A stretch of 64,000 nucleotides of DNA from the IMG/VR virus record IMGVR_UViG_3300046011_007348, positions 8,024 to 72,023 of that record; one strand, given 5' to 3'. The translations under genes and the position numbers were made by a program. The notes under the pieces were generated by a model. That model was not told the DNA's origin. It saw only the letters and a list, made by a program, of their open reading frames with translations, and did not search any database. This stretch comes from a virus (lineage: Duplodnaviria > Caudoviricetes). Below are positions 1 to 64,000 of the stretch, piece after piece. How positions within the stretch are numbered: position 1 is the stretch's first letter; every line of letters begins with the position of its first letter.

Positions 1-1200
1 ATGAGTTTTGTTTTTCCGGGGAGAGTAATTGCATATTCTCCAGAAGTATCAAAAAAATTAGGATCTGTCACCGCTGCCATTCTAGTAGGACAGCTAGAAT
101 TTTGGTTTAGCAAGTATAAGACATTTTGGAAGTTCTTAGAACCAAACAACTCTGAGAACTATAGAGAAGGCGACTCTTGGACAGAAGAACTAGCGATGTC
201 TAAAGCAGAGTTCAAGACTGCTTTTAGCAAAGTAGGGATAAAGTACGCATCCCAAAAAGAGTATGAAGATGCAGAGAATAAGTTCGTTAAAGACGGTAAA
301 GAATATCTTTATTGTTCTTACACGAATAAATTAACGCATATCACCTGGTATGAGCGCAATGATGCCAAGGTGGAAAGATTTTGGATAGACACGTTCTTTG
401 TGGATAGAAACACTCTTAAAGAGCGCCCATTTTTGTCTAATGAACTACAAGACAAGAAAGAGACAAGAGCGCTCACACCCGTACTTGGTGTGAGGCGGGA
501 TTTGCCACAATCACAATCTCGCTTTCCCGAAAGCAAGAAAGTTGATCTCGATTCATATACAGAGATCAATGCAAAGAAAAAAAATAAATATAAGAAAGAT
601 GTTGTGGACAAGACTCAGAATAAGTCTGAGGAAAAGTCGGAAGTCCAAGAAGTAAAAAGTCTTCCTTTGGTAAAAACTCAAGAAGATAAGAATGTTGAAA
701 GATTATCCGTTGATCAGGATAAACAAGCGTCGCCCCCGCCCGCGTCTTGTCAAAACGCGGATAGTCTTGGATTAAAAAATGATTATTATACGCGTCCAAC
801 ACATCATATAAAAAATACGCCTATGAGCATTGCAACAGATGCTTGGATGGCTGAAAGCAAACAAAATGTTAAAGCTTCGTTTGCTGAATGGGTGTACAAT
901 GAGCGGCGAAAAAGCAACCCTAATGCTAATTTGGCTCATATTGTTGCTGAGATTAAAAACAATGCCGTCGGCGCTGCTATTTCGTGGAAAGAGTATCTTA
1001 AAGAACAAGCCAAGCTAGAACAACTACAACAAGAGAAGTTGAAAGAGAAAACATTGGCTGAAGCCAAAGAAAAGCAAGCGCAATGGGAGATAGAACAAGA
1101 AGCTGAATCTCTTGGCATGACTACCCAGGAGTACATTCTTTACAAAAATAAAAAAGCTGAAAAGGATTTAAAAGCTAAATTCAATGAGTGGGGTTTCTAA
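1..1200 (+). CDS. Putative phage replication initiator protein
   Basis: N-terminus (AAILVGQLEFW...GDSWTEELAMS) resembles the wHTH of phage replication organisers; low-complexity K/E linker; directly upstream of DnaB. Confidence 0.65.
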   Translation: MSFVFPGRVIAYSPEVSKKLGSVTAAILVGQLEFWFSKYKTFWKFLEPNNSENYREGDSWTEELAMSKAEFKTAFSKVGIKYASQKEYEDAENKFVKDGKEYLYCSYTNKLTHITWYERNDAKVERFWIDTFFVDRNTLKERPFLSNELQDKKETRALTPVLGVRRDLPQSQSRFPESKKVDLDSYTEINAKKKNKYKKDVVDKTQNKSEEKSEVQEVKSLPLVKTQEDKNVERLSVDQDKQASPPPASCQNADSLGLKNDYYTRPTHHIKNTPMSIATDAWMAESKQNVKASFAEWVYNERRKSNPNANLAHIVAEIKNNAVGAAISWKEYLKEQAKLEQLQQEKLKEKTLAEAKEKQAQWEIEQEAESLGMTTQEYILYKNKKAEKDLKAKFNEWGF

Positions 1201-1205
1201 TTCCA

Positions 1206-1234
1206 TTGACAGTGTGTTTTTATTGTGTTAGATT
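1206..1234 (+). promoter_or_regulatory. Sigma70-type promoter for helicase
   Basis: TTGACA-N17-TAGATT. Confidence 0.6.
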
Positions 1235-1261
1235 GCTGGTGGTGTTTACCGTGGTGTTAAC

Positions 1262-2563
1262 ATGGACGTTACAATAATAACTTCTCCGGAGTCGGAGAGA
1301 GAACTTCTAAGTTATGTGTTAGTGCATGGCTTGGACATAGTTGAGAAGTATGAGATACAGGAAGAAGATTTTTCTGTGTTGGATTACAAAAAGCTATTTA
1401 AAGTATTTAAGACTTTAAATAATCAAGGCAAGCGCATTGACTTGTTGGAAGTCAGCAATTTCCTAACCACAAACTCTGTCAAGTTAGTGGCAGAGCCAAA
1501 AGCATTAATAGCATCTATTCTGGATAGTGCATATTACAATCCAGAGTCAGCAGCATCTATAGTTAAGGACAAATCGCTCAGGAGGCGAATTATGTCAGCT
1601 GCTGAATTCGCAAGGAAAGAGTCCAACAACTTGCTTGTTGAGCCACAGGATTTGTTGGCATCCATGCAAGAGGAGTTACTAAAAGTTGAAAGGCAAGTTC
1701 ATGGGGACAGATATCAGCTGTACTCTGCTAATAAACTTGCTGTAAGCGTGTTTGATTATTTGACTTCAGAGCATCAAAAATTGCCTAATTTAGGCTGGTA
1801 TTCACTTGATAATATACTAGAAGGCATTCGTCCGTGCGTGTACCTTGTAGCTGGCGGTACAGGCATGGGGAAAACGTCTTTTATGTTAGCTATGGCAATG
1901 CAATTAATGAAACTGCATGGATTGCCTGCATTGTACTTTACTCCTGAGATGACACAGGAGCAGTTTGCAACGAGAATGTTGTCAAACATTACTGGGATAA
2001 ATTCTAGTGATTTGTTGCAGATTGGGAGAAATGAGCAACATCATAAGTGGGATGCAATTGTTCAAGGCATTGCACAGTTAGGAGATTTACCATTGTATGT
2101 GAACGATAATAGCTCACCTAGCATGGCAATTATTGAGTCAGATATTAGGAAAGTGATAGCTCAGCGTGGTGAGAAGATAGCTGTATTTGTGGATTATTTA
2201 CAGCAATTGCCACCTGTCTCCAAGGACGGTGATTCTGCATCTGAGTTAGGACGACGGATGCAACTACTTGATAATATTTCTAAGAAATATCAAGTACCGC
2301 TATTTGTTGGTTGTCAGATTAATCGTAGTAACGCTACTACACAGGACAAACGTCCTGATTTGTTTAGTATCCGTGGTAGTGGAGAAATAGCGGAAAAGGC
2401 AGCTGTTATTATTGGATTATTTCGTTCTGCTTATTATAGCAAAGATCCAGGAGACAATAGCTTTGAAGCATTAGTATTAAAAAACAGATGGGGAAGGATG
2501 GGAGAGACTGCATATTTACGATGTGATTTAGGTACTTCATCTTTCTGGGATGCAACAGTGTAG
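1262..2563 (+). CDS. dnaB: DnaB-like replicative helicase
   Basis: Walker A GGTGMGKT, VFVDYLQ, QINR...DKRP...RGSGEI, KNRWG motifs; DnaB N-terminal domain. Confidence 0.95.
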   Translation: MDVTIITSPESERELLSYVLVHGLDIVEKYEIQEEDFSVLDYKKLFKVFKTLNNQGKRIDLLEVSNFLTTNSVKLVAEPKALIASILDSAYYNPESAASIVKDKSLRRRIMSAAEFARKESNNLLVEPQDLLASMQEELLKVERQVHGDRYQLYSANKLAVSVFDYLTSEHQKLPNLGWYSLDNILEGIRPCVYLVAGGTGMGKTSFMLAMAMQLMKLHGLPALYFTPEMTQEQFATRMLSNITGINSSDLLQIGRNEQHHKWDAIVQGIAQLGDLPLYVNDNSSPSMAIIESDIRKVIAQRGEKIAVFVDYLQQLPPVSKDGDSASELGRRMQLLDNISKKYQVPLFVGCQINRSNATTQDKRPDLFSIRGSGEIAEKAAVIIGLFRSAYYSKDPGDNSFEALVLKNRWGRMGETAYLRCDLGTSSFWDATV

Positions 2564-2628
2564 CTCCTGTTGTTAAACCTGCATTACTGTCAATATAATT
2601 AAAAAATAATGACAAATGCAGGTATCTC

Positions 2629-2919
2629 ATGACAGAAGAAGAAAGAGATTTAAGAAGGCGGGAAGCTCAAAAACGTTACTATGAGCGTTCCAAGCGTGGA
2701 TATAAGCCGTCTAGATGTAGTAAGTGTGGAGCTAGACTTAAAATTGATTCTAAGCACGCTCCTATCTGCTGGGGCTGTTGGTACAAAACTGACGAAGGCA
2801 AAGAGTATTTGCGAGACAAGCAACGTCTTTGCAGAAAGAGAAAAAAGTCAGATAATCTATTGACAATTACTAGAAAAAATACTATAGTAGATGAAACGAT
2901 TAGTGTAGGTGTAGTATGA
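2629..2919 (+). CDS. Small basic zinc-finger protein
   Basis: CSKC...CWGC; R/K rich. Confidence 0.6.
   Translation: MTEEERDLRRREAQKRYYERSKRGYKPSRCSKCGARLKIDSKHAPICWGCWYKTDEGKEYLRDKQRLCRKRKKSDNLLTITRKNTIVDETISVGVV
2860..2888 (+). promoter_or_regulatory. Sigma70-type promoter for ERF gene
   Basis: TTGACA-N17-TATAGT, preceded by GATAATCTA. Confidence 0.65.
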
Positions 2920-3644
2920 ATGAATTAATAACAGCATTAATTGCAGCGGAAGAGGAATTTGAGACAATCATTAAGGATTGTCGCAATAAAGCGCAGAATT
3001 TTTCTTATGCTTCTATGGAAGCAATCAATCAGGCTATTAAACCTGCTTTACGCAAGCATGGCTTAAATGTCATGTTTATCAATAGTCAAGAAGCGGATGA
3101 CGAAAATCCTACACTGACGCTTGTGTTAACTCACAAGTCAGGGGAGAAATTAGAGAGTTCTATGAGACTTACGCCGTCTATCATGAAGAACAAAGATGGC
3201 AGGGAAATTCAAACGTACGCTCAAGCTTTGGCTGCTGCTAATACGTCAGCCAAAAGATTACTGCTAACAAGTATGTTGAATCTTTCTTTGGAGGAAGATG
3301 AAGACAGTGTATTCAACCCCGCTGAAATGCAGGCTCACAGAGTTCCGCATCGGGCTTTACCACAGCAGCAGCAAAAAACATTCGAGAAAATATCGTCAGA
3401 GCAGCTTTTGACGTTGAATAAGCTGCTTTACAAAAAAGGAATGGTGAACGATAAGTTCCAAGCAGACGATGCTCAGAGAGCAGCTGCGTCTTCTGTCATT
3501 AAAGAAGTCTGTGGAGGTATATTTGCAAGAGCTGATATTCCTCAGAAGCATTTTCAGGCATTGCTTACCAAGCTGGATGCTATACCAGATGCATTAGAAT
3601 CTTCTGAAGAGAAAAACACGGAAGATATAAGCAAGTGGATATAG
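2916..3644 (+). CDS. erf: ERF-family ssDNA annealing protein
   Basis: NFSYAS...IKPALRKHGL...LTHKSGE...QALAAANTSAKR...EDED pattern typical of ERF. Confidence 0.85.
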   Translation: MNELITALIAAEEEFETIIKDCRNKAQNFSYASMEAINQAIKPALRKHGLNVMFINSQEADDENPTLTLVLTHKSGEKLESSMRLTPSIMKNKDGREIQTYAQALAAANTSAKRLLLTSMLNLSLEEDEDSVFNPAEMQAHRVPHRALPQQQQKTFEKISSEQLLTLNKLLYKKGMVNDKFQADDAQRAAASSVIKEVCGGIFARADIPQKHFQALLTKLDAIPDALESSEEKNTEDISKWI

Positions 3645-3653
3645 ATTAATTTT

Positions 3654-3686
3654 TACCCGCTCTTGTTTAAGAGCGGGTATTTTTTT
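3654..3686 (+). terminator. Intrinsic terminator between convergent ERF and dnaN
   Basis: TACCCGCTCTT-GTTT-AAGAGCGGGTA followed by T7. Confidence 0.85.
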
Positions 3687-4797
3687 AGTTTCTTAATTGA
3701 ATAGGCATTGTCAATCTGATATTCTTGTCTAAATCGTCTACATTGGTTAAAATTACTGGACTTAACGGCTGATTTAGCTTAATTAATACTTCCTCCCCAT
3801 CTAATGATTTTAATCCATCCAGGAGGTATTTTAAATTGAATGCAGTTGTTACAGAGTCGCCAGATATTTGAACTGACTCAATAGCATCAACAGCAGAGCC
3901 AAGTTGTGGTTCTTCACTACTAATTTCTAATCTTTGATTACCAGCATCAAACACAACTTTAGCTATATTGTTGCGACTATCAGCCATAACACTAACTCTC
4001 TCTAATGCGCCGATAAAGTCTTTTTTGGGAGCGATAACAAAAGTTGTAAATTCTTTTGGGATTAGTCTTGAGTAGCTTGGGAATGTGCCTTCTAGAATTT
4101 TAGTTACTATTGTTATTTCCGCTGTTTGGAAGTAAGCAATGTAATCTTTGATAGTAAAACTTAGCTCATCATAAGCCTTAACAATTCTGGAAATTTCTGT
4201 TAAGACTTTAGCTGGAATCGTTACTTCCATTGTTTCTAATTCTTTGTCATGAGCAAATTTATGTACAGATAATCTATGCCCATCTGTACTAGCTAGTGTG
4301 ATAAATAAATCAGAGACAGTAATATTTACTCCTTGTAGAATTTGCTTTGTCTCATCTGTTGATGCGGAGAACAGTACGGCTTTTAAGCCCTGTAAAAAAG
4401 ACTCTGCTGGTAATTTAAGTTTGTCATCTTCATCTTGAACCATTGGTATTTCTGGATATTCTGACGCACTTAGTGCGTTGATTTTCACCTTTCCAGTTTT
4501 GTGTTTGATAATTACTGTACTATCATCCAAAGTAACGGATAAATCGCATAATTGAATACGATTTACTGTATCTAACAACAAACTTGCTGGTAAGCAAATT
4601 GAACCATTTGTATCTGTGCTACAATTGATTCTAGCTGTTATCCCAAAACTTAAATCGAATCCAGTGATAGTAAGCAAGTCGTCTTTAGCTGTTAACAATA
4701 CCGTGCCTAGTATTGGATGGGTGGGACGACTTGGGACGGCTTTAGAAACTATTCCTAAAGCATTAGCCAGCATTTTTTGGTTAACGTGAAATTTCAT
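3685..4797 (-). CDS. dnaN: DNA polymerase III beta sliding clamp
   Basis: SKAVPSRPTHPIL, ASTDETKQILQGV, STDGHRL, AFNLKYLLDGLK, MPIQLRN; cyanobacterial-like. Confidence 0.97.
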   Translation of the reverse strand: MKFHVNQKMLANALGIVSKAVPSRPTHPILGTVLLTAKDDLLTITGFDLSFGITARINCSTDTNGSICLPASLLLDTVNRIQLCDLSVTLDDSTVIIKHKTGKVKINALSASEYPEIPMVQDEDDKLKLPAESFLQGLKAVLFSASTDETKQILQGVNITVSDLFITLASTDGHRLSVHKFAHDKELETMEVTIPAKVLTEISRIVKAYDELSFTIKDYIAYFQTAEITIVTKILEGTFPSYSRLIPKEFTTFVIAPKKDFIGALERVSVMADSRNNIAKVVFDAGNQRLEISSEEPQLGSAVDAIESVQISGDSVTTAFNLKYLLDGLKSLDGEEVLIKLNQPLSPVILTNVDDLDKNIRLTMPIQLRN

Positions 4798-4816
4798 TTT
4801 GTGTTAAAAACTAAAG

Positions 4817-6337
4817 GTGTCATTTAATTATATGATAAATGTCAAGTTAAATCCTAAAAATAAAACAAAAATTAAACAAAAAACTATTGATATCTTGACA
4901 CAAGATGGGAGATCTAATTCACTGGATAATTTTTACCAAGTCCCTAGGAAGTATGGAGATTTTTTAGAAGAATGTTGTCGTATACGTTCTGGTAATAAAT
5001 TTATTCCATTTATGCCATTTGATTATCAAAAAGTTGTTAGTGATTTGATTGATGACTACCGTGGGATAATGATTTTTAAGACAAGACAATTAGGATTAAC
5101 AGAATGTATTTCTGCTAAATTCTTACACAAAGCATTATTAAATCCAGCGTATGCTTCTGCTGTTTTATCGTTGGGACAAAAAGAGTCGTCTAACATTGCT
5201 GTACGTATTCAATCAATGCCTGCTAATGTAAAAGATCTTAAATTTTTAACTAAATCTAAAACTGAAATTCACTTCCAGAATGCTGGTAAAATATGGTTTC
5301 GTCCAGCTACAGATAATGCTACGCGTTCTTTGGAATCTGTTAGTGATATTTTTTATGATGAAGCTGCTTTTCCTCCAAATTTTAGTGAGATTTATGCCTC
5401 ATCAACACCATCTCAAGAAGCGGTAGGGGAGAATGCTAGAACTATAATGGCTACTACAATGTCACAACTAGGTAAGTTATCGACATTTTGGCAAATGTTC
5501 AATAGCGCTAATCCTGTGGATGCAGAATCTATAATTCAACGGATAAAGTTGGGGAAAGAAGAGCCATGTTATTGGTGGATAGATGACAATGGTTGGGCGA
5601 AAGTTATTATCCACTGGAAAGCACACCCTATATATTCTTCTGTACCTGACTTCTTAGAGAAAACTAAGAAGAAGCACAAGCTAACAGATGATGCTTTGAA
5701 CAGAGAATATAATTTAGGCATTCCTGACTCAGGTGGTGCATTATTTAGTTATGAATATGTCTCTAAATGCGCAGTCGGTAGTTGGCAATTACCAAACAAA
5801 GATAGATATTATATGGCTGCTTTAGATCCAAATTTTGGTGGTACAGACTATTGGGAATATTTGATTATTGACATTACAGAAACTCCTTATCAAGTAGTTG
5901 CAGAATATAGAGAAAACTCTAGACAATCTTTGTATTGTATAGACAAAACGCTGGAGTTATCTGATGCCTATAATCCAGTTTTAACAGTGATAGAACATAA
6001 TTCAGGTGGTGCTATTATTGCAGCTGAAATCTCCAAATTGAGGCGTAATTTATCAATTGAAACTGTAGCTACTACCAACGTATCTAAAGTGCAAAATACA
6101 GATAGATTAGCGTTAGCTTTAGAAAAACAAGAAGTTATATTCCCCTACAATTGGGATGGATTAACAGAATTTGGCGCGTTCTCTTTGCAAAGCAGAAAAG
6201 CTATGTACGGACATGACGACTGTGTTATGTGCCTTGCTATTGCTTTTGCTAAATTAGATGTTGCTTTAAGACGCAAAGGTACTGCCCTAGAAGGAGATCT
6301 AGGAACTATCGCGGGACGTAAAAGCAGATTTAGATAA
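4817..6337 (+). CDS. terL: Terminase large subunit (start may be ATG 4832)
   Basis: Q-motif PFDYQ, Walker A KTRQLGLT, Walker B IFYDEAAF, RNase H acidic motifs ALDPNFGGTD and GHDDCVM. Confidence 0.93.
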   Translation: MSFNYMINVKLNPKNKTKIKQKTIDILTQDGRSNSLDNFYQVPRKYGDFLEECCRIRSGNKFIPFMPFDYQKVVSDLIDDYRGIMIFKTRQLGLTECISAKFLHKALLNPAYASAVLSLGQKESSNIAVRIQSMPANVKDLKFLTKSKTEIHFQNAGKIWFRPATDNATRSLESVSDIFYDEAAFPPNFSEIYASSTPSQEAVGENARTIMATTMSQLGKLSTFWQMFNSANPVDAESIIQRIKLGKEEPCYWWIDDNGWAKVIIHWKAHPIYSSVPDFLEKTKKKHKLTDDALNREYNLGIPDSGGALFSYEYVSKCAVGSWQLPNKDRYYMAALDPNFGGTDYWEYLIIDITETPYQVVAEYRENSRQSLYCIDKTLELSDAYNPVLTVIEHNSGGAIIAAEISKLRRNLSIETVATTNVSKVQNTDRLALALEKQEVIFPYNWDGLTEFGAFSLQSRKAMYGHDDCVMCLAIAFAKLDVALRRKGTALEGDLGTIAGRKSRFR

Positions 6338-6462
6338 GGAAAGCCCTGTTGAAGAGAAGGGCATAGAGAGGGATAAAATTATTGTACCAAAAATTTTCTA
6401 TATTACAGTTTTGCGTATATGTAACATATAATTAAAATTATATTATTTAATAACATTTTTGT

Positions 6463-7734
6463 ATGGTTAATTACGGAAAAATATTTAGCAAACTTTGGCA
6501 ATTTTTTAGAGGCTCTAATAATCTAGAAGGCATTAGGCAATCTGTTATTTATCCGCACACTCAAACTAAAAATTATTTCGATTTACCAGAAACGCCTATA
6601 CGTCCGGTACACGGTGATTTGAATATATCTTACGAACTTCTAGAGATGTATTATTGGAGTTATGAATACAGGCACTCCATTGATACTATCGCATCTGATT
6701 GCTTCCAGGAAGTGGAAGGACAAGTCAGCAGTTGGTATGTCAATCCTACTTTAAGTGATGGCACAGTTGTTAGTCCGGAAGTGCTGGAAATAGCCAAAGA
6801 GCTATCAGAGTACAGATATGGTAAAGAACTAGTATTAGGTGGTGATTTCTTAATTAGAGCAGCGATAGAAGCGTTAGCGTTTGGCGACAGTTTCGTTGAA
6901 TTAGGCATTGGTAAAACAGGAATTGGTAATAATGATTGGGACATTGTTTCTAGTCAGTATTTACCTACTTTCTCTGTATTTGTGGAAAAGACTAGCAGTA
7001 ATCAAACAGTAAGTTATATTCAACGTACAAGAGTCATGCCATCGGAGGATGATATTCAATTCAATCCTGTTAAAATACTGCATTTTAAATACAAATCTAG
7101 AGGATTGTATGGCAATTCTATTGGATTTCCTTCTATAGAAACATGGCGTAAATTCAAAGAGTGTTCTGTGGCATTAGAGACAGCAGCGCGAGATGTGGGG
7201 ATTACTCCATGGTTGCATATTTTACCAGAAGACAAGACGGAACAAGACAGAATAGATTACATGCAGCGTCATGAATCTATGTCAGCAAGTGGTATTATTA
7301 CCAATTTGTATTTACTGTCTGGCTCTGATGTCAAGAAAGCTGCTGGAACAAGTGGTGATTCATTAGCTCCTTTAATTGATTATTGGCTAAAGCTAAGATA
7401 TCAATGCATTCCTCCTAGAGTGCCTGCCTGGATATTTCCAGGATTAGCAGAATCCACAGGTTCTAGAGATATTCATGGACAGCCAGCGTTAACTTATAGT
7501 CGTCTGATTGGTGAAGTCCGTTCCTTGATTGGAGAGCAAGTTAGATGGGCGATTTGTCTAAAAATGGTATTAAGATATGGATACGATTTTTACATTGCTA
7601 ACAGGCATTTTGATGTCAAATGGCCTAAGTGGGTATTAACTCCTAACTCTGAATACACACAAGTCATGGGTGAGTTTGCTTCTCCTACTGATATTCCAAC
7701 AACTACAGAATCTCCGGAGTCATATGGAAACTAA
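6463..7734 (+). CDS. Portal protein
   Basis: Follows TerL; 423 aa; ALAFGDSFVE and KILHFK...LYG portal-like motifs. Confidence 0.8.
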   Translation: MVNYGKIFSKLWQFFRGSNNLEGIRQSVIYPHTQTKNYFDLPETPIRPVHGDLNISYELLEMYYWSYEYRHSIDTIASDCFQEVEGQVSSWYVNPTLSDGTVVSPEVLEIAKELSEYRYGKELVLGGDFLIRAAIEALAFGDSFVELGIGKTGIGNNDWDIVSSQYLPTFSVFVEKTSSNQTVSYIQRTRVMPSEDDIQFNPVKILHFKYKSRGLYGNSIGFPSIETWRKFKECSVALETAARDVGITPWLHILPEDKTEQDRIDYMQRHESMSASGIITNLYLLSGSDVKKAAGTSGDSLAPLIDYWLKLRYQCIPPRVPAWIFPGLAESTGSRDIHGQPALTYSRLIGEVRSLIGEQVRWAICLKMVLRYGYDFYIANRHFDVKWPKWVLTPNSEYTQVMGEFASPTDIPTTTESPESYGN

Positions 7735-7897
7735 TTTTATTCCAACTGAACAATCAAATTTAGAGCCGTTAGAAACATTGCTAAGACGTGCTTTAATCTT
7801 CCCTGAAGATGTTGACAAATACATTGAAGATTGGGACGAAAATAATCCAGATTATGCCGGATTACTCAATGCTGAAATTTTACCAGAGGAGACATAA
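7724..7897 (+). CDS. Small acidic hypothetical protein (head module)
   Basis: ATG 7724 overlaps portal end; stop overlaps next start. Confidence 0.55.
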   Translation: METNFIPTEQSNLEPLETLLRRALIFPEDVDKYIEDWDENNPDYAGLLNAEILPEET

Positions 7898-8595
7898 TGG
7901 ATTTTGCGTTTGATCCAAAAACTCAAAGATTTAGATATACTTCTGGTATTTTTGCTGGTAAATTTGTGTCTAGAGCAGATGTCCAAGAAATTATAGAAAA
8001 TGGAATTAAACGATTAAAAACTGATATAAAAACTGTAACTGAATTATTATTAAATAATAAAATCAGTGTAAGTACTTGGGAATCTACTATGGCTGAGATT
8101 ATCAAGAAAGGAGACACACAATCTTATCTAGCAGGCAAAGGAGGCAAGTACATTTTTAAATCTAGAGACAAAGGCATTGTAGGTAAAGCCTTAGCTGAGG
8201 AATATGCTTACTTACGTCGTTTCTCTCAAGAAATTAAAAATGGCAATTTATCACCTTCTCAGATAAAAGACAGAGCTAACAAGTACGGAGATTCTTTCTA
8301 TAAATTCTATGAAAGAGGACGTGCTGAATCTCATAAAGAAGCTGGATTTAGATGGGAGAAATGGATAATTGGTGCTTACAACAATGTTTGTCCAGATTGC
8401 ATAGCTTATTCATTATCCGGCTGGCAATTAATTGGACACTTCCCATCAATTGGTGTGGCAACAGCATGTAAAATGCGTTGTAGATGCCATAAAGATTATT
8501 CTAGTAATGTTAGTAAACCTGATTTAAATTTATTAAATTCAAGACAAGGATGGATTAATCATGCTGCAAATTATGGAACTTACAAAGTCCGCTAA
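7897..8595 (+). CDS. Head morphogenesis / minor capsid protein (Mu gpF/SPP1 gp7-like)
   Basis: C-terminal CPDC...CKMRCRC motif; position after portal. Confidence 0.7.
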   Translation: MDFAFDPKTQRFRYTSGIFAGKFVSRADVQEIIENGIKRLKTDIKTVTELLLNNKISVSTWESTMAEIIKKGDTQSYLAGKGGKYIFKSRDKGIVGKALAEEYAYLRRFSQEIKNGNLSPSQIKDRANKYGDSFYKFYERGRAESHKEAGFRWEKWIIGAYNNVCPDCIAYSLSGWQLIGHFPSIGVATACKMRCRCHKDYSSNVSKPDLNLLNSRQGWINHAANYGTYKVR

Positions 8596-9265
8596 ACGTG
8601 TTTTATACATGGGAACTCCTATTCCAGAAGATTTGGATAAAATCAAATCATTGACAAAACAAGAATGGGAAGCTGATGAATGGTTTATTGTTCCTTTAAG
8701 AGCATCTGATAATTTGGTAAGTCGCAATTACAAAGTATGGCATGACAATGTTTTAGAACAAATGCCACAGCAATTAATTGGTAAAAGTTTACTTAAAAAT
8801 CATGATTGGGATAATGTAGAAAATTCTACTGGTTTTATTTTAGATGCTTTTTTGGCTAATGACTCCTTGCCAGAATATAGTCAAGATAAAATGTATAAAA
8901 ACTTATCCTCTATTAAAGATAAAGGATATAAATGTGTTTACTGTATTGCTGCTATCCATGCTTCAAAAGCACAAGATATCATGGATATTAAGACAATGCG
9001 GATTAGTAAATGTTCTACTGGTGGTGTCTTATCTGAAGTAGATATTATTTGCCCAAACTGTTCTGCTGAATATGGTAGAGAAGTTAGCTTTTTTGAAATA
9101 GACGAATATGGCAATTATATCTGTCCTCATCAAATACCAGGTGGATACGATTATGATGAGGACGACGAATTAGCTGATTACGCTATTTGGAATGGAGTGT
9201 TCGATGGAGTCGAATTGTCCTTGGTTGTTTGCGGCAATCTGTTCAAAGCTGAAATCATTAGATAG
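8561..9265 (+). CDS. Putative prohead protease with Zn-ribbon insert
   Basis: LKNHDW, STGG...CPNC...CPHQIPG...ELSLV pattern seen in phage head maturation proteases. Confidence 0.65.
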   Translation: MLQIMELTKSAKRVLYMGTPIPEDLDKIKSLTKQEWEADEWFIVPLRASDNLVSRNYKVWHDNVLEQMPQQLIGKSLLKNHDWDNVENSTGFILDAFLANDSLPEYSQDKMYKNLSSIKDKGYKCVYCIAAIHASKAQDIMDIKTMRISKCSTGGVLSEVDIICPNCSAEYGREVSFFEIDEYGNYICPHQIPGGYDYDEDDELADYAIWNGVFDGVELSLVVCGNLFKAEIIR

Positions 9266-9565
9266 TTCCTCTAATTCTTCACTAGAGATTAGTTGATAAG
9301 TCACAGGCATGATAATCTGTGGTAATATCAAATCTCCTACATCTTCCTGTGTTGGAACTGGGAAGATGTAAAAATCTTTGAACTCTTTAATCTCCGCCCA
9401 TGTTGTAGTCTTGGCAGCATTTATATCCGGCTCTCCTGTCTCTGCATTTACAGATATTATGCCTTCCTGCGTGACTAATTCTGGTGGAAACATAGATGCT
9501 AAAGTGACATTAATATAATCTAATGCCGTCTGTGCGTCTTCTTTGTTTGTGAATTTGTAATACAT
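9170..9565 (-). CDS. Hypothetical protein, possible tail-fibre chaperone
   Basis: Last gene of the minus-strand fibre operon. Confidence 0.5.
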   Translation of the reverse strand: MYYKFTNKEDAQTALDYINVTLASMFPPELVTQEGIISVNAETGEPDINAAKTTTWAEIKEFKDFYIFPVPTQEDVGDLILPQIIMPVTYQLISSEELEELSNDFSFEQIAANNQGQFDSIEHSIPNSVIS

Positions 9566-9566
9566 A

Positions 9567-11288
9567 TTAAACAGCAGTTAATTGAATGTTGGCGGAAGTT
9601 AAGGTATTAGCCGTGTAATTGAACTCTTGGAAACTCCCATAGAATCCTAATCTTGATAATACTTCAGTTTCATTAACTGCGGTAGTTGTAACCATAATAC
9701 TAATTATTGGTAATTCAGTAGTAGTATTTGTGGATATTCTTAGGTTTGTAGCAGTAATCGATATTCTTTTAACATATCCATAAAGAGTTCCTATATATAC
9801 AATAGCATTTGTAACACCATTTATTGAACTAAAATTAAGAGTAATTGTTTTTGTGCTACTGAACATAACACATGTTATGCCATTTATTGTCTGAGTTGTT
9901 AAACCAGATATTGTTTGATTGCTAGTTCCAGTTACTGGAGTCCATGCATCTACATTGCTACCACTAACAGTTAAACCACTATTAGATCTATAACTTCTAG
10001 TTACTCCAGTTGTTAAAGTAGTTGGTGCTGCTCCTAATGGAATAGTTAAACTTTTCTTAGCTAAAATCCAGAAAAGTGCTTTTTGCCCTGACACTGTTCC
10101 GTTTGAAAAGTTGTATTGTACTCCATTTAATGATTCATTGGTGTTTCTTAATGTTTGCTCCCATGTCTTCCATTCTTGGTTGTAATTATCTACTCGTTGT
10201 TGTAAAAGTGTTTTTGTTTGATCTTCAGTATTTATCCCATTTTCGTAATCATCTATAATATTATTCCAATCTGGTATAGTGTCTTGAATATTAGTAAAGC
10301 TAGGTTTTCTTCTGTCAATGTTTGTCAAAGATGCATTAACGTCAGAAGTAGTACGAATGTAAGTAACATTTTTTGATAAATTATTTGCAATTCCTGCTGC
10401 TATTGATATTATAAAATTATCAAGGCTTAAAGCTGACATTGCGTTGCTTCTTAATGGATCTGTGTACGTAATTGTGTTTACATGATCAGACGCTGATATG
10501 TGTGTAATGTTTATTCCGAATGAATATGGATACAAAAAATTAGTTACAAGAGAAGTGTCAAAAGGTGGTATAATCTCAAGATTGGTGCAATTTTGGAACA
10601 TTCCAGAGATACTACTTACTTTATATAATCTTGCAAAGATTAAAAATGTCAATCCAAAAAATGCGTTTGAAAAGCTTTTGTATGTAGTATTACTTATCGC
10701 TGGCGTTGTCTTAACATGTGAAGCAACAGTATTGAGACTATTTTGAGTAAGAAAAAAATGATCTAAAGAATTTAGATTGCTGTATTTAAGGTTTTGAGAC
10801 TTGCTTCCAAAATAATTCTCTATAATATTTTTATGCGTTATTTGAGAAGTTAAAACAATCCCAATTATAGATGTAAAATTTTGAACATTTCTGCTAAAAT
10901 CCCCATCTCTCCAGCATTTCAATACAACATTTTGCGTACTAGGTGGGACAGTTATTACAAATTGCAAAACACCATGTATGGCATCAGCAATATACAGAAA
11001 GCCATCAAATCCAGCTACTCCAAAGTTTATCAAAAAATTTTTAATTGAACCCATATTTATAGTTCTTAATCCAGTGCTAGTAGCAGGATTATAAATTGGC
11101 TGTTCACTACCAACAGTTTGTGTAGCTGGCACATTATTAACACTCCTATCCCCCCAGCTAGTTATATTATTAGTGCCAGAAGCTAATGTAATTGTAAAAG
11201 TAACTGTAGCATCATAAAATCTTAATACTTCAGGGAGTATTGATGATATATCAGCTGTTGCGTTTGTTTTAATTGCGATTTTGCCCAT
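9567..11288 (-). CDS. Putative tail fibre / receptor-binding protein with lectin-like and BspA-like LRR segments
   Basis: T/S/N rich; TSWGDRSVNN motif; ISGMFQNCTNLEIIPPFDTSLVTNF repeat unit. Confidence 0.55.
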   Translation of the reverse strand: MGKIAIKTNATADISSILPEVLRFYDATVTFTITLASGTNNITSWGDRSVNNVPATQTVGSEQPIYNPATSTGLRTINMGSIKNFLINFGVAGFDGFLYIADAIHGVLQFVITVPPSTQNVVLKCWRDGDFSRNVQNFTSIIGIVLTSQITHKNIIENYFGSKSQNLKYSNLNSLDHFFLTQNSLNTVASHVKTTPAISNTTYKSFSNAFFGLTFLIFARLYKVSSISGMFQNCTNLEIIPPFDTSLVTNFLYPYSFGINITHISASDHVNTITYTDPLRSNAMSALSLDNFIISIAAGIANNLSKNVTYIRTTSDVNASLTNIDRRKPSFTNIQDTIPDWNNIIDDYENGINTEDQTKTLLQQRVDNYNQEWKTWEQTLRNTNESLNGVQYNFSNGTVSGQKALFWILAKKSLTIPLGAAPTTLTTGVTRSYRSNSGLTVSGSNVDAWTPVTGTSNQTISGLTTQTINGITCVMFSSTKTITLNFSSINGVTNAIVYIGTLYGYVKRISITATNLRISTNTTTELPIISIMVTTTAVNETEVLSRLGFYGSFQEFNYTANTLTSANIQLTAV

Positions 11289-11297
11289 TGGTTTCTC

Positions 11298-13526
11298 CTA
11301 ATTACCTGGTACTCCATTACGGAAAAATGCAAGCAAAGCTACTATTGAAACTTGACTGCCGTTAGTTCTAATTATTGTGTTTTGCGGATTAGTTGTGTAA
11401 TCTGTAGAATTGGTTAACGGACTAGTGGAATTTTCTGCGGGGAATTCATAATTAACTACAACTGAACTAATGCCTGCTGCAATTCCATCGCTTACATTTC
11501 CTTTGGAGATAACTACACTGGTTGCATCAATAATTTCAACAATAATAGAAGGTGTGCTTGTTCTAGAAGCAAAAGGTACAGATATTGATGATGATGATAA
11601 TCTAACCGTGTCTCCTACTAAAAGATTTGTTGTAAGAATATTACTTATTGTAAAAAATGATGTTGTCGTTTCAGTCAAATAAGTTGTATTTGCAGTTATG
11701 GTTACATTAGTAAAAGTACTTCTAGTTTTAATAGGAATTAATTTAAAAGATATAACTAAATTATTCCCAGATACTGTTCTTGATACTGTATCTCCGCTAT
11801 AGTTAGAAATTCTTCTTAACTGAATATTGGAGTGAGTGCCAACAAATTGTTGATTCTGAAGGGTTTGTTTTTTAAAACAAATAGGCACGCCATTCTGAAA
11901 ATGATTTGCTATTGTGTTATTAATATTTCCATTTGGTGCGCCGCCTGCAATAGTAATTGTAACAACTTCTCCACTAAAAGTAAGAGTACTATTGGGTAAA
12001 TTTCCTCCATCTTGTAGTGACGATGCGCCTCCCACATGAGCTGCGGTGCTGCCATTAAAAGAATACCCGCCAGTTACTAGACTGGTTGGCATATAAAATT
12101 CAGAATCTGTTCTAACATCTTCTCCCCAAAGCAAAGATGAAGATATTTGAGCTAAAGCTAGATCAAGATACTGAGTTTCGCTCAAACCACCAGTAAGAAG
12201 TCCATGAGTTGTAACAGTTCTAGTAGGGTTAAATAATTCCCTAAATCCTGAAAAACGTATATTTGTGGGAGATACACTAGGATTAAAAATAAATTCTTTT
12301 AGATTTCTTAATGCACTAAAATTAGGTTTATTCGTATTAGCTAAAAAATATATAACTGTCTCAAGATTCAAACATTTTGGTACATTTGCGATTGTAGTAG
12401 GAATATCAAAACAACCTTCTACAAATAAAGTCTTAAGAGATTGTAATGGTAACGGAAGTTGTCCTATAGCTGGTTTGAATTGTCTTATAGCATTTACGCT
12501 AGGGCTTGTTAAATCATCTACAGATCTAATTTCTAATTCTTGCAAGTTACTTAAGTTTTGTATTGAAGTTGAGTTAAATATACTAGTTCCAGTCCCAGTA
12601 GATGGATTAACGATTCTAATTCCCAGTAAATCAGTTAAGCTACTGAATGCAATTCTGATAACAATTGGTAATGCTGCAAAACTTTGACTAGTAATTGTTC
12701 TCCAACTAGAAGTTATCGTATTGACATTTTCTATGCTTTCGTTCGGGAAAGTAATCGTGTAATTTTTCCCTGCGTTTGTTAATAATTCTATTCTAGATAA
12801 TCTACTTGCTGTTCCAGTTGCGTAATCTCCACTTAATGCAAGTCCATCAAATCTTTGTGCTTGACTGGTAAGTCCATTACACAAAATCCAAATTTCTTTG
12901 CTGTAATCTATTGAAGGTACAGTAAATCCAGATCCACCTTCCAATCCAATATTAGTTATTGTGTTATTATTAAAACCACACACTCCGACTACATATAATG
13001 GCATGCTAGTTTGTATTGCAGATGTAAAAACAATAGTTGAGCCTACTTGGTAAGTTGCAACTCCGTTTTTAATTTCTATAGACAACACGCTAGATGGAGT
13101 GTGTTGAGTCCCAAGCTGTGTTAATGTATTTTCATGAACAACCCATAGTCGGTTTTGATTGTTTGTAATATTAAAAGGATTGCATATAAATCCATAAGCA
13201 ATTGATTTAGTAATTGTATTTATATGTGTTGCATATAGAGGGGGAATGCCTAATGTGAAACCACAAGCAGCGCTTAACACTGTGCCACCACCGGTTCCCA
13301 TGCTAAATTCTAATTTTCCAATATAATTTGATGGCAAATTTGATGGCAATCTTAAATTAAGCATTCTCCAACCAGCGGAAGATACAAATGAATTATTGTA
13401 TCCAGAAACGCCGTTGACTAAGCTTTCAATAAAACTATCGCTTCCAAGATTAGAATTTGGTTGAGTATATCTATACACAAATTGTTCATTTGATGAGCCT
13501 TGTCTAAGTAAAACATTTGTAGCCAT
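11298..13526 (-). CDS. Putative virion structural / tail fibre protein with LRR-like region
   Basis: LSNLQELEI, LQSLKTLFV, LRNLKEF repeats; beta-rich. Confidence 0.5.
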   Translation of the reverse strand: MATNVLLRQGSSNEQFVYRYTQPNSNLGSDSFIESLVNGVSGYNNSFVSSAGWRMLNLRLPSNLPSNYIGKLEFSMGTGGGTVLSAACGFTLGIPPLYATHINTITKSIAYGFICNPFNITNNQNRLWVVHENTLTQLGTQHTPSSVLSIEIKNGVATYQVGSTIVFTSAIQTSMPLYVVGVCGFNNNTITNIGLEGGSGFTVPSIDYSKEIWILCNGLTSQAQRFDGLALSGDYATGTASRLSRIELLTNAGKNYTITFPNESIENVNTITSSWRTITSQSFAALPIVIRIAFSSLTDLLGIRIVNPSTGTGTSIFNSTSIQNLSNLQELEIRSVDDLTSPSVNAIRQFKPAIGQLPLPLQSLKTLFVEGCFDIPTTIANVPKCLNLETVIYFLANTNKPNFSALRNLKEFIFNPSVSPTNIRFSGFRELFNPTRTVTTHGLLTGGLSETQYLDLALAQISSSLLWGEDVRTDSEFYMPTSLVTGGYSFNGSTAAHVGGASSLQDGGNLPNSTLTFSGEVVTITIAGGAPNGNINNTIANHFQNGVPICFKKQTLQNQQFVGTHSNIQLRRISNYSGDTVSRTVSGNNLVISFKLIPIKTRSTFTNVTITANTTYLTETTTSFFTISNILTTNLLVGDTVRLSSSSISVPFASRTSTPSIIVEIIDATSVVISKGNVSDGIAAGISSVVVNYEFPAENSTSPLTNSTDYTTNPQNTIIRTNGSQVSIVALLAFFRNGVPGN

Positions 13527-16057
13527 TATATTTGTCCTGTAATAATAGAAATTGTACCACTACCTATATTAACAACATGTAAAGGATTTTGTTCAGTGAC
13601 GTTTGCTGTTACAGTCATACTACCAAATCCTGAAAGCCATTCAATTTGTTCATTTATCTTACTTGGTAATTCTCCTAAATGCTTCATATAAAATAAAACA
13701 AGATCTTGTGATGACAAAGAATTATTAAAGGTGTCGTAAGTTGTAGTAAAAAACTCTCTGTAATCCTGAAATAAATCAGCTATTTTTAATTGCTTGCTAC
13801 CATTTCCAATAATCATACTTGCTATAATATCACCAATAGGATTATATCCATCATTTTGGATTAACGCTGTTATTCCAGCTGCCAACAAGTTGCCTTTTAA
13901 AAATGCCCCAGGAGCTAATAAATCTATAAATGTTGTCTGAGAATTAAGTTCCATTAATATGGGTGATGTGTTGTACAGAATTGTTTTTAAATCAGCATCT
14001 ACTGAAATACCAATAGTTGGGAAAGTTGTATTAATTGTCGTTACACTATTTAGTCCATCATAATTACGTCTTCTTACTACGCCAGCTGTTGTACTACTAG
14101 CAACATATACAACGTCAACTGCATCTACAGATGTAATTATATCCGGGTTGGCTAAGCTAATATTAAATGTAAATTGATTATCAAGTGTGTATGCAGTAGC
14201 TGTGCCAAATCTAGTATAAGCTCGAACAACTCCTGCGAATGTTGCGAATAATTTTAATTGGCTGTACGTTATTGCAAGTGGAACTTCAAACTGTTGGCTA
14301 ATAGTCTGTAGTAAACTAACGGCTGAAGTAGTAGCACTATAAACTAAAATAGAAGTTGAGGTTAAAACAAAAAATCTATTATCAGCTGCTAATACAGAAG
14401 CATTTGGTGGTATTATTAGCCCAGATTCAGAATAAAGCAAGACTGGTTCTAACCAATTTGTTATATTCCAAACTGTAAATCCTGTTGAGTTTGTAATAAT
14501 TAATCTATCTTGAGCTGGACTGGTAATTGTTATGATTGCTAAATCTATTGAATCAGGCACGCTAGGAGGGATAAAACTTGTAATAGTATCTCCTGTTATT
14601 CCATTCAATATTAGTATTGTAGATGAATTGTCTTCAGCAACATAAAGTACATCGTTTTTAGTAAAATAAGCAATATTTCTAGCGTTTCTATCTATTCTTC
14701 TAACAACATTTTGCAAGGTTGTTGATACAATCAATACATCTTTTGATGAAGGCTCAATTAAATAAACTAAATTATTTGGATCATATTGTTCTTGTACTGA
14801 TGGATTTAGATTAATTGTTGCAGAATTAGCAGGAGTAACTCTAAATCTTCTAGCTACTATTTCCGTGGGGACATTGCTGATTGCATTTAAATATTTAGGA
14901 TAGTGTTTAGTATAGTTAAATCTAGAATTAAATAGTTCTTTTGTTAGCATTCCAAATAAAAATATCTCTTTAGCTGGTGTTAAATTCTGGAATTGTCCAG
15001 CAGCAGAAAACATTTTTACTACTGAATTAGTTGATCCTATTTTTGTGACAGAAGTTCCATATTTTTTTAATTTACTATACCCACTTGTTATTTTAGTTCG
15101 ATGTATAAAAGTTACTGGTAACGCAGATGCATTACGCTCTGGGAAATCTAAAGTGTCTGAAATATTTATTTTATGGAACATTACCCATGTAGTTGATCCG
15201 CCTGCTCTTGCATCTGGGACGTAAGCGTAAAATTTTACGGCACTACCATCGTAACTGCCAATTTCAATTCCAAGCATGACTACGCGAGAAAAATTTATAG
15301 TATGCCCAGATATTCCTGTTCCATCTAATTTGTCAACAAACGAACTTCTATTATAAACGATATTTGTAACAATATTTGAAGAGTCAGTGTATCTTCTAAC
15401 TACTCTAAAATTATTACCTGAACCATCGCCTTGAATTTCTATATACCATCCAGAAGTAGATGAGAACAATCCACATTGAGAGATGCAATTATCGCTAACA
15501 CTTTCTCTGACAATACCAAAAGATGCAAACGTGTTGGCAGCAACGTCGCAATCAAAAACTTGCTTGGTTGAACAAGCTGCGTTTCGTGGTGGATCACTTG
15601 GATTATTTGGATCATTGTCATATTGAGTGTCAATAGTTAATTCAACAGCTGAGTTTTCGTACTTGGCATAAGTTACAATTCCAGCATATAAATCAAGCAT
15701 TATGCTTTGACTAGGAGAGTTGTCTAACCAAATACCTTGATAATCAGATGTTAAAGGGGCATTTTGTAAAAGTGTTTTTTTAATGCCACCTCCACTAACA
15801 AGTCCTAAGACTATATCCCAGTCATTTTTATCTATTCCGTATTGGTGTGTGTCTGCAAACAATATTTGGCGTTTATCTTCAATAGGAAAGCCAAACATTG
15901 TAGTTTCAATGTCTTCTGGTAATGACTTGTTTACTCTATTTACTTGGTAAACTGGATCATTAGCTAAAGTGACAGAATAAGAAGTTGCCGCAGGTTTTTG
16001 TCCATAGTCCGCAGCATTTTCCCCCAATGAATCCGGTATATATATGTAGTCTGCCAT
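13526..16057 (-). CDS. Putative virion structural protein with beta-propeller-like insert
   Basis: N-terminus paralogous to next gene (MFGFPIE..RQ); VLYVAED/VVYVASS blade-like repeats. Confidence 0.55.
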   Translation of the reverse strand: MADYIYIPDSLGENAADYGQKPAATSYSVTLANDPVYQVNRVNKSLPEDIETTMFGFPIEDKRQILFADTHQYGIDKNDWDIVLGLVSGGGIKKTLLQNAPLTSDYQGIWLDNSPSQSIMLDLYAGIVTYAKYENSAVELTIDTQYDNDPNNPSDPPRNAACSTKQVFDCDVAANTFASFGIVRESVSDNCISQCGLFSSTSGWYIEIQGDGSGNNFRVVRRYTDSSNIVTNIVYNRSSFVDKLDGTGISGHTINFSRVVMLGIEIGSYDGSAVKFYAYVPDARAGGSTTWVMFHKINISDTLDFPERNASALPVTFIHRTKITSGYSKLKKYGTSVTKIGSTNSVVKMFSAAGQFQNLTPAKEIFLFGMLTKELFNSRFNYTKHYPKYLNAISNVPTEIVARRFRVTPANSATINLNPSVQEQYDPNNLVYLIEPSSKDVLIVSTTLQNVVRRIDRNARNIAYFTKNDVLYVAEDNSSTILILNGITGDTITSFIPPSVPDSIDLAIITITSPAQDRLIITNSTGFTVWNITNWLEPVLLYSESGLIIPPNASVLAADNRFFVLTSTSILVYSATTSAVSLLQTISQQFEVPLAITYSQLKLFATFAGVVRAYTRFGTATAYTLDNQFTFNISLANPDIITSVDAVDVVYVASSTTAGVVRRRNYDGLNSVTTINTTFPTIGISVDADLKTILYNTSPILMELNSQTTFIDLLAPGAFLKGNLLAAGITALIQNDGYNPIGDIIASMIIGNGSKQLKIADLFQDYREFFTTTYDTFNNSLSSQDLVLFYMKHLGELPSKINEQIEWLSGFGSMTVTANVTEQNPLHVVNIGSGTISIITGQI

Positions 16058-18039
16058 TATTGAACTCCAAATACAAGACTACAAGATGCTGTTGTGCTAC
16101 TTGTTGAAAGACTTCTTGCTATAACAAGCAAGATGTCTCCAGGAACATTGTTAGCTACGCCTTCAGCGCGTCCTAACAACTCTCTTTGGGGATCGAAAAT
16201 TTCTGTTAAGTCAAATTCAGTGCCTTCGTTTGCACCACAGTAAAAAGCTCCAATTACTTTAGTCGCTCCATTAATACTAGGATATCCGTTCAATGTTTGA
16301 ATTGTACTAGAATTCCAGTATGGTGGGTTAATAATTGCTACCGCATCTAATGACACAGCTGCGTTTTGAGCTGTTAATATATTTGAACCTTCTGGTGTTA
16401 AATAACTATTAAGCCAACTACCAGCCGCTTTAACTAAATAAAATTCTGTATTTTGCGTTGAACTAATATATAACTTATATGGGTATGCTCTAGATTTCTG
16501 AGGACGAGATTGACTTATATCGTTGTTCCATATATATGGACGCATGACTATAGCAAGCATTGGTAAGTAGTTAGTGTTGGCAATACTAACGCTAGTTGCT
16601 GAACCTGTTTTAACAATTGCTGGGCGAGGATCTCCTCCATCAATCCAAATAGATACGCCGAATCTTCTTAGTAATCCTGGGATTGTTGAACTAGTAAATC
16701 CGCCGAGAGAAAAATCAGATTGGAAACTGTTACTAGAATTAATTTGTTTTCCGTACAAATAAGTTACAGGCATATCTGGATTAGACATACTTGGAACTGG
16801 CAAAGTATCTCCCACTCTTATTTCATGTCCGGTAACCCATCTTGTTGCTCCATTAAAAGGCACGTTTCTATCAGGAATGTAAGCTAATCCTTTACCACCA
16901 GATCCGCCGTACCAGCTTCTTTGTATAAGAAACATGCATAAATTAGAGCGCTCATTGATATAAATTGTTCCATTTAATGCTCCTCCTGTTATTGCTTGGT
17001 TTATAGTAATAGCTGTAATATTTCCCGAAGTAATTGTTACTGCTGTAATTCTTGTGTCTGCCGGGATATTAGTACCACGCACTGTCATTCCTATTGCTAA
17101 AGGGGCGGAAGTACTAGGGACAGGACTACCAAAATTTATTGCCGAGCTATTATTATTACCTGTGCAACTAGCTATCTCATAGCTGTCAGTAATAAAACTA
17201 ATTTGCTTAGCAGAGTTGCCAGCTGTTCCATCTATTTGTGGACTGCCTTCTTGATTTCTTCCTGTGTATTTATCTCTGTTAAAATTACTGCCTACCATAG
17301 AAGTGTAAGCTATTTCTTCCCAGGTGTTACTTCCTATGTAGTTGGTGTTGGTTCCATTCCCAACTAAATATTCTGGGCGAAACATTAAGCTATTCCCGAC
17401 TTGAACTCCTTGGCTAGTATTTCCTTGTTCATAAAAATCTTTTTTTACTTGGTTAGAAGCAGTCCCTGGTGGTACAGCAGAAGTGCGTCTAAAAAACAAT
17501 AAATAATTACGCCATATTCTTAAATTACCAGTGGCATCACCTCTTTTTGTTAGAACTCGCCAACCATAGCCATCGAATTTAGTAAATTCTCCCCACTGGA
17601 CAAAGCAATTATGAATAGCAGGCCCAATAGCACATTGAATAGCTTGTGATACTGAAATTTGTTTACCAGGCTGATATTTATAGGCGAATTTAGTTTGATG
17701 TGTTGAAAAATCATTTGTTCCTAAACTTAATTGTACACAGCTTCTATTTGGATCGTATGTAAAAGTGCCTGTGCTTTCCCAAACAGATGAGTCTATACCA
17801 TAGCTTGGTAATTCTTGTAATAAAAATTGTCTTTGTTCTGTGATTGGAAAACCAAACATTGATGATTTAACATCGCTGACTATAGATGTTGCATCTTGAA
17901 TATTTAATGATGCTTGATCTGATGCTAAAACTACAGAAATTGAGTTAGCAGCTGTTTGTCTCCCTGGTTGGATAGGAACACTTCTAGACACAGATACTGC
18001 ATTATCTGTTTGTTCTCCGGTTATTATAATATCACTCAT
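16057..18039 (-). CDS. Putative virion structural / tail protein
   Basis: MFGFPITEQRQ, YKYQPGK, WYGGSG, PSMSNPDMPV motifs resemble cyanophage structural proteins. Confidence 0.55.
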   Translation of the reverse strand: MSDIIITGEQTDNAVSVSRSVPIQPGRQTAANSISVVLASDQASLNIQDATSIVSDVKSSMFGFPITEQRQFLLQELPSYGIDSSVWESTGTFTYDPNRSCVQLSLGTNDFSTHQTKFAYKYQPGKQISVSQAIQCAIGPAIHNCFVQWGEFTKFDGYGWRVLTKRGDATGNLRIWRNYLLFFRRTSAVPPGTASNQVKKDFYEQGNTSQGVQVGNSLMFRPEYLVGNGTNTNYIGSNTWEEIAYTSMVGSNFNRDKYTGRNQEGSPQIDGTAGNSAKQISFITDSYEIASCTGNNNSSAINFGSPVPSTSAPLAIGMTVRGTNIPADTRITAVTITSGNITAITINQAITGGALNGTIYINERSNLCMFLIQRSWYGGSGGKGLAYIPDRNVPFNGATRWVTGHEIRVGDTLPVPSMSNPDMPVTYLYGKQINSSNSFQSDFSLGGFTSSTIPGLLRRFGVSIWIDGGDPRPAIVKTGSATSVSIANTNYLPMLAIVMRPYIWNNDISQSRPQKSRAYPYKLYISSTQNTEFYLVKAAGSWLNSYLTPEGSNILTAQNAAVSLDAVAIINPPYWNSSTIQTLNGYPSINGATKVIGAFYCGANEGTEFDLTEIFDPQRELLGRAEGVANNVPGDILLVIARSLSTSSTTASCSLVFGVQ

Positions 18040-19163
18040 TGTAAATCACTCCAACTATCTGTAAATGTACAATTCCCTTCCATAACTCTAACAGTGTCTC
18101 CGTTATTCAATCTAACTAATATTTCATATCCATATTCTCCATCCATATCGTAAAATTCAGCGCTGTTTACGTATAATTCTAAACTAATTGTGTTGAATGG
18201 TATTACTCCAACCATGAATTTGGAATAAGGAGGGATGATAACATTACCTTCGGGTGCCAAAAGTTTTACTGTTGGTGTAGTTAATGCAGTAGGAGGGATT
18301 CCTACAAAATTTTCCTTGAAAGCTACTGCTCCTACATATTTCCATTCTTTATCAACATTAGAATAAGATTGAACATACAATCTTGTATTTGCAGTCATTG
18401 CGGGTAAACCTAAATACCAGCCTTGGATGCTTACATCTACTCCTGTTGTATTAGTTGAGTTAATCGCTATATCCGCACTTCCGTTGTTTAAGTAACCATG
18501 ACTATTTGTAACATAACAGTTGTAGCCATTAAGAGTGCCAGCGACAACTGTTTCTCTAATTTCAATACTTGTTTGTCCAGCATTTACAGTGTTTGCTACT
18601 GTAACTCCTGTTACTAATGTACCACTTGTAAAAGCAAGTATACTGCCAGCGGGGATTTGTTGAGTTACGCCTGTTACATTTAATGTATTTGATGTATTGC
18701 TAGTTACATTTACAGTAAAGCTGCTTGCTACATTAGCATGAAACGCAGCCACTGATGCAGAACGATTAAATATTCTAGCTTCACTAACTGTTTTAGTTGC
18801 ATTAGAACTTAAAACAAGAGTAGAGTCAGTAACAGCGTCTACTTTAGCAATTGCAACAGCGCCTTCAATAATTACTTTATCCCCAACTCTAACAGGCAGT
18901 AAAGACAATATTTTACTTTTGTCAGCTGTAGCAGGATATGCTTTAATTTGTACATTTGGGGTGTTAATTGTAGTAGATGCAGTAAATCGTTTAACTAAAC
19001 TAAATCCCGGAGATTTACGTCGAACTTCTCCAAATACCAAAGCATTTGCAAAGTTCATGCCATAACTACCTGTTACAGTTAAATTAAATCTAGCTGTCTC
19101 ACCTTTTTTAAGTAATAAATCTAATTTTTGTGTATTAAACTGAGGTTTAAATGGTTCAGTCAT
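18036..19163 (-). CDS. Putative baseplate-upper / fibre adaptor protein
   Basis: BppU-like termini (LLLKKGET...GEVRR; YGYEILV...VRVMEG) with inserted beta domains. Confidence 0.45.
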   Translation of the reverse strand: MTEPFKPQFNTQKLDLLLKKGETARFNLTVTGSYGMNFANALVFGEVRRKSPGFSLVKRFTASTTINTPNVQIKAYPATADKSKILSLLPVRVGDKVIIEGAVAIAKVDAVTDSTLVLSSNATKTVSEARIFNRSASVAAFHANVASSFTVNVTSNTSNTLNVTGVTQQIPAGSILAFTSGTLVTGVTVANTVNAGQTSIEIRETVVAGTLNGYNCYVTNSHGYLNNGSADIAINSTNTTGVDVSIQGWYLGLPAMTANTRLYVQSYSNVDKEWKYVGAVAFKENFVGIPPTALTTPTVKLLAPEGNVIIPPYSKFMVGVIPFNTISLELYVNSAEFYDMDGEYGYEILVRLNNGDTVRVMEGNCTFTDSWSDLQ

Positions 19164-19362
19164 AATCTAATTCCAATAAATAAGACGGACTAATTTCCAA
19201 TACTTTAGCTATTTTTTTAATTAAGCAAGCACGTTTAATTCCATTACTTTCCGCCCTAACGAGAGTCATGCGGCTAACTCCAATACAATTTGCTAGTTGT
19301 TGGCAACTAAAACCTTTTTCAATTCTACATTTTTTTAAATAGCTTCCCTGCCTTTTGGACAT
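19156..19362 (-). CDS. XRE-family HTH regulator
   Basis: LKKCRIEKGFSCQQLANCIGVSRMTLVRAE...IAKVLEIS. Confidence 0.9.
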   Translation of the reverse strand: MSKRQGSYLKKCRIEKGFSCQQLANCIGVSRMTLVRAESNGIKRACLIKKIAKVLEISPSYLLELDYD

Positions 19363-19424
19363 AATTTAATACCATAAAAGATACAGCTACAATAATTATT
19401 GCCATTATAATTAGCGAGAATAGT

Positions 19425-19453
19425 TTAAGCTAAAAACAAGTGTTTTAGCTTAA
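19425..19453. promoter_or_regulatory. Inverted repeat immediately upstream of major capsid ATG
   Basis: TTAAGCTAAAA-N7-TTTTAGCTTAA. Confidence 0.5.
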
Positions 19454-19457
19454 TTGT

Positions 19458-21206
19458 ATGTCACGGAAATTTATAAAAGAATTATCAGAACAGCAAGTCA
19501 TAGATTCAATTAATCAAGCAAAAAGAGAAAAAATGTCAGACAAACCAAAAGGATTTGCTATTGCCAACTCCGTCAAGATTCAAGACAGCGTATCAGTAGA
19601 ATCTACTACAGATGTTTCAGCTCCTGCACCTACTCCTGCTCCTGAGCATGATGCGCCCAAGCCTTTGTCTTTAGACGACGTTGAACGTGTTTTATCTGTT
19701 CATTTAGATAAAATGCAATCTTCTTTAGAAGCGGAAAAACAAGCTAAAGCAGAATTAGAAGCTGCTTTACAAAAAGAACGTGCTGAAAAGGACGCTCTTA
19801 AGTCTCAACTAGATACAGCGAGATTAGCTGAAAAAGTATTAAATGATATTGGTAGAATGCAAGGAAAAACTGAAAACGTTTCTGTTCCTAATGTTAATAG
19901 AGTAATAACATCTAAAGCAGATGCGCCACAAGGTGCTTTAAAAGATTGGTTTAACATTTTTGATGACTGCTCCAAAGTTATCAAAGTACGCGCCAATGGC
20001 TCCCAGTATGTTACTCAAGACAACAGGCAGTTGAATCAATTTGTTAAAGAAAACAAAGCAGCTGTTATTAAAGACTTAGAGTCTTGGGCAAAAGCCAATG
20101 GTATGTTGCGTGGTTCTTCTACCATTTCCAAGGATGCTGCAACAGTTGGTGGAGACATCCAAGGCGGATTTTTGTCTGTTTTGTCATCGATTATGCGTAC
20201 CAACAATCGTCAAGGATTTATCTTTTGGCAATTTGCTAATACTGTAATTGATTTTGGTAAAGGATTGGGAGACAACATTAAGATTCCTAGAGCGGCTTAT
20301 TTACCTGCTCCTAACGCTCCTGAGGACAGATTATTGTCAAGTGCTGGTGCGTATACTCGTATTGACTCTGGTAATCAAAATTTATCCACTGGAGTTGTAA
20401 CAGCTCAGTTAAGTGAATGGGGTTTAGGACGTAATTCCCAATATCCTCCTGTTACTTTAGTTAGCTTTGTAACTGCCTATTCAATGATTGAATTGTTGTC
20501 AATTTTGAATAGAAACTTAATGCGAGATTACTACGCATGGGAAGATTTGCAGATTAGAAGCTTGTGGACTGGCACAACTCGTGTTGTTTACAATGATAAA
20601 AACGCTGTTACCACTGCGATTGGTGATGTTGCTACTGCTGGAGATGATGGAACTTTATCTCGCAAATTCTTAGCGTCTCTGTATGGTTACATGAAAGAGC
20701 TACAGATTCCTCCATTTGCTGGTAACAAGTATGGCTTGGTAGTTAACAGCACAGCTTTGACTCAATTAAAAATTAGCTATGACACTTTGTGGCATGCTGC
20801 TAGTCCTAGCGAATTGCAAGCCTTGACAGAGTTCTTAAATCCTGTTCTAATCTCTCCTGGTGAGACAGATAAGCTAACTGGATATTGTGGAGATTTTGAG
20901 AACTTCATGATTTTCGAGACTAATGCTTATGGTGTTGGTGGTAGCGGCGCTCCCGGCGTTCAAACAGAAAGCAGCAAAGTCACTCACACTAGCTTTGCTT
21001 TTGGTTCTGACACAATCGGACGTGGCATCGGCACTGAAATGGAAGTTCGCTTTGATGATGACACTGATTTTGGACGTGCTACTAGAACTATCTGGCGCTC
21101 TGAAGAAGGATTTGTTCAAATGGATGTTGATGGTGCAGGAGACAGTAGTGCTGTCCCACAACAACTTAGAGTTATCAAAGTTAACACACTCAAAACCGCA
21201 GTTTAA
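19458..21206 (+). CDS. Major capsid protein with N-terminal scaffold/coiled-coil extension
   Basis: N-terminal ~200 aa P-rich then coiled coil; GLGDNIKIP, DDTDFGR capsid-like motifs; precedes adaptor genes. Confidence 0.8.
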   Translation: MSRKFIKELSEQQVIDSINQAKREKMSDKPKGFAIANSVKIQDSVSVESTTDVSAPAPTPAPEHDAPKPLSLDDVERVLSVHLDKMQSSLEAEKQAKAELEAALQKERAEKDALKSQLDTARLAEKVLNDIGRMQGKTENVSVPNVNRVITSKADAPQGALKDWFNIFDDCSKVIKVRANGSQYVTQDNRQLNQFVKENKAAVIKDLESWAKANGMLRGSSTISKDAATVGGDIQGGFLSVLSSIMRTNNRQGFIFWQFANTVIDFGKGLGDNIKIPRAAYLPAPNAPEDRLLSSAGAYTRIDSGNQNLSTGVVTAQLSEWGLGRNSQYPPVTLVSFVTAYSMIELLSILNRNLMRDYYAWEDLQIRSLWTGTTRVVYNDKNAVTTAIGDVATAGDDGTLSRKFLASLYGYMKELQIPPFAGNKYGLVVNSTALTQLKISYDTLWHAASPSELQALTEFLNPVLISPGETDKLTGYCGDFENFMIFETNAYGVGGSGAPGVQTESSKVTHTSFAFGSDTIGRGIGTEMEVRFDDDTDFGRATRTIWRSEEGFVQMDVDGAGDSSAVPQQLRVIKVNTLKTAV

Positions 21207-21220
21207 TATTGATATTTCCT

Positions 21221-21451
21221 ATGACAGAACAAGATGAAAATAAGGAAATAATCAAAGAAGCCAAAGAGGTAAAGGAGTCAAGGAAAAAAACATCTACGGC
21301 TCCTACCCCAGCTTTTCAGCATCCTGGCTTTGACTCACAGTTCAAATGTTTGTTGTGTGGGCAATTTAGAACTAATTTGGTTGGTACAATATTTTGCCCA
21401 GAGTATTTAAAAGAATGTCCTAGATTTGTGGAGGATAGACGCAATGCCTAA
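21221..21451 (+). CDS. Small Cys-rich hypothetical protein
   Basis: CLLC...CPEYLKEC; ATG 21221. Confidence 0.55.
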   Translation: MTEQDENKEIIKEAKEVKESRKKTSTAPTPAFQHPGFDSQFKCLLCGQFRTNLVGTIFCPEYLKECPRFVEDRRNA

Positions 21452-21863
21452 GTTGAATACAATACCAGCTAGAGTTCAAACTGACTCTGTTGGTGGAATC
21501 GTTAAAGTTATTTATGATTTTGCTGATGTAGGCGGGAAAATTGGGAACATTCCATTAGAGCTAGAATTACCCCCTGGCTCCATTATTCATCGTGGTTTTA
21601 TAGACGTTGTCACTACTATAACAAGTGGTGGTAGCGCTACAGTTGGATTAAGTTTCATCAATAATGCGTCATCTCCAGTGGCGCAATCTATCTATACTGC
21701 TACAGCAATTGCTTCTGTAACAGGAGTTGTAGCTTTAACTGCTAACACTACACCAGTTAAATTAGCTGGCGGTACTAAATCTGCGCTTAATTTAGTAGTA
21801 GCTACTGCTGATTTAACCGCTGGCAAAGCTAACATTTATTTGCAATACTTCGGGGTTGCTTAA
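21444..21863 (+). CDS. Putative capsid decoration protein
   Basis: GGAGG RBS; jelly-roll-like (LPPGSII...LTAGKA); follows capsid. Confidence 0.55.
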   Translation: MPKLNTIPARVQTDSVGGIVKVIYDFADVGGKIGNIPLELELPPGSIIHRGFIDVVTTITSGGSATVGLSFINNASSPVAQSIYTATAIASVTGVVALTANTTPVKLAGGTKSALNLVVATADLTAGKANIYLQYFGVA

Positions 21864-21864
21864 T

Positions 21865-22578
21865 ATGCCGTGGCTCTCTAATCAAGACTGTATTAGTTAT
21901 GCTCCCAGCATTACTTTGACTGGAGAGCCATTGACTACTGCAATAACTTTAGCTCAAAGTTTAGTGGAAGGAGTTAATGGCTCTAACCGTCCATTAGCTC
22001 TAACAGAATTTACTAAAATTTTGTCTATACCAAATACTGGAAGAGTGATTGTGCCAATACGTCCACTACTTCCTTCTCCTGCTCCTGTAATAGAATTAAG
22101 AGGGAGTGATACTCCGCCTCGCTTTGGTGTTTATTCTTTACAAGAATGGGAATTACTTACTTTAGATAAAGATTATATTATTGATTACGATAACAATGAA
22201 GTTGGCTTATTGTCTCTTAGTCGAGTGTTAAGACATGAATATTTTTATCACACTGGATTTAGGAGATATAGTCGCAGTCCAACAGTTCCTAGACTAAAAA
22301 AACAACTTAAAATTACTTATTATTCTGGTTTTAATTTTACAACTAACACAGAGGAAGTTGTAATACTAAAACGTGCTTTAGCTAGTATTGTGGCTATGAG
22401 AATTTCTCCTCAATCACAGGGAGTAAAATCTGTAGATGTTTCTGACGAGAAGTACAAAGTAGAGTATGCATCACAGTCAGATTATCTTGGAATAAGTGGC
22501 AACAAAACTAGTGGTAGCCCAATAAATGAGTTATTATCAATATTTAGAAAATATCGCCCAAGTGAGTACACGTCATGA
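21865..22578 (+). CDS. Head-tail adaptor protein
   Basis: LKITYYSGF...GVKSVDV...ELLSIFRKYR pattern of gp6/gp15-like connectors. Confidence 0.7.
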   Translation: MPWLSNQDCISYAPSITLTGEPLTTAITLAQSLVEGVNGSNRPLALTEFTKILSIPNTGRVIVPIRPLLPSPAPVIELRGSDTPPRFGVYSLQEWELLTLDKDYIIDYDNNEVGLLSLSRVLRHEYFYHTGFRRYSRSPTVPRLKKQLKITYYSGFNFTTNTEEVVILKRALASIVAMRISPQSQGVKSVDVSDEKYKVEYASQSDYLGISGNKTSGSPINELLSIFRKYRPSEYTS

Positions 22579-23015
22579 ATATTGAGCAACTTGTCAGTGG
22601 CGCGTTAGAACATTTGCCCGATAATTATTTTAGTACAGTTAATTTAGAGTTAAAATTCAACGTTGGCAGTGGTAGTTTTACAGTAGATCCAGAGACTGGG
22701 AATTATGTTCAATCATCTACTCCTACTACACTATTAGTTTCTGCAACTGAATACAAAGATCCAAAAGTGCTGCAAATGCCTGGCAGCTACAGTACTAGCT
22801 TAATCCAAGTCGAAGGACGGCTGAGTAATCCAAAATTGATGCCAACTACAATCACTGTTCAATCTGTTGGTACAGCTAAACTAACTAATAACGATGGTTC
22901 TATATTTCAAGGAACTTGGAAGTTCATAGCTATTACACAGAACAGAATAAATGCTTACACAACTAAAAGAGGTACGTTAATACGAGGTACTATAACGCTG
23001 CCAACAGCAGTCTAA
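22575..23015 (+). CDS. Putative head closure protein
   Basis: Position after adaptor; beta-rich. Confidence 0.5.
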   Translation: MNIEQLVSGALEHLPDNYFSTVNLELKFNVGSGSFTVDPETGNYVQSSTPTTLLVSATEYKDPKVLQMPGSYSTSLIQVEGRLSNPKLMPTTITVQSVGTAKLTNNDGSIFQGTWKFIAITQNRINAYTTKRGTLIRGTITLPTAV

Positions 23016-23034
23016 ATAATTTTTCAGAAAACTA

Positions 23035-23063
23035 TTGACAGGGATAAAATAGGATGCTATATT
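23035..23063 (+). promoter_or_regulatory. Sigma70-type promoter
   Basis: TTGACA-N17-TATATT. Confidence 0.65.
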
Positions 23064-23069
23064 AATTTT

Positions 23070-23210
23070 ATTCGATAAGCAATAGGCAAATTCTATGTTT
23101 GATTACGATTATCCCGAACGGGATAAAAAAGACAAACAGTAAGCTCTAACTTACTAACTTGCAATAGCTACACCACAACACAAATGGGGCCTCCGCAAGG
23201 AGGTTTTTTT
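23070..23210 (+). ncRNA. Candidate ~140-nt small RNA (or 15-aa ORF 23095-23142)
   Basis: Bounded by promoter and terminator; internal inverted repeat TTATCCCG-AA-CGGGATAA at 23109-23126. Confidence 0.4.
23189..23210 (+). terminator. Intrinsic terminator
   Basis: GCCTCC-GCAA-GGAGGT followed by T-tract. Confidence 0.85.
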
Positions 23211-23213
23211 ATT

Positions 23214-23432
23214 ATGTCAAACGTAGATCACCCACAGCATTACACAGCAAGTTCAGTTGAATGCATTGATGCAATTGCAGCAGCTTTATCTCCGGAAGAG
23301 CTAAGAGGATTCATCAAAGGCAATGTCATCAAATACTTATGGAGAAGCGAACACAAGAATGGTAATGAAGATTTACAGAAAGCTTTATGGTACTTAAATT
23401 GGTATGTCAATAAAATCAAAAATCCATCATAG
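23214..23432 (+). CDS. DUF3310-family protein
   Basis: VDHPQHY...ECIDAI...GNVIKYLWR...KNG.EDLQKALWYL. Confidence 0.9.
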   Translation: MSNVDHPQHYTASSVECIDAIAAALSPEELRGFIKGNVIKYLWRSEHKNGNEDLQKALWYLNWYVNKIKNPS

Positions 23433-24375
23433 AGTTTTTGTGTAATTTTCCATTTACCACCTTATATTGCTTTAGCCAGTTATAGGCAGTAGATTGGCAA
23501 ACACCTAAATAGAGTTTGCACCATGCGAATGATTTGCCATTAGAAAGTGCGTTTAAGACTGTTATCTTGACATTGTCATCGTAAGAAGGCCTGCCAATTT
23601 GTAATGGATTTTCAACAAACTGACTTTGGCAACTTTTGCATAAATATTGCTGCCTATTTCCTCTTTTCCCGTTCTTGACAACATTTTTGCTTAAACAGCT
23701 AGGACAAACAACAATATCGTTGACTACATTTTTAAGTAGTTCTATACCTTCAGATTCTAGTTGTTTAATTTGGTATACTGACAAATTTAATAATGACTTA
23801 ATATCTTGTATTTTATAATCTTCAATATAAATTAATCTAAGTATTTGTGCGTGCTTGCTTGGAATTTTAGCTAGTATTATCTCTAATTCATCGATAGTAG
23901 AGTTATCAAAGTAACTGATTTCAGGAAGTTCTATGTGAATTTTATCATGAGCTATCGCAGCTTCTTTGGCGGTTAATTCTGAAATAGTCAAGTCCCTAGC
24001 TGATTGTTCATAAGTAATGCCTTTCTTTTTAGCATTACGCATTATTTTCTGATAAATGTCTTGGATATTCCTAGGGATTTTAACTAATCTGTCCTTGTCC
24101 CGCAGGAACATTAGCATATATCCATTTATAAAAGGAACAGCAAAGCTGGACAACTTTTTAGACTTTTCAGGATTATATCTTTCAATAGCTTGAATTAATC
24201 CTAGACACCCAATTTGTACTAAATCCTCTAATGGAACAGAGCAAGACTTCTGGACTTTTTGAGCAACAGAGTAGACAAGTCCTAAATTCTTTTCTACAAT
24301 CTTATTTCTTATTTTTATGTCTTTACTCTCGTAGTATTTGATTAGCAGCTGTTGGTTAACATCAAAATTCATCAC
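23416..24375 (-). CDS. SigF/SigB-like sigma-70 factor fused to IS1 InsA-like Zn-ribbon + HTH
   Basis: RNKIVEKNLGLV, EDLVQIGCLGLIQAIERYNP, SSFAVPFI..FLRD..VKIPR; C-terminal CPSC..VVKNG..QQYLCKSC..F followed by HTH (LGVCQSTAYNW). Confidence 0.88.
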   Translation of the reverse strand: MMNFDVNQQLLIKYYESKDIKIRNKIVEKNLGLVYSVAQKVQKSCSVPLEDLVQIGCLGLIQAIERYNPEKSKKLSSFAVPFINGYMLMFLRDKDRLVKIPRNIQDIYQKIMRNAKKKGITYEQSARDLTISELTAKEAAIAHDKIHIELPEISYFDNSTIDELEIILAKIPSKHAQILRLIYIEDYKIQDIKSLLNLSVYQIKQLESEGIELLKNVVNDIVVCPSCLSKNVVKNGKRGNRQQYLCKSCQSQFVENPLQIGRPSYDDNVKITVLNALSNGKSFAWCKLYLGVCQSTAYNWLKQYKVVNGKLHKNSMMDF

Positions 24376-24446
24376 ATTAACACAAATGTTACATATTTAT
24401 GTTACTTTAAAAATGGCAACTTTATAGGTAAACTATTCAGGAAACT

Positions 24447-24854
24447 ATGAAAGCTATTTGGAATAAAAATATTAATATTTCTCCTAAGACTGCTACTTAT
24501 ACTTGGAGTGCAAATTACGCTCCTATTGTTCATGAAGGCGGTACGAGAAAGGATGGAAGTGATTTACCTGCTCGTCCCTGGGTTTGGAGAACCGTAGGAT
24601 TAAATGGACAGGAAAGACGTTATGATATTGTACAGGATTTCAATGATAAAATACGTACAGCAAATAGTTTCGATGAATTGTTTGAGGACATTGCAACTGA
24701 ACTTAATAGTGAATTTAGGAAGACTATAGAAGCTGAAATATTTGCATGGGATGCAACGACAAAAAGGAAAAATAGCTCTACAGTTACGTCTCCAAGAAAT
24801 ATTGTTGATTTAGGAAATTTAAGAAACTCTCAATCTATGTCTATACAGCCATGA
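24447..24854 (+). CDS. HK97 gp10-like neck/tail completion protein (motif order permuted)
   Basis: YAPIVHEG..PARPW and SPRNIVDLGNLRNS motifs. Confidence 0.65.
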   Translation: MKAIWNKNINISPKTATYTWSANYAPIVHEGGTRKDGSDLPARPWVWRTVGLNGQERRYDIVQDFNDKIRTANSFDELFEDIATELNSEFRKTIEAEIFAWDATTKRKNSSTVTSPRNIVDLGNLRNSQSMSIQP

Positions 24855-25225
24855 ATGTAGCTGAATTAAACACACAACTAAGAACGCTATTAAGCACAGA
24901 GTTAGGAGTATACAGCAACGGTACTCCTAGTATTTGGGTGTATGGTTCAACAAGCAGTCCACCATCTGTAAGTAATGGATTGGAGTGCTTAATACGTCAG
25001 AATCCGATTGGATATGCCGGCGGATCTAGTGCTGGGCAAAGATATAAACCGCAGCAGTGGGAGATAATTCTTAAGAATTGGAAGCGAGATTCTAATTTAA
25101 TAAAAGCAATATCTAAAATAGAGCAACGTTATTGTGTTATGTCTTTGACACACATACCATTTAGCAATGAATTTATAGAACAGGCAACTATTTTTATTAA
25201 AGATCCAATTTTTATTAACACTTAG
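24851..25225 (+). CDS. Putative tail terminator
   Basis: Size and position before tail tube genes. Confidence 0.5.
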   Translation: MNVAELNTQLRTLLSTELGVYSNGTPSIWVYGSTSSPPSVSNGLECLIRQNPIGYAGGSSAGQRYKPQQWEIILKNWKRDSNLIKAISKIEQRYCVMSLTHIPFSNEFIEQATIFIKDPIFINT

Positions 25226-25263
25226 TCTTGGCAACTATTACAAAAGAAGTATAGGGGATTTAT

Positions 25264-26472
25264 ATGCCTTTAGCAACTAGTTCTTTAATATTACAGAATA
25301 CAAGCTTAGATTTAATTTTATTACCTACAAGAGACGCGCTTTTTGGTGCAGTAGATAGATCTGTATCAACAGTCAAAATTAAAGCTGGGACTACAGCTAC
25401 TACAGTTGACATAGGCGCTACTAGTTTAAGCTTGCAATCTGACAGCCCAATTTTTGTAAAGCAGGGAACGTCATTATCTTTCTCTGGAGACTCAACTAAC
25501 AAATTTAGAAGACAAGTAATTATCAATGAAGATGTTTTACTGAATAATACTCCAAAAGCTGTTAGGGTATATCCTTTATTGCGCCCAATAGTTTCTACTG
25601 CTGCTTTAATAGATGCTGAAACAGTTGGTGTGGCTAACTTACGGTTTGCTAAAAATTATAAAAATAGCAGCACTATTTCAGTTACGAGTTCTTCTACATT
25701 ATTAACGGCGAGTACAGGCAATTTTGCAGCAGTAGAAGTTGGAGATACAGTATCTCAAGGTGCCTTTGTTGCCACTGTAGTGTCTAAGAGAAGTAATACT
25801 GTATTAACAATTAGCACAGCTCCAGCCACTGCTTTTTCAAATACATCAGTAGTATTCGCTTCTAACTCGGCAGCTCCTCTTCTTTCTAGTATTAGTTCTA
25901 TAACAAACACTTCAGGTAGTGCAAGTTTAAGCGGTTCAAACGATCTTTTTGCTTTGGTAGAGGTTGGAGATTTAGTAAGTGGGACAGGTGTGGCTGATGA
26001 TACTTATGTATTATCAAAGCAAAGTAATAACTCTATAACTCTTAATAAAGCATCTACTAGTGGAATTACTAGTGCAACTTTTATTTCTCGTATTGCTTCA
26101 ACACCATTAACTGGTATCCAAACACTTGATTTGAATAATCAAGAAACTCAAGTTGATACTACTCACTTTGGCTCTGGCGCTGGCACTGAAGCTGCAATTG
26201 TTAGATTTAATAGAAGCTACTCTGCATCTGGCATTGCGTTAATTGGTGATGAAGCATTAGAAAGAATTGTAAAAAGAGTAGCTGGATTTGACAATGCTTT
26301 CTTGGGCAGAGAAGTATATGCTATTGCAACTACGTCCGATGGAGAAGCTATCGAAGGTGCTGCAAAAATCATGGCATTAAACTTGCCTGCCAACCAAAAC
26401 GAAGTTAAGAAATACTCTTTCACTCTTATGTATCAAGGCAATGCTGCTTGGGTACAACCTTACTCTTATTAG
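25264..26472 (+). CDS. Major tail tube protein, paralog 1, with inserted beta domains
   Basis: C-terminal tube-like domain (GIQTLDL..VDTTHF..KYSFTLMYQG). Confidence 0.7.
   Translation: MPLATSSLILQNTSLDLILLPTRDALFGAVDRSVSTVKIKAGTTATTVDIGATSLSLQSDSPIFVKQGTSLSFSGDSTNKFRRQVIINEDVLLNNTPKAVRVYPLLRPIVSTAALIDAETVGVANLRFAKNYKNSSTISVTSSSTLLTASTGNFAAVEVGDTVSQGAFVATVVSKRSNTVLTISTAPATAFSNTSVVFASNSAAPLLSSISSITNTSGSASLSGSNDLFALVEVGDLVSGTGVADDTYVLSKQSNNSITLNKASTSGITSATFISRIASTPLTGIQTLDLNNQETQVDTTHFGSGAGTEAAIVRFNRSYSASGIALIGDEALERIVKRVAGFDNAFLGREVYAIATTSDGEAIEGAAKIMALNLPANQNEVKKYSFTLMYQGNAAWVQPYSY
26112..26216 (+). repeat. 105-bp near-identical repeat, copy 1 (copy 2 at 26906-27010)
   Basis: Three mismatches, all synonymous. 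Confidence 0.85.
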
Positions 26473-26483
26473 GAGAATAAATC

Positions 26484-27272
26484 ATGCCTTTAGCTACCGC
26501 GTCTCAGATTTTACAGTCTTTTTCTCTTGAAATGATGCTTTTGCCATTAGATGCTTTTGGTGCTGCCGATAGATCTTCTACTGGGTATTCAACTGCAACT
26601 ATTAGCACAACTGGTGCTGCTGTAGGTGCTACGTCTTTAAGCATAACTACTAGTTCCGCTGTTACTGGTACTTCAACAAACTTTGCTATTAATGCTGGGA
26701 CAGCTTTATCTTTTGCTGCTAGCGGCGCAAAATCTAGGCAACAAGTCGTAGTAACCCAAGATCTTCAAAGTATTTTAACTACATCTACGACAATTTCTAT
26801 TTCCCCATTACTTCGCCCAATAGCAGCATCATCAACTGCTACTTTGATTTATCAATCATCAACTAATATTACTGATAAGGGCGCTACAAAGCTATTGCCA
26901 TTAAGTGGTATTCAAACACTTGATTTGAATAATCAAGAAACTCAAGTTGATACTACTCATTTTGGCTCTGGCGCTGGCACTGAAGCTGCAATTGTTAGAT
27001 TCAATAGAAGTTATTCTGTATCTGGAATTGCATTAATTGGTGATGAATGCTTAGAAACTGTTGTTAAAAGAGCAGCTGGTTTTGATAACGCTAGACTTGG
27101 CAGAGAAGTGTATGCAATTACAACAATGCCTGATGGCGAAAGAATTGCTGGTGTTGCAAAAATCATGGCACTAAACTTGCCTGCTAACCAAAACGAAGTT
27201 AAGAAATACTCTTTTACATTAATGTATCAAGGTTCTATTTACGAATGGACTGCTCCTTACTCTAATTTTTAG
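26484..27272 (+). CDS. Major tail tube protein, paralog 2
   Basis: C-terminal domain nearly identical to paralog 1; AGGAG RBS. Confidence 0.7.
   Translation: MPLATASQILQSFSLEMMLLPLDAFGAADRSSTGYSTATISTTGAAVGATSLSITTSSAVTGTSTNFAINAGTALSFAASGAKSRQQVVVTQDLQSILTTSTTISISPLLRPIAASSTATLIYQSSTNITDKGATKLLPLSGIQTLDLNNQETQVDTTHFGSGAGTEAAIVRFNRSYSVSGIALIGDECLETVVKRAAGFDNARLGREVYAITTMPDGERIAGVAKIMALNLPANQNEVKKYSFTLMYQGSIYEWTAPYSNF
26906..27010 (+). repeat. 105-bp near-identical repeat, copy 2
   Basis: Matches 26112-26216. Confidence 0.85.
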
Positions 27273-27300
27273 TATGGCTTACTAAAAGCTAGGGGGATAA

Positions 27301-28029
27301 ATGGCTTCTACTTCGCAACCACTAAGAAGTTGCTGCTTAGAAATATTGCTGCTTGACGTTAATTCTGATGGCAGCACTATTACTGATTTATTTAAGACAG
27401 AAATAGAAGTAGTAGAGACGGCAAACATCTCTGCTACTTCTGTTAAACTGCGCAGTTATACTGATGTATTCTTACCTGCTGGCACTTCTCTATCTTTTGT
27501 TAATCCAGACGCTGACGGCATAAATACATACAGAAAGCAAATTATATTAACAGAAGACACAACGATAGAAGAATTTACTACAACTGTTAAAATCTATCCT
27601 TTACCTTATTTTTTGCGGCAAGGTGATATAGCAGAAGCCATAGAAGGAATTTTGCCATTATTTGGATTGCAAACAATTGATTTATCTTCTCAGGAAACTC
27701 AAGTAGAAACAACAAATTTTCGCTCTGGAAAAGGCGTAAATAATGCTTTTGTAAGATTAGCTAAAACATGTAATGTTACTGGCATAGCATTGGCAGGAGA
27801 CAGAGCATTAGAAACTATAGTAAAACCAGTTGGTATTTTCTCTAGTGAACTATTTGGCAGGGACGTATATGTAGCTGTTACAATGCCAAATGGCGAGCGA
27901 TTTGAAGGTATAGCTAAAATAGGATCTATGGCATTACCAGCTAATCAAAATGATGTTCAAAAATTTAGCTTTACTTTACTATTCCAAGGTGAAGATTTTG
28001 TTTGGCATCCTCCCTTCATTTTTAGTTAA
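27301..28029 (+). CDS. Tail tube-like protein, paralog 3
   Basis: GLQTIDLSSQETQVETTNF...LPANQNDVQKFSFTLLFQG homologous to paralogs 1 and 2. Confidence 0.7.
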   Translation: MASTSQPLRSCCLEILLLDVNSDGSTITDLFKTEIEVVETANISATSVKLRSYTDVFLPAGTSLSFVNPDADGINTYRKQIILTEDTTIEEFTTTVKIYPLPYFLRQGDIAEAIEGILPLFGLQTIDLSSQETQVETTNFRSGKGVNNAFVRLAKTCNVTGIALAGDRALETIVKPVGIFSSELFGRDVYVAVTMPNGERFEGIAKIGSMALPANQNDVQKFSFTLLFQGEDFVWHPPFIFS

Positions 28030-28072
28030 TCCATGATATTATTATTGTGCAACTAATTTGGTACAACAATAA

Positions 28073-28315
28073 TTGAAAATACTAACTGATAACACACGAG
28101 TGCTAGCAATTCTGGTAAACTGTAGACAAAACGGCAATAAATTATTGTGTGGAGCAGCAGTTTTTAAGGGCGGATTATCAGGAAACATAAAAGTATACGA
28201 TATATCAGATCCTTCTGTGTCGTTTACTATCAAAGTCCCGGAGTCAGTTGCTTTAGTTGCTACAACAGAAACATTTGCTGATTACTACGATTCGTTTGAA
28301 CTATTATTGGTGTAA
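28073..28315 (+). CDS. Hypothetical protein (tail module)
   Basis: Fills gap co-directionally. Confidence 0.5.
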   Translation: MKILTDNTRVLAILVNCRQNGNKLLCGAAVFKGGLSGNIKVYDISDPSVSFTIKVPESVALVATTETFADYYDSFELLLV

Positions 28316-28320
28316 TAAAC

Positions 28321-29085
28321 ATGCTGCCATTAATTCAAAAAAAAAGTTTACCAGAAATTATCAAAGTCGGAACTGATGAATCTGGATATTTGTATTTAGC
28401 TAAAACAAAATCTATCACAGTTGGGGAGAGGCAAGAACTATCTGAACACGAAAGAAAGCGTGGGCAAGGTAGCGTAATGGCATCAAATCTAATTAACAAA
28501 ATTGCCAAAGAAAAAAGCATCAGCACAGTTGAAGCACGTAATCTACTTGGTGGTATTGATAACTTAGATAATAGTCAAATTGTGGAAGAATATGCCAAAG
28601 AATTTTACGATTTGTCTACATTTATTGGCTCTGCTGACTTAGATATTAAAGTTGCTGTAGCGCATATCATTATTAAGAATAGAGTTGCTTACCCAATCAA
28701 AGTTGCTGTAGATGGCAACATAAATGACAAGAAGTTAACAGTTGAACCATTAACAGTTAATTTAACACATAGGCAAGGCATTAGAATAGGCAGTAGCTAC
28801 ATTATTGCTGAAGGAAATTATGAAATAGATAACACGTTGATTAAAACGCAGCCATTACCAGCTTCTATTAAAGCAGGCAGTGTTGGATTTTTGTCCTCTA
28901 ATTATTTCTATGTGCTTGGAAGTTCTGAGTGGACACTAGAAATGACTAAGCAGCTAGATGAAATTCTTATTAACGATATTTATGACTTCTTCCAAAATGA
29001 ATCTAACAGATGGGAATCTGTAGAGACAGTTGTACAAGATGAGCCGGGGGAGGACAAGACTCAACTAGCGTTACCGATGGAATAG
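28321..29085 (+). CDS. Tail assembly chaperone (gpG-like)
   Basis: After tail tubes; slippery G GGG GAG at 29046-29052 near the 3' end. Confidence 0.7.
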   Translation: MLPLIQKKSLPEIIKVGTDESGYLYLAKTKSITVGERQELSEHERKRGQGSVMASNLINKIAKEKSISTVEARNLLGGIDNLDNSQIVEEYAKEFYDLSTFIGSADLDIKVAVAHIIIKNRVAYPIKVAVDGNINDKKLTVEPLTVNLTHRQGIRIGSSYIIAEGNYEIDNTLIKTQPLPASIKAGSVGFLSSNYFYVLGSSEWTLEMTKQLDEILINDIYDFFQNESNRWESVETVVQDEPGEDKTQLALPME

Positions 29086-29456
29086 ATTGGAAAAAACTGT
29101 ATTGGCGTATTCAATCTTATCAAATCAAAGATAGAAGATTTAGTGACTGGGAAACTTATTTGCAGCAGCCAGATTATGTAGTATTTGAATGTATTACTGA
29201 GATGGAATCTTTACGCATGGCTCAGTCAAACATTGACTCTAGAGTTCATGCAATTGGCTGGGCTGGACTATTCAATGGATTCAAAGGAAAGGAAGATCCA
29301 TCTATTGATTACACTGAATTGTTGCCTTTTCCAAATCAAGCCCACAATCCAAAATGCAAATTGAGTGATGTCACAAAAGCGATTATTAACGAAGCTATAC
29401 GTAAAAAAGATTTACCATTGATTTCGTTGACTAGCTTAGCTCTACTGTTAAATTAA
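29043..29456 (+). CDS. Tail assembly chaperone gpT-like extension, reached by -1 frameshift
   Basis: -1 frame opens right after TGA 29040-29042 and is stop-free to 29456. Confidence 0.7.
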   Translation, partial: AGGGQDSTSVTDGIDWKKLYWRIQSYQIKDRRFSDWETYLQQPDYVVFECITEMESLRMAQSNIDSRVHAIGWAGLFNGFKGKEDPSIDYTELLPFPNQAHNPKCKLSDVTKAIINEAIRKKDLPLISLTSLALLLN

Positions 29457-29486
29457 AAAGCACTGCTGATAAATGCAGTGCTTTTT
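29455..29486. terminator. Bidirectional intrinsic terminator
   Basis: AAAAAGCACTGC-N8-GCAGTGCTTTTT between convergent operons. Confidence 0.85.
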
Positions 29487-29490
29487 AGTG

Positions 29491-29649
29491 TTATATAATT
29501 ATTGCTCCAAACATCAATGCTGCTGCTTCTAGCGATGACTCAATTGTTAGTTTTTTGCCATCGCTAGCGTAGATTTTTCCACCAACACTCCTGACATAAT
29601 CAATGAAAGCATTTAGGCTTTCTTTGTGTTCAAATATAACCTGAGTCAT
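29491..29649 (-). CDS. 52-aa hypothetical protein (not in ORF track)
   Basis: MTQVIFEHKESLNAFIDYVRSVGGK...; fills gap before terminator. Confidence 0.5.
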   Translation of the reverse strand: MTQVIFEHKESLNAFIDYVRSVGGKIYASDGKKLTIESSLEAAALMFGAIII

Positions 29650-29665
29650 TACATTTGATGCCCAC

Positions 29666-30001
29666 TTAGAAATAGAATTTTAACGCCCACTCTAGAAAGT
29701 TGTAAACAACGTTTCTAGTAGTTTCCTGATTGCTTCTTTGTTCAGGAGATAATGTCTCTCCCCCAAAGAAAGAAAGAGTCTCCTCAGAGAAATTTTGCCA
29801 TGGTGAGATGGCGTGATCGAATTCCTTGTCAGAATCAATGCCAATTCTGACGTTTTGTCTGATTTGTTGAACTATTAAGCTATCCAAATCGGACGTTAAT
29901 TCGGCAAATTGTTCCTCTTCAGTATATCTTTGCCACAAATTATCTGACTTGATTATCTCTCCAAAGTCAAACGAATCTAGCTCAGTGACTACTTCAATCA
30001 T
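29666..30001 (-). CDS. Acidic hypothetical protein
   Basis: GGAGG RBS; overlaps upstream gene. Confidence 0.6.
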   Translation of the reverse strand: MIEVVTELDSFDFGEIIKSDNLWQRYTEEEQFAELTSDLDSLIVQQIRQNVRIGIDSDKEFDHAISPWQNFSEETLSFFGGETLSPEQRSNQETTRNVVYNFLEWALKFYF

Positions 30002-30371
30002 ACAATTTCCCTCCTTTATTTGTTCTCTTTGTACGACTTGTTTGAATTACTTCTCCATCATGAAGCACTACTAAACATGCTTCATCTGTTGAGTATATGG
30101 TTTTGCCCCCAGTGGCAGGGCATAACAACAACACAAGAATATCAGTGCTGTTGTCTTTGGCTAGCACAATTTCATCACCTACTAGCTCAACTCCTCCTTG
30201 TGTCCAGCCGACTCCATCAGGAAGAACTCCTTTGGGGACGAAGTCGTCGTACCCATGATACGAAACTTGAATTTCTGGCGATACATTGATGCCCGTCCCT
30301 TGACATTTGCCATCCAGCGTCTGTATGCCGGAAAATTTAATTCCAAATTCATCAATAGTATATGTGTTCAT
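29994..30371 (-). CDS. Hypothetical protein
   Basis: GGAGG RBS; ATGA overlap. Confidence 0.6.
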   Translation of the reverse strand: MNTYTIDEFGIKFSGIQTLDGKCQGTGINVSPEIQVSYHGYDDFVPKGVLPDGVGWTQGGVELVGDEIVLAKDNSTDILVLLLCPATGGKTIYSTDEACLVVLHDGEVIQTSRTKRTNKGGKLYD

Positions 30372-30559
30372 TCCTCCTCCTCCTTCAATATTGTTTGTGC
30401 TACCATTAGCAGCGAATATGCTTGCTGCTGAATCTCCTGTTCATCTGTAAACAGATGTTTACAGTATGCGTAGGCAAGTGAGCCACCTTGCTCACTGCTT
30501 ACATCAATCCCTTGCTCTTTAGCAAAGTTAACGAATAGATATACATCTCCCAAGTCCAT
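30368..30559 (-). CDS. Hypothetical protein
   Basis: First gene after promoter at 30587-30615. Confidence 0.6.
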   Translation of the reverse strand: MDLGDVYLFVNFAKEQGIDVSSEQGGSLAYAYCKHLFTDEQEIQQQAYSLLMVAQTILKEEEE

Positions 30560-30586
30560 GCCAAAATTTAAAACTCAATCTATCTA

Positions 30587-30624
30587 ATAGTAGATGATTT
30601 TCAGGATAATGTCAATAGATTATC
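30587..30624 (-). promoter_or_regulatory. Sigma70-type promoter
   Basis: Minus strand GATAATCTA-TTGACA-N17-TACTAT. Confidence 0.65.
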
Positions 30625-30939
30625 TTATTTTTTCTTATGCAATTGCTTATAATTACGCTGTAGCATTTTAGTGAAAGCTGGAGTATTTTTATTTTTCCAG
30701 ACTGGATTATCTTTATTGGTTAACCAGTTAGTAGCAGAGTGGCATATATTCTTATGACAGTATTTGCATACGGGGAAGATGTTAATTCCGTACCTGTCTC
30801 CGGATTTTCTATAGCTAGAATGATGTATTTCTTGACTATCATTGATTTTGCAGCAACAACACTTACCACCAACATTGCTATGTGCTATTGCTGCTTTCTT
30901 TTTATACTTCTTTAGATTGCCATATCTTTGCTGATACAT
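30625..30939 (-). CDS. HNH endonuclease
   Basis: CCCC...EIHHSSY...NIFPVCKYCH..CH. Confidence 0.8.
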   Translation of the reverse strand: MYQQRYGNLKKYKKKAAIAHSNVGGKCCCCKINDSQEIHHSSYRKSGDRYGINIFPVCKYCHKNICHSATNWLTNKDNPVWKNKNTPAFTKMLQRNYKQLHKKK

Positions 30940-31679
30940 TAATAGGGGAATATTACTCTACCACTTGGGCGTATATCAGCATGGAAAAATCCTTTATTTC
31001 TTCCCATGAATACGGCATCTCCTAGTCCTGTAAAATTGGAGGACAAAAGCACTTGCCAAAGTCTTCTAAAATCACCATTAACTGGTTGCATATCTAATGC
31101 TTTGAAATAAATATGCTGACTATTCCTAGCTCCACCAATAGATTTATTTACAGCAGGTGGGCGATAGCCGGAAGTAATTCTAATTGGTGAGCCAAATTTA
31201 TCTCTGACTTCTCCCCATGTTCTAGCTAATCTGATAGCGTTTGCCACATGCTCCGACGATATAGGAACTCTTGTGCAGTCTTTAGTAGCTTCTCCCCAAG
31301 TCAGTGGAACATTATCAACAATTAATGTATTTGCATACACTGTTTTCCCACCTGGCAGCATCATACTTGGTTGACTATCGACTTTGTCTGTCTCATTTGC
31401 CGAGCATTCTTCTTTATCTTGAAGTTCTAATAGTTCCTTTGCAGTTGTAGCACCAAGAAATAGAGGATACTCAAGATTTTTATCAGATTTAAAATCTATA
31501 AATGCTTGCTTGGTGTTGCTCCCGACAATGCCATCTACAGTAATTTTAAGTAAAGATTGAATTTCTTTAACTAATTCTACTGGTAATTCGGAAATATGAA
31601 TTGCAGTAGAATTAGTGCTTATGAATTTCTCAAGATTTTGCATGACTGGTAAAGATAAGATCAATACCAATCTTAGCAT
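30939..31679 (-). CDS. Endolysin: PG-binding domain + peptidase M15A (start may be ATG 31643)
   Basis: VKEIQSLL..VDGIVGSNT; ITSGYRPPAVN..GGARNSQH..ALD..FFHAD. Confidence 0.88.
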   Translation of the reverse strand: MLRLVLILSLPVMQNLEKFISTNSTAIHISELPVELVKEIQSLLKITVDGIVGSNTKQAFIDFKSDKNLEYPLFLGATTAKELLELQDKEECSANETDKVDSQPSMMLPGGKTVYANTLIVDNVPLTWGEATKDCTRVPISSEHVANAIRLARTWGEVRDKFGSPIRITSGYRPPAVNKSIGGARNSQHIYFKALDMQPVNGDFRRLWQVLLSSNFTGLGDAVFMGRNKGFFHADIRPSGRVIFPY

Positions 31680-32339
31680 TTAAACTTTGGGGCGGCCTTG
31701 TATTTTACTTGCCCAACTGATTTCATATACCGCCTTCTCTAATTGTTCAGAAGTACCGTATATGTTATTCCTACTGTCAAATGTCTTGATATATCTTACA
31801 GCAGTGTCAAAGTCGTGCTGGAATAATTGCCATGCTTGTTTTGTTCCTGCCTCTCCAAGATTTAAGTTAGTATCACATAAATTCTTGAGTTCTATTGCTT
31901 TCGCTCTAATACCTTCTTCTAAAAGCATTATAGAAGAAATTGGATTGTACACAAAAATTTCCCATGCTAATCCATCATTGATTAATAGATTAATGTATCT
32001 TAATGCTTTATTGCTGTCTTGATAAAATATTTTCCAGACATATTTTATAGCATTTTCTCCAACAGGAAATGCTTCATAGACTTGCTTAATATCTAAAGCA
32101 ACACTCCTGGTTTTTTCGTTAATTGCAAAAACTGATGCAGCAGGGGGAAAATATTCAAAAATCTCCCATACCAATTTGTTTTTTCTCAGCCCTTCTTTGA
32201 TTATTTCAGTCTTAATCTCCTCAGAATCGTAGGAGAAGTAATACGGATCTTGTAAATTAATAGCTTCTAACAGCTTCTGTATCCCTCTAGTCATGCGTTT
32301 ATATCCAAAACAATTAGTTAATAATACAGCAAAAAACAC
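31680..32339 (-). CDS. Hypothetical protein with two internal ~68-aa repeats (start likely ATG 32294)
   Basis: LVWEIF...VWKIF..ALRYI / LAWEIF...AWQLF..AVRYI. Confidence 0.6.
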   Translation of the reverse strand: MFFAVLLTNCFGYKRMTRGIQKLLEAINLQDPYYFSYDSEEIKTEIIKEGLRKNKLVWEIFEYFPPAASVFAINEKTRSVALDIKQVYEAFPVGENAIKYVWKIFYQDSNKALRYINLLINDGLAWEIFVYNPISSIMLLEEGIRAKAIELKNLCDTNLNLGEAGTKQAWQLFQHDFDTAVRYIKTFDSRNNIYGTSEQLEKAVYEISWASKIQGRPKV

Positions 32340-32375
32340 ATAACGTCAATAGTTTTAGGAATAGTGATATATCTA

Positions 32376-32404
32376 TTGACAAAGTAGCCAAAATGCTTTA
32401 CTGT
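32376..32404 (+). promoter_or_regulatory. Sigma70-type promoter for helicase (divergent partner near 32345-32352)
   Basis: TTGACA-N17-TACTGT. Confidence 0.55.
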
Positions 32405-32408
32405 TAGA

Positions 32409-34151
32409 ATGTGTAGCTATTTTCCATTTATGCTAAGAGACTATCAACAGTCAGCAATTAACCGGATATACCAGTTATTCAGAAACAACATAACCAGTGT
32501 TATGTTGTACGCTCCTACGGGTGCAGGCAAAACGCATATCAGCAGCAAGATTATCGCTGATTGCTTGTCTAAGAACAGGAGAATTTTATTTTTAGTCCAC
32601 AGGACTAAGTTAATTGAACAGACAATATCTACTCTGGTAAAAAGCTATGGAGTGAAACTAGAGCAGATAGGCGTTATAGCGCCTAATTACAAGTCGGATT
32701 ACAAATGTCCGGTTCAGATATCCATGGTGCAAACTATCCAAAACAGACAATATCCAGAAGACATCGGATTACTAATTGTGGATGAAGCCCATACCACTGC
32801 TTATTTCAGTGTGTTTGAAAAGTTACTAAATCATTACAGTGGTGGCATTTGGACACAATCTAAATGCTTTGTACTTGGTTTATCTGCTTCACCATGGAGA
32901 ACTAAAAAGAGAGAAGGTTTTTGTAGATTCTTCCAAGCGATGGTACGCGCGCCATATCCAGAAGAATTGATTAAGCAAGGACATTTATGCAGCGCTAGAC
33001 ATTTTGGCTGGGGTGGATTAATTGATTACTCTAAACTCGATGTTGGAGCAGCTGGAGATTTTACCCAAAACAGTTTAGAGGTTGTTTGTAATAGCGAATA
33101 TAACAAAGTTATTATAGACAAATTTCTTGAGTTATGCCCCACCAGGAAGACGATAGCTTTCTGCGCTGGTGTTAAACAATCCATAGATTTAGCTGAACAA
33201 TTCAATAGTGCTGGCATTAAAGCTAGTGTTGTTACCGGTGAAACTCCGGAATTTGTCCGGAAAGACATCTACAATCAATTTAAACGTGGAGACATCCAAG
33301 TTATTAGTAGCGTATCTGTATTGTGTGAGGGCTTTGATGAGACTAGCTGTAATGCTGCAATTATTGCCCGTCCTACTAAATCTAGAGCATTATTGGTGCA
33401 GATGTGTGGTAGAGCATTGAGATTGCATCCTGATAAACAAGATGCTTATTTATTAGACTTTGGGGATAATTTTAAACGACTTGGATTACCTGTCTCTAAA
33501 TTCCCCACACCATTGTGTCCAACGTTTAAGAAAGCAGAAGAAATGCCAGTTAAAGAATGTCCTAACTGTTCTGCAATACTGCCAATTTTTGCTATGATTT
33601 GTCCTGATTGTGGACACTTGTTTGTGAAAGAGGAAGAAGAAGACACTCCAGACACTTTGCCTGAGTTTGGAGAGATATTCTCCAAAGAACAACAAGAACA
33701 AATATCTTATCTAAGAGGACAACTACTACGTGCTTACAAAGCTGAAAGAGATATTGGGAGAGTCACGTGGTTGTTCACAGAAAGATATAATTTTTTGCCT
33801 CCACAGCATTGGTATTTAGACGCTATTTTTAGACGTGGTAGAAATGTCCATCCCACAGTCAGAAAGACAGATGAACAAGCATTACTACGTTTCTTTAAGA
33901 AGACTAAACCCACCGCTAACTCTGGTTGGTTAGGAGAACAATTTAGGCGAGAATTTGGCAAAGGATATTATGACTTTGATGCAATCAACTGGAAAGATGT
34001 TTTAGGAGTTCCTGAGCATAGTAATTACAGTTACAAAGACGTAACTGATTTGTATAGACAAAAAATAGTACAAGCCTCTCCAGAAGATGCTTCGCTCTTA
34101 AACTTCTGCCTGGAAGAGGCATTGAAAATATTGAATTCGTCAGTCTATTAA
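32409..34151 (+). CDS. SF2 DEAH helicase (RadD/UvsW-like) with Zn finger
   Basis: LRDYQ, APTGAGKT, VDEAH, GLSASP, LCEGFD, QMCGRALR; CPNC..CPDC. Confidence 0.93.
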   Translation: MCSYFPFMLRDYQQSAINRIYQLFRNNITSVMLYAPTGAGKTHISSKIIADCLSKNRRILFLVHRTKLIEQTISTLVKSYGVKLEQIGVIAPNYKSDYKCPVQISMVQTIQNRQYPEDIGLLIVDEAHTTAYFSVFEKLLNHYSGGIWTQSKCFVLGLSASPWRTKKREGFCRFFQAMVRAPYPEELIKQGHLCSARHFGWGGLIDYSKLDVGAAGDFTQNSLEVVCNSEYNKVIIDKFLELCPTRKTIAFCAGVKQSIDLAEQFNSAGIKASVVTGETPEFVRKDIYNQFKRGDIQVISSVSVLCEGFDETSCNAAIIARPTKSRALLVQMCGRALRLHPDKQDAYLLDFGDNFKRLGLPVSKFPTPLCPTFKKAEEMPVKECPNCSAILPIFAMICPDCGHLFVKEEEEDTPDTLPEFGEIFSKEQQEQISYLRGQLLRAYKAERDIGRVTWLFTERYNFLPPQHWYLDAIFRRGRNVHPTVRKTDEQALLRFFKKTKPTANSGWLGEQFRREFGKGYYDFDAINWKDVLGVPEHSNYSYKDVTDLYRQKIVQASPEDASLLNFCLEEALKILNSSVY

Positions 34152-34312
34152 CATTTCTCCCAAAGTATGTTTGCTTTAAGCAGATTCACAGCTTGCAATT
34201 TACTTAATGCAGTAGTAACGACTGCAGGAGGATAAGTTGAAAATTGTTTAAGAATCTCGCCGTAATTGCGAGGTTCATTACAAAATTTGACTAGCTCTTG
34301 TTCTAAATCCAT
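34148..34312 (-). CDS. 54-aa hypothetical protein (not in ORF track)
   Basis: MDLEQELVKFCNEPRNYGEILKQF...; own promoter upstream. Confidence 0.5.
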   Translation of the reverse strand: MDLEQELVKFCNEPRNYGEILKQFSTYPPAVVTTALSKLQAVNLLKANILWEKC

Positions 34313-34338
34313 AACAATGGTAAAAATGGTACTCTAAA

Positions 34339-34366
34339 ATTATACTATAATCCATTGACATGTCAA
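34339..34366 (-). promoter_or_regulatory. Consensus sigma70 promoter; -35 lies in palindrome TTGACATGTCAA
   Basis: Minus strand TTGACA-N16-TATAAT. Confidence 0.6.
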
Positions 34367-34382
34367 ATTTAAAATTTATTTA

Positions 34383-34413
34383 AAGCAAAGCCTGTGTTGA
34401 TTGGCACAGGCTT
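34383..34413 (-). terminator. Terminator of tail-tip operon
   Basis: AAGCCTGTG-N8-CACAGGCTT with T-rich tail on minus strand. Confidence 0.65.
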
Positions 34414-34416
34414 AAA

Positions 34417-34797
34417 TTATTTAACATCATAGACTAAAAAGTTAGAACTCCATTCCAAAATGGATAGCAACATCTTTTGAAAAAAAATTATAAATAATGA
34501 TTTGACTTTTACTACTGACTTAAAGATATTGATTTTAATGTTCCTGATTTCAAAAGTAACTGCATGAGATGCATCATCAACTGAAACCAAGACAATTGAT
34601 TTGATTTTAGATGGTTCAAATTTATCTGTCTGCATGTTATTAGAGCGTAAAAAAGCAATAAATCTAGGATAATGTTCAGTTATCAATATCCAGATATCGT
34701 CTTGACAAGATATAAATAAATCATATCCTTCTTCACTTTGAAAACCTGAGATTGAGCAATATTCAAGTATTTCTTTGATAGGATTAAGATTATTCAT
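34417..34797 (-). CDS. Hypothetical protein
   Basis: ATGA-coupled to gpK-like gene. Confidence 0.5.
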   Translation of the reverse strand: MNNLNPIKEILEYCSISGFQSEEGYDLFISCQDDIWILITEHYPRFIAFLRSNNMQTDKFEPSKIKSIVLVSVDDASHAVTFEIRNIKINIFKSVVKVKSLFIIFFQKMLLSILEWSSNFLVYDVK

Positions 34798-35564
34798 TCA
34801 AAACTCCTGTGTCTGCATATATATCGTGTTGCATGTTTCCAGTAAGTGCCACCATAAACAAACAATTCGCTAGTTCTTTCACCTCCTAGATTATGTAAAC
34901 CAGTGTTATTGTCATCAATTATTATGCTTACATGGTGAGGTTGTATGTTGTTTAAGCTCATAACAATGACATCATTTTTTTGATGTAATTCTCCAAATTC
35001 TAACTTACGGAAATTAGCTTTTTGGAAATTCTCTTCTATTAGATTCCAAGAAGAAGATGTTGTTTCTTGCAAAGAAAACCCACGGGGAAAATCAGGTAAA
35101 GATATATCTAACATTCCTTTATAATAAGCTCTAAGCAAGCTAAAGCAGTCAGTCCTATTGTAAACAAATGGCCACTTTAAATAATAGTTGACTTCTTTAG
35201 GGGAACCGTCAATGAACAAAGGAAATGGATTAGCTAAATTTGCTGGATCAAACAAGTCCCAGGATTCAAAAGCAGAATGGTACAGAATATATTTTATCTT
35301 ACTGGATTTTGCATTACAAATATCTGGCGGGCTTAGATATTCGCTTTGTTCTGTCTTCCAGTGAGTGTGGTAAACACCTTGGATGTCATTGTATCCAACT
35401 ATTAAATCTAGTTCGTCCGGTTCAATAACAAATGCTTCATGCTTGTTCTCAGCAGCATTTGTACATCTATACGGCACGTCTTCCACAATGACACCGCAAA
35501 CTTCTTGTTCTGGAAACTCCTTTGCGTGTTCAATTATATGCTCTTTTATGTAAGCAGATATCAT
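34794..35564 (-). CDS. Tail assembly protein K-like (JAB/MPN + NlpC/P60)
   Basis: PEQEVCG..YHTH..SPPD; DCFSLLRAYY..PHHV. Confidence 0.9.
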   Translation of the reverse strand: MISAYIKEHIIEHAKEFPEQEVCGVIVEDVPYRCTNAAENKHEAFVIEPDELDLIVGYNDIQGVYHTHWKTEQSEYLSPPDICNAKSSKIKYILYHSAFESWDLFDPANLANPFPLFIDGSPKEVNYYLKWPFVYNRTDCFSLLRAYYKGMLDISLPDFPRGFSLQETTSSSWNLIEENFQKANFRKLEFGELHQKNDVIVMSLNNIQPHHVSIIIDDNNTGLHNLGGERTSELFVYGGTYWKHATRYICRHRSFE

Positions 35565-35935
35565 ACTCTTGGTGGGTAAACTTTAGAAATTATGCTGGCG
35601 TTAGATCTTACTTGAGTACTTGTTATTTTAGTAGAGATTGTGTATTGATTTTCTCCAACTGTGGTTACAGTCCATTCATCACAAACACACTCTTTAAGAT
35701 CTTCTCCTGTAGGACTCCATTCAAAAGAAGATAAAGAGTACTGTCGTAAATCAGCTAAAATAACATCTAATTCAGGCTTGCTATACACTGGACTGCGCAC
35801 ATCCCATTCACAATATGGTGATATGCCCTGCGTTAAGATTTGGCTGTAATTATCCCCTAATCTTGTTTTAATAGTTGGGATAATTGTGTTTTTAGATAAC
35901 TGCCACAATGGCGATAATTCCAGCACTAAACTCAT
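35561..35935 (-). CDS. Minor tail protein M-like, copy A
   Basis: TRLGDNYSQ..GI..W..SFEWSP..CVCDEW. Confidence 0.7.
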   Translation of the reverse strand: MSLVLELSPLWQLSKNTIIPTIKTRLGDNYSQILTQGISPYCEWDVRSPVYSKPELDVILADLRQYSLSSFEWSPTGEDLKECVCDEWTVTTVGENQYTISTKITSTQVRSNASIISKVYPPRV

Positions 35936-36450
35936 AAGACAAAATATCCGATTGTGTAATTAAACGCAGAAGCAGCACTTGAGACAATATTCAAAGCAGT
36001 GTTAGCTGTTAGCTTAAATTCTCTATTTGCTGCAAGACTTATATCTTTGACAGAACCTTGAGAGGACAAATAAAAGCGAATTCTGTCTGTAGATCCATCT
36101 CGAATAGTAATAGTCTGAGCGGTAGTACCTTCTAATTCAACTCTAATGAAAGACACATAAATACTTACTCCCGCTCCTGGCGCTGCTATTGCTGCTGTGG
36201 TAGTAGCAGTACTTGCAGTACCAGTTACAAATAGCATTGTTGGCGATACATTAGTTTTTACTAGTAATCTTTTTGCTAAAGAGATTAAACTTGCTGATGC
36301 AGTGTCTGATGTAGCAGCAGTGTCATCTTTAGTCCCAATAGCTGTTGATTCAAATTGCATCACATCTGGATTATTGGCAGTCCCAGCCCCTGAAGTTGTA
36401 GCTCTTTCCCGTAGTTGTCCGGCTCCGTCGATATATTTAACGCTTGGCAT
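35932..36450 (-). CDS. Hypothetical virion protein
   Basis: A/T/S rich, in tail-tip operon. Confidence 0.55.
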   Translation of the reverse strand: MPSVKYIDGAGQLRERATTSGAGTANNPDVMQFESTAIGTKDDTAATSDTASASLISLAKRLLVKTNVSPTMLFVTGTASTATTTAAIAAPGAGVSIYVSFIRVELEGTTAQTITIRDGSTDRIRFYLSSQGSVKDISLAANREFKLTANTALNIVSSAASAFNYTIGYFVL

Positions 36451-36451
36451 A

Positions 36452-36925
36452 TTAAAAATCTAAAGCAATGAATGAGTTTATTTTAGCACTTAACTTTAAG
36501 CTGTACGTTGTGTAATCCACAATAATAAATGACTCAGCCCAATCAGATGGATTTGTGTTGCTAAAAAATGTTGCCTTGACTCTTGCATAATAAGTAGTCT
36601 TAGGCATATTTGAAAACATGGCAAATGTCTCTATTGTGTTTTGAGCCATTTCCCATGCTCCTGTCAATCCTTTCTTAATCTCTACAACATATCCAATTGT
36701 CCATGGAGAATTTTGCAAAGAACCATTGATTGTCTGTTGAGGTGGAAGCCAAGAAACATAAATATCAAAAAAGTTTGCTCCTTCCGTGATTGGAATACCA
36801 TCAGCTGATAGTTTACCAATTGGATTAGTTGATACTGTAACTTCTCTTGGAACTACATTAACGTTGGGAGCATTAGAAGACACTCGTTGAGGCAACGAAT
36901 CAAAAGCCCATTGTACTGGTGTCAT
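36452..36925 (-). CDS. Fibronectin type III-like protein (detached J C-terminal part)
   Basis: VSWLPP..GYVVEIK..TYYARVKA..SDW. Confidence 0.65.
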   Translation of the reverse strand: MTPVQWAFDSLPQRVSSNAPNVNVVPREVTVSTNPIGKLSADGIPITEGANFFDIYVSWLPPQQTINGSLQNSPWTIGYVVEIKKGLTGAWEMAQNTIETFAMFSNMPKTTYYARVKATFFSNTNPSDWAESFIIVDYTTYSLKLSAKINSFIALDF

Positions 36926-38856
36926 ATTGTTGACATACTATCAATAAAACTATATTTAGTACTATCATATTCTGATGCAGTAATTTCATGCATACCTTCA
37001 ATCGTTTCTGAAACAGGCACTCTATTTATTACTCGATATTGTTTAGGAACAACAGAATTGCCGGATAATATCCAGTTAGATTCAGGTGGTGGTGCTGCAC
37101 TAAAAGCAGAAGTTACTGTGACAACTGAAGTTGTATTAGCAGTGTTTTGTATTGTTTTTTGTTGCCAAGTACCATCACTCAAAGTAACACTAATTTGATA
37201 TGTTTGCCCTACCACTAACGTCACTGGACTATCTAGATTAATTGTGGTTGTAGTAGCTGAAATAATTAATCCTCCAGCACGCATTTCTAATCGTTCAGAG
37301 TCAGATACAGCAATAATATCTCCTGGTTTTATAAAAGCTGCATAAGCTCTAGCTTTAAATGTTACTGTCTCTTGTTCTAATCTATCAGAAATTAAAGCTG
37401 CCACTCCTGCTCGTCTTGCTTGTCCTCTGCTAGTGCATGCAATAGCTTCTAATTCTAATTCTTTAATTCCCCATTTTTGTATAGCAATTGGATCTTCTAC
37501 CATCTCAACTGTTTTGCGGTAAAAATCAGCTGGATTTAGCCAACTTACTAATGCTACAGTTTTTTTGGATTTTAGCCCAACTCTGCTATATATAAAAACC
37601 CCATCTTCAACATCTGCTTGCGTAAATTGGTATTTAATAGCATCTGGTTTATCTGCAATAAATGTTATTGTTCCAGCCTGCCAATAAGCAAATCCTCTAA
37701 ATATTGATATTAAAGATTCCAGTACTTGATATGCTTCTGTTTTAGATTGTAAGACAATATTACATTGAAATCTTGGCTCATAAATTGGGCTACCATTTGT
37801 GCTATATCCGCTTGGAACTAATTCATTACAGTATTTACTAATTTCGTATAATCCCCATTTATCTATTTGTTTAGTATCAATATACTTGCCAAGTCCATAT
37901 CTAGTATTTGTAATTAAATCATATAAAATCCATGCTGGATCTGAAACAGCTACGTTTGGCGTTTGGAAAACTCCATTCCAAACACCTTCGTAAAGAATAC
38001 GTCTATTCAATCCATCTATTATGGCATTACTTGGAACTTGTACTAATCTCCCAAAAACTTCAAATAAGACATTTGGGACTGAGCTAAACCCAGATGTGTC
38101 AAATGAAAAAGCTGTTAAAGCTGTATTTGGATAATTTAATTTTTTGTTTGTAATTTTTGCGTAAGAAACAAACGACATACTGCGTTGATATCCAGTCTTT
38201 TCAGTTTCTGCATTATCTAAAGTAAGTTTGATAACTTTAATAGATAAATTACCCAACCCAGTAACTGGAGGAAATCTAAATCTATAATCAAATTCTGTTG
38301 GGCTTGAATAACGCCCAGAAACTACATTGTAATAAGTAAATAATGTTTCATAAGCATTATTTACTTCTCGTTGTATAATAATTTGAAATTCTATATTAGT
38401 TGTTTCAATATTACCATTATCTGGATTCTGTCTTTGCATTTGAAAAGACAATTTTACTTTAACTTCATCAGGAATACCACCTTGAATTTGTTGAGTAACA
38501 CCAAGATTATTTCCTTCTCCATTCCATTCTACTGCTGCATTTACAGATATTTCGTTTGAAATAGTATCTCCAAATCCAAATAATTCAATTGGTGGTTGAA
38601 TTTGAGTTCCTGCACGATAGTCAAATTGAACATTCTTGAAATTATCACTATTATCTTCATTTTTGACTGGAGTTTCATCTAGATAAACTCTAGTCAATGG
38701 ATTTGTCCCAAAACCTTGTATTGGGCCTTCTGAGATTGCTCCTAAAATGTAAGCAATCGAAGTACTTGTCCCTGTCACTCTAGCAACATTAGGAGTTCCT
38801 CTTCCTCCTTTACCGCCGCCACTTCCTTGGATTTTTTTATGTTTTTTGTGTTTCAT
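36922..38856 (-). CDS. Central tail / host specificity protein J-like
   Basis: ISEGPIQG, YLDETP, YPNTAL, DPAWILYDLITNTRYGLG, ACTSRGQARR. Confidence 0.93.
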   Translation of the reverse strand: MKHKKHKKIQGSGGGKGGRGTPNVARVTGTSTSIAYILGAISEGPIQGFGTNPLTRVYLDETPVKNEDNSDNFKNVQFDYRAGTQIQPPIELFGFGDTISNEISVNAAVEWNGEGNNLGVTQQIQGGIPDEVKVKLSFQMQRQNPDNGNIETTNIEFQIIIQREVNNAYETLFTYYNVVSGRYSSPTEFDYRFRFPPVTGLGNLSIKVIKLTLDNAETEKTGYQRSMSFVSYAKITNKKLNYPNTALTAFSFDTSGFSSVPNVLFEVFGRLVQVPSNAIIDGLNRRILYEGVWNGVFQTPNVAVSDPAWILYDLITNTRYGLGKYIDTKQIDKWGLYEISKYCNELVPSGYSTNGSPIYEPRFQCNIVLQSKTEAYQVLESLISIFRGFAYWQAGTITFIADKPDAIKYQFTQADVEDGVFIYSRVGLKSKKTVALVSWLNPADFYRKTVEMVEDPIAIQKWGIKELELEAIACTSRGQARRAGVAALISDRLEQETVTFKARAYAAFIKPGDIIAVSDSERLEMRAGGLIISATTTTINLDSPVTLVVGQTYQISVTLSDGTWQQKTIQNTANTTSVVTVTSAFSAAPPPESNWILSGNSVVPKQYRVINRVPVSETIEGMHEITASEYDSTKYSFIDSMSTI

Positions 38857-38858
38857 GG

Positions 38859-39875
38859 TTAAGAACCACCATGCTCATATTCTGAAGCACCATACTCATA
38901 TCCTACATTCCAATGTATTTCTAGTTTTTGAGAATAATCGTAATTTTGAGATAATCCAGATGTTACTGCTCTAACACGAATTGTCCAAGGGTTGACATTT
39001 GTATTGATATAAAAAGAACTGCACACAACAAAACCAGCCCCATCGTCTAAAGAGCAATTATATCCAGTTGAATATAGATCCTCTGTCAAAAATCCTTGTG
39101 GGTTAAAAATTAATTTATTTCCAGATATTATAAACCGAGAATTATAAGTATCTCCATCCCCTTGCACTAAAGAGAAAGTAACAGGAGAGTTATTTGGATC
39201 TCCCAAGAATTGAAGAGTAGCAAGTTCACTATTTGCTTGGTATGAATCAGGATCAAATGAAGTTTGATTTTGAAATCTTATCTGAAGTGGATTACCACTA
39301 ATTGAACTATCCACTCTACTTGAAATAACATACATACCTGTTTGTATTCTTCCGTATACAACAGGCATTCTACCGCCTTCTTGTGTGTTGTTAGGCAATC
39401 CTCCTATCGTTTTACTCGTTGGCTCCTCTTCCGGCTTGGCTGGCTTAAATAAAGAGCTAATACCAGCAAGTAGTAAAATACTTCCTAATAAAATTGTGGT
39501 GCTAGATGTAAGTAGTGGAGTTCCCCAAATAGTTATTCCACCTGGAACCCAAATAGCTAAAGCAAACATTGCAGCAGCGCCGAGCCACATCCACCAATTA
39601 TCTCCGCTACCAGCAAGCACAGGGACAATTCTAATGTTACGTACTTTCTTAGATATTGGGCAGCTAAGCTTGTCAATTTTATCGTTAGTTATGTTTTCAT
39701 GTCCAACAACTATGCGATATCTTACGCCACGATTTTCAGCATCTTGTAAATAACTTAAAAAATTGCTAAAATTAGCTTTTAAAGCACGAAGTACTTCAGC
39801 AACTGATTCTACCGCTAAATCAAGTTTGCTTGTAAATAAATCGCCTAATTCACCTTCTAGGAAGACAGAGATCAT
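38859..39875 (-). CDS. Tail assembly protein I-like with C-terminal cadherin-like extension
   Basis: LEGELG..AEVLRAL..IRIVPVLAGSG..EGGRMPVVYGRI; FSLVQGDGDTYNSRFIISGNKL. Confidence 0.88.
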   Translation of the reverse strand: MISVFLEGELGDLFTSKLDLAVESVAEVLRALKANFSNFLSYLQDAENRGVRYRIVVGHENITNDKIDKLSCPISKKVRNIRIVPVLAGSGDNWWMWLGAAAMFALAIWVPGGITIWGTPLLTSSTTILLGSILLLAGISSLFKPAKPEEEPTSKTIGGLPNNTQEGGRMPVVYGRIQTGMYVISSRVDSSISGNPLQIRFQNQTSFDPDSYQANSELATLQFLGDPNNSPVTFSLVQGDGDTYNSRFIISGNKLIFNPQGFLTEDLYSTGYNCSLDDGAGFVVCSSFYINTNVNPWTIRVRAVTSGLSQNYDYSQKLEIHWNVGYEYGASEYEHGGS

Positions 39876-40203
39876 GAGTTATCCTATTATTCCTTTGGTT
39901 CCAAATTGGGACAGCACAAAGTCAGAGCAATCAAATATTATTGTAACTAAATACCAGCCTAACACAATTGAGGCAAGATCATCAAGAACTAAAATCAATA
40001 CCACAAATGTTACTTTCTCTGTGTCTGTTAATATAACTAATGGAACTGCTGTAGACACATTCTTGAGAGAACGTAATGGCAAAGCATTTAGAGTGGAAAA
40101 TGACACTATGCTTTACTCTTGTACAGAATGGACTATACAAGCATTGGGAGAAGGTATTGATTTATTCTCAGCTACATTTGAACAAGTTAGGAGATTTTTA
40201 TGA
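39874..40203 (+). CDS. Minor tail protein M-like, copy B
   Basis: VDTFLRERNGKAF..CTEW..SATFEQV; ATG 39874. Confidence 0.75.
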   Translation: MSYPIIPLVPNWDSTKSEQSNIIVTKYQPNTIEARSSRTKINTTNVTFSVSVNITNGTAVDTFLRERNGKAFRVENDTMLYSCTEWTIQALGEGIDLFSATFEQVRRFL

Positions 40204-40931
40204 TTCCAAATTTATTAAGTTTGAATCCAGATTCATTTATAGAATTATATGAAATATATAAATACAGAGTGGAAGATATAAATAAAGATGAAGCTGCACA
40301 AAATCCTAACGTGCCATCAACAATGATTGAAACAATTAGGATTGGTAGTATAGCTATTGATGAAAACACACCATGGGTTGTCTTTGAAGGCAAAACTTAT
40401 TATGCAGTTGGATGCCAAGGAGAAGGATTTGATTTAATCGGACGTGGTACTATTCCTACTCCAACATTAACTGTATCTAACGTTGGTGGTATTTTAACTA
40501 AATGGCTAAAAGACAGTAGAGATCCAGCATACAGACTGGAAGGCACACACGTCAAAAGGCGCGTGACTCAAAAAAGATTTTTAGATGGACAAGTAGATGC
40601 TAATGCTGGGGTAAAAGAACTGCCAATACAAATTTATGTTATTGAACAGCTAGTAGAAGAGAACTATACTAACGCAAAATTCAGACTTGGATCTGCCTTT
40701 GACGTTGAGGGAATAACATTGCCAGCTAGAGTAATGGTGCGTAGCTGCACTTGGGTATATCGTAGTCCAGAATGCAGTTACGCTAATCCTGCAAAATTTA
40801 CAATAAATAATGAGCCAACCCAAAATGCAAGTGAAGATTTCTGTGCAAAAACTATTGCAGCTTGTGAAACAAGATTTGGTGCAGGCAGTATATTACCATT
40901 TGGTGGATTCCCAGGATTAAATACTTACTAA
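40200..40931 (+). CDS. Minor tail protein L-like
   Basis: FIELYE, PTPTLTVSN, CTWVYRSPECSY, CAKTIAAC..RFG..LPFGGFPG. Confidence 0.92.
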   Translation: MIPNLLSLNPDSFIELYEIYKYRVEDINKDEAAQNPNVPSTMIETIRIGSIAIDENTPWVVFEGKTYYAVGCQGEGFDLIGRGTIPTPTLTVSNVGGILTKWLKDSRDPAYRLEGTHVKRRVTQKRFLDGQVDANAGVKELPIQIYVIEQLVEENYTNAKFRLGSAFDVEGITLPARVMVRSCTWVYRSPECSYANPAKFTINNEPTQNASEDFCAKTIAACETRFGAGSILPFGGFPGLNTY

Positions 40932-41128
40932 ACCTCGGATTCGTTGCGTTTTAATTTCATGTATATCTTTATCTTGTTCCGTAGTTCTAGCTCCTGTATT
41001 AATCCACTAACAACTAATCTATTCACAATTGAACTGATAGATTCTTCTGTTTCTTGATGGATTGATTGTAAAACAGCAAAAACATCAGTTGATACAGACA
41101 CGGAAACTTGTTTCATATTACCTCTCAT
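40928..41128 (-). CDS. Ribbon-helix-helix (CopG-like) regulator
   Basis: KQVSVSVS strand followed by two helices (SISSIVNRLV). Confidence 0.65.
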   Translation of the reverse strand: MRGNMKQVSVSVSTDVFAVLQSIHQETEESISSIVNRLVVSGLIQELELRNKIKIYMKLKRNESEV

Positions 41129-41146
41129 TGCTTACTAAATTAACTA

Positions 41147-41195
41147 TACATTATGTATAATGTACATAGCAAAAAAGTCCGACTTTTGTCGGACT
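41147..41195. promoter_or_regulatory. Two palindromes in divergent regulator gap
   Basis: TACATTAT-GT-ATAATGTA (41147-41164); AGTCCGAC-TTTT-GTCGGACT (41176-41195). Confidence 0.55.
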
Positions 41196-41196
41196 A

Positions 41197-41493
41197 ATGG
41201 AGGTAACATACATGGAAATTATAACTAAATTTAAGCCTATCCCAGACAAATATTCCTCTTTGGATAGACTCATGTGTCCACTAGAATTTAAACAAAAGTG
41301 GAAATTAACGATAGACGAGATGTCTTGGGTGCTGCAAATTAGTCCGGATACTTTTAAATCTTGGGCTGTACCTGAGACAAGTGCCAAAAGCAGAAAAACA
41401 CCTTTAATTGCTTTTGTTGCTTGCAAAGCATTAGACACTCTTTGGGAGCAGCAAGGTATGCCCAACGTTAGAGTTTTGATGAATTTACATTAA
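41197..41493 (+). CDS. HTH-like regulator (start may be 41212)
   Basis: LTIDEMSWVLQISPDTFKSW. Confidence 0.6.
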   Translation: MEVTYMEIITKFKPIPDKYSSLDRLMCPLEFKQKWKLTIDEMSWVLQISPDTFKSWAVPETSAKSRKTPLIAFVACKALDTLWEQQGMPNVRVLMNLH

Positions 41494-41592
41494 AAACTAA
41501 TTTAATTACAAAAACTGTGTACTTTGTCCACGCTATTTGTGTACAGAGTACACTTGCTTTATATATACTTTATTCTTATAGTTTAAGCATAG

Positions 41593-41638
41593 TTCCAGAA
41601 ACATTCCAGAAATAGTTCGGAAGTAAGACGGAAGTAAG
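41593..41638 (+). repeat. Four 11-bp-phased CRGAA repeats upstream of FtsK operon
   Basis: Cores at 41596, 41607, 41618, 41629. Confidence 0.75.
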
Positions 41639-41646
41639 GAGGAAAA

Positions 41647-42021
41647 ATGGATACAGACATCTTGTATCCTGTTAAACACAAAAGACAGTATAGGAGGAAA
41701 ACTCAGTCATCGGTGGTGCTATCTGATTGCACCAGAGAAGCAATTGCACTTGAGCTGGAAGTATCTACTAGAACTGTTCAAGAGTTAATCAGAATTGCAT
41801 CAACGTATATTGATTTGTTTAATGAGTATACAGATGACAATTACAGATTAAATGGTTTGCCGATAGATTCAAAACAACAAGTTGAAGTGTTAAGGCAAAT
41901 TAGACAAGTTAGACAAAAGTACAGACACGTCAAAGACAAGTCCTTTATTAAGAAGGAGTATCAAAAAATCAACCAAAGAGTTAAGGAGGAACAAAATGGC
42001 AGTCAAGAAAGCAACAGTTAA
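41647..42021 (+). CDS. HTH DNA-binding protein
   Basis: TREAIALELEVSTRTVQELI; AGGAGG RBS. Confidence 0.7.
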   Translation: MDTDILYPVKHKRQYRRKTQSSVVLSDCTREAIALELEVSTRTVQELIRIASTYIDLFNEYTDDNYRLNGLPIDSKQQVEVLRQIRQVRQKYRHVKDKSFIKKEYQKINQRVKEEQNGSQESNS

Positions 42022-42598
42022 AGATGTCGCAGCATCAATTGGCTGGACAGTCAAAGAGTTGGTAACAAGACTAAATCAAGAGCCTGGCATTAATGTCGCT
42101 CCTAGTGAAGCTTTTCCGACTTTGTCAGAGGACAGCGAGTTGTGGAAGCAAATCCAAGCTGCTGCTCAAAAAAGTCAAGTTAGTCAAGAGCCAGTTAAGG
42201 AGTCTGTCGCTATTGGAGAAGGCGAGATTAGTCCATACCAAGCGCCAATAGAAACAGTTGAGACATTAGCTGAAGCTCAGAAAGTATTAGCAGAAGAGAC
42301 AACTGGCATTCAAGTAGAACAAGCTCGTATACTTGGCTCTGTTGCTGGCATTAATGAAACCATTACATATTTTACAGCACGCCAACAAGTCACTGAAGCA
42401 TTGCTTAGACATCATATTGAGCAACAAACTAATCTCACAGATAGTTTAATCGGAAAAGCCAAAGAATCTTCATTTGAACTGCACAAGCAGACAAGGAACA
42501 GCTTGTCAGGAGCCTATGAATTAAAAAAAACTCTAGAAGAGCAAAAAGCCAGGTTGAAAAACATAGTGACGCAAATGACACAATCATTTGGGATGTAA
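41996..42598 (+). CDS. N-terminal HTH-like + coiled-coil protein
   Basis: TVKDVAASIGWTVKELV; helical E/Q/A-rich tail; A8 slippery run at 42523-42530. Confidence 0.7.
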   Translation: MAVKKATVKDVAASIGWTVKELVTRLNQEPGINVAPSEAFPTLSEDSELWKQIQAAAQKSQVSQEPVKESVAIGEGEISPYQAPIETVETLAEAQKVLAEETTGIQVEQARILGSVAGINETITYFTARQQVTEALLRHHIEQQTNLTDSLIGKAKESSFELHKQTRNSLSGAYELKKTLEEQKARLKNIVTQMTQSFGM

Positions 42599-42663
42599 TC
42601 AGACTGGTTAATGAATCGACTTTAGCGCAAATAGAGTTAGCAATATCGATTGGGCAAATTGAG

Positions 42664-42894
42664 ATGCTTCAGCAAATTCTAAAAAGAAGAAAGGAGTTAA
42701 TTAAAATCATGATTGACACATTGTTAGGAGTATCAAGTGTAGCAGGAGTAGCGACTATAGCAAGTTATTTTGCTGTTGCCACTGCTGTAGTCAATCCAGT
42801 TGTATTAACGGCATTAGGTGCAGCTGCTTTTTTAAGTGGTGTCTATATGCAATTTTCATCATCTAATTCAATTCAAATTACCCGGAGAAAATAA
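42664..42894 (+). CDS. Small 2-TM membrane protein (own RBS at ATG 42709; frame open from 42520)
   Basis: Two hydrophobic helices; AAGGAG RBS. Confidence 0.7.
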   Translation: MLQQILKRRKELIKIMIDTLLGVSSVAGVATIASYFAVATAVVNPVVLTALGAAAFLSGVYMQFSSSNSIQITRRK

Positions 42895-42895
42895 C

Positions 42896-43153
42896 ATGTT
42901 TAACGGAAAAGAACAAATCACAAGTCGTGTAGTAACTCAGATTACTAATACTAAGTTGGAAAATGGTGGTACTTTGCATGACAAAATAGAAACGCATTAT
43001 TCACCAATTAATTCACACGTTGACAACGCGCTGTCCGGTGTCCTTGTGCCTTTATCGATTGCTGCTGGCTTGTGTGCATTTGTTGCAGTATCTAACTGGA
43101 CAGCACCATCACAGTGTCAAAGTCAGGCACAAGTTCAATCTGCTCATAAGTAA
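42896..43153 (+). CDS. Small single-TM protein
   Basis: GGAG RBS; VLVPLSIAAGLCAFVAV. Confidence 0.65.
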   Translation: MFNGKEQITSRVVTQITNTKLENGGTLHDKIETHYSPINSHVDNALSGVLVPLSIAAGLCAFVAVSNWTAPSQCQSQAQVQSAHK

Positions 43154-43161
43154 GGTGACAC

Positions 43162-43572
43162 ATGCTTAGCACATTGAAAGGATTTTTCTCTAACACAGGA
43201 GACAAATTAGAAAACATTTTGTATGGAGTCAATAAGCCAATTTTCCCATACGTTTACGAAGTAAGTGAGGAGGAAGTGAAGCAAATTACTGAAGACGCAA
43301 CTGCGACAGAACAAATGGCTGCAAGAGTAAAAACATATCTAAAAGCAGTGGAAAGAAAAACCAAAAGTGTTGAAGAAATGTTTAATGCAAACAATGCTTT
43401 TGAAAAGTCAATGATGGCAACTGCTGAAAGATTAAATGACAAGAACAAGATGATGTATGCCGCTCGAAAGGAATACAAAAAACAATTGCCTTTTAGCGTC
43501 AAAAGGTACTTGCACCCAGCAAGGATTGTAGGCGATTCTACAGCAAACATTATCAAAGGAATTTGTCAATGA
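43162..43572 (+). CDS. Coiled-coil hypothetical protein
   Basis: AAGG RBS; helical heptads. Confidence 0.65.
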   Translation: MLSTLKGFFSNTGDKLENILYGVNKPIFPYVYEVSEEEVKQITEDATATEQMAARVKTYLKAVERKTKSVEEMFNANNAFEKSMMATAERLNDKNKMMYAARKEYKKQLPFSVKRYLHPARIVGDSTANIIKGICQ

Positions 43573-43826
43573 TGGAAGACGAAAGAATGACAGATATTCA
43601 GAATTCAGCAAGGTGGATGTTAGGAGCCAATCAAATACTAATCGTCATAGCTTTTGGTGCTTTTACTGGCTATTTATCCCGCTATTATCCACCTTCTAGT
43701 TCTGTCACGATAACAGTAATTACGTTTGCATGTATTTGTGGATTTCTGTTTCCAGCTACAAGAAAAATACTACTTTTAGTTGGAATATTTTATGGACTAG
43801 GACTTGTCCTTAGTCATTTGAATTAA
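43563..43826 (+). CDS. Small 3-TM membrane protein
   Basis: Three hydrophobic segments. Confidence 0.7.
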   Translation: MSMMEDERMTDIQNSARWMLGANQILIVIAFGAFTGYLSRYYPPSSSVTITVITFACICGFLFPATRKILLLVGIFYGLGLVLSHLN

Positions 43827-43890
43827 TTGTTTGGGAGGTGCCAAGTGGATACCATTACTTGCCTCCTTATTCATTTTAAAGGGAGGTATT

Positions 43891-45723
43891 ATGTTCTTTT
43901 TTAAATCAAAAGCAAAGCCTAAAGTTGTACACAAGAAATTTGAATTAAGTCCAGTTGTGTTGTACAACTTAATTGGAGTAACAATTTTAGTTTTTACACC
44001 TGCAATGATTAGCTGGAAAAATGCTAAAGAGTTGCGAGTAGCAAGTAGTGCCGTAGCAGTAATGTACTCTATGGTATTGTTAAAATATGCCCAAAACAAT
44101 ATTGATGAAGCTGATAGACTTGCCATAGAAAAAGAGCATTACTTTACGGCTTATGCTAATGCTTCTGGGGATGTTTATTTAAATTCAGAACAACAAATCA
44201 AAAATGCTTTGCTGCCTCCTGCTTCTAGTCCAGAAGTAGACTTAGAAGTTCTGCATCCATTAGAAGATACACTCTTAAAATTAGGCATCAAAGCAACAAT
44301 AGATGGAGAGCCAATAGATTCTCCTACGTTTACTAGATTCAAGATAGTGCCTGACAAAGGAGTGCATTATCAAAAATTTAATAATTTGTCAGATACTCTA
44401 AAAGTTCATATGGGGTATGATACACCTCCACTGATTTCATGTCAAAGCAAGTATGTCTCGATTGATGTAGCAAAGACAGACTCAGAAAGACGTTTTTGTG
44501 AATATCAAGAATACTCAAACAATTTGAATTATTCTCTTGAGAAGTTCACTGTTCCTATTGGAGTTGACATCAACAACAATCTTGTTGAAGTGTCGTTATC
44601 AGATGCTAACTCCCCTCATTTATTGATTGCTGGAACTACTGGTAGTGGCAAGAGTGGTTGGTTAGTAGCTTGCATAACTAGTTTGCTGGATAGATTTCCT
44701 GCTGATAAATGCAGACTATTTTTGATTGATCCAAAGCTAGTTGAGTTTGATATTTTTGAAAAATACAAACAAGTTGAGTTGGTAACAAAACAAGAAGACG
44801 CTCTTACTTTGTTGCACAATTTACTTAACACAATGGAAAGTAGATATGAGCTATTCAAAAAACATAAAGCACGGGATTTATCTCAATACAATAGAGAAAA
44901 TCCTAAGAATATTATGCCACGAGTTGTGGTGTGTTTTGATGAATACGCAACATTCATGGTAGGAGACAGTAAAGATGATTTTAACGATTGTTTATCTCAA
45001 CTAGCACAGAGAGCGAGAAGTGCTGGAATACACCTTGTATTAGCTACTCAGCGTCCTGATGCGACAATTGTCACGCCTAGGATACGCTCTAACATACCTG
45101 CTCGCATTGCATTAAAGACTATCCAACACCAGGATAGTGCTATAATTTTAGGAGTAGAAGATGGCACTTTAAACTCCAAGAATTTGTGTGGTAAAGGTGA
45201 CTTAATTGCTAATTACAATGGCAAGCTAGAAAGACTGCAAGGATTGTATGTCAAAGATGTAGATTACACGTTATCAAATACTGAAATCAAGGAGTTAACA
45301 AATGTAGATTCACCTTACCAAAATGACGAAATTGCCTATAGCTATAGTGAAGCACAAGATAGCGAGAAAGGTGAAGTGTATACTCACTTCTCCAAAACAG
45401 CTCAAAAGGATAGTGTACAAGCATTTGAGTCTAAAAACAAATTTGTAACTAGCTTAGTGAAGCTAAAAATCGCTGCCTTAATGTCTGGGGATATAGACGA
45501 AACTGAGCCGTTATTTGATGATAGTTATGGGCTGTCATCAGAGCAGCAGCTTTTAGTGTTGAAGTTTTTTCTAGACAAAAACATAGGCAAAGAACGCACA
45601 ATTAAAGCTCTATGGGGAACAAGTTCTGGTGGTAAAAATCATCATAAATATCAAAAATCAAGTGCTATTTATGATGACATGATATCTAAAATAAAAGAAC
45701 TTGAATACTTAACACAAGTGTAA
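43891..45723 (+). CDS. FtsK/SpoIIIE-family DNA translocase with 2 N-terminal TM helices
   Basis: GGAGG RBS; FtsK-alpha-like region; PHLLIAGTTGSGKS, LIDPKLVE, MESRY, VVVCFDEYA, AQRARSAGIHLVLATQRP, GKGDL. Confidence 0.93.
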   Translation: MFFFKSKAKPKVVHKKFELSPVVLYNLIGVTILVFTPAMISWKNAKELRVASSAVAVMYSMVLLKYAQNNIDEADRLAIEKEHYFTAYANASGDVYLNSEQQIKNALLPPASSPEVDLEVLHPLEDTLLKLGIKATIDGEPIDSPTFTRFKIVPDKGVHYQKFNNLSDTLKVHMGYDTPPLISCQSKYVSIDVAKTDSERRFCEYQEYSNNLNYSLEKFTVPIGVDINNNLVEVSLSDANSPHLLIAGTTGSGKSGWLVACITSLLDRFPADKCRLFLIDPKLVEFDIFEKYKQVELVTKQEDALTLLHNLLNTMESRYELFKKHKARDLSQYNRENPKNIMPRVVVCFDEYATFMVGDSKDDFNDCLSQLAQRARSAGIHLVLATQRPDATIVTPRIRSNIPARIALKTIQHQDSAIILGVEDGTLNSKNLCGKGDLIANYNGKLERLQGLYVKDVDYTLSNTEIKELTNVDSPYQNDEIAYSYSEAQDSEKGEVYTHFSKTAQKDSVQAFESKNKFVTSLVKLKIAALMSGDIDETEPLFDDSYGLSSEQQLLVLKFFLDKNIGKERTIKALWGTSSGGKNHHKYQKSSAIYDDMISKIKELEYLTQV

Positions 45724-45737
45724 TATTAAATATTGTG

Positions 45738-45801
45738 TTAGTTCCGTTTTACTTCTGTTGTAGTTCTGCTTTACTGCTGAAGTATTACCGGAATTTAACC
45801 G
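45738..45801 (-). repeat. Six 11-bp-phased repeats downstream of FtsK, inverted relative to 41593-41638
   Basis: Plus-strand cores TTCCG/TTCTG/TTCTG/TGCTG/TACCG/AACCG at 45742, 45753, 45764, 45775, 45786, 45797. Confidence 0.7.
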
Positions 45802-45899
45802 GTATTTTGGTGTTAACACATTGCCAATACTGTAAGTAGCTGGGAACAGCAAACAGTCTTAATAGTTCACTCACGTCAAACAAATCCAGTAAGCAAATT

Positions 45900-46478
45900 A
45901 TGATTAAAAACGATAAGTGGATTCTAGAAGAATGTAAAAAAGGGATGATTCAACCATATGAAACACAACTTGTTAAATACAACAATGGCAAGCGAATTAG
46001 TTATGGATTATCTTCTTATGGTTATGATATTAGTTTGTCTGACACAGAATTCTGGGTGTTTAGAAATGATAACAATACTGTTGTCAACCCCAAGAATTTT
46101 ATTAGAACAAATCTAGAATCTGTGCCTTTGCAAAAAGATGAATATGGAGAGTTTTTTGTAATTCCAGCCCACTCTTATGGATTGGGAGTTGCACTAGAGA
46201 AAATTACAATGCCTGACAATGTAACTGCTGTTTGTGTTGGTAAAAGCACTTATGCCAGAGTTGGATTGATTGCTAACATCACTCCTGTTGAAGCTGGATG
46301 GAGTGGACATTTAACATTAGAATTTAGCAATTCTTCCGGTGCTGACTGCCGAATTTATGCAAATGAGGGAATAGCACAATTACTGTTTTTTGAAGGTGAG
46401 ACTTGCTCTACAAGCTATAGTCAAAGACAAGGCAAGTATCAAGATCAGCCTGAGAAAGTGGTATTCGCTAAAGTCTAA
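45900..46478 (+). CDS. dcd: dCTP deaminase
   Basis: ISYGLSSYGYD, GKSTYARVG..NITPVE, IYANEGIAQLLFF, GKYQDQ. Confidence 0.96.
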   Translation: MIKNDKWILEECKKGMIQPYETQLVKYNNGKRISYGLSSYGYDISLSDTEFWVFRNDNNTVVNPKNFIRTNLESVPLQKDEYGEFFVIPAHSYGLGVALEKITMPDNVTAVCVGKSTYARVGLIANITPVEAGWSGHLTLEFSNSSGADCRIYANEGIAQLLFFEGETCSTSYSQRQGKYQDQPEKVVFAKV

Positions 46479-47125
46479 GATTGTTGGATTACATTCTCTA
46501 TAAGAGCAGCAATCTCCGCTGCTTTTTTAACTTGTGGGCATTTAATAATATGGCAACATACTCTTTCTAATAACAAAAATCCAACATACTTGCCTTCAAT
46601 TAAGTAAAACATATAGCTATAAGTCTTCCTCGACTCTAACCATGTTTGGCATACCTTGCCATTTTTGACATTAGAAAACACATATTTATCACCAGATTCT
46701 AATAAAAAATTAACTTGCAATGATACGTAAGAATAAATACATTTATTGTCTAAAACTTGCATTTTTTTTGTTTTAGCACATACTTCTATCCAGGTGGAAA
46801 AGCTATCTGCAAATATGCCTTTATCAGTCCTCTTTGTCTGATCCAAAAAGAATAATGTAACTCTATTAAATCCTGCACTTATCAGCTCTTGTAAATATGA
46901 TTTAATGTATTCCTCCTCTTTAGTGGTAAAGGATGGTGTATTTAATGTGTTCATGGAATTTATTCTGTCATTTAATGTTTTTACACTTTTCTTAATCAAG
47001 TAAATTATCCATGCACTTATTAAAGAAAATAAGATAGGAAATGCGTCTATAATCAATTGAGACGCGACAGATGACACTAAAGATAAATCGTTATTTTGAG
47101 AAGGAACTTCTTTGTATTCAGCCAT
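46475..47125 (-). CDS. Single-TM protein with possible GAF-like domain (holin candidate)
   Basis: TM at aa ~24-44; FNRVTLFF...YVGFLLLE beta pattern. Confidence 0.45.
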   Translation of the reverse strand: MAEYKEVPSQNNDLSLVSSVASQLIIDAFPILFSLISAWIIYLIKKSVKTLNDRINSMNTLNTPSFTTKEEEYIKSYLQELISAGFNRVTLFFLDQTKRTDKGIFADSFSTWIEVCAKTKKMQVLDNKCIYSYVSLQVNFLLESGDKYVFSNVKNGKVCQTWLESRKTYSYMFYLIEGKYVGFLLLERVCCHIIKCPQVKKAAEIAALIENVIQQS

Positions 47126-47165
47126 TTTTTTGCTCCCTAGCTGCTCTTAAATAAAAGTTGCCAAT

Positions 47166-50100
47166 CTATCTTTTAAGTATTCCACCCTGTCTTTGTTGAC
47201 GTTGTATTTCTACTATTACTGCTGTTTTAATAGCACTCTGCATCGCATTTGGATCTATGGACGGTGATTTGTCACCATCTTGACTTTCAATCGTTATAGG
47301 CACATTTACAGTTGTATTTGTTGTTGGTTGATTAATATTTCCTAGTCCAGGAGATGGGGGAATAACTCCACCACTTGCAAAGTTCATTATGTTTCTTACT
47401 TTTAATTCGCTATTGCTTACGTTGCCTCCCATGGCATAGTTCATTACGGATTCAATATTGTTGTTTTTAATTGCTTTATCTAATCCCATCGACTGGAACT
47501 TAGCATTGTCAGCAACACTCAACACTCTTTCTCCTGGCGTTAATACTGCTACTACTGGTGTTATTCCTCCATTTGCAGCTTTCTCTCTGACAATTGCTTC
47601 ATTTAATGATTGAATTATGCCTCCACCAGCATAGTTCTTGATTACTCCTCCTTTGTATTGGCTGGATACTTCGCCTCCATCGTTGGCACTTGGGACTTCG
47701 CCGCCGCTATTTCCTCCAAATATTCCTCCAATTGATTTGAATAATGAATCAAGAATCCCTCCTGCTCCTACTAATGATTGCATTAATGATTTGATAGCTA
47801 TGTTGATAAGTCCGTTTAGCATGTTTTTAGCTAGGTTGTTTAAGACATCGTCTAGTTTTTGGACACCCATTATTACGTCTGTAAGCCCAGCTGATAAATC
47901 ATTGATCAAAGAATCTCTAACCATTTGACGGATTGTCGAAACTACATCCTTAGCTGCGTTTTTAGACTCTTCTAGTTTTGCTTTGTATTTTTCTTCAATC
48001 TCCTTAGTTCTTTCTTCATATTCCTTGTCATCTATATCCCCCCCCTCTTTTTCTTTCTTTGCTTTATCTAGTTCGTCTTGTTTCTCTTTTTTTAAACGCT
48101 CTTCATCCATCCTCCGTTGTTCTGCATTTATTTGAAACTGATTGCCACCTTTGTCTCTATATATATTTAATCTTGTTTGAGCCGTTTCTTGTTTCATGGC
48201 AATGACAGTTTGCTTAATATCTTTTGTTAAATCTGTCATTAACTTGGTTTGCATTTCTTGGTTTTTCCGTACAAGATCTGTTCTTTGTTCCTCATTCAAC
48301 AAAACGCTTGCATTAATTTGAGCCTCACGCAAAGCAGTTGCTTTCTCGATTTCATACCGTCTTGATGCAAATTCACTTTTAGAAAAATTATAGTCAACAG
48401 AGTTCATTAAATCTCTTCTTTCAAACCTCCTGTCTACTTCTGTTTTAGTTTCGTTAGCTTTATCAATTTCAAGCTGAGATTGGTTTTGTATTCTTTTTAT
48501 TCTAGTAATTTCTCTATATTTTTCTATTCTTGCCTCTGCGTCTACTGAGGTTAATAGTCCTTTTGCTACTAACTCCTTTGTGTTTAATTCATATTGTGAT
48601 AAAGCATCTTCAATTTGAAGTTTTCTCTCTTCAAATTGCAACTCTGGCACTGAACGGATATTTAATAACTGCATTTGGTTAAATGGCATAAGTCCTTCAG
48701 CGAAAGAATTTTGTATTTGCGAATCTTGTGTTACAGGGAAATAAGTATTGCCTTCCAATTTGTATTCATCCATACCACCAAATCCAAATTTGCTTCTAGG
48801 CTTCATTAGTTCCGTTAAATTATTAAATCTTGGTTCATTGGGGTTTGCTGTTGGCTTTTTCAGCTCTTCAATTAACCGTAAACCCTTCAATTCATCTACT
48901 AATTTAGCATTCTCCTTAATACTTTGATTAAACTTTGGTATATCTGAATGCAATTTATCAACATCTATGTTATATTGCTTAATGTCTGAGTCAGTCATCT
49001 GGATTGCTTTAGGATATATTTCCTGTAGCCTTAAGACTTCTTTGTCCAATCTTTGTCCTTCCGTCTTTTGCTTTTGAAAGATTTCTTCTAGGTATCCCTT
49101 TTGTTGTTCTGGTGTCGTAAAATCAATTGTCCCTACTCGTTTGATACTAAACTTTGGATCTACTTGTTCTTGGAATTTTATTTTCCCCCCAGAATACTCT
49201 CCTATCTCTCTACCCTTTTGACTTATATCTAATTCAGCTTGTCTTAAAACATTATCCGAATCTCTTATTTTAGATCTATTCTCATACTCTCTTCTAAGCC
49301 TAGACATTGCTTTAGTTAATTTAATCCTTTCTTCAATTTCTTTCTTTTGAACGTCTATCGACTTCAAGGTAGTATCTAAAGTTGCTATATCCACTTTGAA
49401 TCGAGAGGCTAATCGTTGTTCGTCTTTGTTAAGGCGATCTAGATATTTCTCTCTTTGTTTTACATCTGTGATTTGCTCAAGCCCTTTCCTGAGTGGGTTA
49501 AACAAAGCTAACGTATCAGTTAGTTTACCATCGGTTCCTTTTACAAAGGATTGTCTAAGAGAATTTAATCTCTCTTGGATATCTTGTCTTGTATCATTTA
49601 ACTTATTAAGAGTGTCGGTTAACTTTATGCTTTCGGGTGTTAGTGGATCGGGTAATTTATCAGGAGAATATTCGTTAAGTATGTCAGAAAACGATCTTAC
49701 TAAACTATTAGTGGAATCCCTAGACTCTCTGATTGTTTTTTTAGTATTTTTAAAGAAATTATCAAGATTACGAATAACTGATGCTTCGTTTTGTTTTCTT
49801 AAAGCTTCAGCACGCTTTTTGTTTGCTTCATCTTGTTGTTTAAGAATCTCTTCCCTTTGTTTTTGAGAATCTGCGATAGCACCAGTGTTTACGCCAGCAG
49901 ATGGAGAAGTAGAGCCAGTATTAGCAGCGCCAGTATTGGCAGTCTCAGGATTATAGCTTCTAGCTCTCTGGAAAGTTTTCATGCTATCGCTATCTCCTAC
50001 AAATCGCCAGTGCCATGGTTCATAATCTATACCTTGACGATTATTCTGAGGAAAAGATAATTCAAAGCCAAAACGAGCAGCGTTAGATTGTAACCATGAA

Positions 50101-53100
50101 AATGCTTTTGTTTTTTCAAATGTGGAATTGAGATTAGTTCCTGGTGCTGCTTTATCACCAATATCGACAGCATATCCTGTATGATGCTCACTATAACCCG
50201 GAGGAGCGCTAACTTTTGCTCTTTGTTCTGGAGTTTGATTGCGTTGGGCAGCTACTCCAAAAAACAATTGTCGTTGCTGTTGAATGGAACGAAAACCAGA
50301 AATAGGAACTAGAACTACACCTTCCTCTTTAGCTCTTCGTGCCATGTATTCAAATTTTTCAGCAGCAATTTGCCGTAGTTTAATTTTCCCGTCAGTTGTG
50401 ATAGGACTTAGCTCTTTCAGAGGTGCTTCGTTATAAGCTAAATGCCCATACTTGCTTTCATTGTTACTTGATGTGGTGTTTGACGCACTCCCTGCTCTAG
50501 CAGAAGCTGATGGCACAACAGCAGATATTGGCGTTTGCCCAGTTATAAAAGGTGTAGGATCTATTGCCCGTCCATTAACCCTTATCTCAAAATGCAAATG
50601 AGGGCCGGTGCCTACTCCTGTATTGCCTAATTTTCCTATTTGTTGTCCAGCTTGAACAACGTCCCCAACCCGAACCAACATTTCAGATAAGTGTGCATAT
50701 CGCGTTTCAAGTTTTTTATTGTCTGGTGTTGTATGTTCTATGTAAATTACCTTTCCATAGGCACCCTGAGTTTTAGCAATTTTTACTATGCCAGGTAAGC
50801 TAGAAACAATAGGTTCCCCAATTTGTCCAGCAAAATCCCTTCCTGCATGCCTTCTACCAGGACGAGGATCTCCAAAGTGCCCCCCGGGTACAGTCCTTCC
50901 TCTGTTTGGGTGCGGATGCACAAAACTACTAACGCTAGATGGTGGGTTTTGTGATGCACCGAAAAAACTAAATAAAGAAGAAAACACGCCTTGAACACCG
51001 TTAGAGTTAGATGAATTACTAGATGTCGAAGAGTTGTTAGTAGGAGTTGATGGAGCCGGTGTTGCATTAGAATAAGGATCTATTTTTATGCCCGCAGATC
51101 TCTCTAATAAATCAACAGTTTGTTGCAAGCTAACATTCATATTAGAAACAGATTCATTAGCTTTTACCATATTTTCATTTAATTTTTCGGTGTTTTTATT
51201 AGCCTCCCCCGACTCTTTAACAGTTTGTTGAGTCTGTTGAGTTACTTTTGCCGCTGATGCTCTAACTGCATTTATTAAAGCCTCTAGTTCTTTGCTTGAT
51301 TGTGTAAAAGCTTGTTTCATATCAGACTCAATATCTTCTGTGACTCCAATAATGTCTTTACCAGAAGGCAATGTCCTTATAAGTTCTCTTGCTTCTATTT
51401 GGCTATCTTTAATTCTATTTTTAAAATCTAAGCTAGTTCTTTCAGTATCTATTTGACTTAAAGCGGTTTGGTTTAATTGTTCTATGATAGATACCAACCC
51501 ATCTATATATCTAGTAAATTCAGTGTCTCCTAATCCGGTTAACGCTTCATTAATTTTGGTTTTAAAGTTAGCGTTTTGTATTTCTTGGTTAGCTTTTTTA
51601 ATCTCTAATCGCCCTTGATCTATCTCTTTAGTAACAGAACGAACGTAATCATCTACCTGTTTTTGTTGTTGTCTTAAAGACTCTTTTAAATCATATCTGC
51701 TTTTAGCTAATGAACTGCGAGCGGTAGCAAGGCTCGTGGCATCATCTTGAGTTTGTTTTCTTAATTCAGTTATTTTATCTTTAGCTTCAGTATTAAGATT
51801 GCTATCAGGTATTGTACTGAGTAAATCCAAAGCTGCCTTTCTCATTGTGAATAAACGAGACAACCCAGACACTCTTTGTTCTTGTGATATTATCCCAGAT
51901 CTCCGTGTTGCATAATCAACATCCCCAGGATTAGCACCGGAGCTATATATCCTTTCCTCTCTAAGTGCAGTAGATCTATCAATGTTTGCAGAAAACCTGT
52001 CGTAAGCAGCTTGAAATCTATTTAATGCAGATAAAGTATCTTTGTAAACTTGTTCTAAAGGATTAACAGGGACACTTTTTTCAATGATTTGCTTTGCTTC
52101 CTGTGCAAAATCTTTCATCTCTTTAGCTATTTGCAGATAAGCACCTCTCACGGGTGCTGGAACAGTTTTTGCCGCATCCTCTAGTTTTTTCGCTTCTTCC
52201 AGTAAAACATTAGCCGAATTAGCGTTGGCTTCTACATCCTTAGCCAACTCTTTTCTTAATGCAAGTCTCTGAACTATTTGTTTAGATAAATCCGCAGCCC
52301 TCTTTTTTGACTCTGGGGTATTTTGTTGAGTTGCTTTTGATTTTTCAACAGATAAACCTAATACTTCTATGTCAATTTGTTTTAATCTATCAGCAACGTC
52401 TTTTACCCTAGCTTTATATTTGTTTTGAGTTTCCTTGGTTAACCCTAAGTTACCAAATTCTTTTTTGCTACTTTGTAAAACAGAATCAAAGTAATCTAAA
52501 TTATCAATTACCTGTTTAACTCCAAGTGTAATATCGTAATCAGTATCAGATACAAGTCCTTTTATATCATATTTTTTAAGAATTGCTTTTTGTTTAGGAG
52601 AGATTTTATCAGTTGCATATTCTCCCCCGAATCCAGTATTAATATTTTTATCAAGGCCACGCCTCCTGTTTTCCCCTTCTCTCTGCGCTACAATCTCTTC
52701 GTATTTGTTGTACTCCATTAACCCCAAACTGTTTTTATCTATTTCACCTCTTAATGCTTTATTTACATTTTTGACAAAATCGTCTGTAGTATATCCTTCT
52801 TCTTTCATCCCAAAAACATAAAAAATATCAAGCTGAAGCCCTTTTGAGGGAATAGAATCAGCAACGTTTTTATATCCTTTAGCCAACTCCTTGCTGCTTT
52901 TTTGGTTAACTTTAGAAGCTTCATCAACTTTTGCTAATGAATTACTAATACTTCCCAAAGCTCCATTAACAGATCTAGCCATTTCGCTAATGCTTTTCTG
53001 CATGGGGTTAGAAAAATCACTTCTAGCTAAAAACATAAAGGCTAGTGCTATACCAGCTTCTATCCCAATTTTTGCTAAGCTTTTTAATGATTTCATTAAA

Positions 53101-56100
53101 CCTGCAAGCATTTGAGACAAAGCTTGTCCCCATGCTGCTCTAGCGCTACTTGCAAGCATTCCATCGGAGCTAAATAAAAGAGTAAATGCTTTTATAATTC
53201 CAACAGATGTAATTGTTTTCCCCAGTGAAGTAAGTGATGCTCCAATTGCGTTTAAGCCTCCAACAACACCTTGAGTCCATGCAAAATTTAGAGCAGCTTT
53301 TAGCCCTTTAAAACCATTTCCTACAAGTTGGAATAATCCAACAAAAGAAGCCCCAATTCCTTGCCAAAATCCAGCCTTAAAGCCAGCTGTTATATTTGCC
53401 ATAAAACCTGCAAACGCTGCTTTTGTTGCGCTAATTCCATCTATAAAACCACCAAATATTGCAGATGCCCCGATTGTGGCTGGAAGCTGCTTAAAAAATC
53501 CAGTAAAAGAAGCCCATAGCCCTTTCATCTGAGTAGCTATTGTTGTTTTGGCAGAATAAAAAGCATATGCTATTTCATCTTGTAATCTAGTTCCTATGGG
53601 TGAACGTTGTTTAGACTCGACTTGAGCAGATAAGTCAAAAGTGTTTGTGAATAAAGACTGTATTCCTTTTGGAGAAATTGCTTCATTTTTCATCCCTACT
53701 AAAGACACTCTTATCCCATTAAGTCCCTGTAATAACCCCTTAAACATTGGCATCCCAAAATGTTTTGTAAGGGTAATTAATTGCTCAAACATTAAAACTA
53801 AAGCAAGCAGTTCAATTACACCAGAAGGAATAACTTTAGTTATATTGCCGATTCCATCAATAAAAGACTTAAAGGGGTTTTCACTTGGCTTTCCTACAAT
53901 AGTATCAAACAACCCTTTCCCAGTAATTTTTCGTTTTACACTATCCAAACTACTTAAAAACCATAGAATTCCATTACTTACGCCTTCATACATGTTTTGC
54001 ATTAATGTCTTCTGAGCGCCTAAAAAATCATCTAAAACATCAGCTAAAATGCCTAAGAAAAATGGCCCTAACGCACCCATAAGCGCGGCAATACCCGCCG
54101 TTAACAAACCAGATATATTCATTAAAAAAGTTTTTACTGGGTTCATTTTTAATAAGAAAACTAACCCAACTCCAAGAGTGGCAGTTACACCAATAACAAA
54201 GGAGCTAAAAATTTTGATTATATCGTCTAGGATTGCATTTATTGCGGACGCTATGTTTGAAAAGATATCAACTACAAACGAAAATAATCCACCAAAAGCA
54301 TTGACTAATTTAATAGACATTTCCATCCCAATGTTTTGCAATCTAGTTAGTGAGATAGAAAACCCTTCAGCTCCTTTTGCCGCCCCGCTATAGTCTATTT
54401 TTAATTGTTTTGCAACTTTGGGTAATACTTCTTCTGCTAGCAAACTACCTGCTGAGGACATTTCTATTAATTGGGGTATAGAAATGTCTAGTGCCTTTGC
54501 AAATATACCCATAGCGGGAGGGAATCTTTCACCCAGCTGCTGTCTTAATTCTTCCATGGAAATTTTGCCCTTGGACAGCATTTGAGTATAAGCCATAAAT
54601 ACTAACTCAGCGTCTTGCCCAGATATTCCTAGCGCGCCTAGTGATGCACTAATACCTTCAAATAAATCCCTAGCGCCTTCACCTTCTAATTTTGTTCCTC
54701 TAGCTGCAATAGCAATTTGGCTGTAAGCCTGAGTAGCTGCTTTAGCTGGAACGTTTAAGGCTTTGGCTGTGTTCATTGCATAATTAAGCTCTGCTTTCCC
54801 GCCTTCTTTTGAGCCACCCAAAAAGTTTAATCGCCTTTGTAATGGCTCTAACTCCAGCATGGCCTTAACAAGAGACTGTATTTGATTTCTAACCATAAAT
54901 ACAGCCCCACCAATAGCTCCAAATAACGGAAGCAAAGGTGTTACCAATGGTAATAAAGTTGTGGCAAAAGTTGTGATAGGAGCAAATACACTAGCGGCAG
55001 AAACAATAAATGAAAGCATATTCTTTTGAATATCCTCCCTTTCGTCTGGCGCAAAGTTTTTCATTTTATCTCGCTTGAATTGAGCGCCAATTGCATTCCA
55101 GAAATCTTTAAAAACGTTTTTAGGTACGACTATACCTCTTTTCCATTGAGTAACTATCTGATCCCAAATTTCTTTTGGGTTTTCAGCTCCTAATGCTTTT
55201 CTAACTTCTCTTTTAACGTCAGAACCAACATTTTTCCAGTTGGCAACAGCTTCATTAAACCCTTTAATTATGGCTTTACCAATATTTAACCCTTCCTGAG
55301 TAAATGCTTTGTGAAAAGCAGATATACCCAAAAGCAGAGCTGTTATTGCCATTTTTACCTGAGCTGTGTCTATTTTTATCCCCATAGTTGCGGCAACGTT
55401 TTGAAGCCCACTCGTCTTAAATAACTGTTGGGCTGTACGTGCTGTCATATTAACAGCGCCTTCAACATTCCCAGACGCATAAGCATTGGCTATCCTAACA
55501 GCTCTACCACCCAATCCATTGGTAGCAGAAAGCATTCCAGAATCAACAATTTTATTTATTAAAAAGTCTCTAATACTGTTAACAATCTTGCTATTTTTTT
55601 CTAAAATCCCTCTCAATAAATTACTATTCCCAGGGTTTTTAATAGTAAAACTATCAAACAGTGTTCTTAAAACTTGTCTAGCTAAGTCTTTAGCACCTGT
55701 TCCTTCTATACCAATAGAACTTATGTTTGTTTTAATTTGATTTTGAAGAGTTTGGGTTAAATTTTCCCTAGGGACATTTTCCCCAAGTGCTGGTAATTTA
55801 TCGCCATACACAGAACTAGCAAAACCAGCTACTTTTCGTCCAGCTTGCGCTAAAAAGGGTATGCTAGACAACGTTTTAAAAAATGGGTTTTCGCTACCTA
55901 TAAACAATCTAAATAGCTTGCTTATTCCAAAAGCTTGTCCCCCTTTATCTCCCATTTTATCTTCCCTGCCTAAATCAATTCCTGTAACAGACTTGATGAC
56001 AGAAGGCAACAACCCTCCTGGCTGGAAGATGTTGTTATTTTTTAAAAGATTAGAAGCAAACTGCCCTATCTTTCCTGCTTTATCACCTATCAGCCCTGGC

Positions 56101-59100
56101 AATAATGGCGCTAGAAGCGGCAGTAAATTAGTAAGATTAGCGCTACCACCAGTTACCATTTCAAACAGTTTAGGAGCCATTTTGAACAAACCCAGGCTAG
56201 AAAGTGCATTCATACGCCCTGTGTCCATAAAGTTTTTCTCAATCATGTTTTGGAGGCTCTTCCCAACAGCTTTACGAAGATAGCCTCCTAGAGAAAAAAT
56301 GCCCACTCCTTGTCCAGACGTGCTTGAAAACCCGTCTACAATACTGTCAAATAGTTGCTTAAATACAGATTGCTTGCTAGTTGCAACAGCACTTCCAGAT
56401 TCTTTGACTATAGAGCTTACAGTCCCAAACCCAACGTTAACACTTTGGGCTTTTTTCCGAGAAAATTTATACGCATTTAAAATACTTTGTTGTATTTCTT
56501 TATCAGTCATTCTACCGGACGATACATCAGCAACAAATTTTTGTAATTTTTTGTCTATAAGATTTTTCTGTGCAGCATAAAGACTCTTTTGGGATTGAGA
56601 TATCCCAGGAGTATTCATTAACTCATCTATCCGTTTTTTATATTCTTCTGATATTTTATGGCTTGCTAATAATAGAGTAGAAACCTTCTTAGATGAGTTT
56701 CTTATAAGAGGTAAAATATTCTGGTATCTTAATTCAGGAGCATTTTTATCGTAATTCATTAAAACATCAAAATCTGACTTCGCTGCCTTTGCTATTTGAT
56801 TTTGTTGTTTTTTACTAAATCCTAAATAGTGCATTGTATCTTTATTAGGCTTCATAACTTTGGATCTTAAATAATCCATTGCTTCTGCCTCGCTACCAAA
56901 ATTTCCCTGCTTATAAGACTTAGCAAAGTCTTTCAAGTCTGCATCTATTTTCTTTTTAGATCTTGCAAGCATGCCCTTTGAATATTTAGTAAGAGCTGGA
57001 TTATTCATTTCTTTATCAACAAACTTTTTATATTCTTGAGATATTCTATGAAATGAATAAACTAATGATGCTGTAGCTCCATCCTCAAAACCTTTTCCAA
57101 AGTCAAGCCCCACCCCTTTCATTATCAAGGAGGGTGATGATATGCGCAAAACTTTTTTGACACTTTTAACTAACGAAAAGAATGACTCTGAGATAACTTT
57201 GCTTTTAGAACCAAAATTACTAAACCCATTCAAAAATCCTTCTACTAAATTAAAGCCTATTTTCAAGAAAGTTTTTGGTAGTCCTTGAGGGATAATGCCT
57301 GATATTCCTTTTAATAAATTTCCTCCTAATTTACTAAAAATACCTTGAGGCATTATAGACAATATTCCTTTAGGTATAACTTGCCCTATTTTAGAAAAAA
57401 TATTTTTAAATCCAGTAGGTAAAACCGCTAAAAACTGGTTAGAAATCATTGACAATAAAACATTCCCAACTCCTTTCAAGTCAAAGTTTTTTAACATTGA
57501 AAACATGTCATTGTCTAATTGTTCTTCAACACCATTATTTAGTCGCTCCTCATCTTGTAGTGGCTTACTTCTGCTTTTTTGCCTAAACCTACTTTTAGAC
57601 TTTTGTTTGGCTTTATCGCCATACATATAATTAAGAAAGTCTGGATGTGTAAAAACAGTTTCTTCATTTATTGGCTTGTTTTCTTTTTCTAACTGCTTAT
57701 AAATTTTGGAGTAAAGCCTTTTCAACTCTCTTTCTTTTTTAAGCGGTACTTGTCTTTGCTGTACATAGCTTTGCCCTCCAATTATGTCGTGTAAGCTATC
57801 ACTTACTTTTATTCCACCACTAGGATTAATGCTTATCAAGCCAGACGTTCTTCTTTTAAATTCTTTGTCAGACATTGCACTAAGATTAGACTTCGTGACA
57901 TTAACGTGCCTGCCATCGCTTTCCAATAATACCTCTTTCCTGGCAATAGCTTCTGTCTCTATTTGTTTTCTGGTTTTACCTAGATTTGTATGCCTTGTGT
58001 ACCCGCCCAAGTCATCTTTTTGGAGATTTAATGATTTTGCAATAGCAGGGAATTTATCTAATAAAGAGATTAATTTAGAATTTATACTAGCAGGCAATGG
58101 AATGGTAACACCTTCCGGAAAGCTCCTTTTTTGTTTTGACTTTGCACCTGCCCAATCATAAACATCTACTGCATTTATCCCAGTTTTTGTTTTAACTACA
58201 CCAAAACCCCCAAGAGTTAGTTGCAGCGATCTAAGATCTTTCAAAAGTAAATCAAACTCAAGTTTTTTACTTGAATTAGCAAATTTAGATTCACTGTCAA
58301 ACGCGCCTAAGTAACCATAGCCAGACTGTTGCTTACCTTTATCAGCTAGAAAAACACTAACAGCATCTATTATAGGGGATAAAGAGTTTTTATCATTAAA
58401 CTTAATTACATCTGTATTTCCCCTATAAAATTTACCAAGATGAGACATTGGGATATTCTGCTCTACAGAAGTAGGTTTCCTGCCTAAAGCCGGCAATACC
58501 GTTGACAATATTTTGCTGTTTGCAATTAGAAAACTACCTATATCTTGAGATAATTCATTAGAACCTTTTGAGCCTTTTCTTGAGTTTTTAAAAACTTGTT
58601 TTACCTTGGTTGCATAGGCTTTATTCTTGTCATCAACAGCATTCTCTATTAAGCTGTCCAAAGACTCCGCGCCTTGCTCTGTTGTGTCTTTAACGGTAGA
58701 GATTACTTCGTCAGCAGCTTTTTTTACATTAATTTTATTTGTAACTAAACCAATAGCCAAACCCGCAGCTATTGCAGCACCAATACTAATAAAAACTTTA
58801 GAAGGTGAAGATATGCCTAATATTTTTTTGAATGCAACTATATATTTTTTAGCTTCTTCTTCCCCAAGTGTTTTAAATGCAGATGAGTTTGTCTGAATTC
58901 CTTCCTGATTTGCTTTAGCTATCAAATCAGCTTCTTTTTTTACTTTTAAATATGATTTACTAACTTCTTGTTTAACACTTTTTTCGCCTGCGCTAATCGG
59001 TGATTTAGCTTGCGCTATTTCATTTATTTGTTGTGGAGTTGCATTTAAGCTTTTAGCTTCCGCCATTAGCTTTTCTACTGCTTTTCTACTGTCACTACTT

Positions 59101-60527
59101 ACTTTTTTAAAGTCCTGATATACTAAAGGAATAGTGCTATAGTCACCTATGCTTGCATTAGAATCTATAACATTTTTTATTGTTTTATTATATTTGCTTT
59201 GTGCTGTTTTAATTTTTCTAGATTGAGCTATAATATCTTCTAGAGACTTTGATTCAGTCTGAGGTTGATCAATTTTTTGGGCAGATTGCTTAGACGTTTT
59301 TATAGCTTCTTCCAATACGCTATCTATTTCTTGCCCTACTTCTATAACAGACTCAATAGCTTCTTTTACTTTTTGAGGTATTTCATTAAAAATAGATAAC
59401 TTTTTAAGCTCTTCTCTAGCAGTCCTATCAATCTCTTCAATAGGTACAGTTTCAGATTGTGGCTTAGGTTTTTTGGGCTTTTGAGGAAGTGGATCAAGTG
59501 GTATTGGCTGAGCGGGATTATCGCTAGTTTTTGTTTTTTGCTTTGCCATTGCAGACTGAACAATGCCTGCCATTTTCAGTCCAGTATTTATAGCCAGTCC
59601 GGTTGCAATAGACTGGAAAGCTTGCCCAGGTGTAGAAAAGGTTTCTTGAGGTGTTTTGGTGTCACAAGGGGGAATACACGTTTTGTTATTCTGTGTTGGG
59701 GGAGTATCTTGCTTAGTTTTACTTATGGGCTTTACATTTACTCCCATCATTTTAGAAAATGAATTTCCCATTTTCTGTCCCATGTTTTCCATGTTTAGCC
59801 CCATAGTTTCACCCAAGGACTTTCTGAAACCAGAGGACAATTCTTTACCAAAATCATTGGTAAATCCCTCAAAAAAACCTGTCAATAAGTCTTGCCCTGG
59901 CTTTAAAACAACCTCTATTGCCTTTGATGCTACTTCAGCTTTGGAATCATCAGCAGCGCCAGAAAATCCATCCTTGACTTCTTTAACAAGATCTTCAATA
60001 CTTCTACCTGTCCCTGGAGAAGCTGATGAATCTGTCTTAACATCTGCTTTGGAAGCTCCACTAGAAACAGATTTTTCTACAATTTTTTCTATTAAATCGC
60101 CAGATTGTTCTATCCCTCTCTGCATCCCCGCTTTAAAACCCCTTTCTACTGCGGATGCTACCTGATCTTCTATGTCGTTTTCATTACTTAAACTTTTATA
60201 TTTATATTCAATTTCAATGGTATGTTTTTTAGTGGTTTTATGCAGTAATTCATTCAAATCCGTCAGAAGCGAATCATCCACAGAAACCGTAACAGGATTT
60301 TGCTTAAAAAACTCATTTACCTTTTTTAAATGCTTGACTTTAGAATCTAAATGCTTATTTAAATTAGTTAGCTCAGAATCATCAACACCAATTGACAAAT
60401 TAGATGAAAAAGCAGATTCCATCTGCTTTACAGCATCTAAGGCACCCTTTTTTGCCGCAGCAAGATTTCTGTTAAATTCATCTGTGTCTAGGGATAATTC
60501 AACTATTAACTCACCTAAGTTAGCCAT
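47166..60527 (-). CDS. Giant tape measure protein with M23 and M15B/VanY peptidase domains
   Basis: MANLGELIVELSLD start; tape-measure motif SKGKISMEELRQQLGERFP; HAGRD..HLHFE; SGFRS..APPGYSEHHTG..EPWHW; FASGG-type C-terminus. Confidence 0.92.
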   Translation of the reverse strand: MANLGELIVELSLDTDEFNRNLAAAKKGALDAVKQMESAFSSNLSIGVDDSELTNLNKHLDSKVKHLKKVNEFFKQNPVTVSVDDSLLTDLNELLHKTTKKHTIEIEYKYKSLSNENDIEDQVASAVERGFKAGMQRGIEQSGDLIEKIVEKSVSSGASKADVKTDSSASPGTGRSIEDLVKEVKDGFSGAADDSKAEVASKAIEVVLKPGQDLLTGFFEGFTNDFGKELSSGFRKSLGETMGLNMENMGQKMGNSFSKMMGVNVKPISKTKQDTPPTQNNKTCIPPCDTKTPQETFSTPGQAFQSIATGLAINTGLKMAGIVQSAMAKQKTKTSDNPAQPIPLDPLPQKPKKPKPQSETVPIEEIDRTAREELKKLSIFNEIPQKVKEAIESVIEVGQEIDSVLEEAIKTSKQSAQKIDQPQTESKSLEDIIAQSRKIKTAQSKYNKTIKNVIDSNASIGDYSTIPLVYQDFKKVSSDSRKAVEKLMAEAKSLNATPQQINEIAQAKSPISAGEKSVKQEVSKSYLKVKKEADLIAKANQEGIQTNSSAFKTLGEEEAKKYIVAFKKILGISSPSKVFISIGAAIAAGLAIGLVTNKINVKKAADEVISTVKDTTEQGAESLDSLIENAVDDKNKAYATKVKQVFKNSRKGSKGSNELSQDIGSFLIANSKILSTVLPALGRKPTSVEQNIPMSHLGKFYRGNTDVIKFNDKNSLSPIIDAVSVFLADKGKQQSGYGYLGAFDSESKFANSSKKLEFDLLLKDLRSLQLTLGGFGVVKTKTGINAVDVYDWAGAKSKQKRSFPEGVTIPLPASINSKLISLLDKFPAIAKSLNLQKDDLGGYTRHTNLGKTRKQIETEAIARKEVLLESDGRHVNVTKSNLSAMSDKEFKRRTSGLISINPSGGIKVSDSLHDIIGGQSYVQQRQVPLKKERELKRLYSKIYKQLEKENKPINEETVFTHPDFLNYMYGDKAKQKSKSRFRQKSRSKPLQDEERLNNGVEEQLDNDMFSMLKNFDLKGVGNVLLSMISNQFLAVLPTGFKNIFSKIGQVIPKGILSIMPQGIFSKLGGNLLKGISGIIPQGLPKTFLKIGFNLVEGFLNGFSNFGSKSKVISESFFSLVKSVKKVLRISSPSLIMKGVGLDFGKGFEDGATASLVYSFHRISQEYKKFVDKEMNNPALTKYSKGMLARSKKKIDADLKDFAKSYKQGNFGSEAEAMDYLRSKVMKPNKDTMHYLGFSKKQQNQIAKAAKSDFDVLMNYDKNAPELRYQNILPLIRNSSKKVSTLLLASHKISEEYKKRIDELMNTPGISQSQKSLYAAQKNLIDKKLQKFVADVSSGRMTDKEIQQSILNAYKFSRKKAQSVNVGFGTVSSIVKESGSAVATSKQSVFKQLFDSIVDGFSSTSGQGVGIFSLGGYLRKAVGKSLQNMIEKNFMDTGRMNALSSLGLFKMAPKLFEMVTGGSANLTNLLPLLAPLLPGLIGDKAGKIGQFASNLLKNNNIFQPGGLLPSVIKSVTGIDLGREDKMGDKGGQAFGISKLFRLFIGSENPFFKTLSSIPFLAQAGRKVAGFASSVYGDKLPALGENVPRENLTQTLQNQIKTNISSIGIEGTGAKDLARQVLRTLFDSFTIKNPGNSNLLRGILEKNSKIVNSIRDFLINKIVDSGMLSATNGLGGRAVRIANAYASGNVEGAVNMTARTAQQLFKTSGLQNVAATMGIKIDTAQVKMAITALLLGISAFHKAFTQEGLNIGKAIIKGFNEAVANWKNVGSDVKREVRKALGAENPKEIWDQIVTQWKRGIVVPKNVFKDFWNAIGAQFKRDKMKNFAPDEREDIQKNMLSFIVSAASVFAPITTFATTLLPLVTPLLPLFGAIGGAVFMVRNQIQSLVKAMLELEPLQRRLNFLGGSKEGGKAELNYAMNTAKALNVPAKAATQAYSQIAIAARGTKLEGEGARDLFEGISASLGALGISGQDAELVFMAYTQMLSKGKISMEELRQQLGERFPPAMGIFAKALDISIPQLIEMSSAGSLLAEEVLPKVAKQLKIDYSGAAKGAEGFSISLTRLQNIGMEMSIKLVNAFGGLFSFVVDIFSNIASAINAILDDIIKIFSSFVIGVTATLGVGLVFLLKMNPVKTFLMNISGLLTAGIAALMGALGPFFLGILADVLDDFLGAQKTLMQNMYEGVSNGILWFLSSLDSVKRKITGKGLFDTIVGKPSENPFKSFIDGIGNITKVIPSGVIELLALVLMFEQLITLTKHFGMPMFKGLLQGLNGIRVSLVGMKNEAISPKGIQSLFTNTFDLSAQVESKQRSPIGTRLQDEIAYAFYSAKTTIATQMKGLWASFTGFFKQLPATIGASAIFGGFIDGISATKAAFAGFMANITAGFKAGFWQGIGASFVGLFQLVGNGFKGLKAALNFAWTQGVVGGLNAIGASLTSLGKTITSVGIIKAFTLLFSSDGMLASSARAAWGQALSQMLAGLMKSLKSLAKIGIEAGIALAFMFLARSDFSNPMQKSISEMARSVNGALGSISNSLAKVDEASKVNQKSSKELAKGYKNVADSIPSKGLQLDIFYVFGMKEEGYTTDDFVKNVNKALRGEIDKNSLGLMEYNKYEEIVAQREGENRRRGLDKNINTGFGGEYATDKISPKQKAILKKYDIKGLVSDTDYDITLGVKQVIDNLDYFDSVLQSSKKEFGNLGLTKETQNKYKARVKDVADRLKQIDIEVLGLSVEKSKATQQNTPESKKRAADLSKQIVQRLALRKELAKDVEANANSANVLLEEAKKLEDAAKTVPAPVRGAYLQIAKEMKDFAQEAKQIIEKSVPVNPLEQVYKDTLSALNRFQAAYDRFSANIDRSTALREERIYSSGANPGDVDYATRRSGIISQEQRVSGLSRLFTMRKAALDLLSTIPDSNLNTEAKDKITELRKQTQDDATSLATARSSLAKSRYDLKESLRQQQKQVDDYVRSVTKEIDQGRLEIKKANQEIQNANFKTKINEALTGLGDTEFTRYIDGLVSIIEQLNQTALSQIDTERTSLDFKNRIKDSQIEARELIRTLPSGKDIIGVTEDIESDMKQAFTQSSKELEALINAVRASAAKVTQQTQQTVKESGEANKNTEKLNENMVKANESVSNMNVSLQQTVDLLERSAGIKIDPYSNATPAPSTPTNNSSTSSNSSNSNGVQGVFSSLFSFFGASQNPPSSVSSFVHPHPNRGRTVPGGHFGDPRPGRRHAGRDFAGQIGEPIVSSLPGIVKIAKTQGAYGKVIYIEHTTPDNKKLETRYAHLSEMLVRVGDVVQAGQQIGKLGNTGVGTGPHLHFEIRVNGRAIDPTPFITGQTPISAVVPSASARAGSASNTTSSNNESKYGHLAYNEAPLKELSPITTDGKIKLRQIAAEKFEYMARRAKEEGVVLVPISGFRSIQQQRQLFFGVAAQRNQTPEQRAKVSAPPGYSEHHTGYAVDIGDKAAPGTNLNSTFEKTKAFSWLQSNAARFGFELSFPQNNRQGIDYEPWHWRFVGDSDSMKTFQRARSYNPETANTGAANTGSTSPSAGVNTGAIADSQKQREEILKQQDEANKKRAEALRKQNEASVIRNLDNFFKNTKKTIRESRDSTNSLVRSFSDILNEYSPDKLPDPLTPESIKLTDTLNKLNDTRQDIQERLNSLRQSFVKGTDGKLTDTLALFNPLRKGLEQITDVKQREKYLDRLNKDEQRLASRFKVDIATLDTTLKSIDVQKKEIEERIKLTKAMSRLRREYENRSKIRDSDNVLRQAELDISQKGREIGEYSGGKIKFQEQVDPKFSIKRVGTIDFTTPEQQKGYLEEIFQKQKTEGQRLDKEVLRLQEIYPKAIQMTDSDIKQYNIDVDKLHSDIPKFNQSIKENAKLVDELKGLRLIEELKKPTANPNEPRFNNLTELMKPRSKFGFGGMDEYKLEGNTYFPVTQDSQIQNSFAEGLMPFNQMQLLNIRSVPELQFEERKLQIEDALSQYELNTKELVAKGLLTSVDAEARIEKYREITRIKRIQNQSQLEIDKANETKTEVDRRFERRDLMNSVDYNFSKSEFASRRYEIEKATALREAQINASVLLNEEQRTDLVRKNQEMQTKLMTDLTKDIKQTVIAMKQETAQTRLNIYRDKGGNQFQINAEQRRMDEERLKKEKQDELDKAKKEKEGGDIDDKEYEERTKEIEEKYKAKLEESKNAAKDVVSTIRQMVRDSLINDLSAGLTDVIMGVQKLDDVLNNLAKNMLNGLINIAIKSLMQSLVGAGGILDSLFKSIGGIFGGNSGGEVPSANDGGEVSSQYKGGVIKNYAGGGIIQSLNEAIVREKAANGGITPVVAVLTPGERVLSVADNAKFQSMGLDKAIKNNNIESVMNYAMGGNVSNSELKVRNIMNFASGGVIPPSPGLGNINQPTTNTTVNVPITIESQDGDKSPSIDPNAMQSAIKTAVIVEIQRQQRQGGILKR

Positions 60528-60560
60528 AATTTTACCAATTATATATATACAATGTTGCCA

Positions 60561-60589
60561 AAATAAAAGCTGTTTATTAATAAACAGCT
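60561..60589 (-). terminator. Terminator after thymidylate synthase-like gene
   Basis: Perfect 22-bp palindrome AGCTGTTTATTAATAAACAGCT (60568-60589) followed by TTTATTT on minus strand. Confidence 0.6.
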
Positions 60590-60603
60590 AATGGCATAAT
60601 AAG

Positions 60604-62007
60604 TTAAAACTGGCAATAAACAGCCCCTGACGCTAGCGCCACTTCCGCTTTATGTAGTTCAATGCCAAGATAGGCCGCATGTTCTGCTAATATGCTGGGA
60701 TTATCTGCAAGTATCTTGTCACACAGTTTAGATGAAGACTTGCCTGAGTATTTTTTTACCTCTTCCCCACACTTGGTAAATTGAGTGACAACTATTATGC
60801 CATCATCAATTTGTATAACAAAATTGCCAACAGCATCTCTAAAAGCTTTTTTGTCATACAAAGACTGATAATGAGACAAAACAATATCGTCAGCAGCATT
60901 CCAACAGTCTTCATAAATATGCGCACTTTGACTAATAACTGTTAACGCACCTATGTCTAAGTTTGGGTAAGTACTTGATAACTTGTTAAAAATGTAATAT
61001 TGCAATGAGCGCAGTCCCATAGCGTTAGACACCCAAGCAGAAAACATATCATTGCTTCTAAGTGTAGCTGTCATGCATAACTCATTGTTGTAAATTTTCA
61101 CCCAAATATGATTCAAGCAAGGTGGTGACTGAGAAAAAATATCAGTAGTAGCGTCCCAAAGATTAATCACTAATCTGTTAGAGATTTGACTTGTTTTAAG
61201 CATGTTAATAACATTTTCAGTCTGATTAACACCAAAATACTCATTAATCCTAGTTCCATAGCTGTTGCTATTATCACCAATGCATAATATTTGCTGCACA
61301 TATTTGTTTACAAACTCTTTGTTTGTGGGTAAATAGTTTGGTTCTGGGAATATTAATTCTTCTGGCTCATCAGTGATAATTGTCATTAAATTCAATATTT
61401 CTTGCCAATAAATACCACTAGAACTTATGCTTATTTTGCCTGTATTTCTAATTCTATGAAGAATTTTAACCCAAGCCTGGTGGATGTAATTTGCCTCTAT
61501 TCTGTGTCCATTTAACTCTCCCGGACATATTATTGTTGTTGCTTTCTGCTCTGGGAAAGTCATTGGATTACTCCAAGGATTCAACTCTATCTTGAAAACA
61601 GCATCAACAAAATTTTTGAGTCTATAAATATCTTCAAAAGCATAGGCATGGACATTGTTCCTGACTCTGTTGAGAACATCTTCTGGTATCTCAATGTCTA
61701 TGTAACCAAATCGATTAGATTTGATTACCCAGGCATCTCTCCCCGTATTGGTTTTACCAGCAGTAAATCCAAAAGTAAAAAAGTCTAGTAAGCACTCTAC
61801 TGAACCAGCGTTTTTATCAAACTCAGAACAATTAAGTAACAGCAAGTATCTGATGTTAGGATTAGCCAGTAGATTACGGATTAATATATTTATGCCTGGC
61901 GTGCATGAATACAATTGCTTCATCACATAGTAAGAATCAGCCGGAATATGTTTTGCGAGTTTAGCCACTGGTGTCCAACCAGTGGCAATAGCTATAGTTT
62001 TGTTCAT
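60604..62007 (-). CDS. Thymidylate synthase-like protein with N-terminal MtrA-like and C-terminal DUF4346-like domains
   Basis: SPPCL, LRSNDMFSAWVSN, SAHIYE; RNLLANPNIR; DAVGNF..HAAYLGIELHKAE. Confidence 0.85.
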   Translation of the reverse strand: MNKTIAIATGWTPVAKLAKHIPADSYYVMKQLYSCTPGINILIRNLLANPNIRYLLLLNCSEFDKNAGSVECLLDFFTFGFTAGKTNTGRDAWVIKSNRFGYIDIEIPEDVLNRVRNNVHAYAFEDIYRLKNFVDAVFKIELNPWSNPMTFPEQKATTIICPGELNGHRIEANYIHQAWVKILHRIRNTGKISISSSGIYWQEILNLMTIITDEPEELIFPEPNYLPTNKEFVNKYVQQILCIGDNSNSYGTRINEYFGVNQTENVINMLKTSQISNRLVINLWDATTDIFSQSPPCLNHIWVKIYNNELCMTATLRSNDMFSAWVSNAMGLRSLQYYIFNKLSSTYPNLDIGALTVISQSAHIYEDCWNAADDIVLSHYQSLYDKKAFRDAVGNFVIQIDDGIIVVTQFTKCGEEVKKYSGKSSSKLCDKILADNPSILAEHAAYLGIELHKAEVALASGAVYCQF

Positions 62008-62633
62008 GCTGTTATGTTATGGATTGGCATTACACATCTAGACTGATTATCAACTAAAGCAGTGGGGCATCTCCACCCCCATTCTCTGCACTTATAATCA
62101 TACTTAAAGATTCTAGTGTCTTTCTCTAAGTAAACGTATGGAACTGGTTTACACAACTTGTCATCTTTCCATAAATGATAATCATTTTCAACTTCTTGAA
62201 TTAGCCAGGATTTAACGCCAGAATAAGCAAACGTTTTATATTTACCAATGGATTGCATTGTTTGTAGAATGTCTTCTACTTCTTGGATATTTCCCCTGCA
62301 ATACCATGTCAGACAAGATGTCACTCTCCATGGCTTGACGTTTGAAGCACTGGGAAATTCTTTAATCTCTTTAGCTTTAATCTCGTAAAAAGGACTACTT
62401 GTTTTGTAGTACCAGCTACTCTTGCTTTCAGATAAATATCCTATCTCAATAGGCATTTTTTCTTTAATAATAGCGATGCTAGTTTTTATATCGTCTTGAC
62501 TAGGATTTTGCTTTAAAATCCCGCAATTATACATAATCTGATAAGCTATCAATCCATCTAGCGCTGGAGTCCAATTATCGTTTAAAGCTATTACTTTTGA
62601 CAAAAAGGCAACTATTTTTATGTTAGAGTACAT
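62004..62633 (-). CDS. csf3: Orphan type IV CRISPR Csf3 (Cas5)-like RAMP protein, degenerate
   Basis: IKIVAFL..WTPALDGL..WYYKTSSP..TWYCRGN..IGKYK...V.SW..HLW..L.KPVP..WGWRCP..CVMP matches the recalled Csf3 pattern. Confidence 0.7.
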   Translation of the reverse strand: MYSNIKIVAFLSKVIALNDNWTPALDGLIAYQIMYNCGILKQNPSQDDIKTSIAIIKEKMPIEIGYLSESKSSWYYKTSSPFYEIKAKEIKEFPSASNVKPWRVTSCLTWYCRGNIQEVEDILQTMQSIGKYKTFAYSGVKSWLIQEVENDYHLWKDDKLCKPVPYVYLEKDTRIFKYDYKCREWGWRCPTALVDNQSRCVMPIHNITA

Positions 62634-62656
62634 GTCTAGTCCTGTAATTTTAACTA

Positions 62657-63310
62657 ATGGATAGCAACTATCAAGAAATTTTAGAAGCAGCTCAGTATTG
62701 CTCTAAAGTCTATGACGCTATGACTATTATAAGCAATACCACAGATACAGAAGTGCTTGTAGCTGACAATCCACAAAAACTAATTATATCGTTTAGCGGA
62801 AGTGAATCAGTAGTTGACTGGAAACAAAATTTGGACTTTAAGCTAGTAAACTATTATAAACAAGCAAAAGTTCATTCTGGTTTTTTAGAGTGTTTTGAGT
62901 CTGTCAAACATCAAGTATTTGAGTTGTTGACAGACAAACCTATCTGTTGCGTAGGACATAGTTTAGGCGGTGCTATAGCCACAATCATGGCAACTTACAT
63001 TAAGTCTGTTTATCCGCAACGGCTTGTAACAAGCGTAACTTTTGGAAGTCCTAAGCCAGGAAATCAAGAATTTGCTGAATTATATCAATCCCTAAATATT
63101 CCAACATACAGAATTGTCAACTCCATTGATATAGTTCCTTCACTTCCGAGGTGGTGGCAAGGACAATACAAGCATGTTTGTGAGCCTAAATATATTGGCA
63201 CCAACATCAATAAATCTCAACAATTACTTAATGCTGATAAAATTAAGAGCCACTACATATCTAGTTACGTAGCGACTCTTAATGAATTAGTTCAAACTAA
63301 TAAGATATAA
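62657..63310 (+). CDS. Lipase class 3 family protein
   Basis: ISFSGS, VHSGF, GHSLGG, TFGSP, DIVPSLP, C-terminal His. Confidence 0.93.
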   Translation: MDSNYQEILEAAQYCSKVYDAMTIISNTTDTEVLVADNPQKLIISFSGSESVVDWKQNLDFKLVNYYKQAKVHSGFLECFESVKHQVFELLTDKPICCVGHSLGGAIATIMATYIKSVYPQRLVTSVTFGSPKPGNQEFAELYQSLNIPTYRIVNSIDIVPSLPRWWQGQYKHVCEPKYIGTNINKSQQLLNADKIKSHYISSYVATLNELVQTNKI

Positions 63311-63815
63311 ACGGTATTGGGTTTATTAACTTTTCCACCGATTCTTTCATTTTTCTGTACTCTCTATACTGCTGAGAGTTTGGCTGACTAGAGTACAAAT
63401 TAACCAATCTTTGCAGGTGCGGCACAGCATCTTTGTATCGTTTCTTAACTGTGTAGTGCTGAGCTACAAGCAGATTTCCCACCTCTGAGTTTTTATCAAC
63501 AAACAGTGTCATAAATGCATCTGCTATAGACAAGTTGTAATACCCGCCAACTTGGTAAGCTAATGCTCTAGCTTCTAATAATCTCGGATGAGTTGGGGAG
63601 ATTTTCAACGCAGCTGACAAGTCAGCAATAGCATTTTCAGTTAATCCCATTTGGCTATAAAGCATTCCCCTACCCAGAAGACTAGTTACGTCTTTTGGAT
63701 TTTTTTTAATCAGTATTGTGTACTGATTAATTAACTCAATGTTTCTAGGCTGCTGTGCTGCTACAGGATTTAGTAGCATTGCTGATAAAACAGCAGTTAA
63801 AAATATTTTTTTCAT
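63297..63815 (-). CDS. Secreted TPR protein
   Basis: Signal peptide MKKIFLTAVLSAMLLNPVAA; TPR consensus (RGMLY..G..AIADLSAALKISP). Confidence 0.8.
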   Translation of the reverse strand: MKKIFLTAVLSAMLLNPVAAQQPRNIELINQYTILIKKNPKDVTSLLGRGMLYSQMGLTENAIADLSAALKISPTHPRLLEARALAYQVGGYYNLSIADAFMTLFVDKNSEVGNLLVAQHYTVKKRYKDAVPHLQRLVNLYSSQPNSQQYREYRKMKESVEKLINPIPFISY

Positions 63816-63879
63816 GATTCAGTAAAAATCGTCATAAATATTGTAACACGAGATTCTAGCACACAAACTCAACATCAGG

Positions 63880-63987
63880 ATGGTATACAAAACCGAGATA
63901 GAGGCAAGGTATGTGTTGCCACATGGAGTAACAATGCAATCACCAGAGTTTGAGAGCTGGTGTAGAGAGTGGAGAGTTTTGCTGTAA
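63880..63987 (+). CDS. Possible 35-aa ORF
   Basis: MVYKTEIEARYVLPHGV...; short, no family evidence. Confidence 0.3.
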   Translation: MVYKTEIEARYVLPHGVTMQSPEFESWCREWRVLL

Positions 63988-64000
63988 AGCACTTTTGCAT

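Follow-up and report, generated by a model that had tools for sequence, protein, structure and literature searches.

Gene A and the downstream gene B of the analyzed caudoviricete DNA (the window, a stretch of 64,000 nt from IMG/VR record IMGVR_UViG_3300046011_007348) are probably linked by a programmed -1 ribosomal frameshift, which would produce an A-B fusion protein of 299 amino acids in the window and its close relatives (the window clade). Use of an AUU start codon for gene B as well is possible in this clade but somewhat doubtful, and it is very likely that at least one of the two, the slippage fusion or the AUU start, is used there. The signals and the open -1 frame are present, gene B has a coding extension without a canonical start codon, and the arrangement is conserved in a second deep clade. 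That ribosomes do slip at this site, how efficiently they would do so, and what the fusion would do are inferences.

A slippery heptamer and an internal Shine-Dalgarno sequence in gene A

Gene A (41996-42598, plus strand) starts at an ATG preceded at 6 nt by GGAGG, and its zero-frame product has 200 amino acids. In its 3' part the slippery heptamer A_AAA_AAA (42523-42529, plus strand) is in frame with A, covering the codons of K177 and K178, and belongs to a run of eight A (42523-42530; zero frame GAA TTA AAA AAA ACT). An internal Shine-Dalgarno (SD)-like AGGAG (42508-42512, plus strand), found in all six window-clade sequences, is situated 10 nt 5' of the heptamer and 11 nt from the P-site codon. 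The -1 frame has a TGA at 42517-42519 and is open thereafter for 124 codons (42520-42891, stop at 42892-42894); its first codon, an ATT (42520-42522, plus strand) located 7 nt after AGGAG, is a candidate AUU start that the initial annotation had not mentioned. The TGA is polymorphic and reads CGA in four of the five close relatives, where TAG at 42499-42501 closes the -1 frame. Heptamer, AGGAG spacing and open -1 frame had been described in the initial annotation, and all their coordinates are confirmed; the peptide HSDANDTIIWDVIR that it had put forward is present in the -1 translation.

According to the proposed mechanism, some of the ribosomes translating A would slip back by one base on A_AAA_AAA, where both lysine tRNAs would re-pair perfectly, and pairing of the 16S rRNA tail with AGGAG would aid the slip. 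Slipped ribosomes would read the -1 frame to position 42894 and thereby join residues 1-178 of A to the whole of long B, while non-slipping ribosomes would complete the soluble A of 200 amino acids. The trans-frame part of the predicted fusion (42529-42894, plus strand) comprises 121 codons and a stop, and simple arithmetic from the coordinates (178 + 121) yields 299 residues, so that the isoform lengths of 200 and 299 amino acids predicted earlier are right. In the window clade, SD-directed initiation at the AUU at 42520 may add a free long B of 124 amino acids. An SD located 10-14 nt from the P-site codon is described as optimal for -1 frameshifting in dnaX (bioRxiv 10.1101/2020.04.16.045807), and stimulation by an SD is prominent in dnaX as well as in an estimated 56% of IS elements (PMC5009743). 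In the sections of PMC4066793 drawn on here, 72% of the heptamers in IS1 and IS3 elements are A_AAA_AAG or A_AAA_AAA; A_AAA_AAA gives more than 0.1% shifting without stimulators and is described as less efficient in E. coli than A_AAA_AAG.

The 63 ORFs of the window (20,492 codons) contain 16 in-frame A_AAA_AAR heptamers, an exact list; a wider null of 375 heptamers requires only two of the three Y positions. At the heptamer at 42523 the -1 frame continues for 121 codons, compared with 1-17 codons at the other 15 sites, and it is the only one of the 16 with an SD-like 5-mer upstream. Stop codons occur in the -1 frames of window genes at a density of 0.11 per codon, and a heptamer with such a long open -1 frame is more than chance would give. 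AAAAAA encodes 45 of the 84 Lys-Lys pairs in window genes, and the A run itself is a cheap outcome in these genes, which counts against the frameshift reading.

These frequent A-rich Lys-Lys codons suit an explanation without any recoding. In this view ATG 42709 (or 42664) is the sole start of B, the open frame before it survives from a recently lost start codon, and the A run and AGGAG have arisen by coincidence. A look-alike of the signal, GGAG-N5-ATTAAAAAA, for which motif frequencies predict 0.19 occurrences per window, has a second copy at 15776-15793 on the minus strand, where no -1 ORF follows, and the site at 42523 was picked after the fact from a large scan.

An assembly or homopolymer error, by which A and B would be one ORF or mis-assembled, seems extremely improbable. 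Homopolymers are error-prone, and gene A of one relative (L005) contains, at other positions, an N and an unrelated gap of 1 nt. The run, however, is A8 in all six independent window-clade assemblies (the window and L001-L005), and Logan contigs of four further runs, one from DNA and three from RNA libraries, cross it without a gap. The zero-frame tail of A is also retained in the homologs P0002, P0003, and P0005 and in two cultured phage genomes from different countries. The homopolymer error that had been named as a possible refutation is therefore not borne out.

Slippage during transcription had been offered earlier as an alternative: RNA polymerase would add one A in A8, and the A9 mRNA would encode the same 299-residue fusion. 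It stands as a rival, by what seems to be the weaker route, and we consider it very improbable. Homopolymeric A or T runs are prone to such slippage, which is documented on runs of 9 A or T (PMC5009743) and is possibly the reason why AAAAAAA is under-represented in E. coli genes (PMC4066793). The runs in question are short, however, with eight A in the window and seven in the clade of Cylindrospermopsis phages described below, whereas 9 or more are typical, and bacterial RNA polymerase is reported to need no fewer than 7 T, or a still longer run of A (PMC6260861). X_XXY_YYZ phasing in the A frame, needed only by ribosomal slippage, is found in both clades. Contigs of the three RNA libraries, which come from two studies, cover 42310-42821 in pieces and may include DNA carry-over, show A8 without any indel, although contigs drop rare variants.

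Window-clade sequences are mutually 96-98% identical and therefore too little diverged for a selection test within the clade. Among the six there are zero variable sites from 42518 to 42662, from which nothing is concluded because the bin 42300-42399 is equally invariant.

An N-terminal coding extension of gene B without a canonical start

Gene B carries an N-terminal extension (42520-42708, plus strand) of 63 codons, with no ATG, GTG, or TTG before 42664. The initial annotation had counted 63 codons before the ATG at 42709; the count is right, but the first canonical start of the -1 frame is the ATG at 42664. Short B (42709-42894, plus strand; 61 amino acids) is probably also made, from the RBS-linked ATG 42709, which an internal AAGGAG (42693-42698, plus strand; codons AGA AAG GAG) precedes by 10 nt. 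This AAGGAG is identical in the window and in the more distant relatives L011 and L015, even though AAG and GAG are minority codons. Conservation of AAGGAG-ATG in these three sequences fits the explanation without recoding, as do the 61- or 76-residue proteins given by gene callers. In the B cluster, the 15 members listed of 16 have gene calls of 61, 76, or 90 amino acids; among these listed members, therefore, none has a canonical start further upstream. The hydrophobic stretch of B, at about residues 60-112 of the -1 ORF (Kyte-Doolittle windows >1.6), is split by Asn-Pro and is read as a putative two-helix membrane hairpin. Long B would thus be a small two-helix membrane protein with a cytoplasmic N-terminal extension of about 60 amino acids.

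The codons upstream of B, which had been called unexplained, are real coding sequence, 14 of them (42622-42663) matching relatives in the B frame only. In the B frame this segment has BLOSUM scores of +38 with L011 and +36 with L015, as opposed to -14/-19 and -2/-5 in the other frames. Identity with L011/L015 is 0.86/0.79 at codon position 2 and only 0.29/0.50 at position 3. Among 12,263 14-mers of the window proteome the maximum is 19-24 and none reaches the observed 36-41, and a shuffle test of the match gives p <= 5e-5; these tests are anchored at the homologous position and hence carry no multiple-testing cost. Codon usage of 42520-42597 scores +4.39 in the B frame versus -4.39 in the A frame. 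The former value is attained by 0.14% of 17,495 -1-frame windows and by 2.6% of the 660 stop-free ones, and the latter falls into the lowest 0.27% of in-frame windows. For the distal 34 residues of the extension, similarity to the N-termini of L011, L015, and P0009 is not significant (p 0.02, 0.84, and 0.28), and an unanchored HMM of homolog N-termini run against the six-frame window scores the extension at 6.8 bits (E 0.37).

Judged by these coding signatures, the extension of B appears to be translated sequence without a canonical start. A coding signature upstream of every canonical start, with B-frame codon usage from 42520 onwards, argues against the absence of recoding, and neither of the internal Met codons (42664, or the Met of "QIEM" in the Cylindrospermopsis-phage clade) is conserved between clades.

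Conservation in Cylindrospermopsis phages

A second clade (Cr clade) comprises Cr-LKS4 and CrV-01T, cultured phages of the bloom-forming cyanobacterium Cylindrospermopsis, and seven IMG/VR loci, that is nine loci of four sequence types. Its operon is syntenic with that of the window, and identities between the clades are 41% for an FtsK-like protein, 22% for A (E 2e-6), and 36% for B (E 6e-16). All nine loci, among which A identity goes down to 75%, possess CAA AAA AAG, i.e., an in-frame A_AAA_AAG, within a run of seven A. The surrounding residues are YAKQKKL in the Cr clade and YELKKTL in the window, which places the heptamers at a homologous site within one codon. The -1 frame of these loci, open from a point 1-6 codons upstream of the heptamer, extends over 144-146 codons as far as the end of B, and the predicted A-B fusion of Cr-LKS4 would have 338 amino acids. 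The heptamer is invariant, whereas adjacent synonymous sites vary (GTG/GTC, GCT/GCA, AAG/AAA, GAA/GAG, ACT/TCA). Conservation of the A run and of the open -1 frame in homologs, the check suggested at the outset, thus holds for 6/6 window-clade and 9/9 Cr-clade sequences, but the heptamer is absent from L011 and L015. In GenBank the pairs g50/g51 of Cr-LKS4 and gp048/gp049 of CrV-01T are annotated as separate hypothetical proteins.

In locus L037 the position of the annotated g51 start, TTG, is occupied by TTA, and the first canonical start comes at codon 67. The linker from the A stop to the codon-67 Met has a dN/dS of 0.16-0.30 in five diverged pairs, compared with 0.10-0.19 in the B core. 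Linker lengths (128, 128, 125, and 119 nt) differ only by multiples of three, and stops, of which there are none in the B frame, number 0-7 in the other frames. The 13-16 linker codons upstream of the annotated TTG show mild constraint (pN/pS about 0.3-0.7). These substitution patterns indicate that the start-less linker of the Cr clade is under purifying selection. A start-less arrangement with a conserved heptamer and a dN/dS well below 1 in a clade only 22-36% identical to the window is hard to reconcile with B being made from ATG 42709 or 42664 alone, and we regard an explanation without recoding as quite improbable.

A separate start codon in a third clade and the question of AUU initiation

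In L011, L015, and P0009, which lack the heptamer, long B has an ATG of its own that lies within the 3' end of A. In L011 and L015 this ATG lies 31-34 nt before the A stop, and in L015 it is preceded at 11 nt by GAGGAG. The window and Cr clades have no equivalent ATG. The initial annotation had held that stops in the -1 frame of homologs would speak against the frameshift; one such stop was found, in L015, between the homologous site and its ATG, in a pair that, like L011, is without the heptamer. This complementary distribution, with clades having the heptamer and a clade having its own ATG, appears to count for the frameshift. A fusion would not be required for the function of B, because L011 and L015 make long B separately. 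No additional clade emerged from further scans that used the FtsK-like protein, alone or as an alignment, or alignments of B.

Initiation at AUU alone, of the type of IS911 OrfB and infC, would provide free long B of 124 amino acids from the ATT at 42520 via AGGAG, with the A run merely encoding Lys-Lys and the fusion negligible. In its favor, L011, L015, and P0009 do make a free long B started inside the 3' end of A, and SD cores in the window lie 4-10 nt before starts. The ATT is situated inside the initiation optimum of 4-9 nt after the SD (bioRxiv 10.1101/2020.04.16.045807), the printed cassette of IS911 has ATT directly before A6G (PMC8136817), and an AUA situated 7 nt downstream of an SD-like sequence is reported to initiate at a low level (PMC4066793). 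Right SD spacing combined with no canonical start before conserved coding sequence is found in the window clade only. Starts other than AUG, GUG, and UUG are weak and rare. Heptamer, open frame, and selected linker are all present in the Cr clade, yet there GCA takes the place of ATT before the A run and an SD is absent in three of four sequence types (GAGG 12 nt upstream occurs in L038-L041 only). Because ATT and, in these three types, SD are lacking there, AUU initiation alone fails on the conserved pattern, and we consider it improbable.

RNA structure around the site

The stimulators looked for were an SD at a distance of 10-14 nt from the P-site codon, an RNA structure lying 5-9 nt past the heptamer, or both. 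A predicted irregular stem-loop (42547-42609, plus strand) begins 17 nt after the heptamer and is a weak, poorly placed candidate stimulator, with a dG of -20.2 kcal/mol, a z of -2.2, and 8/200 shuffles as good. The consensus hairpin of the Cr clade overlaps the heptamer and has 0 compensatory pairs among 21, and no convincing downstream stimulatory structure was found in the window or the Cr clade. A hairpin between the AGGAG region and CUCU after the A run was rejected as no better than shuffles (z -0.69, 45/200). An Rfam search gave none above threshold and two chance-level matches (E about 6), and a tRNA scan of the window found none.

Homologs and domains of protein A

Protein A has homologs with 91-92% (P0002/P0003), 33% (P0005), and 22% (Cr-LKS4 g50, E 2e-6) identity, and every full-length one has a common end point. 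Its N-terminus resembles IF2_N, with E values of 0.017, 0.0016, and 0.0073 in three of the four homologs scanned, at 15.3-18.6 bits and hence below the Pfam cut-off of 25.3 bits. The remainder is predicted to be helical or coiled. A had initially been named a DNA-binding protein, a label that is not supported: its only basis is these sub-threshold matches, and no DNA-binding domain exceeds its family threshold.

Searches of PHROGs, PADLOC, and PDB sequences with A and B gave no match, and neither tblastn of A nor a nucleotide search with 41600-43900 found anything among phage records. Two scans of genome contigs for gene A or its region revealed no prophage or host. In the ESM Atlas, cyanobacterial hypothetical clusters are seen at 0.90. 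A scan of 1.84 billion representatives yielded relatives of 200 and 197 amino acids and no single-ORF A-B fusion; a 1242-aa repeat protein from the same scan was a spurious A match. Likewise, a word search over proteins of 110-350 aa produced A relatives of 200/201 amino acids only and no fused form. P0033 (179 aa), whose length suggested an A7 variant, was rejected as an N-terminally cut fragment.

Comparison with known recoding systems

The closest likeness is to the insertion sequence IS911, and the layout of the window is nearly the same element for element. The IS911 cassette consists of GGAG, 8 nt, ATT, and A_AAA_AAG with the zero frame ..TTA AAA AAG (PMC8136817, Table 1), and it supports frameshifting of about 12-13% (PMC8136817). 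In the window AGGAG is followed by 7 nt, ATT, and A_AAA_AAA, and the -1 frame belongs to the downstream gene in both. The last heptamer base is G in IS911 and A in the window, IS911 has a three-way-junction stem-loop after the site that the window lacks, and IS911 is a transposable element whereas A and B are not parts of a transposase. With the Cr clade IS911 shares the A6G heptamer, but the Cr clade is without ATT and mostly without SD. The ATT of IS911 is said to be the start codon of OrfB, a finding reportedly due to Prere et al. in 2011, and this AUU start is reportedly used. Because the window signal is arranged like the IS911 cassette (SD, ATT, A run), AUU initiation may accompany the frameshift.

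Escherichia coli dnaX (tau/gamma) is similar in its A_AAA_AAR heptamer, in the SD-like stimulator that precedes it by about 10 nt, and in the formation of two products from one mRNA. In dnaX, however, the shifted frame stops after one codon and gives the shorter product, whereas the shift in the window would add 121 residues reaching into the next gene, and dnaX has a strong stem-loop after its site, whereas the window and Cr clades have no good one.

The tail assembly chaperones G/GT of long-tailed phages also have a conserved -1 shift near the 3' end of a gene that leads to a C-terminally extended minor product, and for G/GT it is the arrangement that is conserved and not the sequence. G/GT is immediately followed by the tape measure gene. 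The A/B pair differs from it in position and function, and its extension is a membrane protein; A/B as a tail chaperone of this kind was rejected, as the tape measure gene (PF20155, TMP_3) is located at 47166-60527 on the minus strand. Overlapping, separately initiated pairs, as in L011 and L015, contain the same two proteins and the same -1 overlap but no heptamer.

Discussion

A and B follow tail gene L in a regulatory operon that ends in the FtsK-like gene. A likely role of the frameshift would be to tether a portion of protein A to the membrane, close to the FtsK-like translocase and the operon's other small membrane proteins. A further-reaching reading, which we consider rather unlikely, takes the A/B junction as an evolutionary toggle, whereby two deep clades of cyanophages would make a trans-frame fusion and the third would make two separately initiated polypeptides. 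The window clade would then employ an IS911-like cassette of triple use (SD, AUU, A run) with four products (A, the A-B fusion, free long B, and short B), whose ratio would set the membrane-anchored share of A near the FtsK-like translocase. If this were true, it would mark the first occurrence, outside insertion sequences, of a dual initiation/frameshift signal of the IS911 type.

The portions surveyed of the literature on these phages, including passages of PMC9303873, PMC12481020, and bioRxiv 10.1101/2024.12.13.628456, contain no mention of a frameshift. If the frameshift exists, a protein is missing from the GenBank records of two cultured Cylindrospermopsis (Raphidiopsis) phages. It would be a well-conserved, non-structural frameshift outside IS elements and tail chaperones, of which there are few bacterial or phage cases. 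The contrast between clades is unusually clear, as a start codon seems to have taken the place of the frameshift in sister clades. The prediction is directly testable by proteomics, because cultured phage-host pairs exist. One soluble component of the FtsK-like operon would be partly tethered to the membrane, and this would offer a first handle on a conserved operon of small membrane proteins and an FtsK-like translocase that adjoins the tail genes of freshwater cyanophages.

The A/B junction and its operon

In the window, a tailed phage record of 36% GC from lake water, the junction between gene A (41996-42598, 200 aa) and gene B, which lies in the -1 frame relative to A and ends at 42894, is best read from its sequence as a programmed -1 ribosomal frameshift on the slippery heptamer A_AAA_AAR. 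A -1 slip on the heptamer would join A(1-178) to 121 residues of B in a 299-aa fusion.

The window codes for a terminase, a DnaB-like helicase, lambda-like J and L tail proteins, and a tape measure. Tail gene L (40200-40931) is followed on the + strand by an operon consisting of two small HTH-like genes, A, B, three small genes of which two are hydrophobic, and, as its last gene, an FtsK/SpoIIIE-like gene (43831-45723) whose product has hydrophobic segments at the N-terminus. Directly after tail gene L, the operon is kept in three clades (window 40928-45723; L011 3274-8592; phage Cr-LKS4, L033, 456-6476), comprising a small divergent ORF that we read as ribbon-helix-helix-like, an Xre/Cro-like gene, an HTH-like gene overlapping the start of A, A, B, and genes for a C-terminally hydrophobic 80-aa, a 135-aa helical, and a two-helix 85-aa protein ahead of the FtsK/SpoIIIE-like gene. 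Compared with relatives 96-98% identical, the window is hypervariable at 43000-43199 (26 and 25 variable sites/100 nt; 0-9 elsewhere in 41600-43900), a segment that takes in the hydrophobic C-terminal half of the 85-aa gene (42896-43153) and runs into the beginning of the gene after it. The tape measure is encoded by an exceptionally long ORF of 4453 aa at 47166-60527 (-), in which the tape measure domain PF20155 (residues 1885-2065) is accompanied by two cell-wall hydrolase domains, an M23 peptidase (3226-3324) and a VanY D-Ala-D-Ala carboxypeptidase (3382-3512).

The proposed frameshift site in the window clade

In the zero frame of gene A, GAA TTA AAA AAA ACT places A_AAA_AAA (42523-42529) in frame inside an A8 run, and AGGAG (42508-42512) ends 10 nt upstream of it. 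The -1 frame is closed by TGA 42517-42519, beyond which 124 codons are open up to 42894; 63 open codons precede the RBS-linked ATG 42709, and the earliest ATG, GTG or TTG of this frame is ATG 42664. On re-reading the sequence, the heptamer, AGGAG, TGA, open -1 frame, and ATG 42709 are in every detail as described in the initial annotation, which had proposed an SD-stimulated frameshift. AGGAG, ATT, and A8 are present in all six independent assemblies of the window clade (window and L001-L005; 96-98% identical over 41600-43900), and in contigs of four sequencing runs, one of DNA and three of RNA libraries, A8 is crossed gap-free, bearing out a run length that had been flagged as a possible homopolymer error.

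The -1 frame of window genes contains one stop per 9 codons on average (63 ORFs, 20,492 codons). Among the 16 in-frame A_AAA_AAR heptamers of the window, the one at 42523 alone has an SD-like 5-mer upstream, and its -1 continuation extends over 121 codons, compared with 1-17 at the other 15. Lys-Lys pairs are encoded as AAAAAA in 45 of 84 cases in window genes, which cautions against over-reading the A run. The motif GGAG-N5-ATTAAAAAA (GGAG-N5-ATT-A7), expected 0.19 times per window from motif frequencies, occurs a second time at 15776-15793 (-), inside a virion structural gene (13526-16057), with ATT AAA AAA in the zero frame and a -1 frame that is shut after 9 codons and holds no -1 ORF; this copy can usefully serve as a negative control for the motif by itself.

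A coding extension of gene B upstream of canonical starts

Sequence searches yielded few relatives of A (its own 90% cluster, one 91% relative, and one 33% relative, P0005) and, for B, three clusters of 110-115 aa (P0007, P0008, and P0009). Among the 15 members listed of B's own 16-member cluster, gene calls are 61, 76 or 90 aa long, the 90-aa call starting at a position that is TTA in the window.

When the window is compared with L011 and L015, two loci of another clade, by anchoring on a conserved internal ATG, the 14 codons 42622-42663, which lie ahead of ATG 42664, reach BLOSUM scores of +38 and +36 when read in the B frame and of -14/-19 and -2/-5 when read in the other two, and identity is 0.86/0.79 at second and just 0.29/0.50 at third codon positions. 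None of 12,263 14-mers of the window proteome comes near this score. From 42520 on, codon usage favours the B frame; in the 26 codons of A/B overlap it amounts to +4.39 in the B frame, a value that 0.14% of all -1 windows reach, or 2.6% if only stop-free windows are counted, and to -4.39 in the A frame, within the lowest 0.27% of in-frame windows. B-frame conservation and codon usage upstream of every canonical start argue that the window's B has a translated N-terminal part that lacks any ordinary start.

Comparison with Cylindrospermopsis phages and a heptamer-free clade

Among phage records, tblastn with the FtsK-like protein matched the cultured Cylindrospermopsis phage Cr-LKS4 (OQ625504.1) and the likewise cultured C. 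raciborskii virus CrV-01T (MH636380.1), each at 41% identity and each with the same operon, also after tail gene L. Their g50/gp048 is a full-length A homologue (22% identical, E 2e-6), and the -1 ORF containing g51/gp049 is homologous to the window's -1 ORF from residue 10 (36% identical, E 6e-16). At the homologous site of g50 (YAKQKKL vs YELKKTL in the window), CAA AAA AAG forms an in-frame A_AAA_AAG; a -1 stop stands one codon ahead of it, and from that stop the -1 frame is open for 145 codons up to the end of g51. By arithmetic from the coordinates, the Cr-LKS4 fusion would have 196+142 = 338 aa. Together with seven IMG/VR loci (down to 75% A identity), these phages form the Cr clade of nine loci and four sequence types. 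In all nine the heptamer is in frame and the -1 frame stays open for 144-146 codons, and the heptamer is invariant while adjoining synonymous sites differ.

Where g51 is annotated to start at TTG, the Cr locus L037 has TTA, and the first canonical start of L037 is codon 67. The 42-codon Cr linker from the A stop to the codon-67 Met (128, 128, 125, and 119 nt) contains no B-frame stops and 0-7 in other frames, and its dN/dS is 0.16-0.30 in five diverged pairs (B core 0.10-0.19); the 13-16 linker codons upstream of TTG show weaker constraint (pN/pS about 0.3-0.7, small counts). Internal Mets (42664 in the window; 'QIEM' in Cr) are unshared between the clades, only the RBS-linked Met being conserved. 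The GenBank gene models of g51/gp049 are probably too short at the N-terminus, and the records of both phages carry no frameshift annotation. The TTG annotated for g51 (L033 3102-3416, OQ625504.1) and gp049 (L034 3102-3416, MH636380.1) abuts AGGAG with zero spacer.

The operons of L011 and L015 are syntenic with that of the window, and their B (110-112 aa) has its own ATG 31-34 nt inside the 3' end of A, in the -1 frame, its N-terminal part aligning with the window's -1 extension. By their FtsK-like identities (window-L011 50%, window-Cr 41%, L011-Cr 45%; L011-L015 79% over the N-terminal 168 aa), the window and its relatives form three deep clades; a further one was not found in IMG/VR searches. 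The window and Cr clades have the heptamer and open frame and no start for B, whereas the third clade (L011, L015, and P0009) has an own ATG and no heptamer; in L015 the -1 frame even contains a stop before this ATG. Such a complementary distribution is the pattern expected if the heptamer is the entry to B's long form. The conservation among homologues by which the initial annotation wanted its proposal judged is seen in the Cr clade, which substantially strengthens the frameshift reading, and not in the third clade, which qualifies it. As the Cr clade is the most remote by (unrooted) pairwise distance, the frameshift state would be ancestral.

Gene A of L015 (2371-2968) is split over two frames in the single contig that carries it; its N-terminal 60 aa stop at TGA 2551-2553, and the remainder follows in the +1 frame, which is open from position 2543 and lies beside an A5 run (TTA AAA AGC). 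The split may be genuine, may mark a further recoding site or may stem from faulty assembly.

Stimulators and alternative routes to long B

The AGGAG of the window clade lies 11 nt from the P-site codon, inside the SD-to-P-site spacing of 10-14 nt reported for dnaX (bioRxiv 10.1101/2020.04.16.045807), and A_AAA_AAG and A_AAA_AAA together are reported to make up 72% of heptamers in IS1/IS3 elements (PMC4066793). The window's downstream stem begins 17 nt past the heptamer, the Cr consensus hairpin overlaps the heptamer and showed no covariation when this was looked for, and an upstream GAGG occurs in just one Cr sequence type. With stimulators this weak, frameshift efficiency is expected to be low to moderate.

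IS911 reportedly uses an AUU start codon, which stands directly before its A6G run and needs the SD. The window-clade cassette (AGGAG, 7 nt, ATT, A run) shares the order of SD, ATT, and A run with the cassette described for IS911 (GGAG, 8 nt, ATT, A6G; zero frame TTA AAA AAG; PMC8136817), differing in spacing (7 versus 8 nt) and in the A run (A8 versus A6G). Given this likeness, AUU initiation at 42520 could add a free long B of 124 aa and further qualifies the frameshift reading; as the conserved mechanism it is ruled out by the GCA that the Cr clade carries in place of ATT. Transcriptional slippage would yield the same fusion protein and is disfavoured, since the runs are short (A8, A7) for a bacterial RNA polymerase reported to need at least 7 T and even more A (PMC6260861), the heptamer is correctly phased for the ribosome in both clades, and RNA-library contigs contain A8 only, although rare variants could escape contigs. 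Ribosomal frameshifting in these phages was not mentioned in the main texts of the papers searched.

Possible roles of A and B

Gene A has no significant family match, and its designation as 'DNA-binding' in the initial annotation is not supported, as the repeated IF2_N matches at the N-terminus are all sub-threshold; this, too, qualifies the initial proposal. The C-terminal half of B is hydrophobic, with Asn-Pro interrupting the stretch and basic residues on its flanks, and its predicted topology is that of a hydrophobic hairpin. The sequence AGA AAG GAG, with the internal SD AAGGAG and an ATG 10 nt downstream, is identical in the window (42693-42711), L011 (about 5713-5731), and L015 (about 3072-3090), and the Cr clade has AAAAAGG-N5-ATG at this position. 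Retention of AAGGAG-ATG despite minority codons (AAG 25% of Lys, GAG 27% of Glu) suggests that a 61-aa short B may be initiated separately, as a membrane-only isoform.

The predicted recoding at the A/B junction belongs to an already known kind and is unannotated in GenBank. The nearest cultured relatives carrying the operon infect Cylindrospermopsis raciborskii, and with such cultured phage-host pairs the frameshift is directly testable. That some of protein A is tethered to the membrane next to the FtsK-like translocase is a reasonable guess and nothing firmer.

Follow-up and report, generated by a model that had tools for sequence, protein, structure and literature searches.

Why should a cyanophage keep the gene for a single subunit of a type IV CRISPR-Cas complex with no other csf gene beside it? 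The question is raised by one end of a linear IMG/VR virus record of 72,023 bases (CheckV completeness 52%), the last 64 kb of which were analysed as one stretch of 64,000 nucleotides, here called the window. In type IV complexes the Cas5 position is taken by Csf3, which caps the Csf2 filament and binds the guide RNA at the 5' end. Type IV-B is, to our knowledge, the least understood CRISPR-Cas variant; it has neither array nor nuclease, and no function is known for it. The record encodes DnaB, an ERF recombinase, a beta clamp, a large terminase, tail tube proteins, a sigma factor, an FtsK-like protein, a dCTP deaminase-like protein and a tape-measure-like protein of 4453 residues. Its nearest cultured relatives in the phage collection were Cylindrospermopsis phage Cr-LKS4 and C. 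raciborskii virus RM-2018a, and the carrier of the csf3-like gene is a lake cyanophage. The features of the locus are collected in Table 1.

Table 1. The csf3-like gene and its surroundings, in positions of the window.
Feature	Positions	Strand	Length or residues	Basis
Thumbless solo Csf3 (type IV Cas5) homologue	62004..62633	-	209 aa	
Stump in place of the Cas5 thumb	62331..62384	-	residues 84-101, EIKAKEIKEFPSASNVKP	alignment gaps against full-length Csf3
Altered glycine-rich loop GKYKTFAYSGV	62214..62246	-	residues 130-140	alignment
ATGA overlap of csf3-like stop and thymidylate synthase start	62004..62007	-		read from sequence
Cyanobacterial-type thymidylate synthase, second gene of the cassette	60604..62007	-	467 aa	Pfam and NCBIfam matches
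Sigma-70-like promoter match TTGATA-16-TAAAAT (10/12), just upstream of the csf3-like start	62647..62674	-		consensus scan only
Terminator-like hairpin and T-run, between thymidylate synthase stop and tape-measure start	60558..60589	-		consensus scan only
Class-3 lipase gene	62657-63310	+		Pfam
TPR gene	63297-63815	-		Pfam

Identity of the protein was established with profiles. Five PADLOC typeIV_Cas5 models matched it (best E = 5.6e-22) in two stretches, profile positions 3-76 and 122-218, which span the profile except for its middle. Exhaustive phmmer searching collected 112 relatives at E ≤ 0.001, and a typeIV_Cas5 match was found in each of the 38 relatives that were aligned. When a profile of 98 relatives was compared with the PDB, Csf3 chains were recovered (7xfz_B, E = 7.9e-23; 8rc3_F, E = 6.2e-21). 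Pfam held no family for the ORF (the best match was a chance-level one to Olfactory_mark, E = 0.096), and PHROGs held only an unnamed family. A phmmer search of the PDB with the single protein returned nothing but a chance match to DHFR (E = 1.2). Related loci in viral contigs were not found with the single protein and were obtained with a closer, 8-row alignment. The curated equivalog model of NCBIfam for Csf3, TIGR03116, matched residues 108-160 only, with 25.5 bits against a cut-off of 140 (E = 8.6e-06). AF2 with the 98-row alignment gave a model with pLDDT 94.1 and pTM 0.90, in which residues 91-100 formed the lowest block (pLDDT 70); the single-sequence model was unusable (pLDDT 32). The protein has the Cas5/RAMP palm fold of solved Csf3, and it retains the palm, the RAMP core and nearly all family-wide conserved positions. 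The likeness to Csf3/Cas5 that a first-pass annotation had noticed in the letters was thus borne out, RAMP fold included, and the product is very probably a functional, thumbless solo Csf3.

The part that is missing is the middle. Alignment with full-length Csf3 showed that about 30 central residues, the basic thumb, are absent from the window protein and from its close relatives. The stretch flanked by two shared anchors counts 17 residues in the short clade and 51 in 7xfz_B; in the full-length consensus, the segment between the SSPxY motif and the strand opening the second half reads RKRW..(10)..WGKRKAK...K.YDLP. The deletion of a central basic hairpin, which the first-pass annotation had suspected, was therefore confirmed on real homologues. 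The glycine-rich loop also reads exactly as had been reported, differing from the family consensus GKKRxxGYGxV: G130 is invariant and K131 is kept, and A136 and S138 stand in place of two glycines whose conservation in full-length kin is at least 80%. With 27 full-length sister-clade Csf3 as the reference, 32 positions were at least 80% identical, of which the thumbless clade retains 23. Five of the nine changed positions lie in the deleted thumb, three are glycines, of which the glycine-rich loop accounts for two and a site further upstream for the third, and the last is a V-to-I change. PMC11519345 describes the Cas5 thumb as traversing the crRNA:target duplex, and reports that mutating R102, R104, R105 and R110 in its arginine-rich loop abolishes type IV-A3 interference. 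Since the losses are concentrated in the thumb and the glycine-rich loop and the core is kept, it is the elements expected to touch nucleic acid that have been lost.

Genes that could complete a complex were searched for in the record and in related contigs. Profile and tblastn searches of the 72-kb record, with the sister phage G001 as positive control, detected neither csf1 nor csf2 nor cysH. The same result was obtained for two contigs of its lineage, L061 (97.8-99.0% DNA identity; extends the left end by 4.0 kb) and L020 (99.4% identity over 9,989 bases; extends the right end by 4.1 kb), and for the 36-kb relative G002 and the complete 101-kb genome of Cr-LKS4. Beyond the end of the window, L020 encodes pentapeptide-repeat and TPR proteins only. 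The csf-free coverage is a composite of the record, L061 and L020 of ~80 kb, with a few kb between L020 and L061 lying outside it. The csf3-like gene is 1.4 kb from an incomplete contig end, and that side was covered only via the overlapping contigs of the same lineage; near-identical contigs are not proof for this very genome, because these phages are mosaic in exactly this region. CRISPR-like direct repeats were absent from the window (0 families), from G001 1-20000 and from the surroundings of Cr-LKS4 g60, the repeats found there being coding (pentapeptide, TPR and low-complexity). The first-pass annotation, which had listed no csf1, csf2, cysH or array for the window, was correct in this, and for the three genes the statement extends to the whole record.

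G001 is complete (86,305 bases, with inverted terminal repeats). It carries the block of lipase, thumbless csf3 and thyA and, ~1.5 kb past thyA, a full IV-B operon of csf3, a cysH-like gene, csf1, cas11 and csf2 (L004 10491-14194). Bases 1-218 and 1777-2146 of L061 match G001 9669-9886 and 14951-15320, and the interval at this syntenic site is 1.6 kb in L061 against 5.1 kb in G001, where the operon sits. By this comparison, the operon site of the sister phage is empty in the lineage of the window. From the set of csf1, csf2, csf3, cas11 and a cysH-like gene, only the csf3-like gene was present in that lineage. Two further contigs, one of 81,469 and one of 91,878 bases, appear in the protein clusters of both the thumbless gene and an operon gene. 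The csf3-like gene of the window is a viral cas homologue with neither a cas operon nor an array around it, and it belongs to a clade of its own (SH-aLRT 99).

Descent was examined with a maximum-likelihood tree of 105 rows (quick search, SH-aLRT support only). Eleven thumbless rows and four rows of the Cr-LKS4 type formed that one clade, which was nested in a 43-row clade (SH-aLRT 100) otherwise made up of full-length Csf3. The closest full-length relatives are the operon-type Csf3 of phage IV-B loci (L004 13496-14194, cluster P0016; the P0013, P0015 and P0020 groups), which share with the window protein the 43-row clade, the highly conserved positions counted above and an origin in lake viral contigs. 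They differ from it in length (228-232 residues against 209), in having the full thumb and in sequence (27-35% identity). They differ also in setting: csf2, cas11, a cysH or cysH-like gene or csf1 adjoined csf3 in 27 of 27 viral loci (24 distinct contigs) from three full-length groups, whereas the window gene stands alone. The nesting among full-length Csf3, taken with these operon neighbours, indicates that the thumbless lineage descends from the Csf3 of a phage-borne type IV-B operon. In the tree the csf3 of the sister phage's operon had nearer relatives than the thumbless gene that accompanies it there, and identity between branches of the thumbless clade is as low as 38% (L025-L027 against the window). 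Judged by the tree and these identities, the thumbless clade is old and separate from operon Csf3.

The first-pass annotation had offered, as one possibility, a relic of a type IV-B locus elsewhere in the genome. To suspect such a locus nearby was reasonable, since the sister phage carries both genes. A decaying, functionless remnant of a lost IV-B operon would also agree with the absent thumb and with a score far under the curated Csf3 cut-off. Against it, dN/dS of the csf3-like gene (Nei-Gojobori, unsaturated pairs) was 0.09 between G000 (the window) and L021, 0.057 within L025-L027 and 0.17 between G001 and G002, a range of 0.06-0.17 that is about the same as that of the adjacent thymidylate synthase gene. 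The ORF was intact and its length conserved in every locus examined, the model was confident (pLDDT 94), the clade is deep and well supported, and the syntenic operon site is empty. A pseudogene was ruled out by dN/dS; because the gene is under purifying selection it is not a relic, a reading to which we give almost no credence.

The gene overlaps the start of a second gene by the ATGA that the first-pass annotation had pointed out, and the assignment of that downstream gene to thymidylate synthase was likewise right. Its product matched Pfam Thymidylat_synt (E = 1.4e-11) and PterinBD-DUF4346 (E = 2.1e-17), and was ~46% identical, over 97-100% of its length, to chromosomal enzymes of Nostocales, Crocosphaera and other cyanobacteria. 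By these matches it is an ordinary thymidylate synthase of the cyanobacterial type, with an archaeal-like ThyA core and a C-terminal pterin-binding DUF4346 tail. A hypermodification enzyme had been considered for this gene and was ruled out by the same assignment. The thyA start lies 4 or 8 nt before the csf3-like stop in 12 of the 12 thumbless-clade loci that extend downstream. The overlap is kept even in the L025-L027 branch, where the Csf3-like protein is 38% and ThyA 48% identical to that of the window and the flanks are different; in the Cr-LKS4-type sister branch the gene does not adjoin thyA. As the first gene of a two-gene cassette with thyA, the csf3-like gene is probably expressed with nucleotide-metabolism genes. 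The promoter-like and terminator-like matches of Table 1 are consistent with a transcription unit of these two genes, the promoter match being weak since 21 such matches were counted in the region where 15.3 were expected. Between G000 (the window) and G002, flanking proteins are 98-99% identical, and the block of thyA, csf3-like, lipase and TPR genes only 44-65%, so that by sequence the block behaves as an accessory region, mosaic in these phages.

Two side observations concern this cassette. In metatranscriptome run X20, two contigs of 151 nt fell in the csf3-like ORF (62002-62152 and 62232-62382) and none elsewhere in 60300-63900; at depth 2, and with DNA carry-over possible, they are no more than a hint of expression. 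Prediction of a complex between the thumbless Csf3 and the thymidylate synthase, run without controls, gave scores of 0.00 and 0.00 (mark 0.32), which speak neither for binding nor against it.

The first-pass reading of a repurposed Cas5 accords with the Csf3 fold, the loss of the thumb and of part of the glycine-rich loop, the purifying selection and the lack of a csf operon over the ~80 kb composite. For what the protein does, our best guess, held tentatively and at somewhat less than even odds, is a defective mimic in the Cas5 position that acts on type IV complexes. The thumbless protein would take the place of Cas5 in the type IV (Csf) ribonucleoproteins of rival phages, of host plasmids or of a co-resident IV-B operon, and the resulting complexes would be unable to engage their nucleic acid, as with a faulty anti-CRISPR-like subunit of the AcrIB3 kind. 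Given its descent, a type IV (Csf) complex is a more plausible target than a type I Cascade of the host; and since lake phage contigs commonly carry type IV-B operons, the target may be the complex of a rival phage and not a host system. Its identity as a Csf3, its descent from phage IV-B, a conserved core that has shed its thumb and loop glycines, selection to keep it, its stand-alone position, the accessory-region behaviour of its block and the precedent of AcrIB3 all speak for such a role. Several observations sit less well with it. At least one complete sister phage, G001, carries the thumbless gene together with its own full IV-B operon, and because the two co-reside a general poison of Csf complexes would harm that operon unless it were specific. 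No known acr or aca gene was among the Pfam-named neighbours (thymidylate synthase, class-3 lipase, TPR). Identity to any full-length Csf3 is 23-35%, below the 38% between AcrIB3 and its Cas5, the curated Csf3 model was missed by a wide margin, and the coupling to thyA in every downstream-extending locus is left unexplained.

That coupling is the main attraction of a partnership with the thymidylate synthase, in which the csf3-like protein would be a subunit, a nucleic-acid tether or an RNA-binding regulator of synthesis of the enzyme. The overlap persists in the divergent L025-L027 branch, and just these two genes lie between the promoter-like and the terminator-like match. But overlapping genes are common in phage operons, enzymes of the same type work in cyanobacterial chromosomes as single-gene products at ~46% identity, the Cr-LKS4-type branch is not next to a thymidylate synthase, and a tblastn search with the window ThyA gave no Cylindrospermopsis phage record among 86 matches. 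We regard the partnership as improbable, and the broader proposal that the thumbless Csf3 was taken out of CRISPR into phage nucleotide metabolism, as a functional unit with the coupled thymidylate synthase, as more doubtful still. A stand-alone role in binding nucleic acid or protein, unrelated to CRISPR, with the RAMP core kept as a scaffold after its partners were lost, is unlikely, if a little less so. It would suit an old clade that is mostly without any csf operon, and the differing neighbours of the Cr-LKS4-type branch, which include a conserved upstream ORF of unknown fold. However, 23 of the 32 family-wide positions are kept and the non-conservative losses all fall in nucleic-acid-contacting parts, a pattern which suggests that the old protein contacts are still selected and so argues against this reading, and no other partner was found. 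A role as regulatory or alternative Cas5-position subunit of the phage's own type IV-B complex, altering what the complex binds, was judged about as improbable as the partnership with the enzyme. In its favour, a full IV-B operon lies ~3 kb away in the complete G001 and in L023, and both protein clusters include the contigs of 81,469 and 91,878 bases. The gene occurs without an operon, however, in the lineage of the window and in G002, L025-L027 and the Cr-LKS4 type, for which the Cr-LKS4 genome is complete, and in the tree other sequences are closer to the co-resident csf3.

The gene was also compared with the closest described systems. Solved Csf3 of type IV-A (PDB 8RC3_F, 7XG1_B / 7XFZ_B and 8RC2_F) is 13-16% identical to the window protein, which differs from it in having no thumb or basic loop and an altered glycine-rich loop; unlike the type IV-A loci, the window gene has no csf1, csf2, cas6, dinG or array beside it. 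A solo structural homologue of Csf3 has been reported in cyanophages CrV-01T (ORF 58) and Cr-LKS4 (g60), the one in CrV-01T being tied to a CRISPR array (PMC12481020). Proteins of this sister branch have 235-242 residues and keep the start of the thumb, RK(Y)W, with the rest lost, whereas the window protein is thumbless; their genes are not next to a thymidylate synthase, and the window, in which no array was found, differs from CrV-01T in that respect also. A preprint (bioRxiv 10.1101/2023.06.24.545427) describes AcrIB3, a Cas5 homologue of Listeria mobile elements that inhibits type I-B systems, and counts 358 orphan viral cas genes, including type IV, in IMG/VR. AcrIB3 resembles the window protein in being a Cas5 homologue of a virus or mobile element, outside a cas operon and in a clade apart from true Cas5. 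It differs in deriving from a type I-B and not a type IV Cas5, in being 38% identical to its Cas5, and in having an activity shown by experiment. The list of 358 genes (Katz et al.) may already hold members of the thumbless clade. Literature searches turned up neither a thumbless Csf3 nor a coupling of such a gene to thyA; the matches listed for Csf3 with thymidylate synthase concerned the human CSF3 gene. Orphan viral cas genes and the solo Csf3 of the sister lineage (PMC12481020) are thus already known; new here is a solo Csf3 that is thumbless, thyA-coupled and derived from phage IV-B.

An old phage lineage therefore keeps, under purifying selection, only the protein of the Cas5 position, stripped of the parts which in solved type IV complexes grip nucleic acid. 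A real partnership with thymidylate synthase would amount to a new kind of exaptation of a Cas protein, and if the protein had been drawn into nucleotide metabolism, that would be the first exaptation of a Cas effector subunit to metabolism. A cultured relative, Cr-LKS4 on Raphidiopsis / Cylindrospermopsis raciborskii, makes part of the question testable. Should the protein act as a faulty Cas5-position subunit, type IV complexes would gain their first natural inhibitor, the case for anti-CRISPRs arising from cas genes would be strengthened, and there would be a handle on the function of the type IV-B systems of phages.

Proteins of the flank encoding FtsK and the dCTP deaminase-like protein are 98-99% identical between the phage record (G000) and its 36-kb relative G002. 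Protein identity within the thyA / csf3-like / lipase / TPR block is 44-65% between the same two genomes (window 60604-63815 versus G002 22240-25215). The block is an accessory module that has been swapped and diverges fast. In the complete sister phage G001 the block is inverted and located close to the genome end. The class-3 lipase and TPR genes, which overlap tail-to-tail and adjoin the csf3-like/thyA cassette, are both kept in sister phages. Coordinates of these and other features are listed below.

Phage-encoded features in and upstream of the window
Feature	Position	Strand	Remark
DNA polymerase III beta clamp	window 3685-4797	-	
Sigma-70-family factor	window 23416-24375	-	C-terminal InsA-type zinc ribbon
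dCTP deaminase-like protein	window 45900-46478	+	
Single ORF in tape-measure position	window 47166-60527	-	4453 aa
Class-3 lipase	window 62657-63310	+	Pfam E=6.5e-28
TPR protein	window 63297-63815	-	
Ribonucleoside-triphosphate reductase homologue	G000:C1:10-4011; L061 3221-9052		G000 copy upstream of window

The tape-measure-position homologue has 6256 aa in G002 and is split in G001 (3563 aa + 1002 aa). The reductase of the cultured phage Cr-LKS4 has 750 aa, and the homologous ORF in G000 and L061, the contig extending the record's left end, has 1933-1943 aa. Compared with G000, the ORF in L061 carries ~1 kb extra (4833-5869), which points to intein or homing-endonuclease insertions.

In one freshwater metatranscriptome run, two contigs were placed inside the csf3-like ORF (window 62002-62152 and 62232-62382), at depth 2 and with DNA carry-over possible; no further contigs were found in window 60300-63900 in that run. 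A thumbless csf3 / thyA pair, with 55% and 61% identity to that of the window, was present on a 2.8-kb contig filed under an Actinomycetales MAG (L009, NBNH01000360.1). This contig appears to be a piece of phage DNA that ended up in a bacterial MAG during binning.

G001 carries a complete array-less type IV-B operon (cas11, csf2, csf3, cysH-like, csf1; L004 10491-14194). Type IV-B operons were found at all 27 loci fetched with three Csf3 queries (L034-L060; 24 distinct contigs). Such operons, complete and without an array, are a common feature of 70-90-kb viral contigs from lakes.
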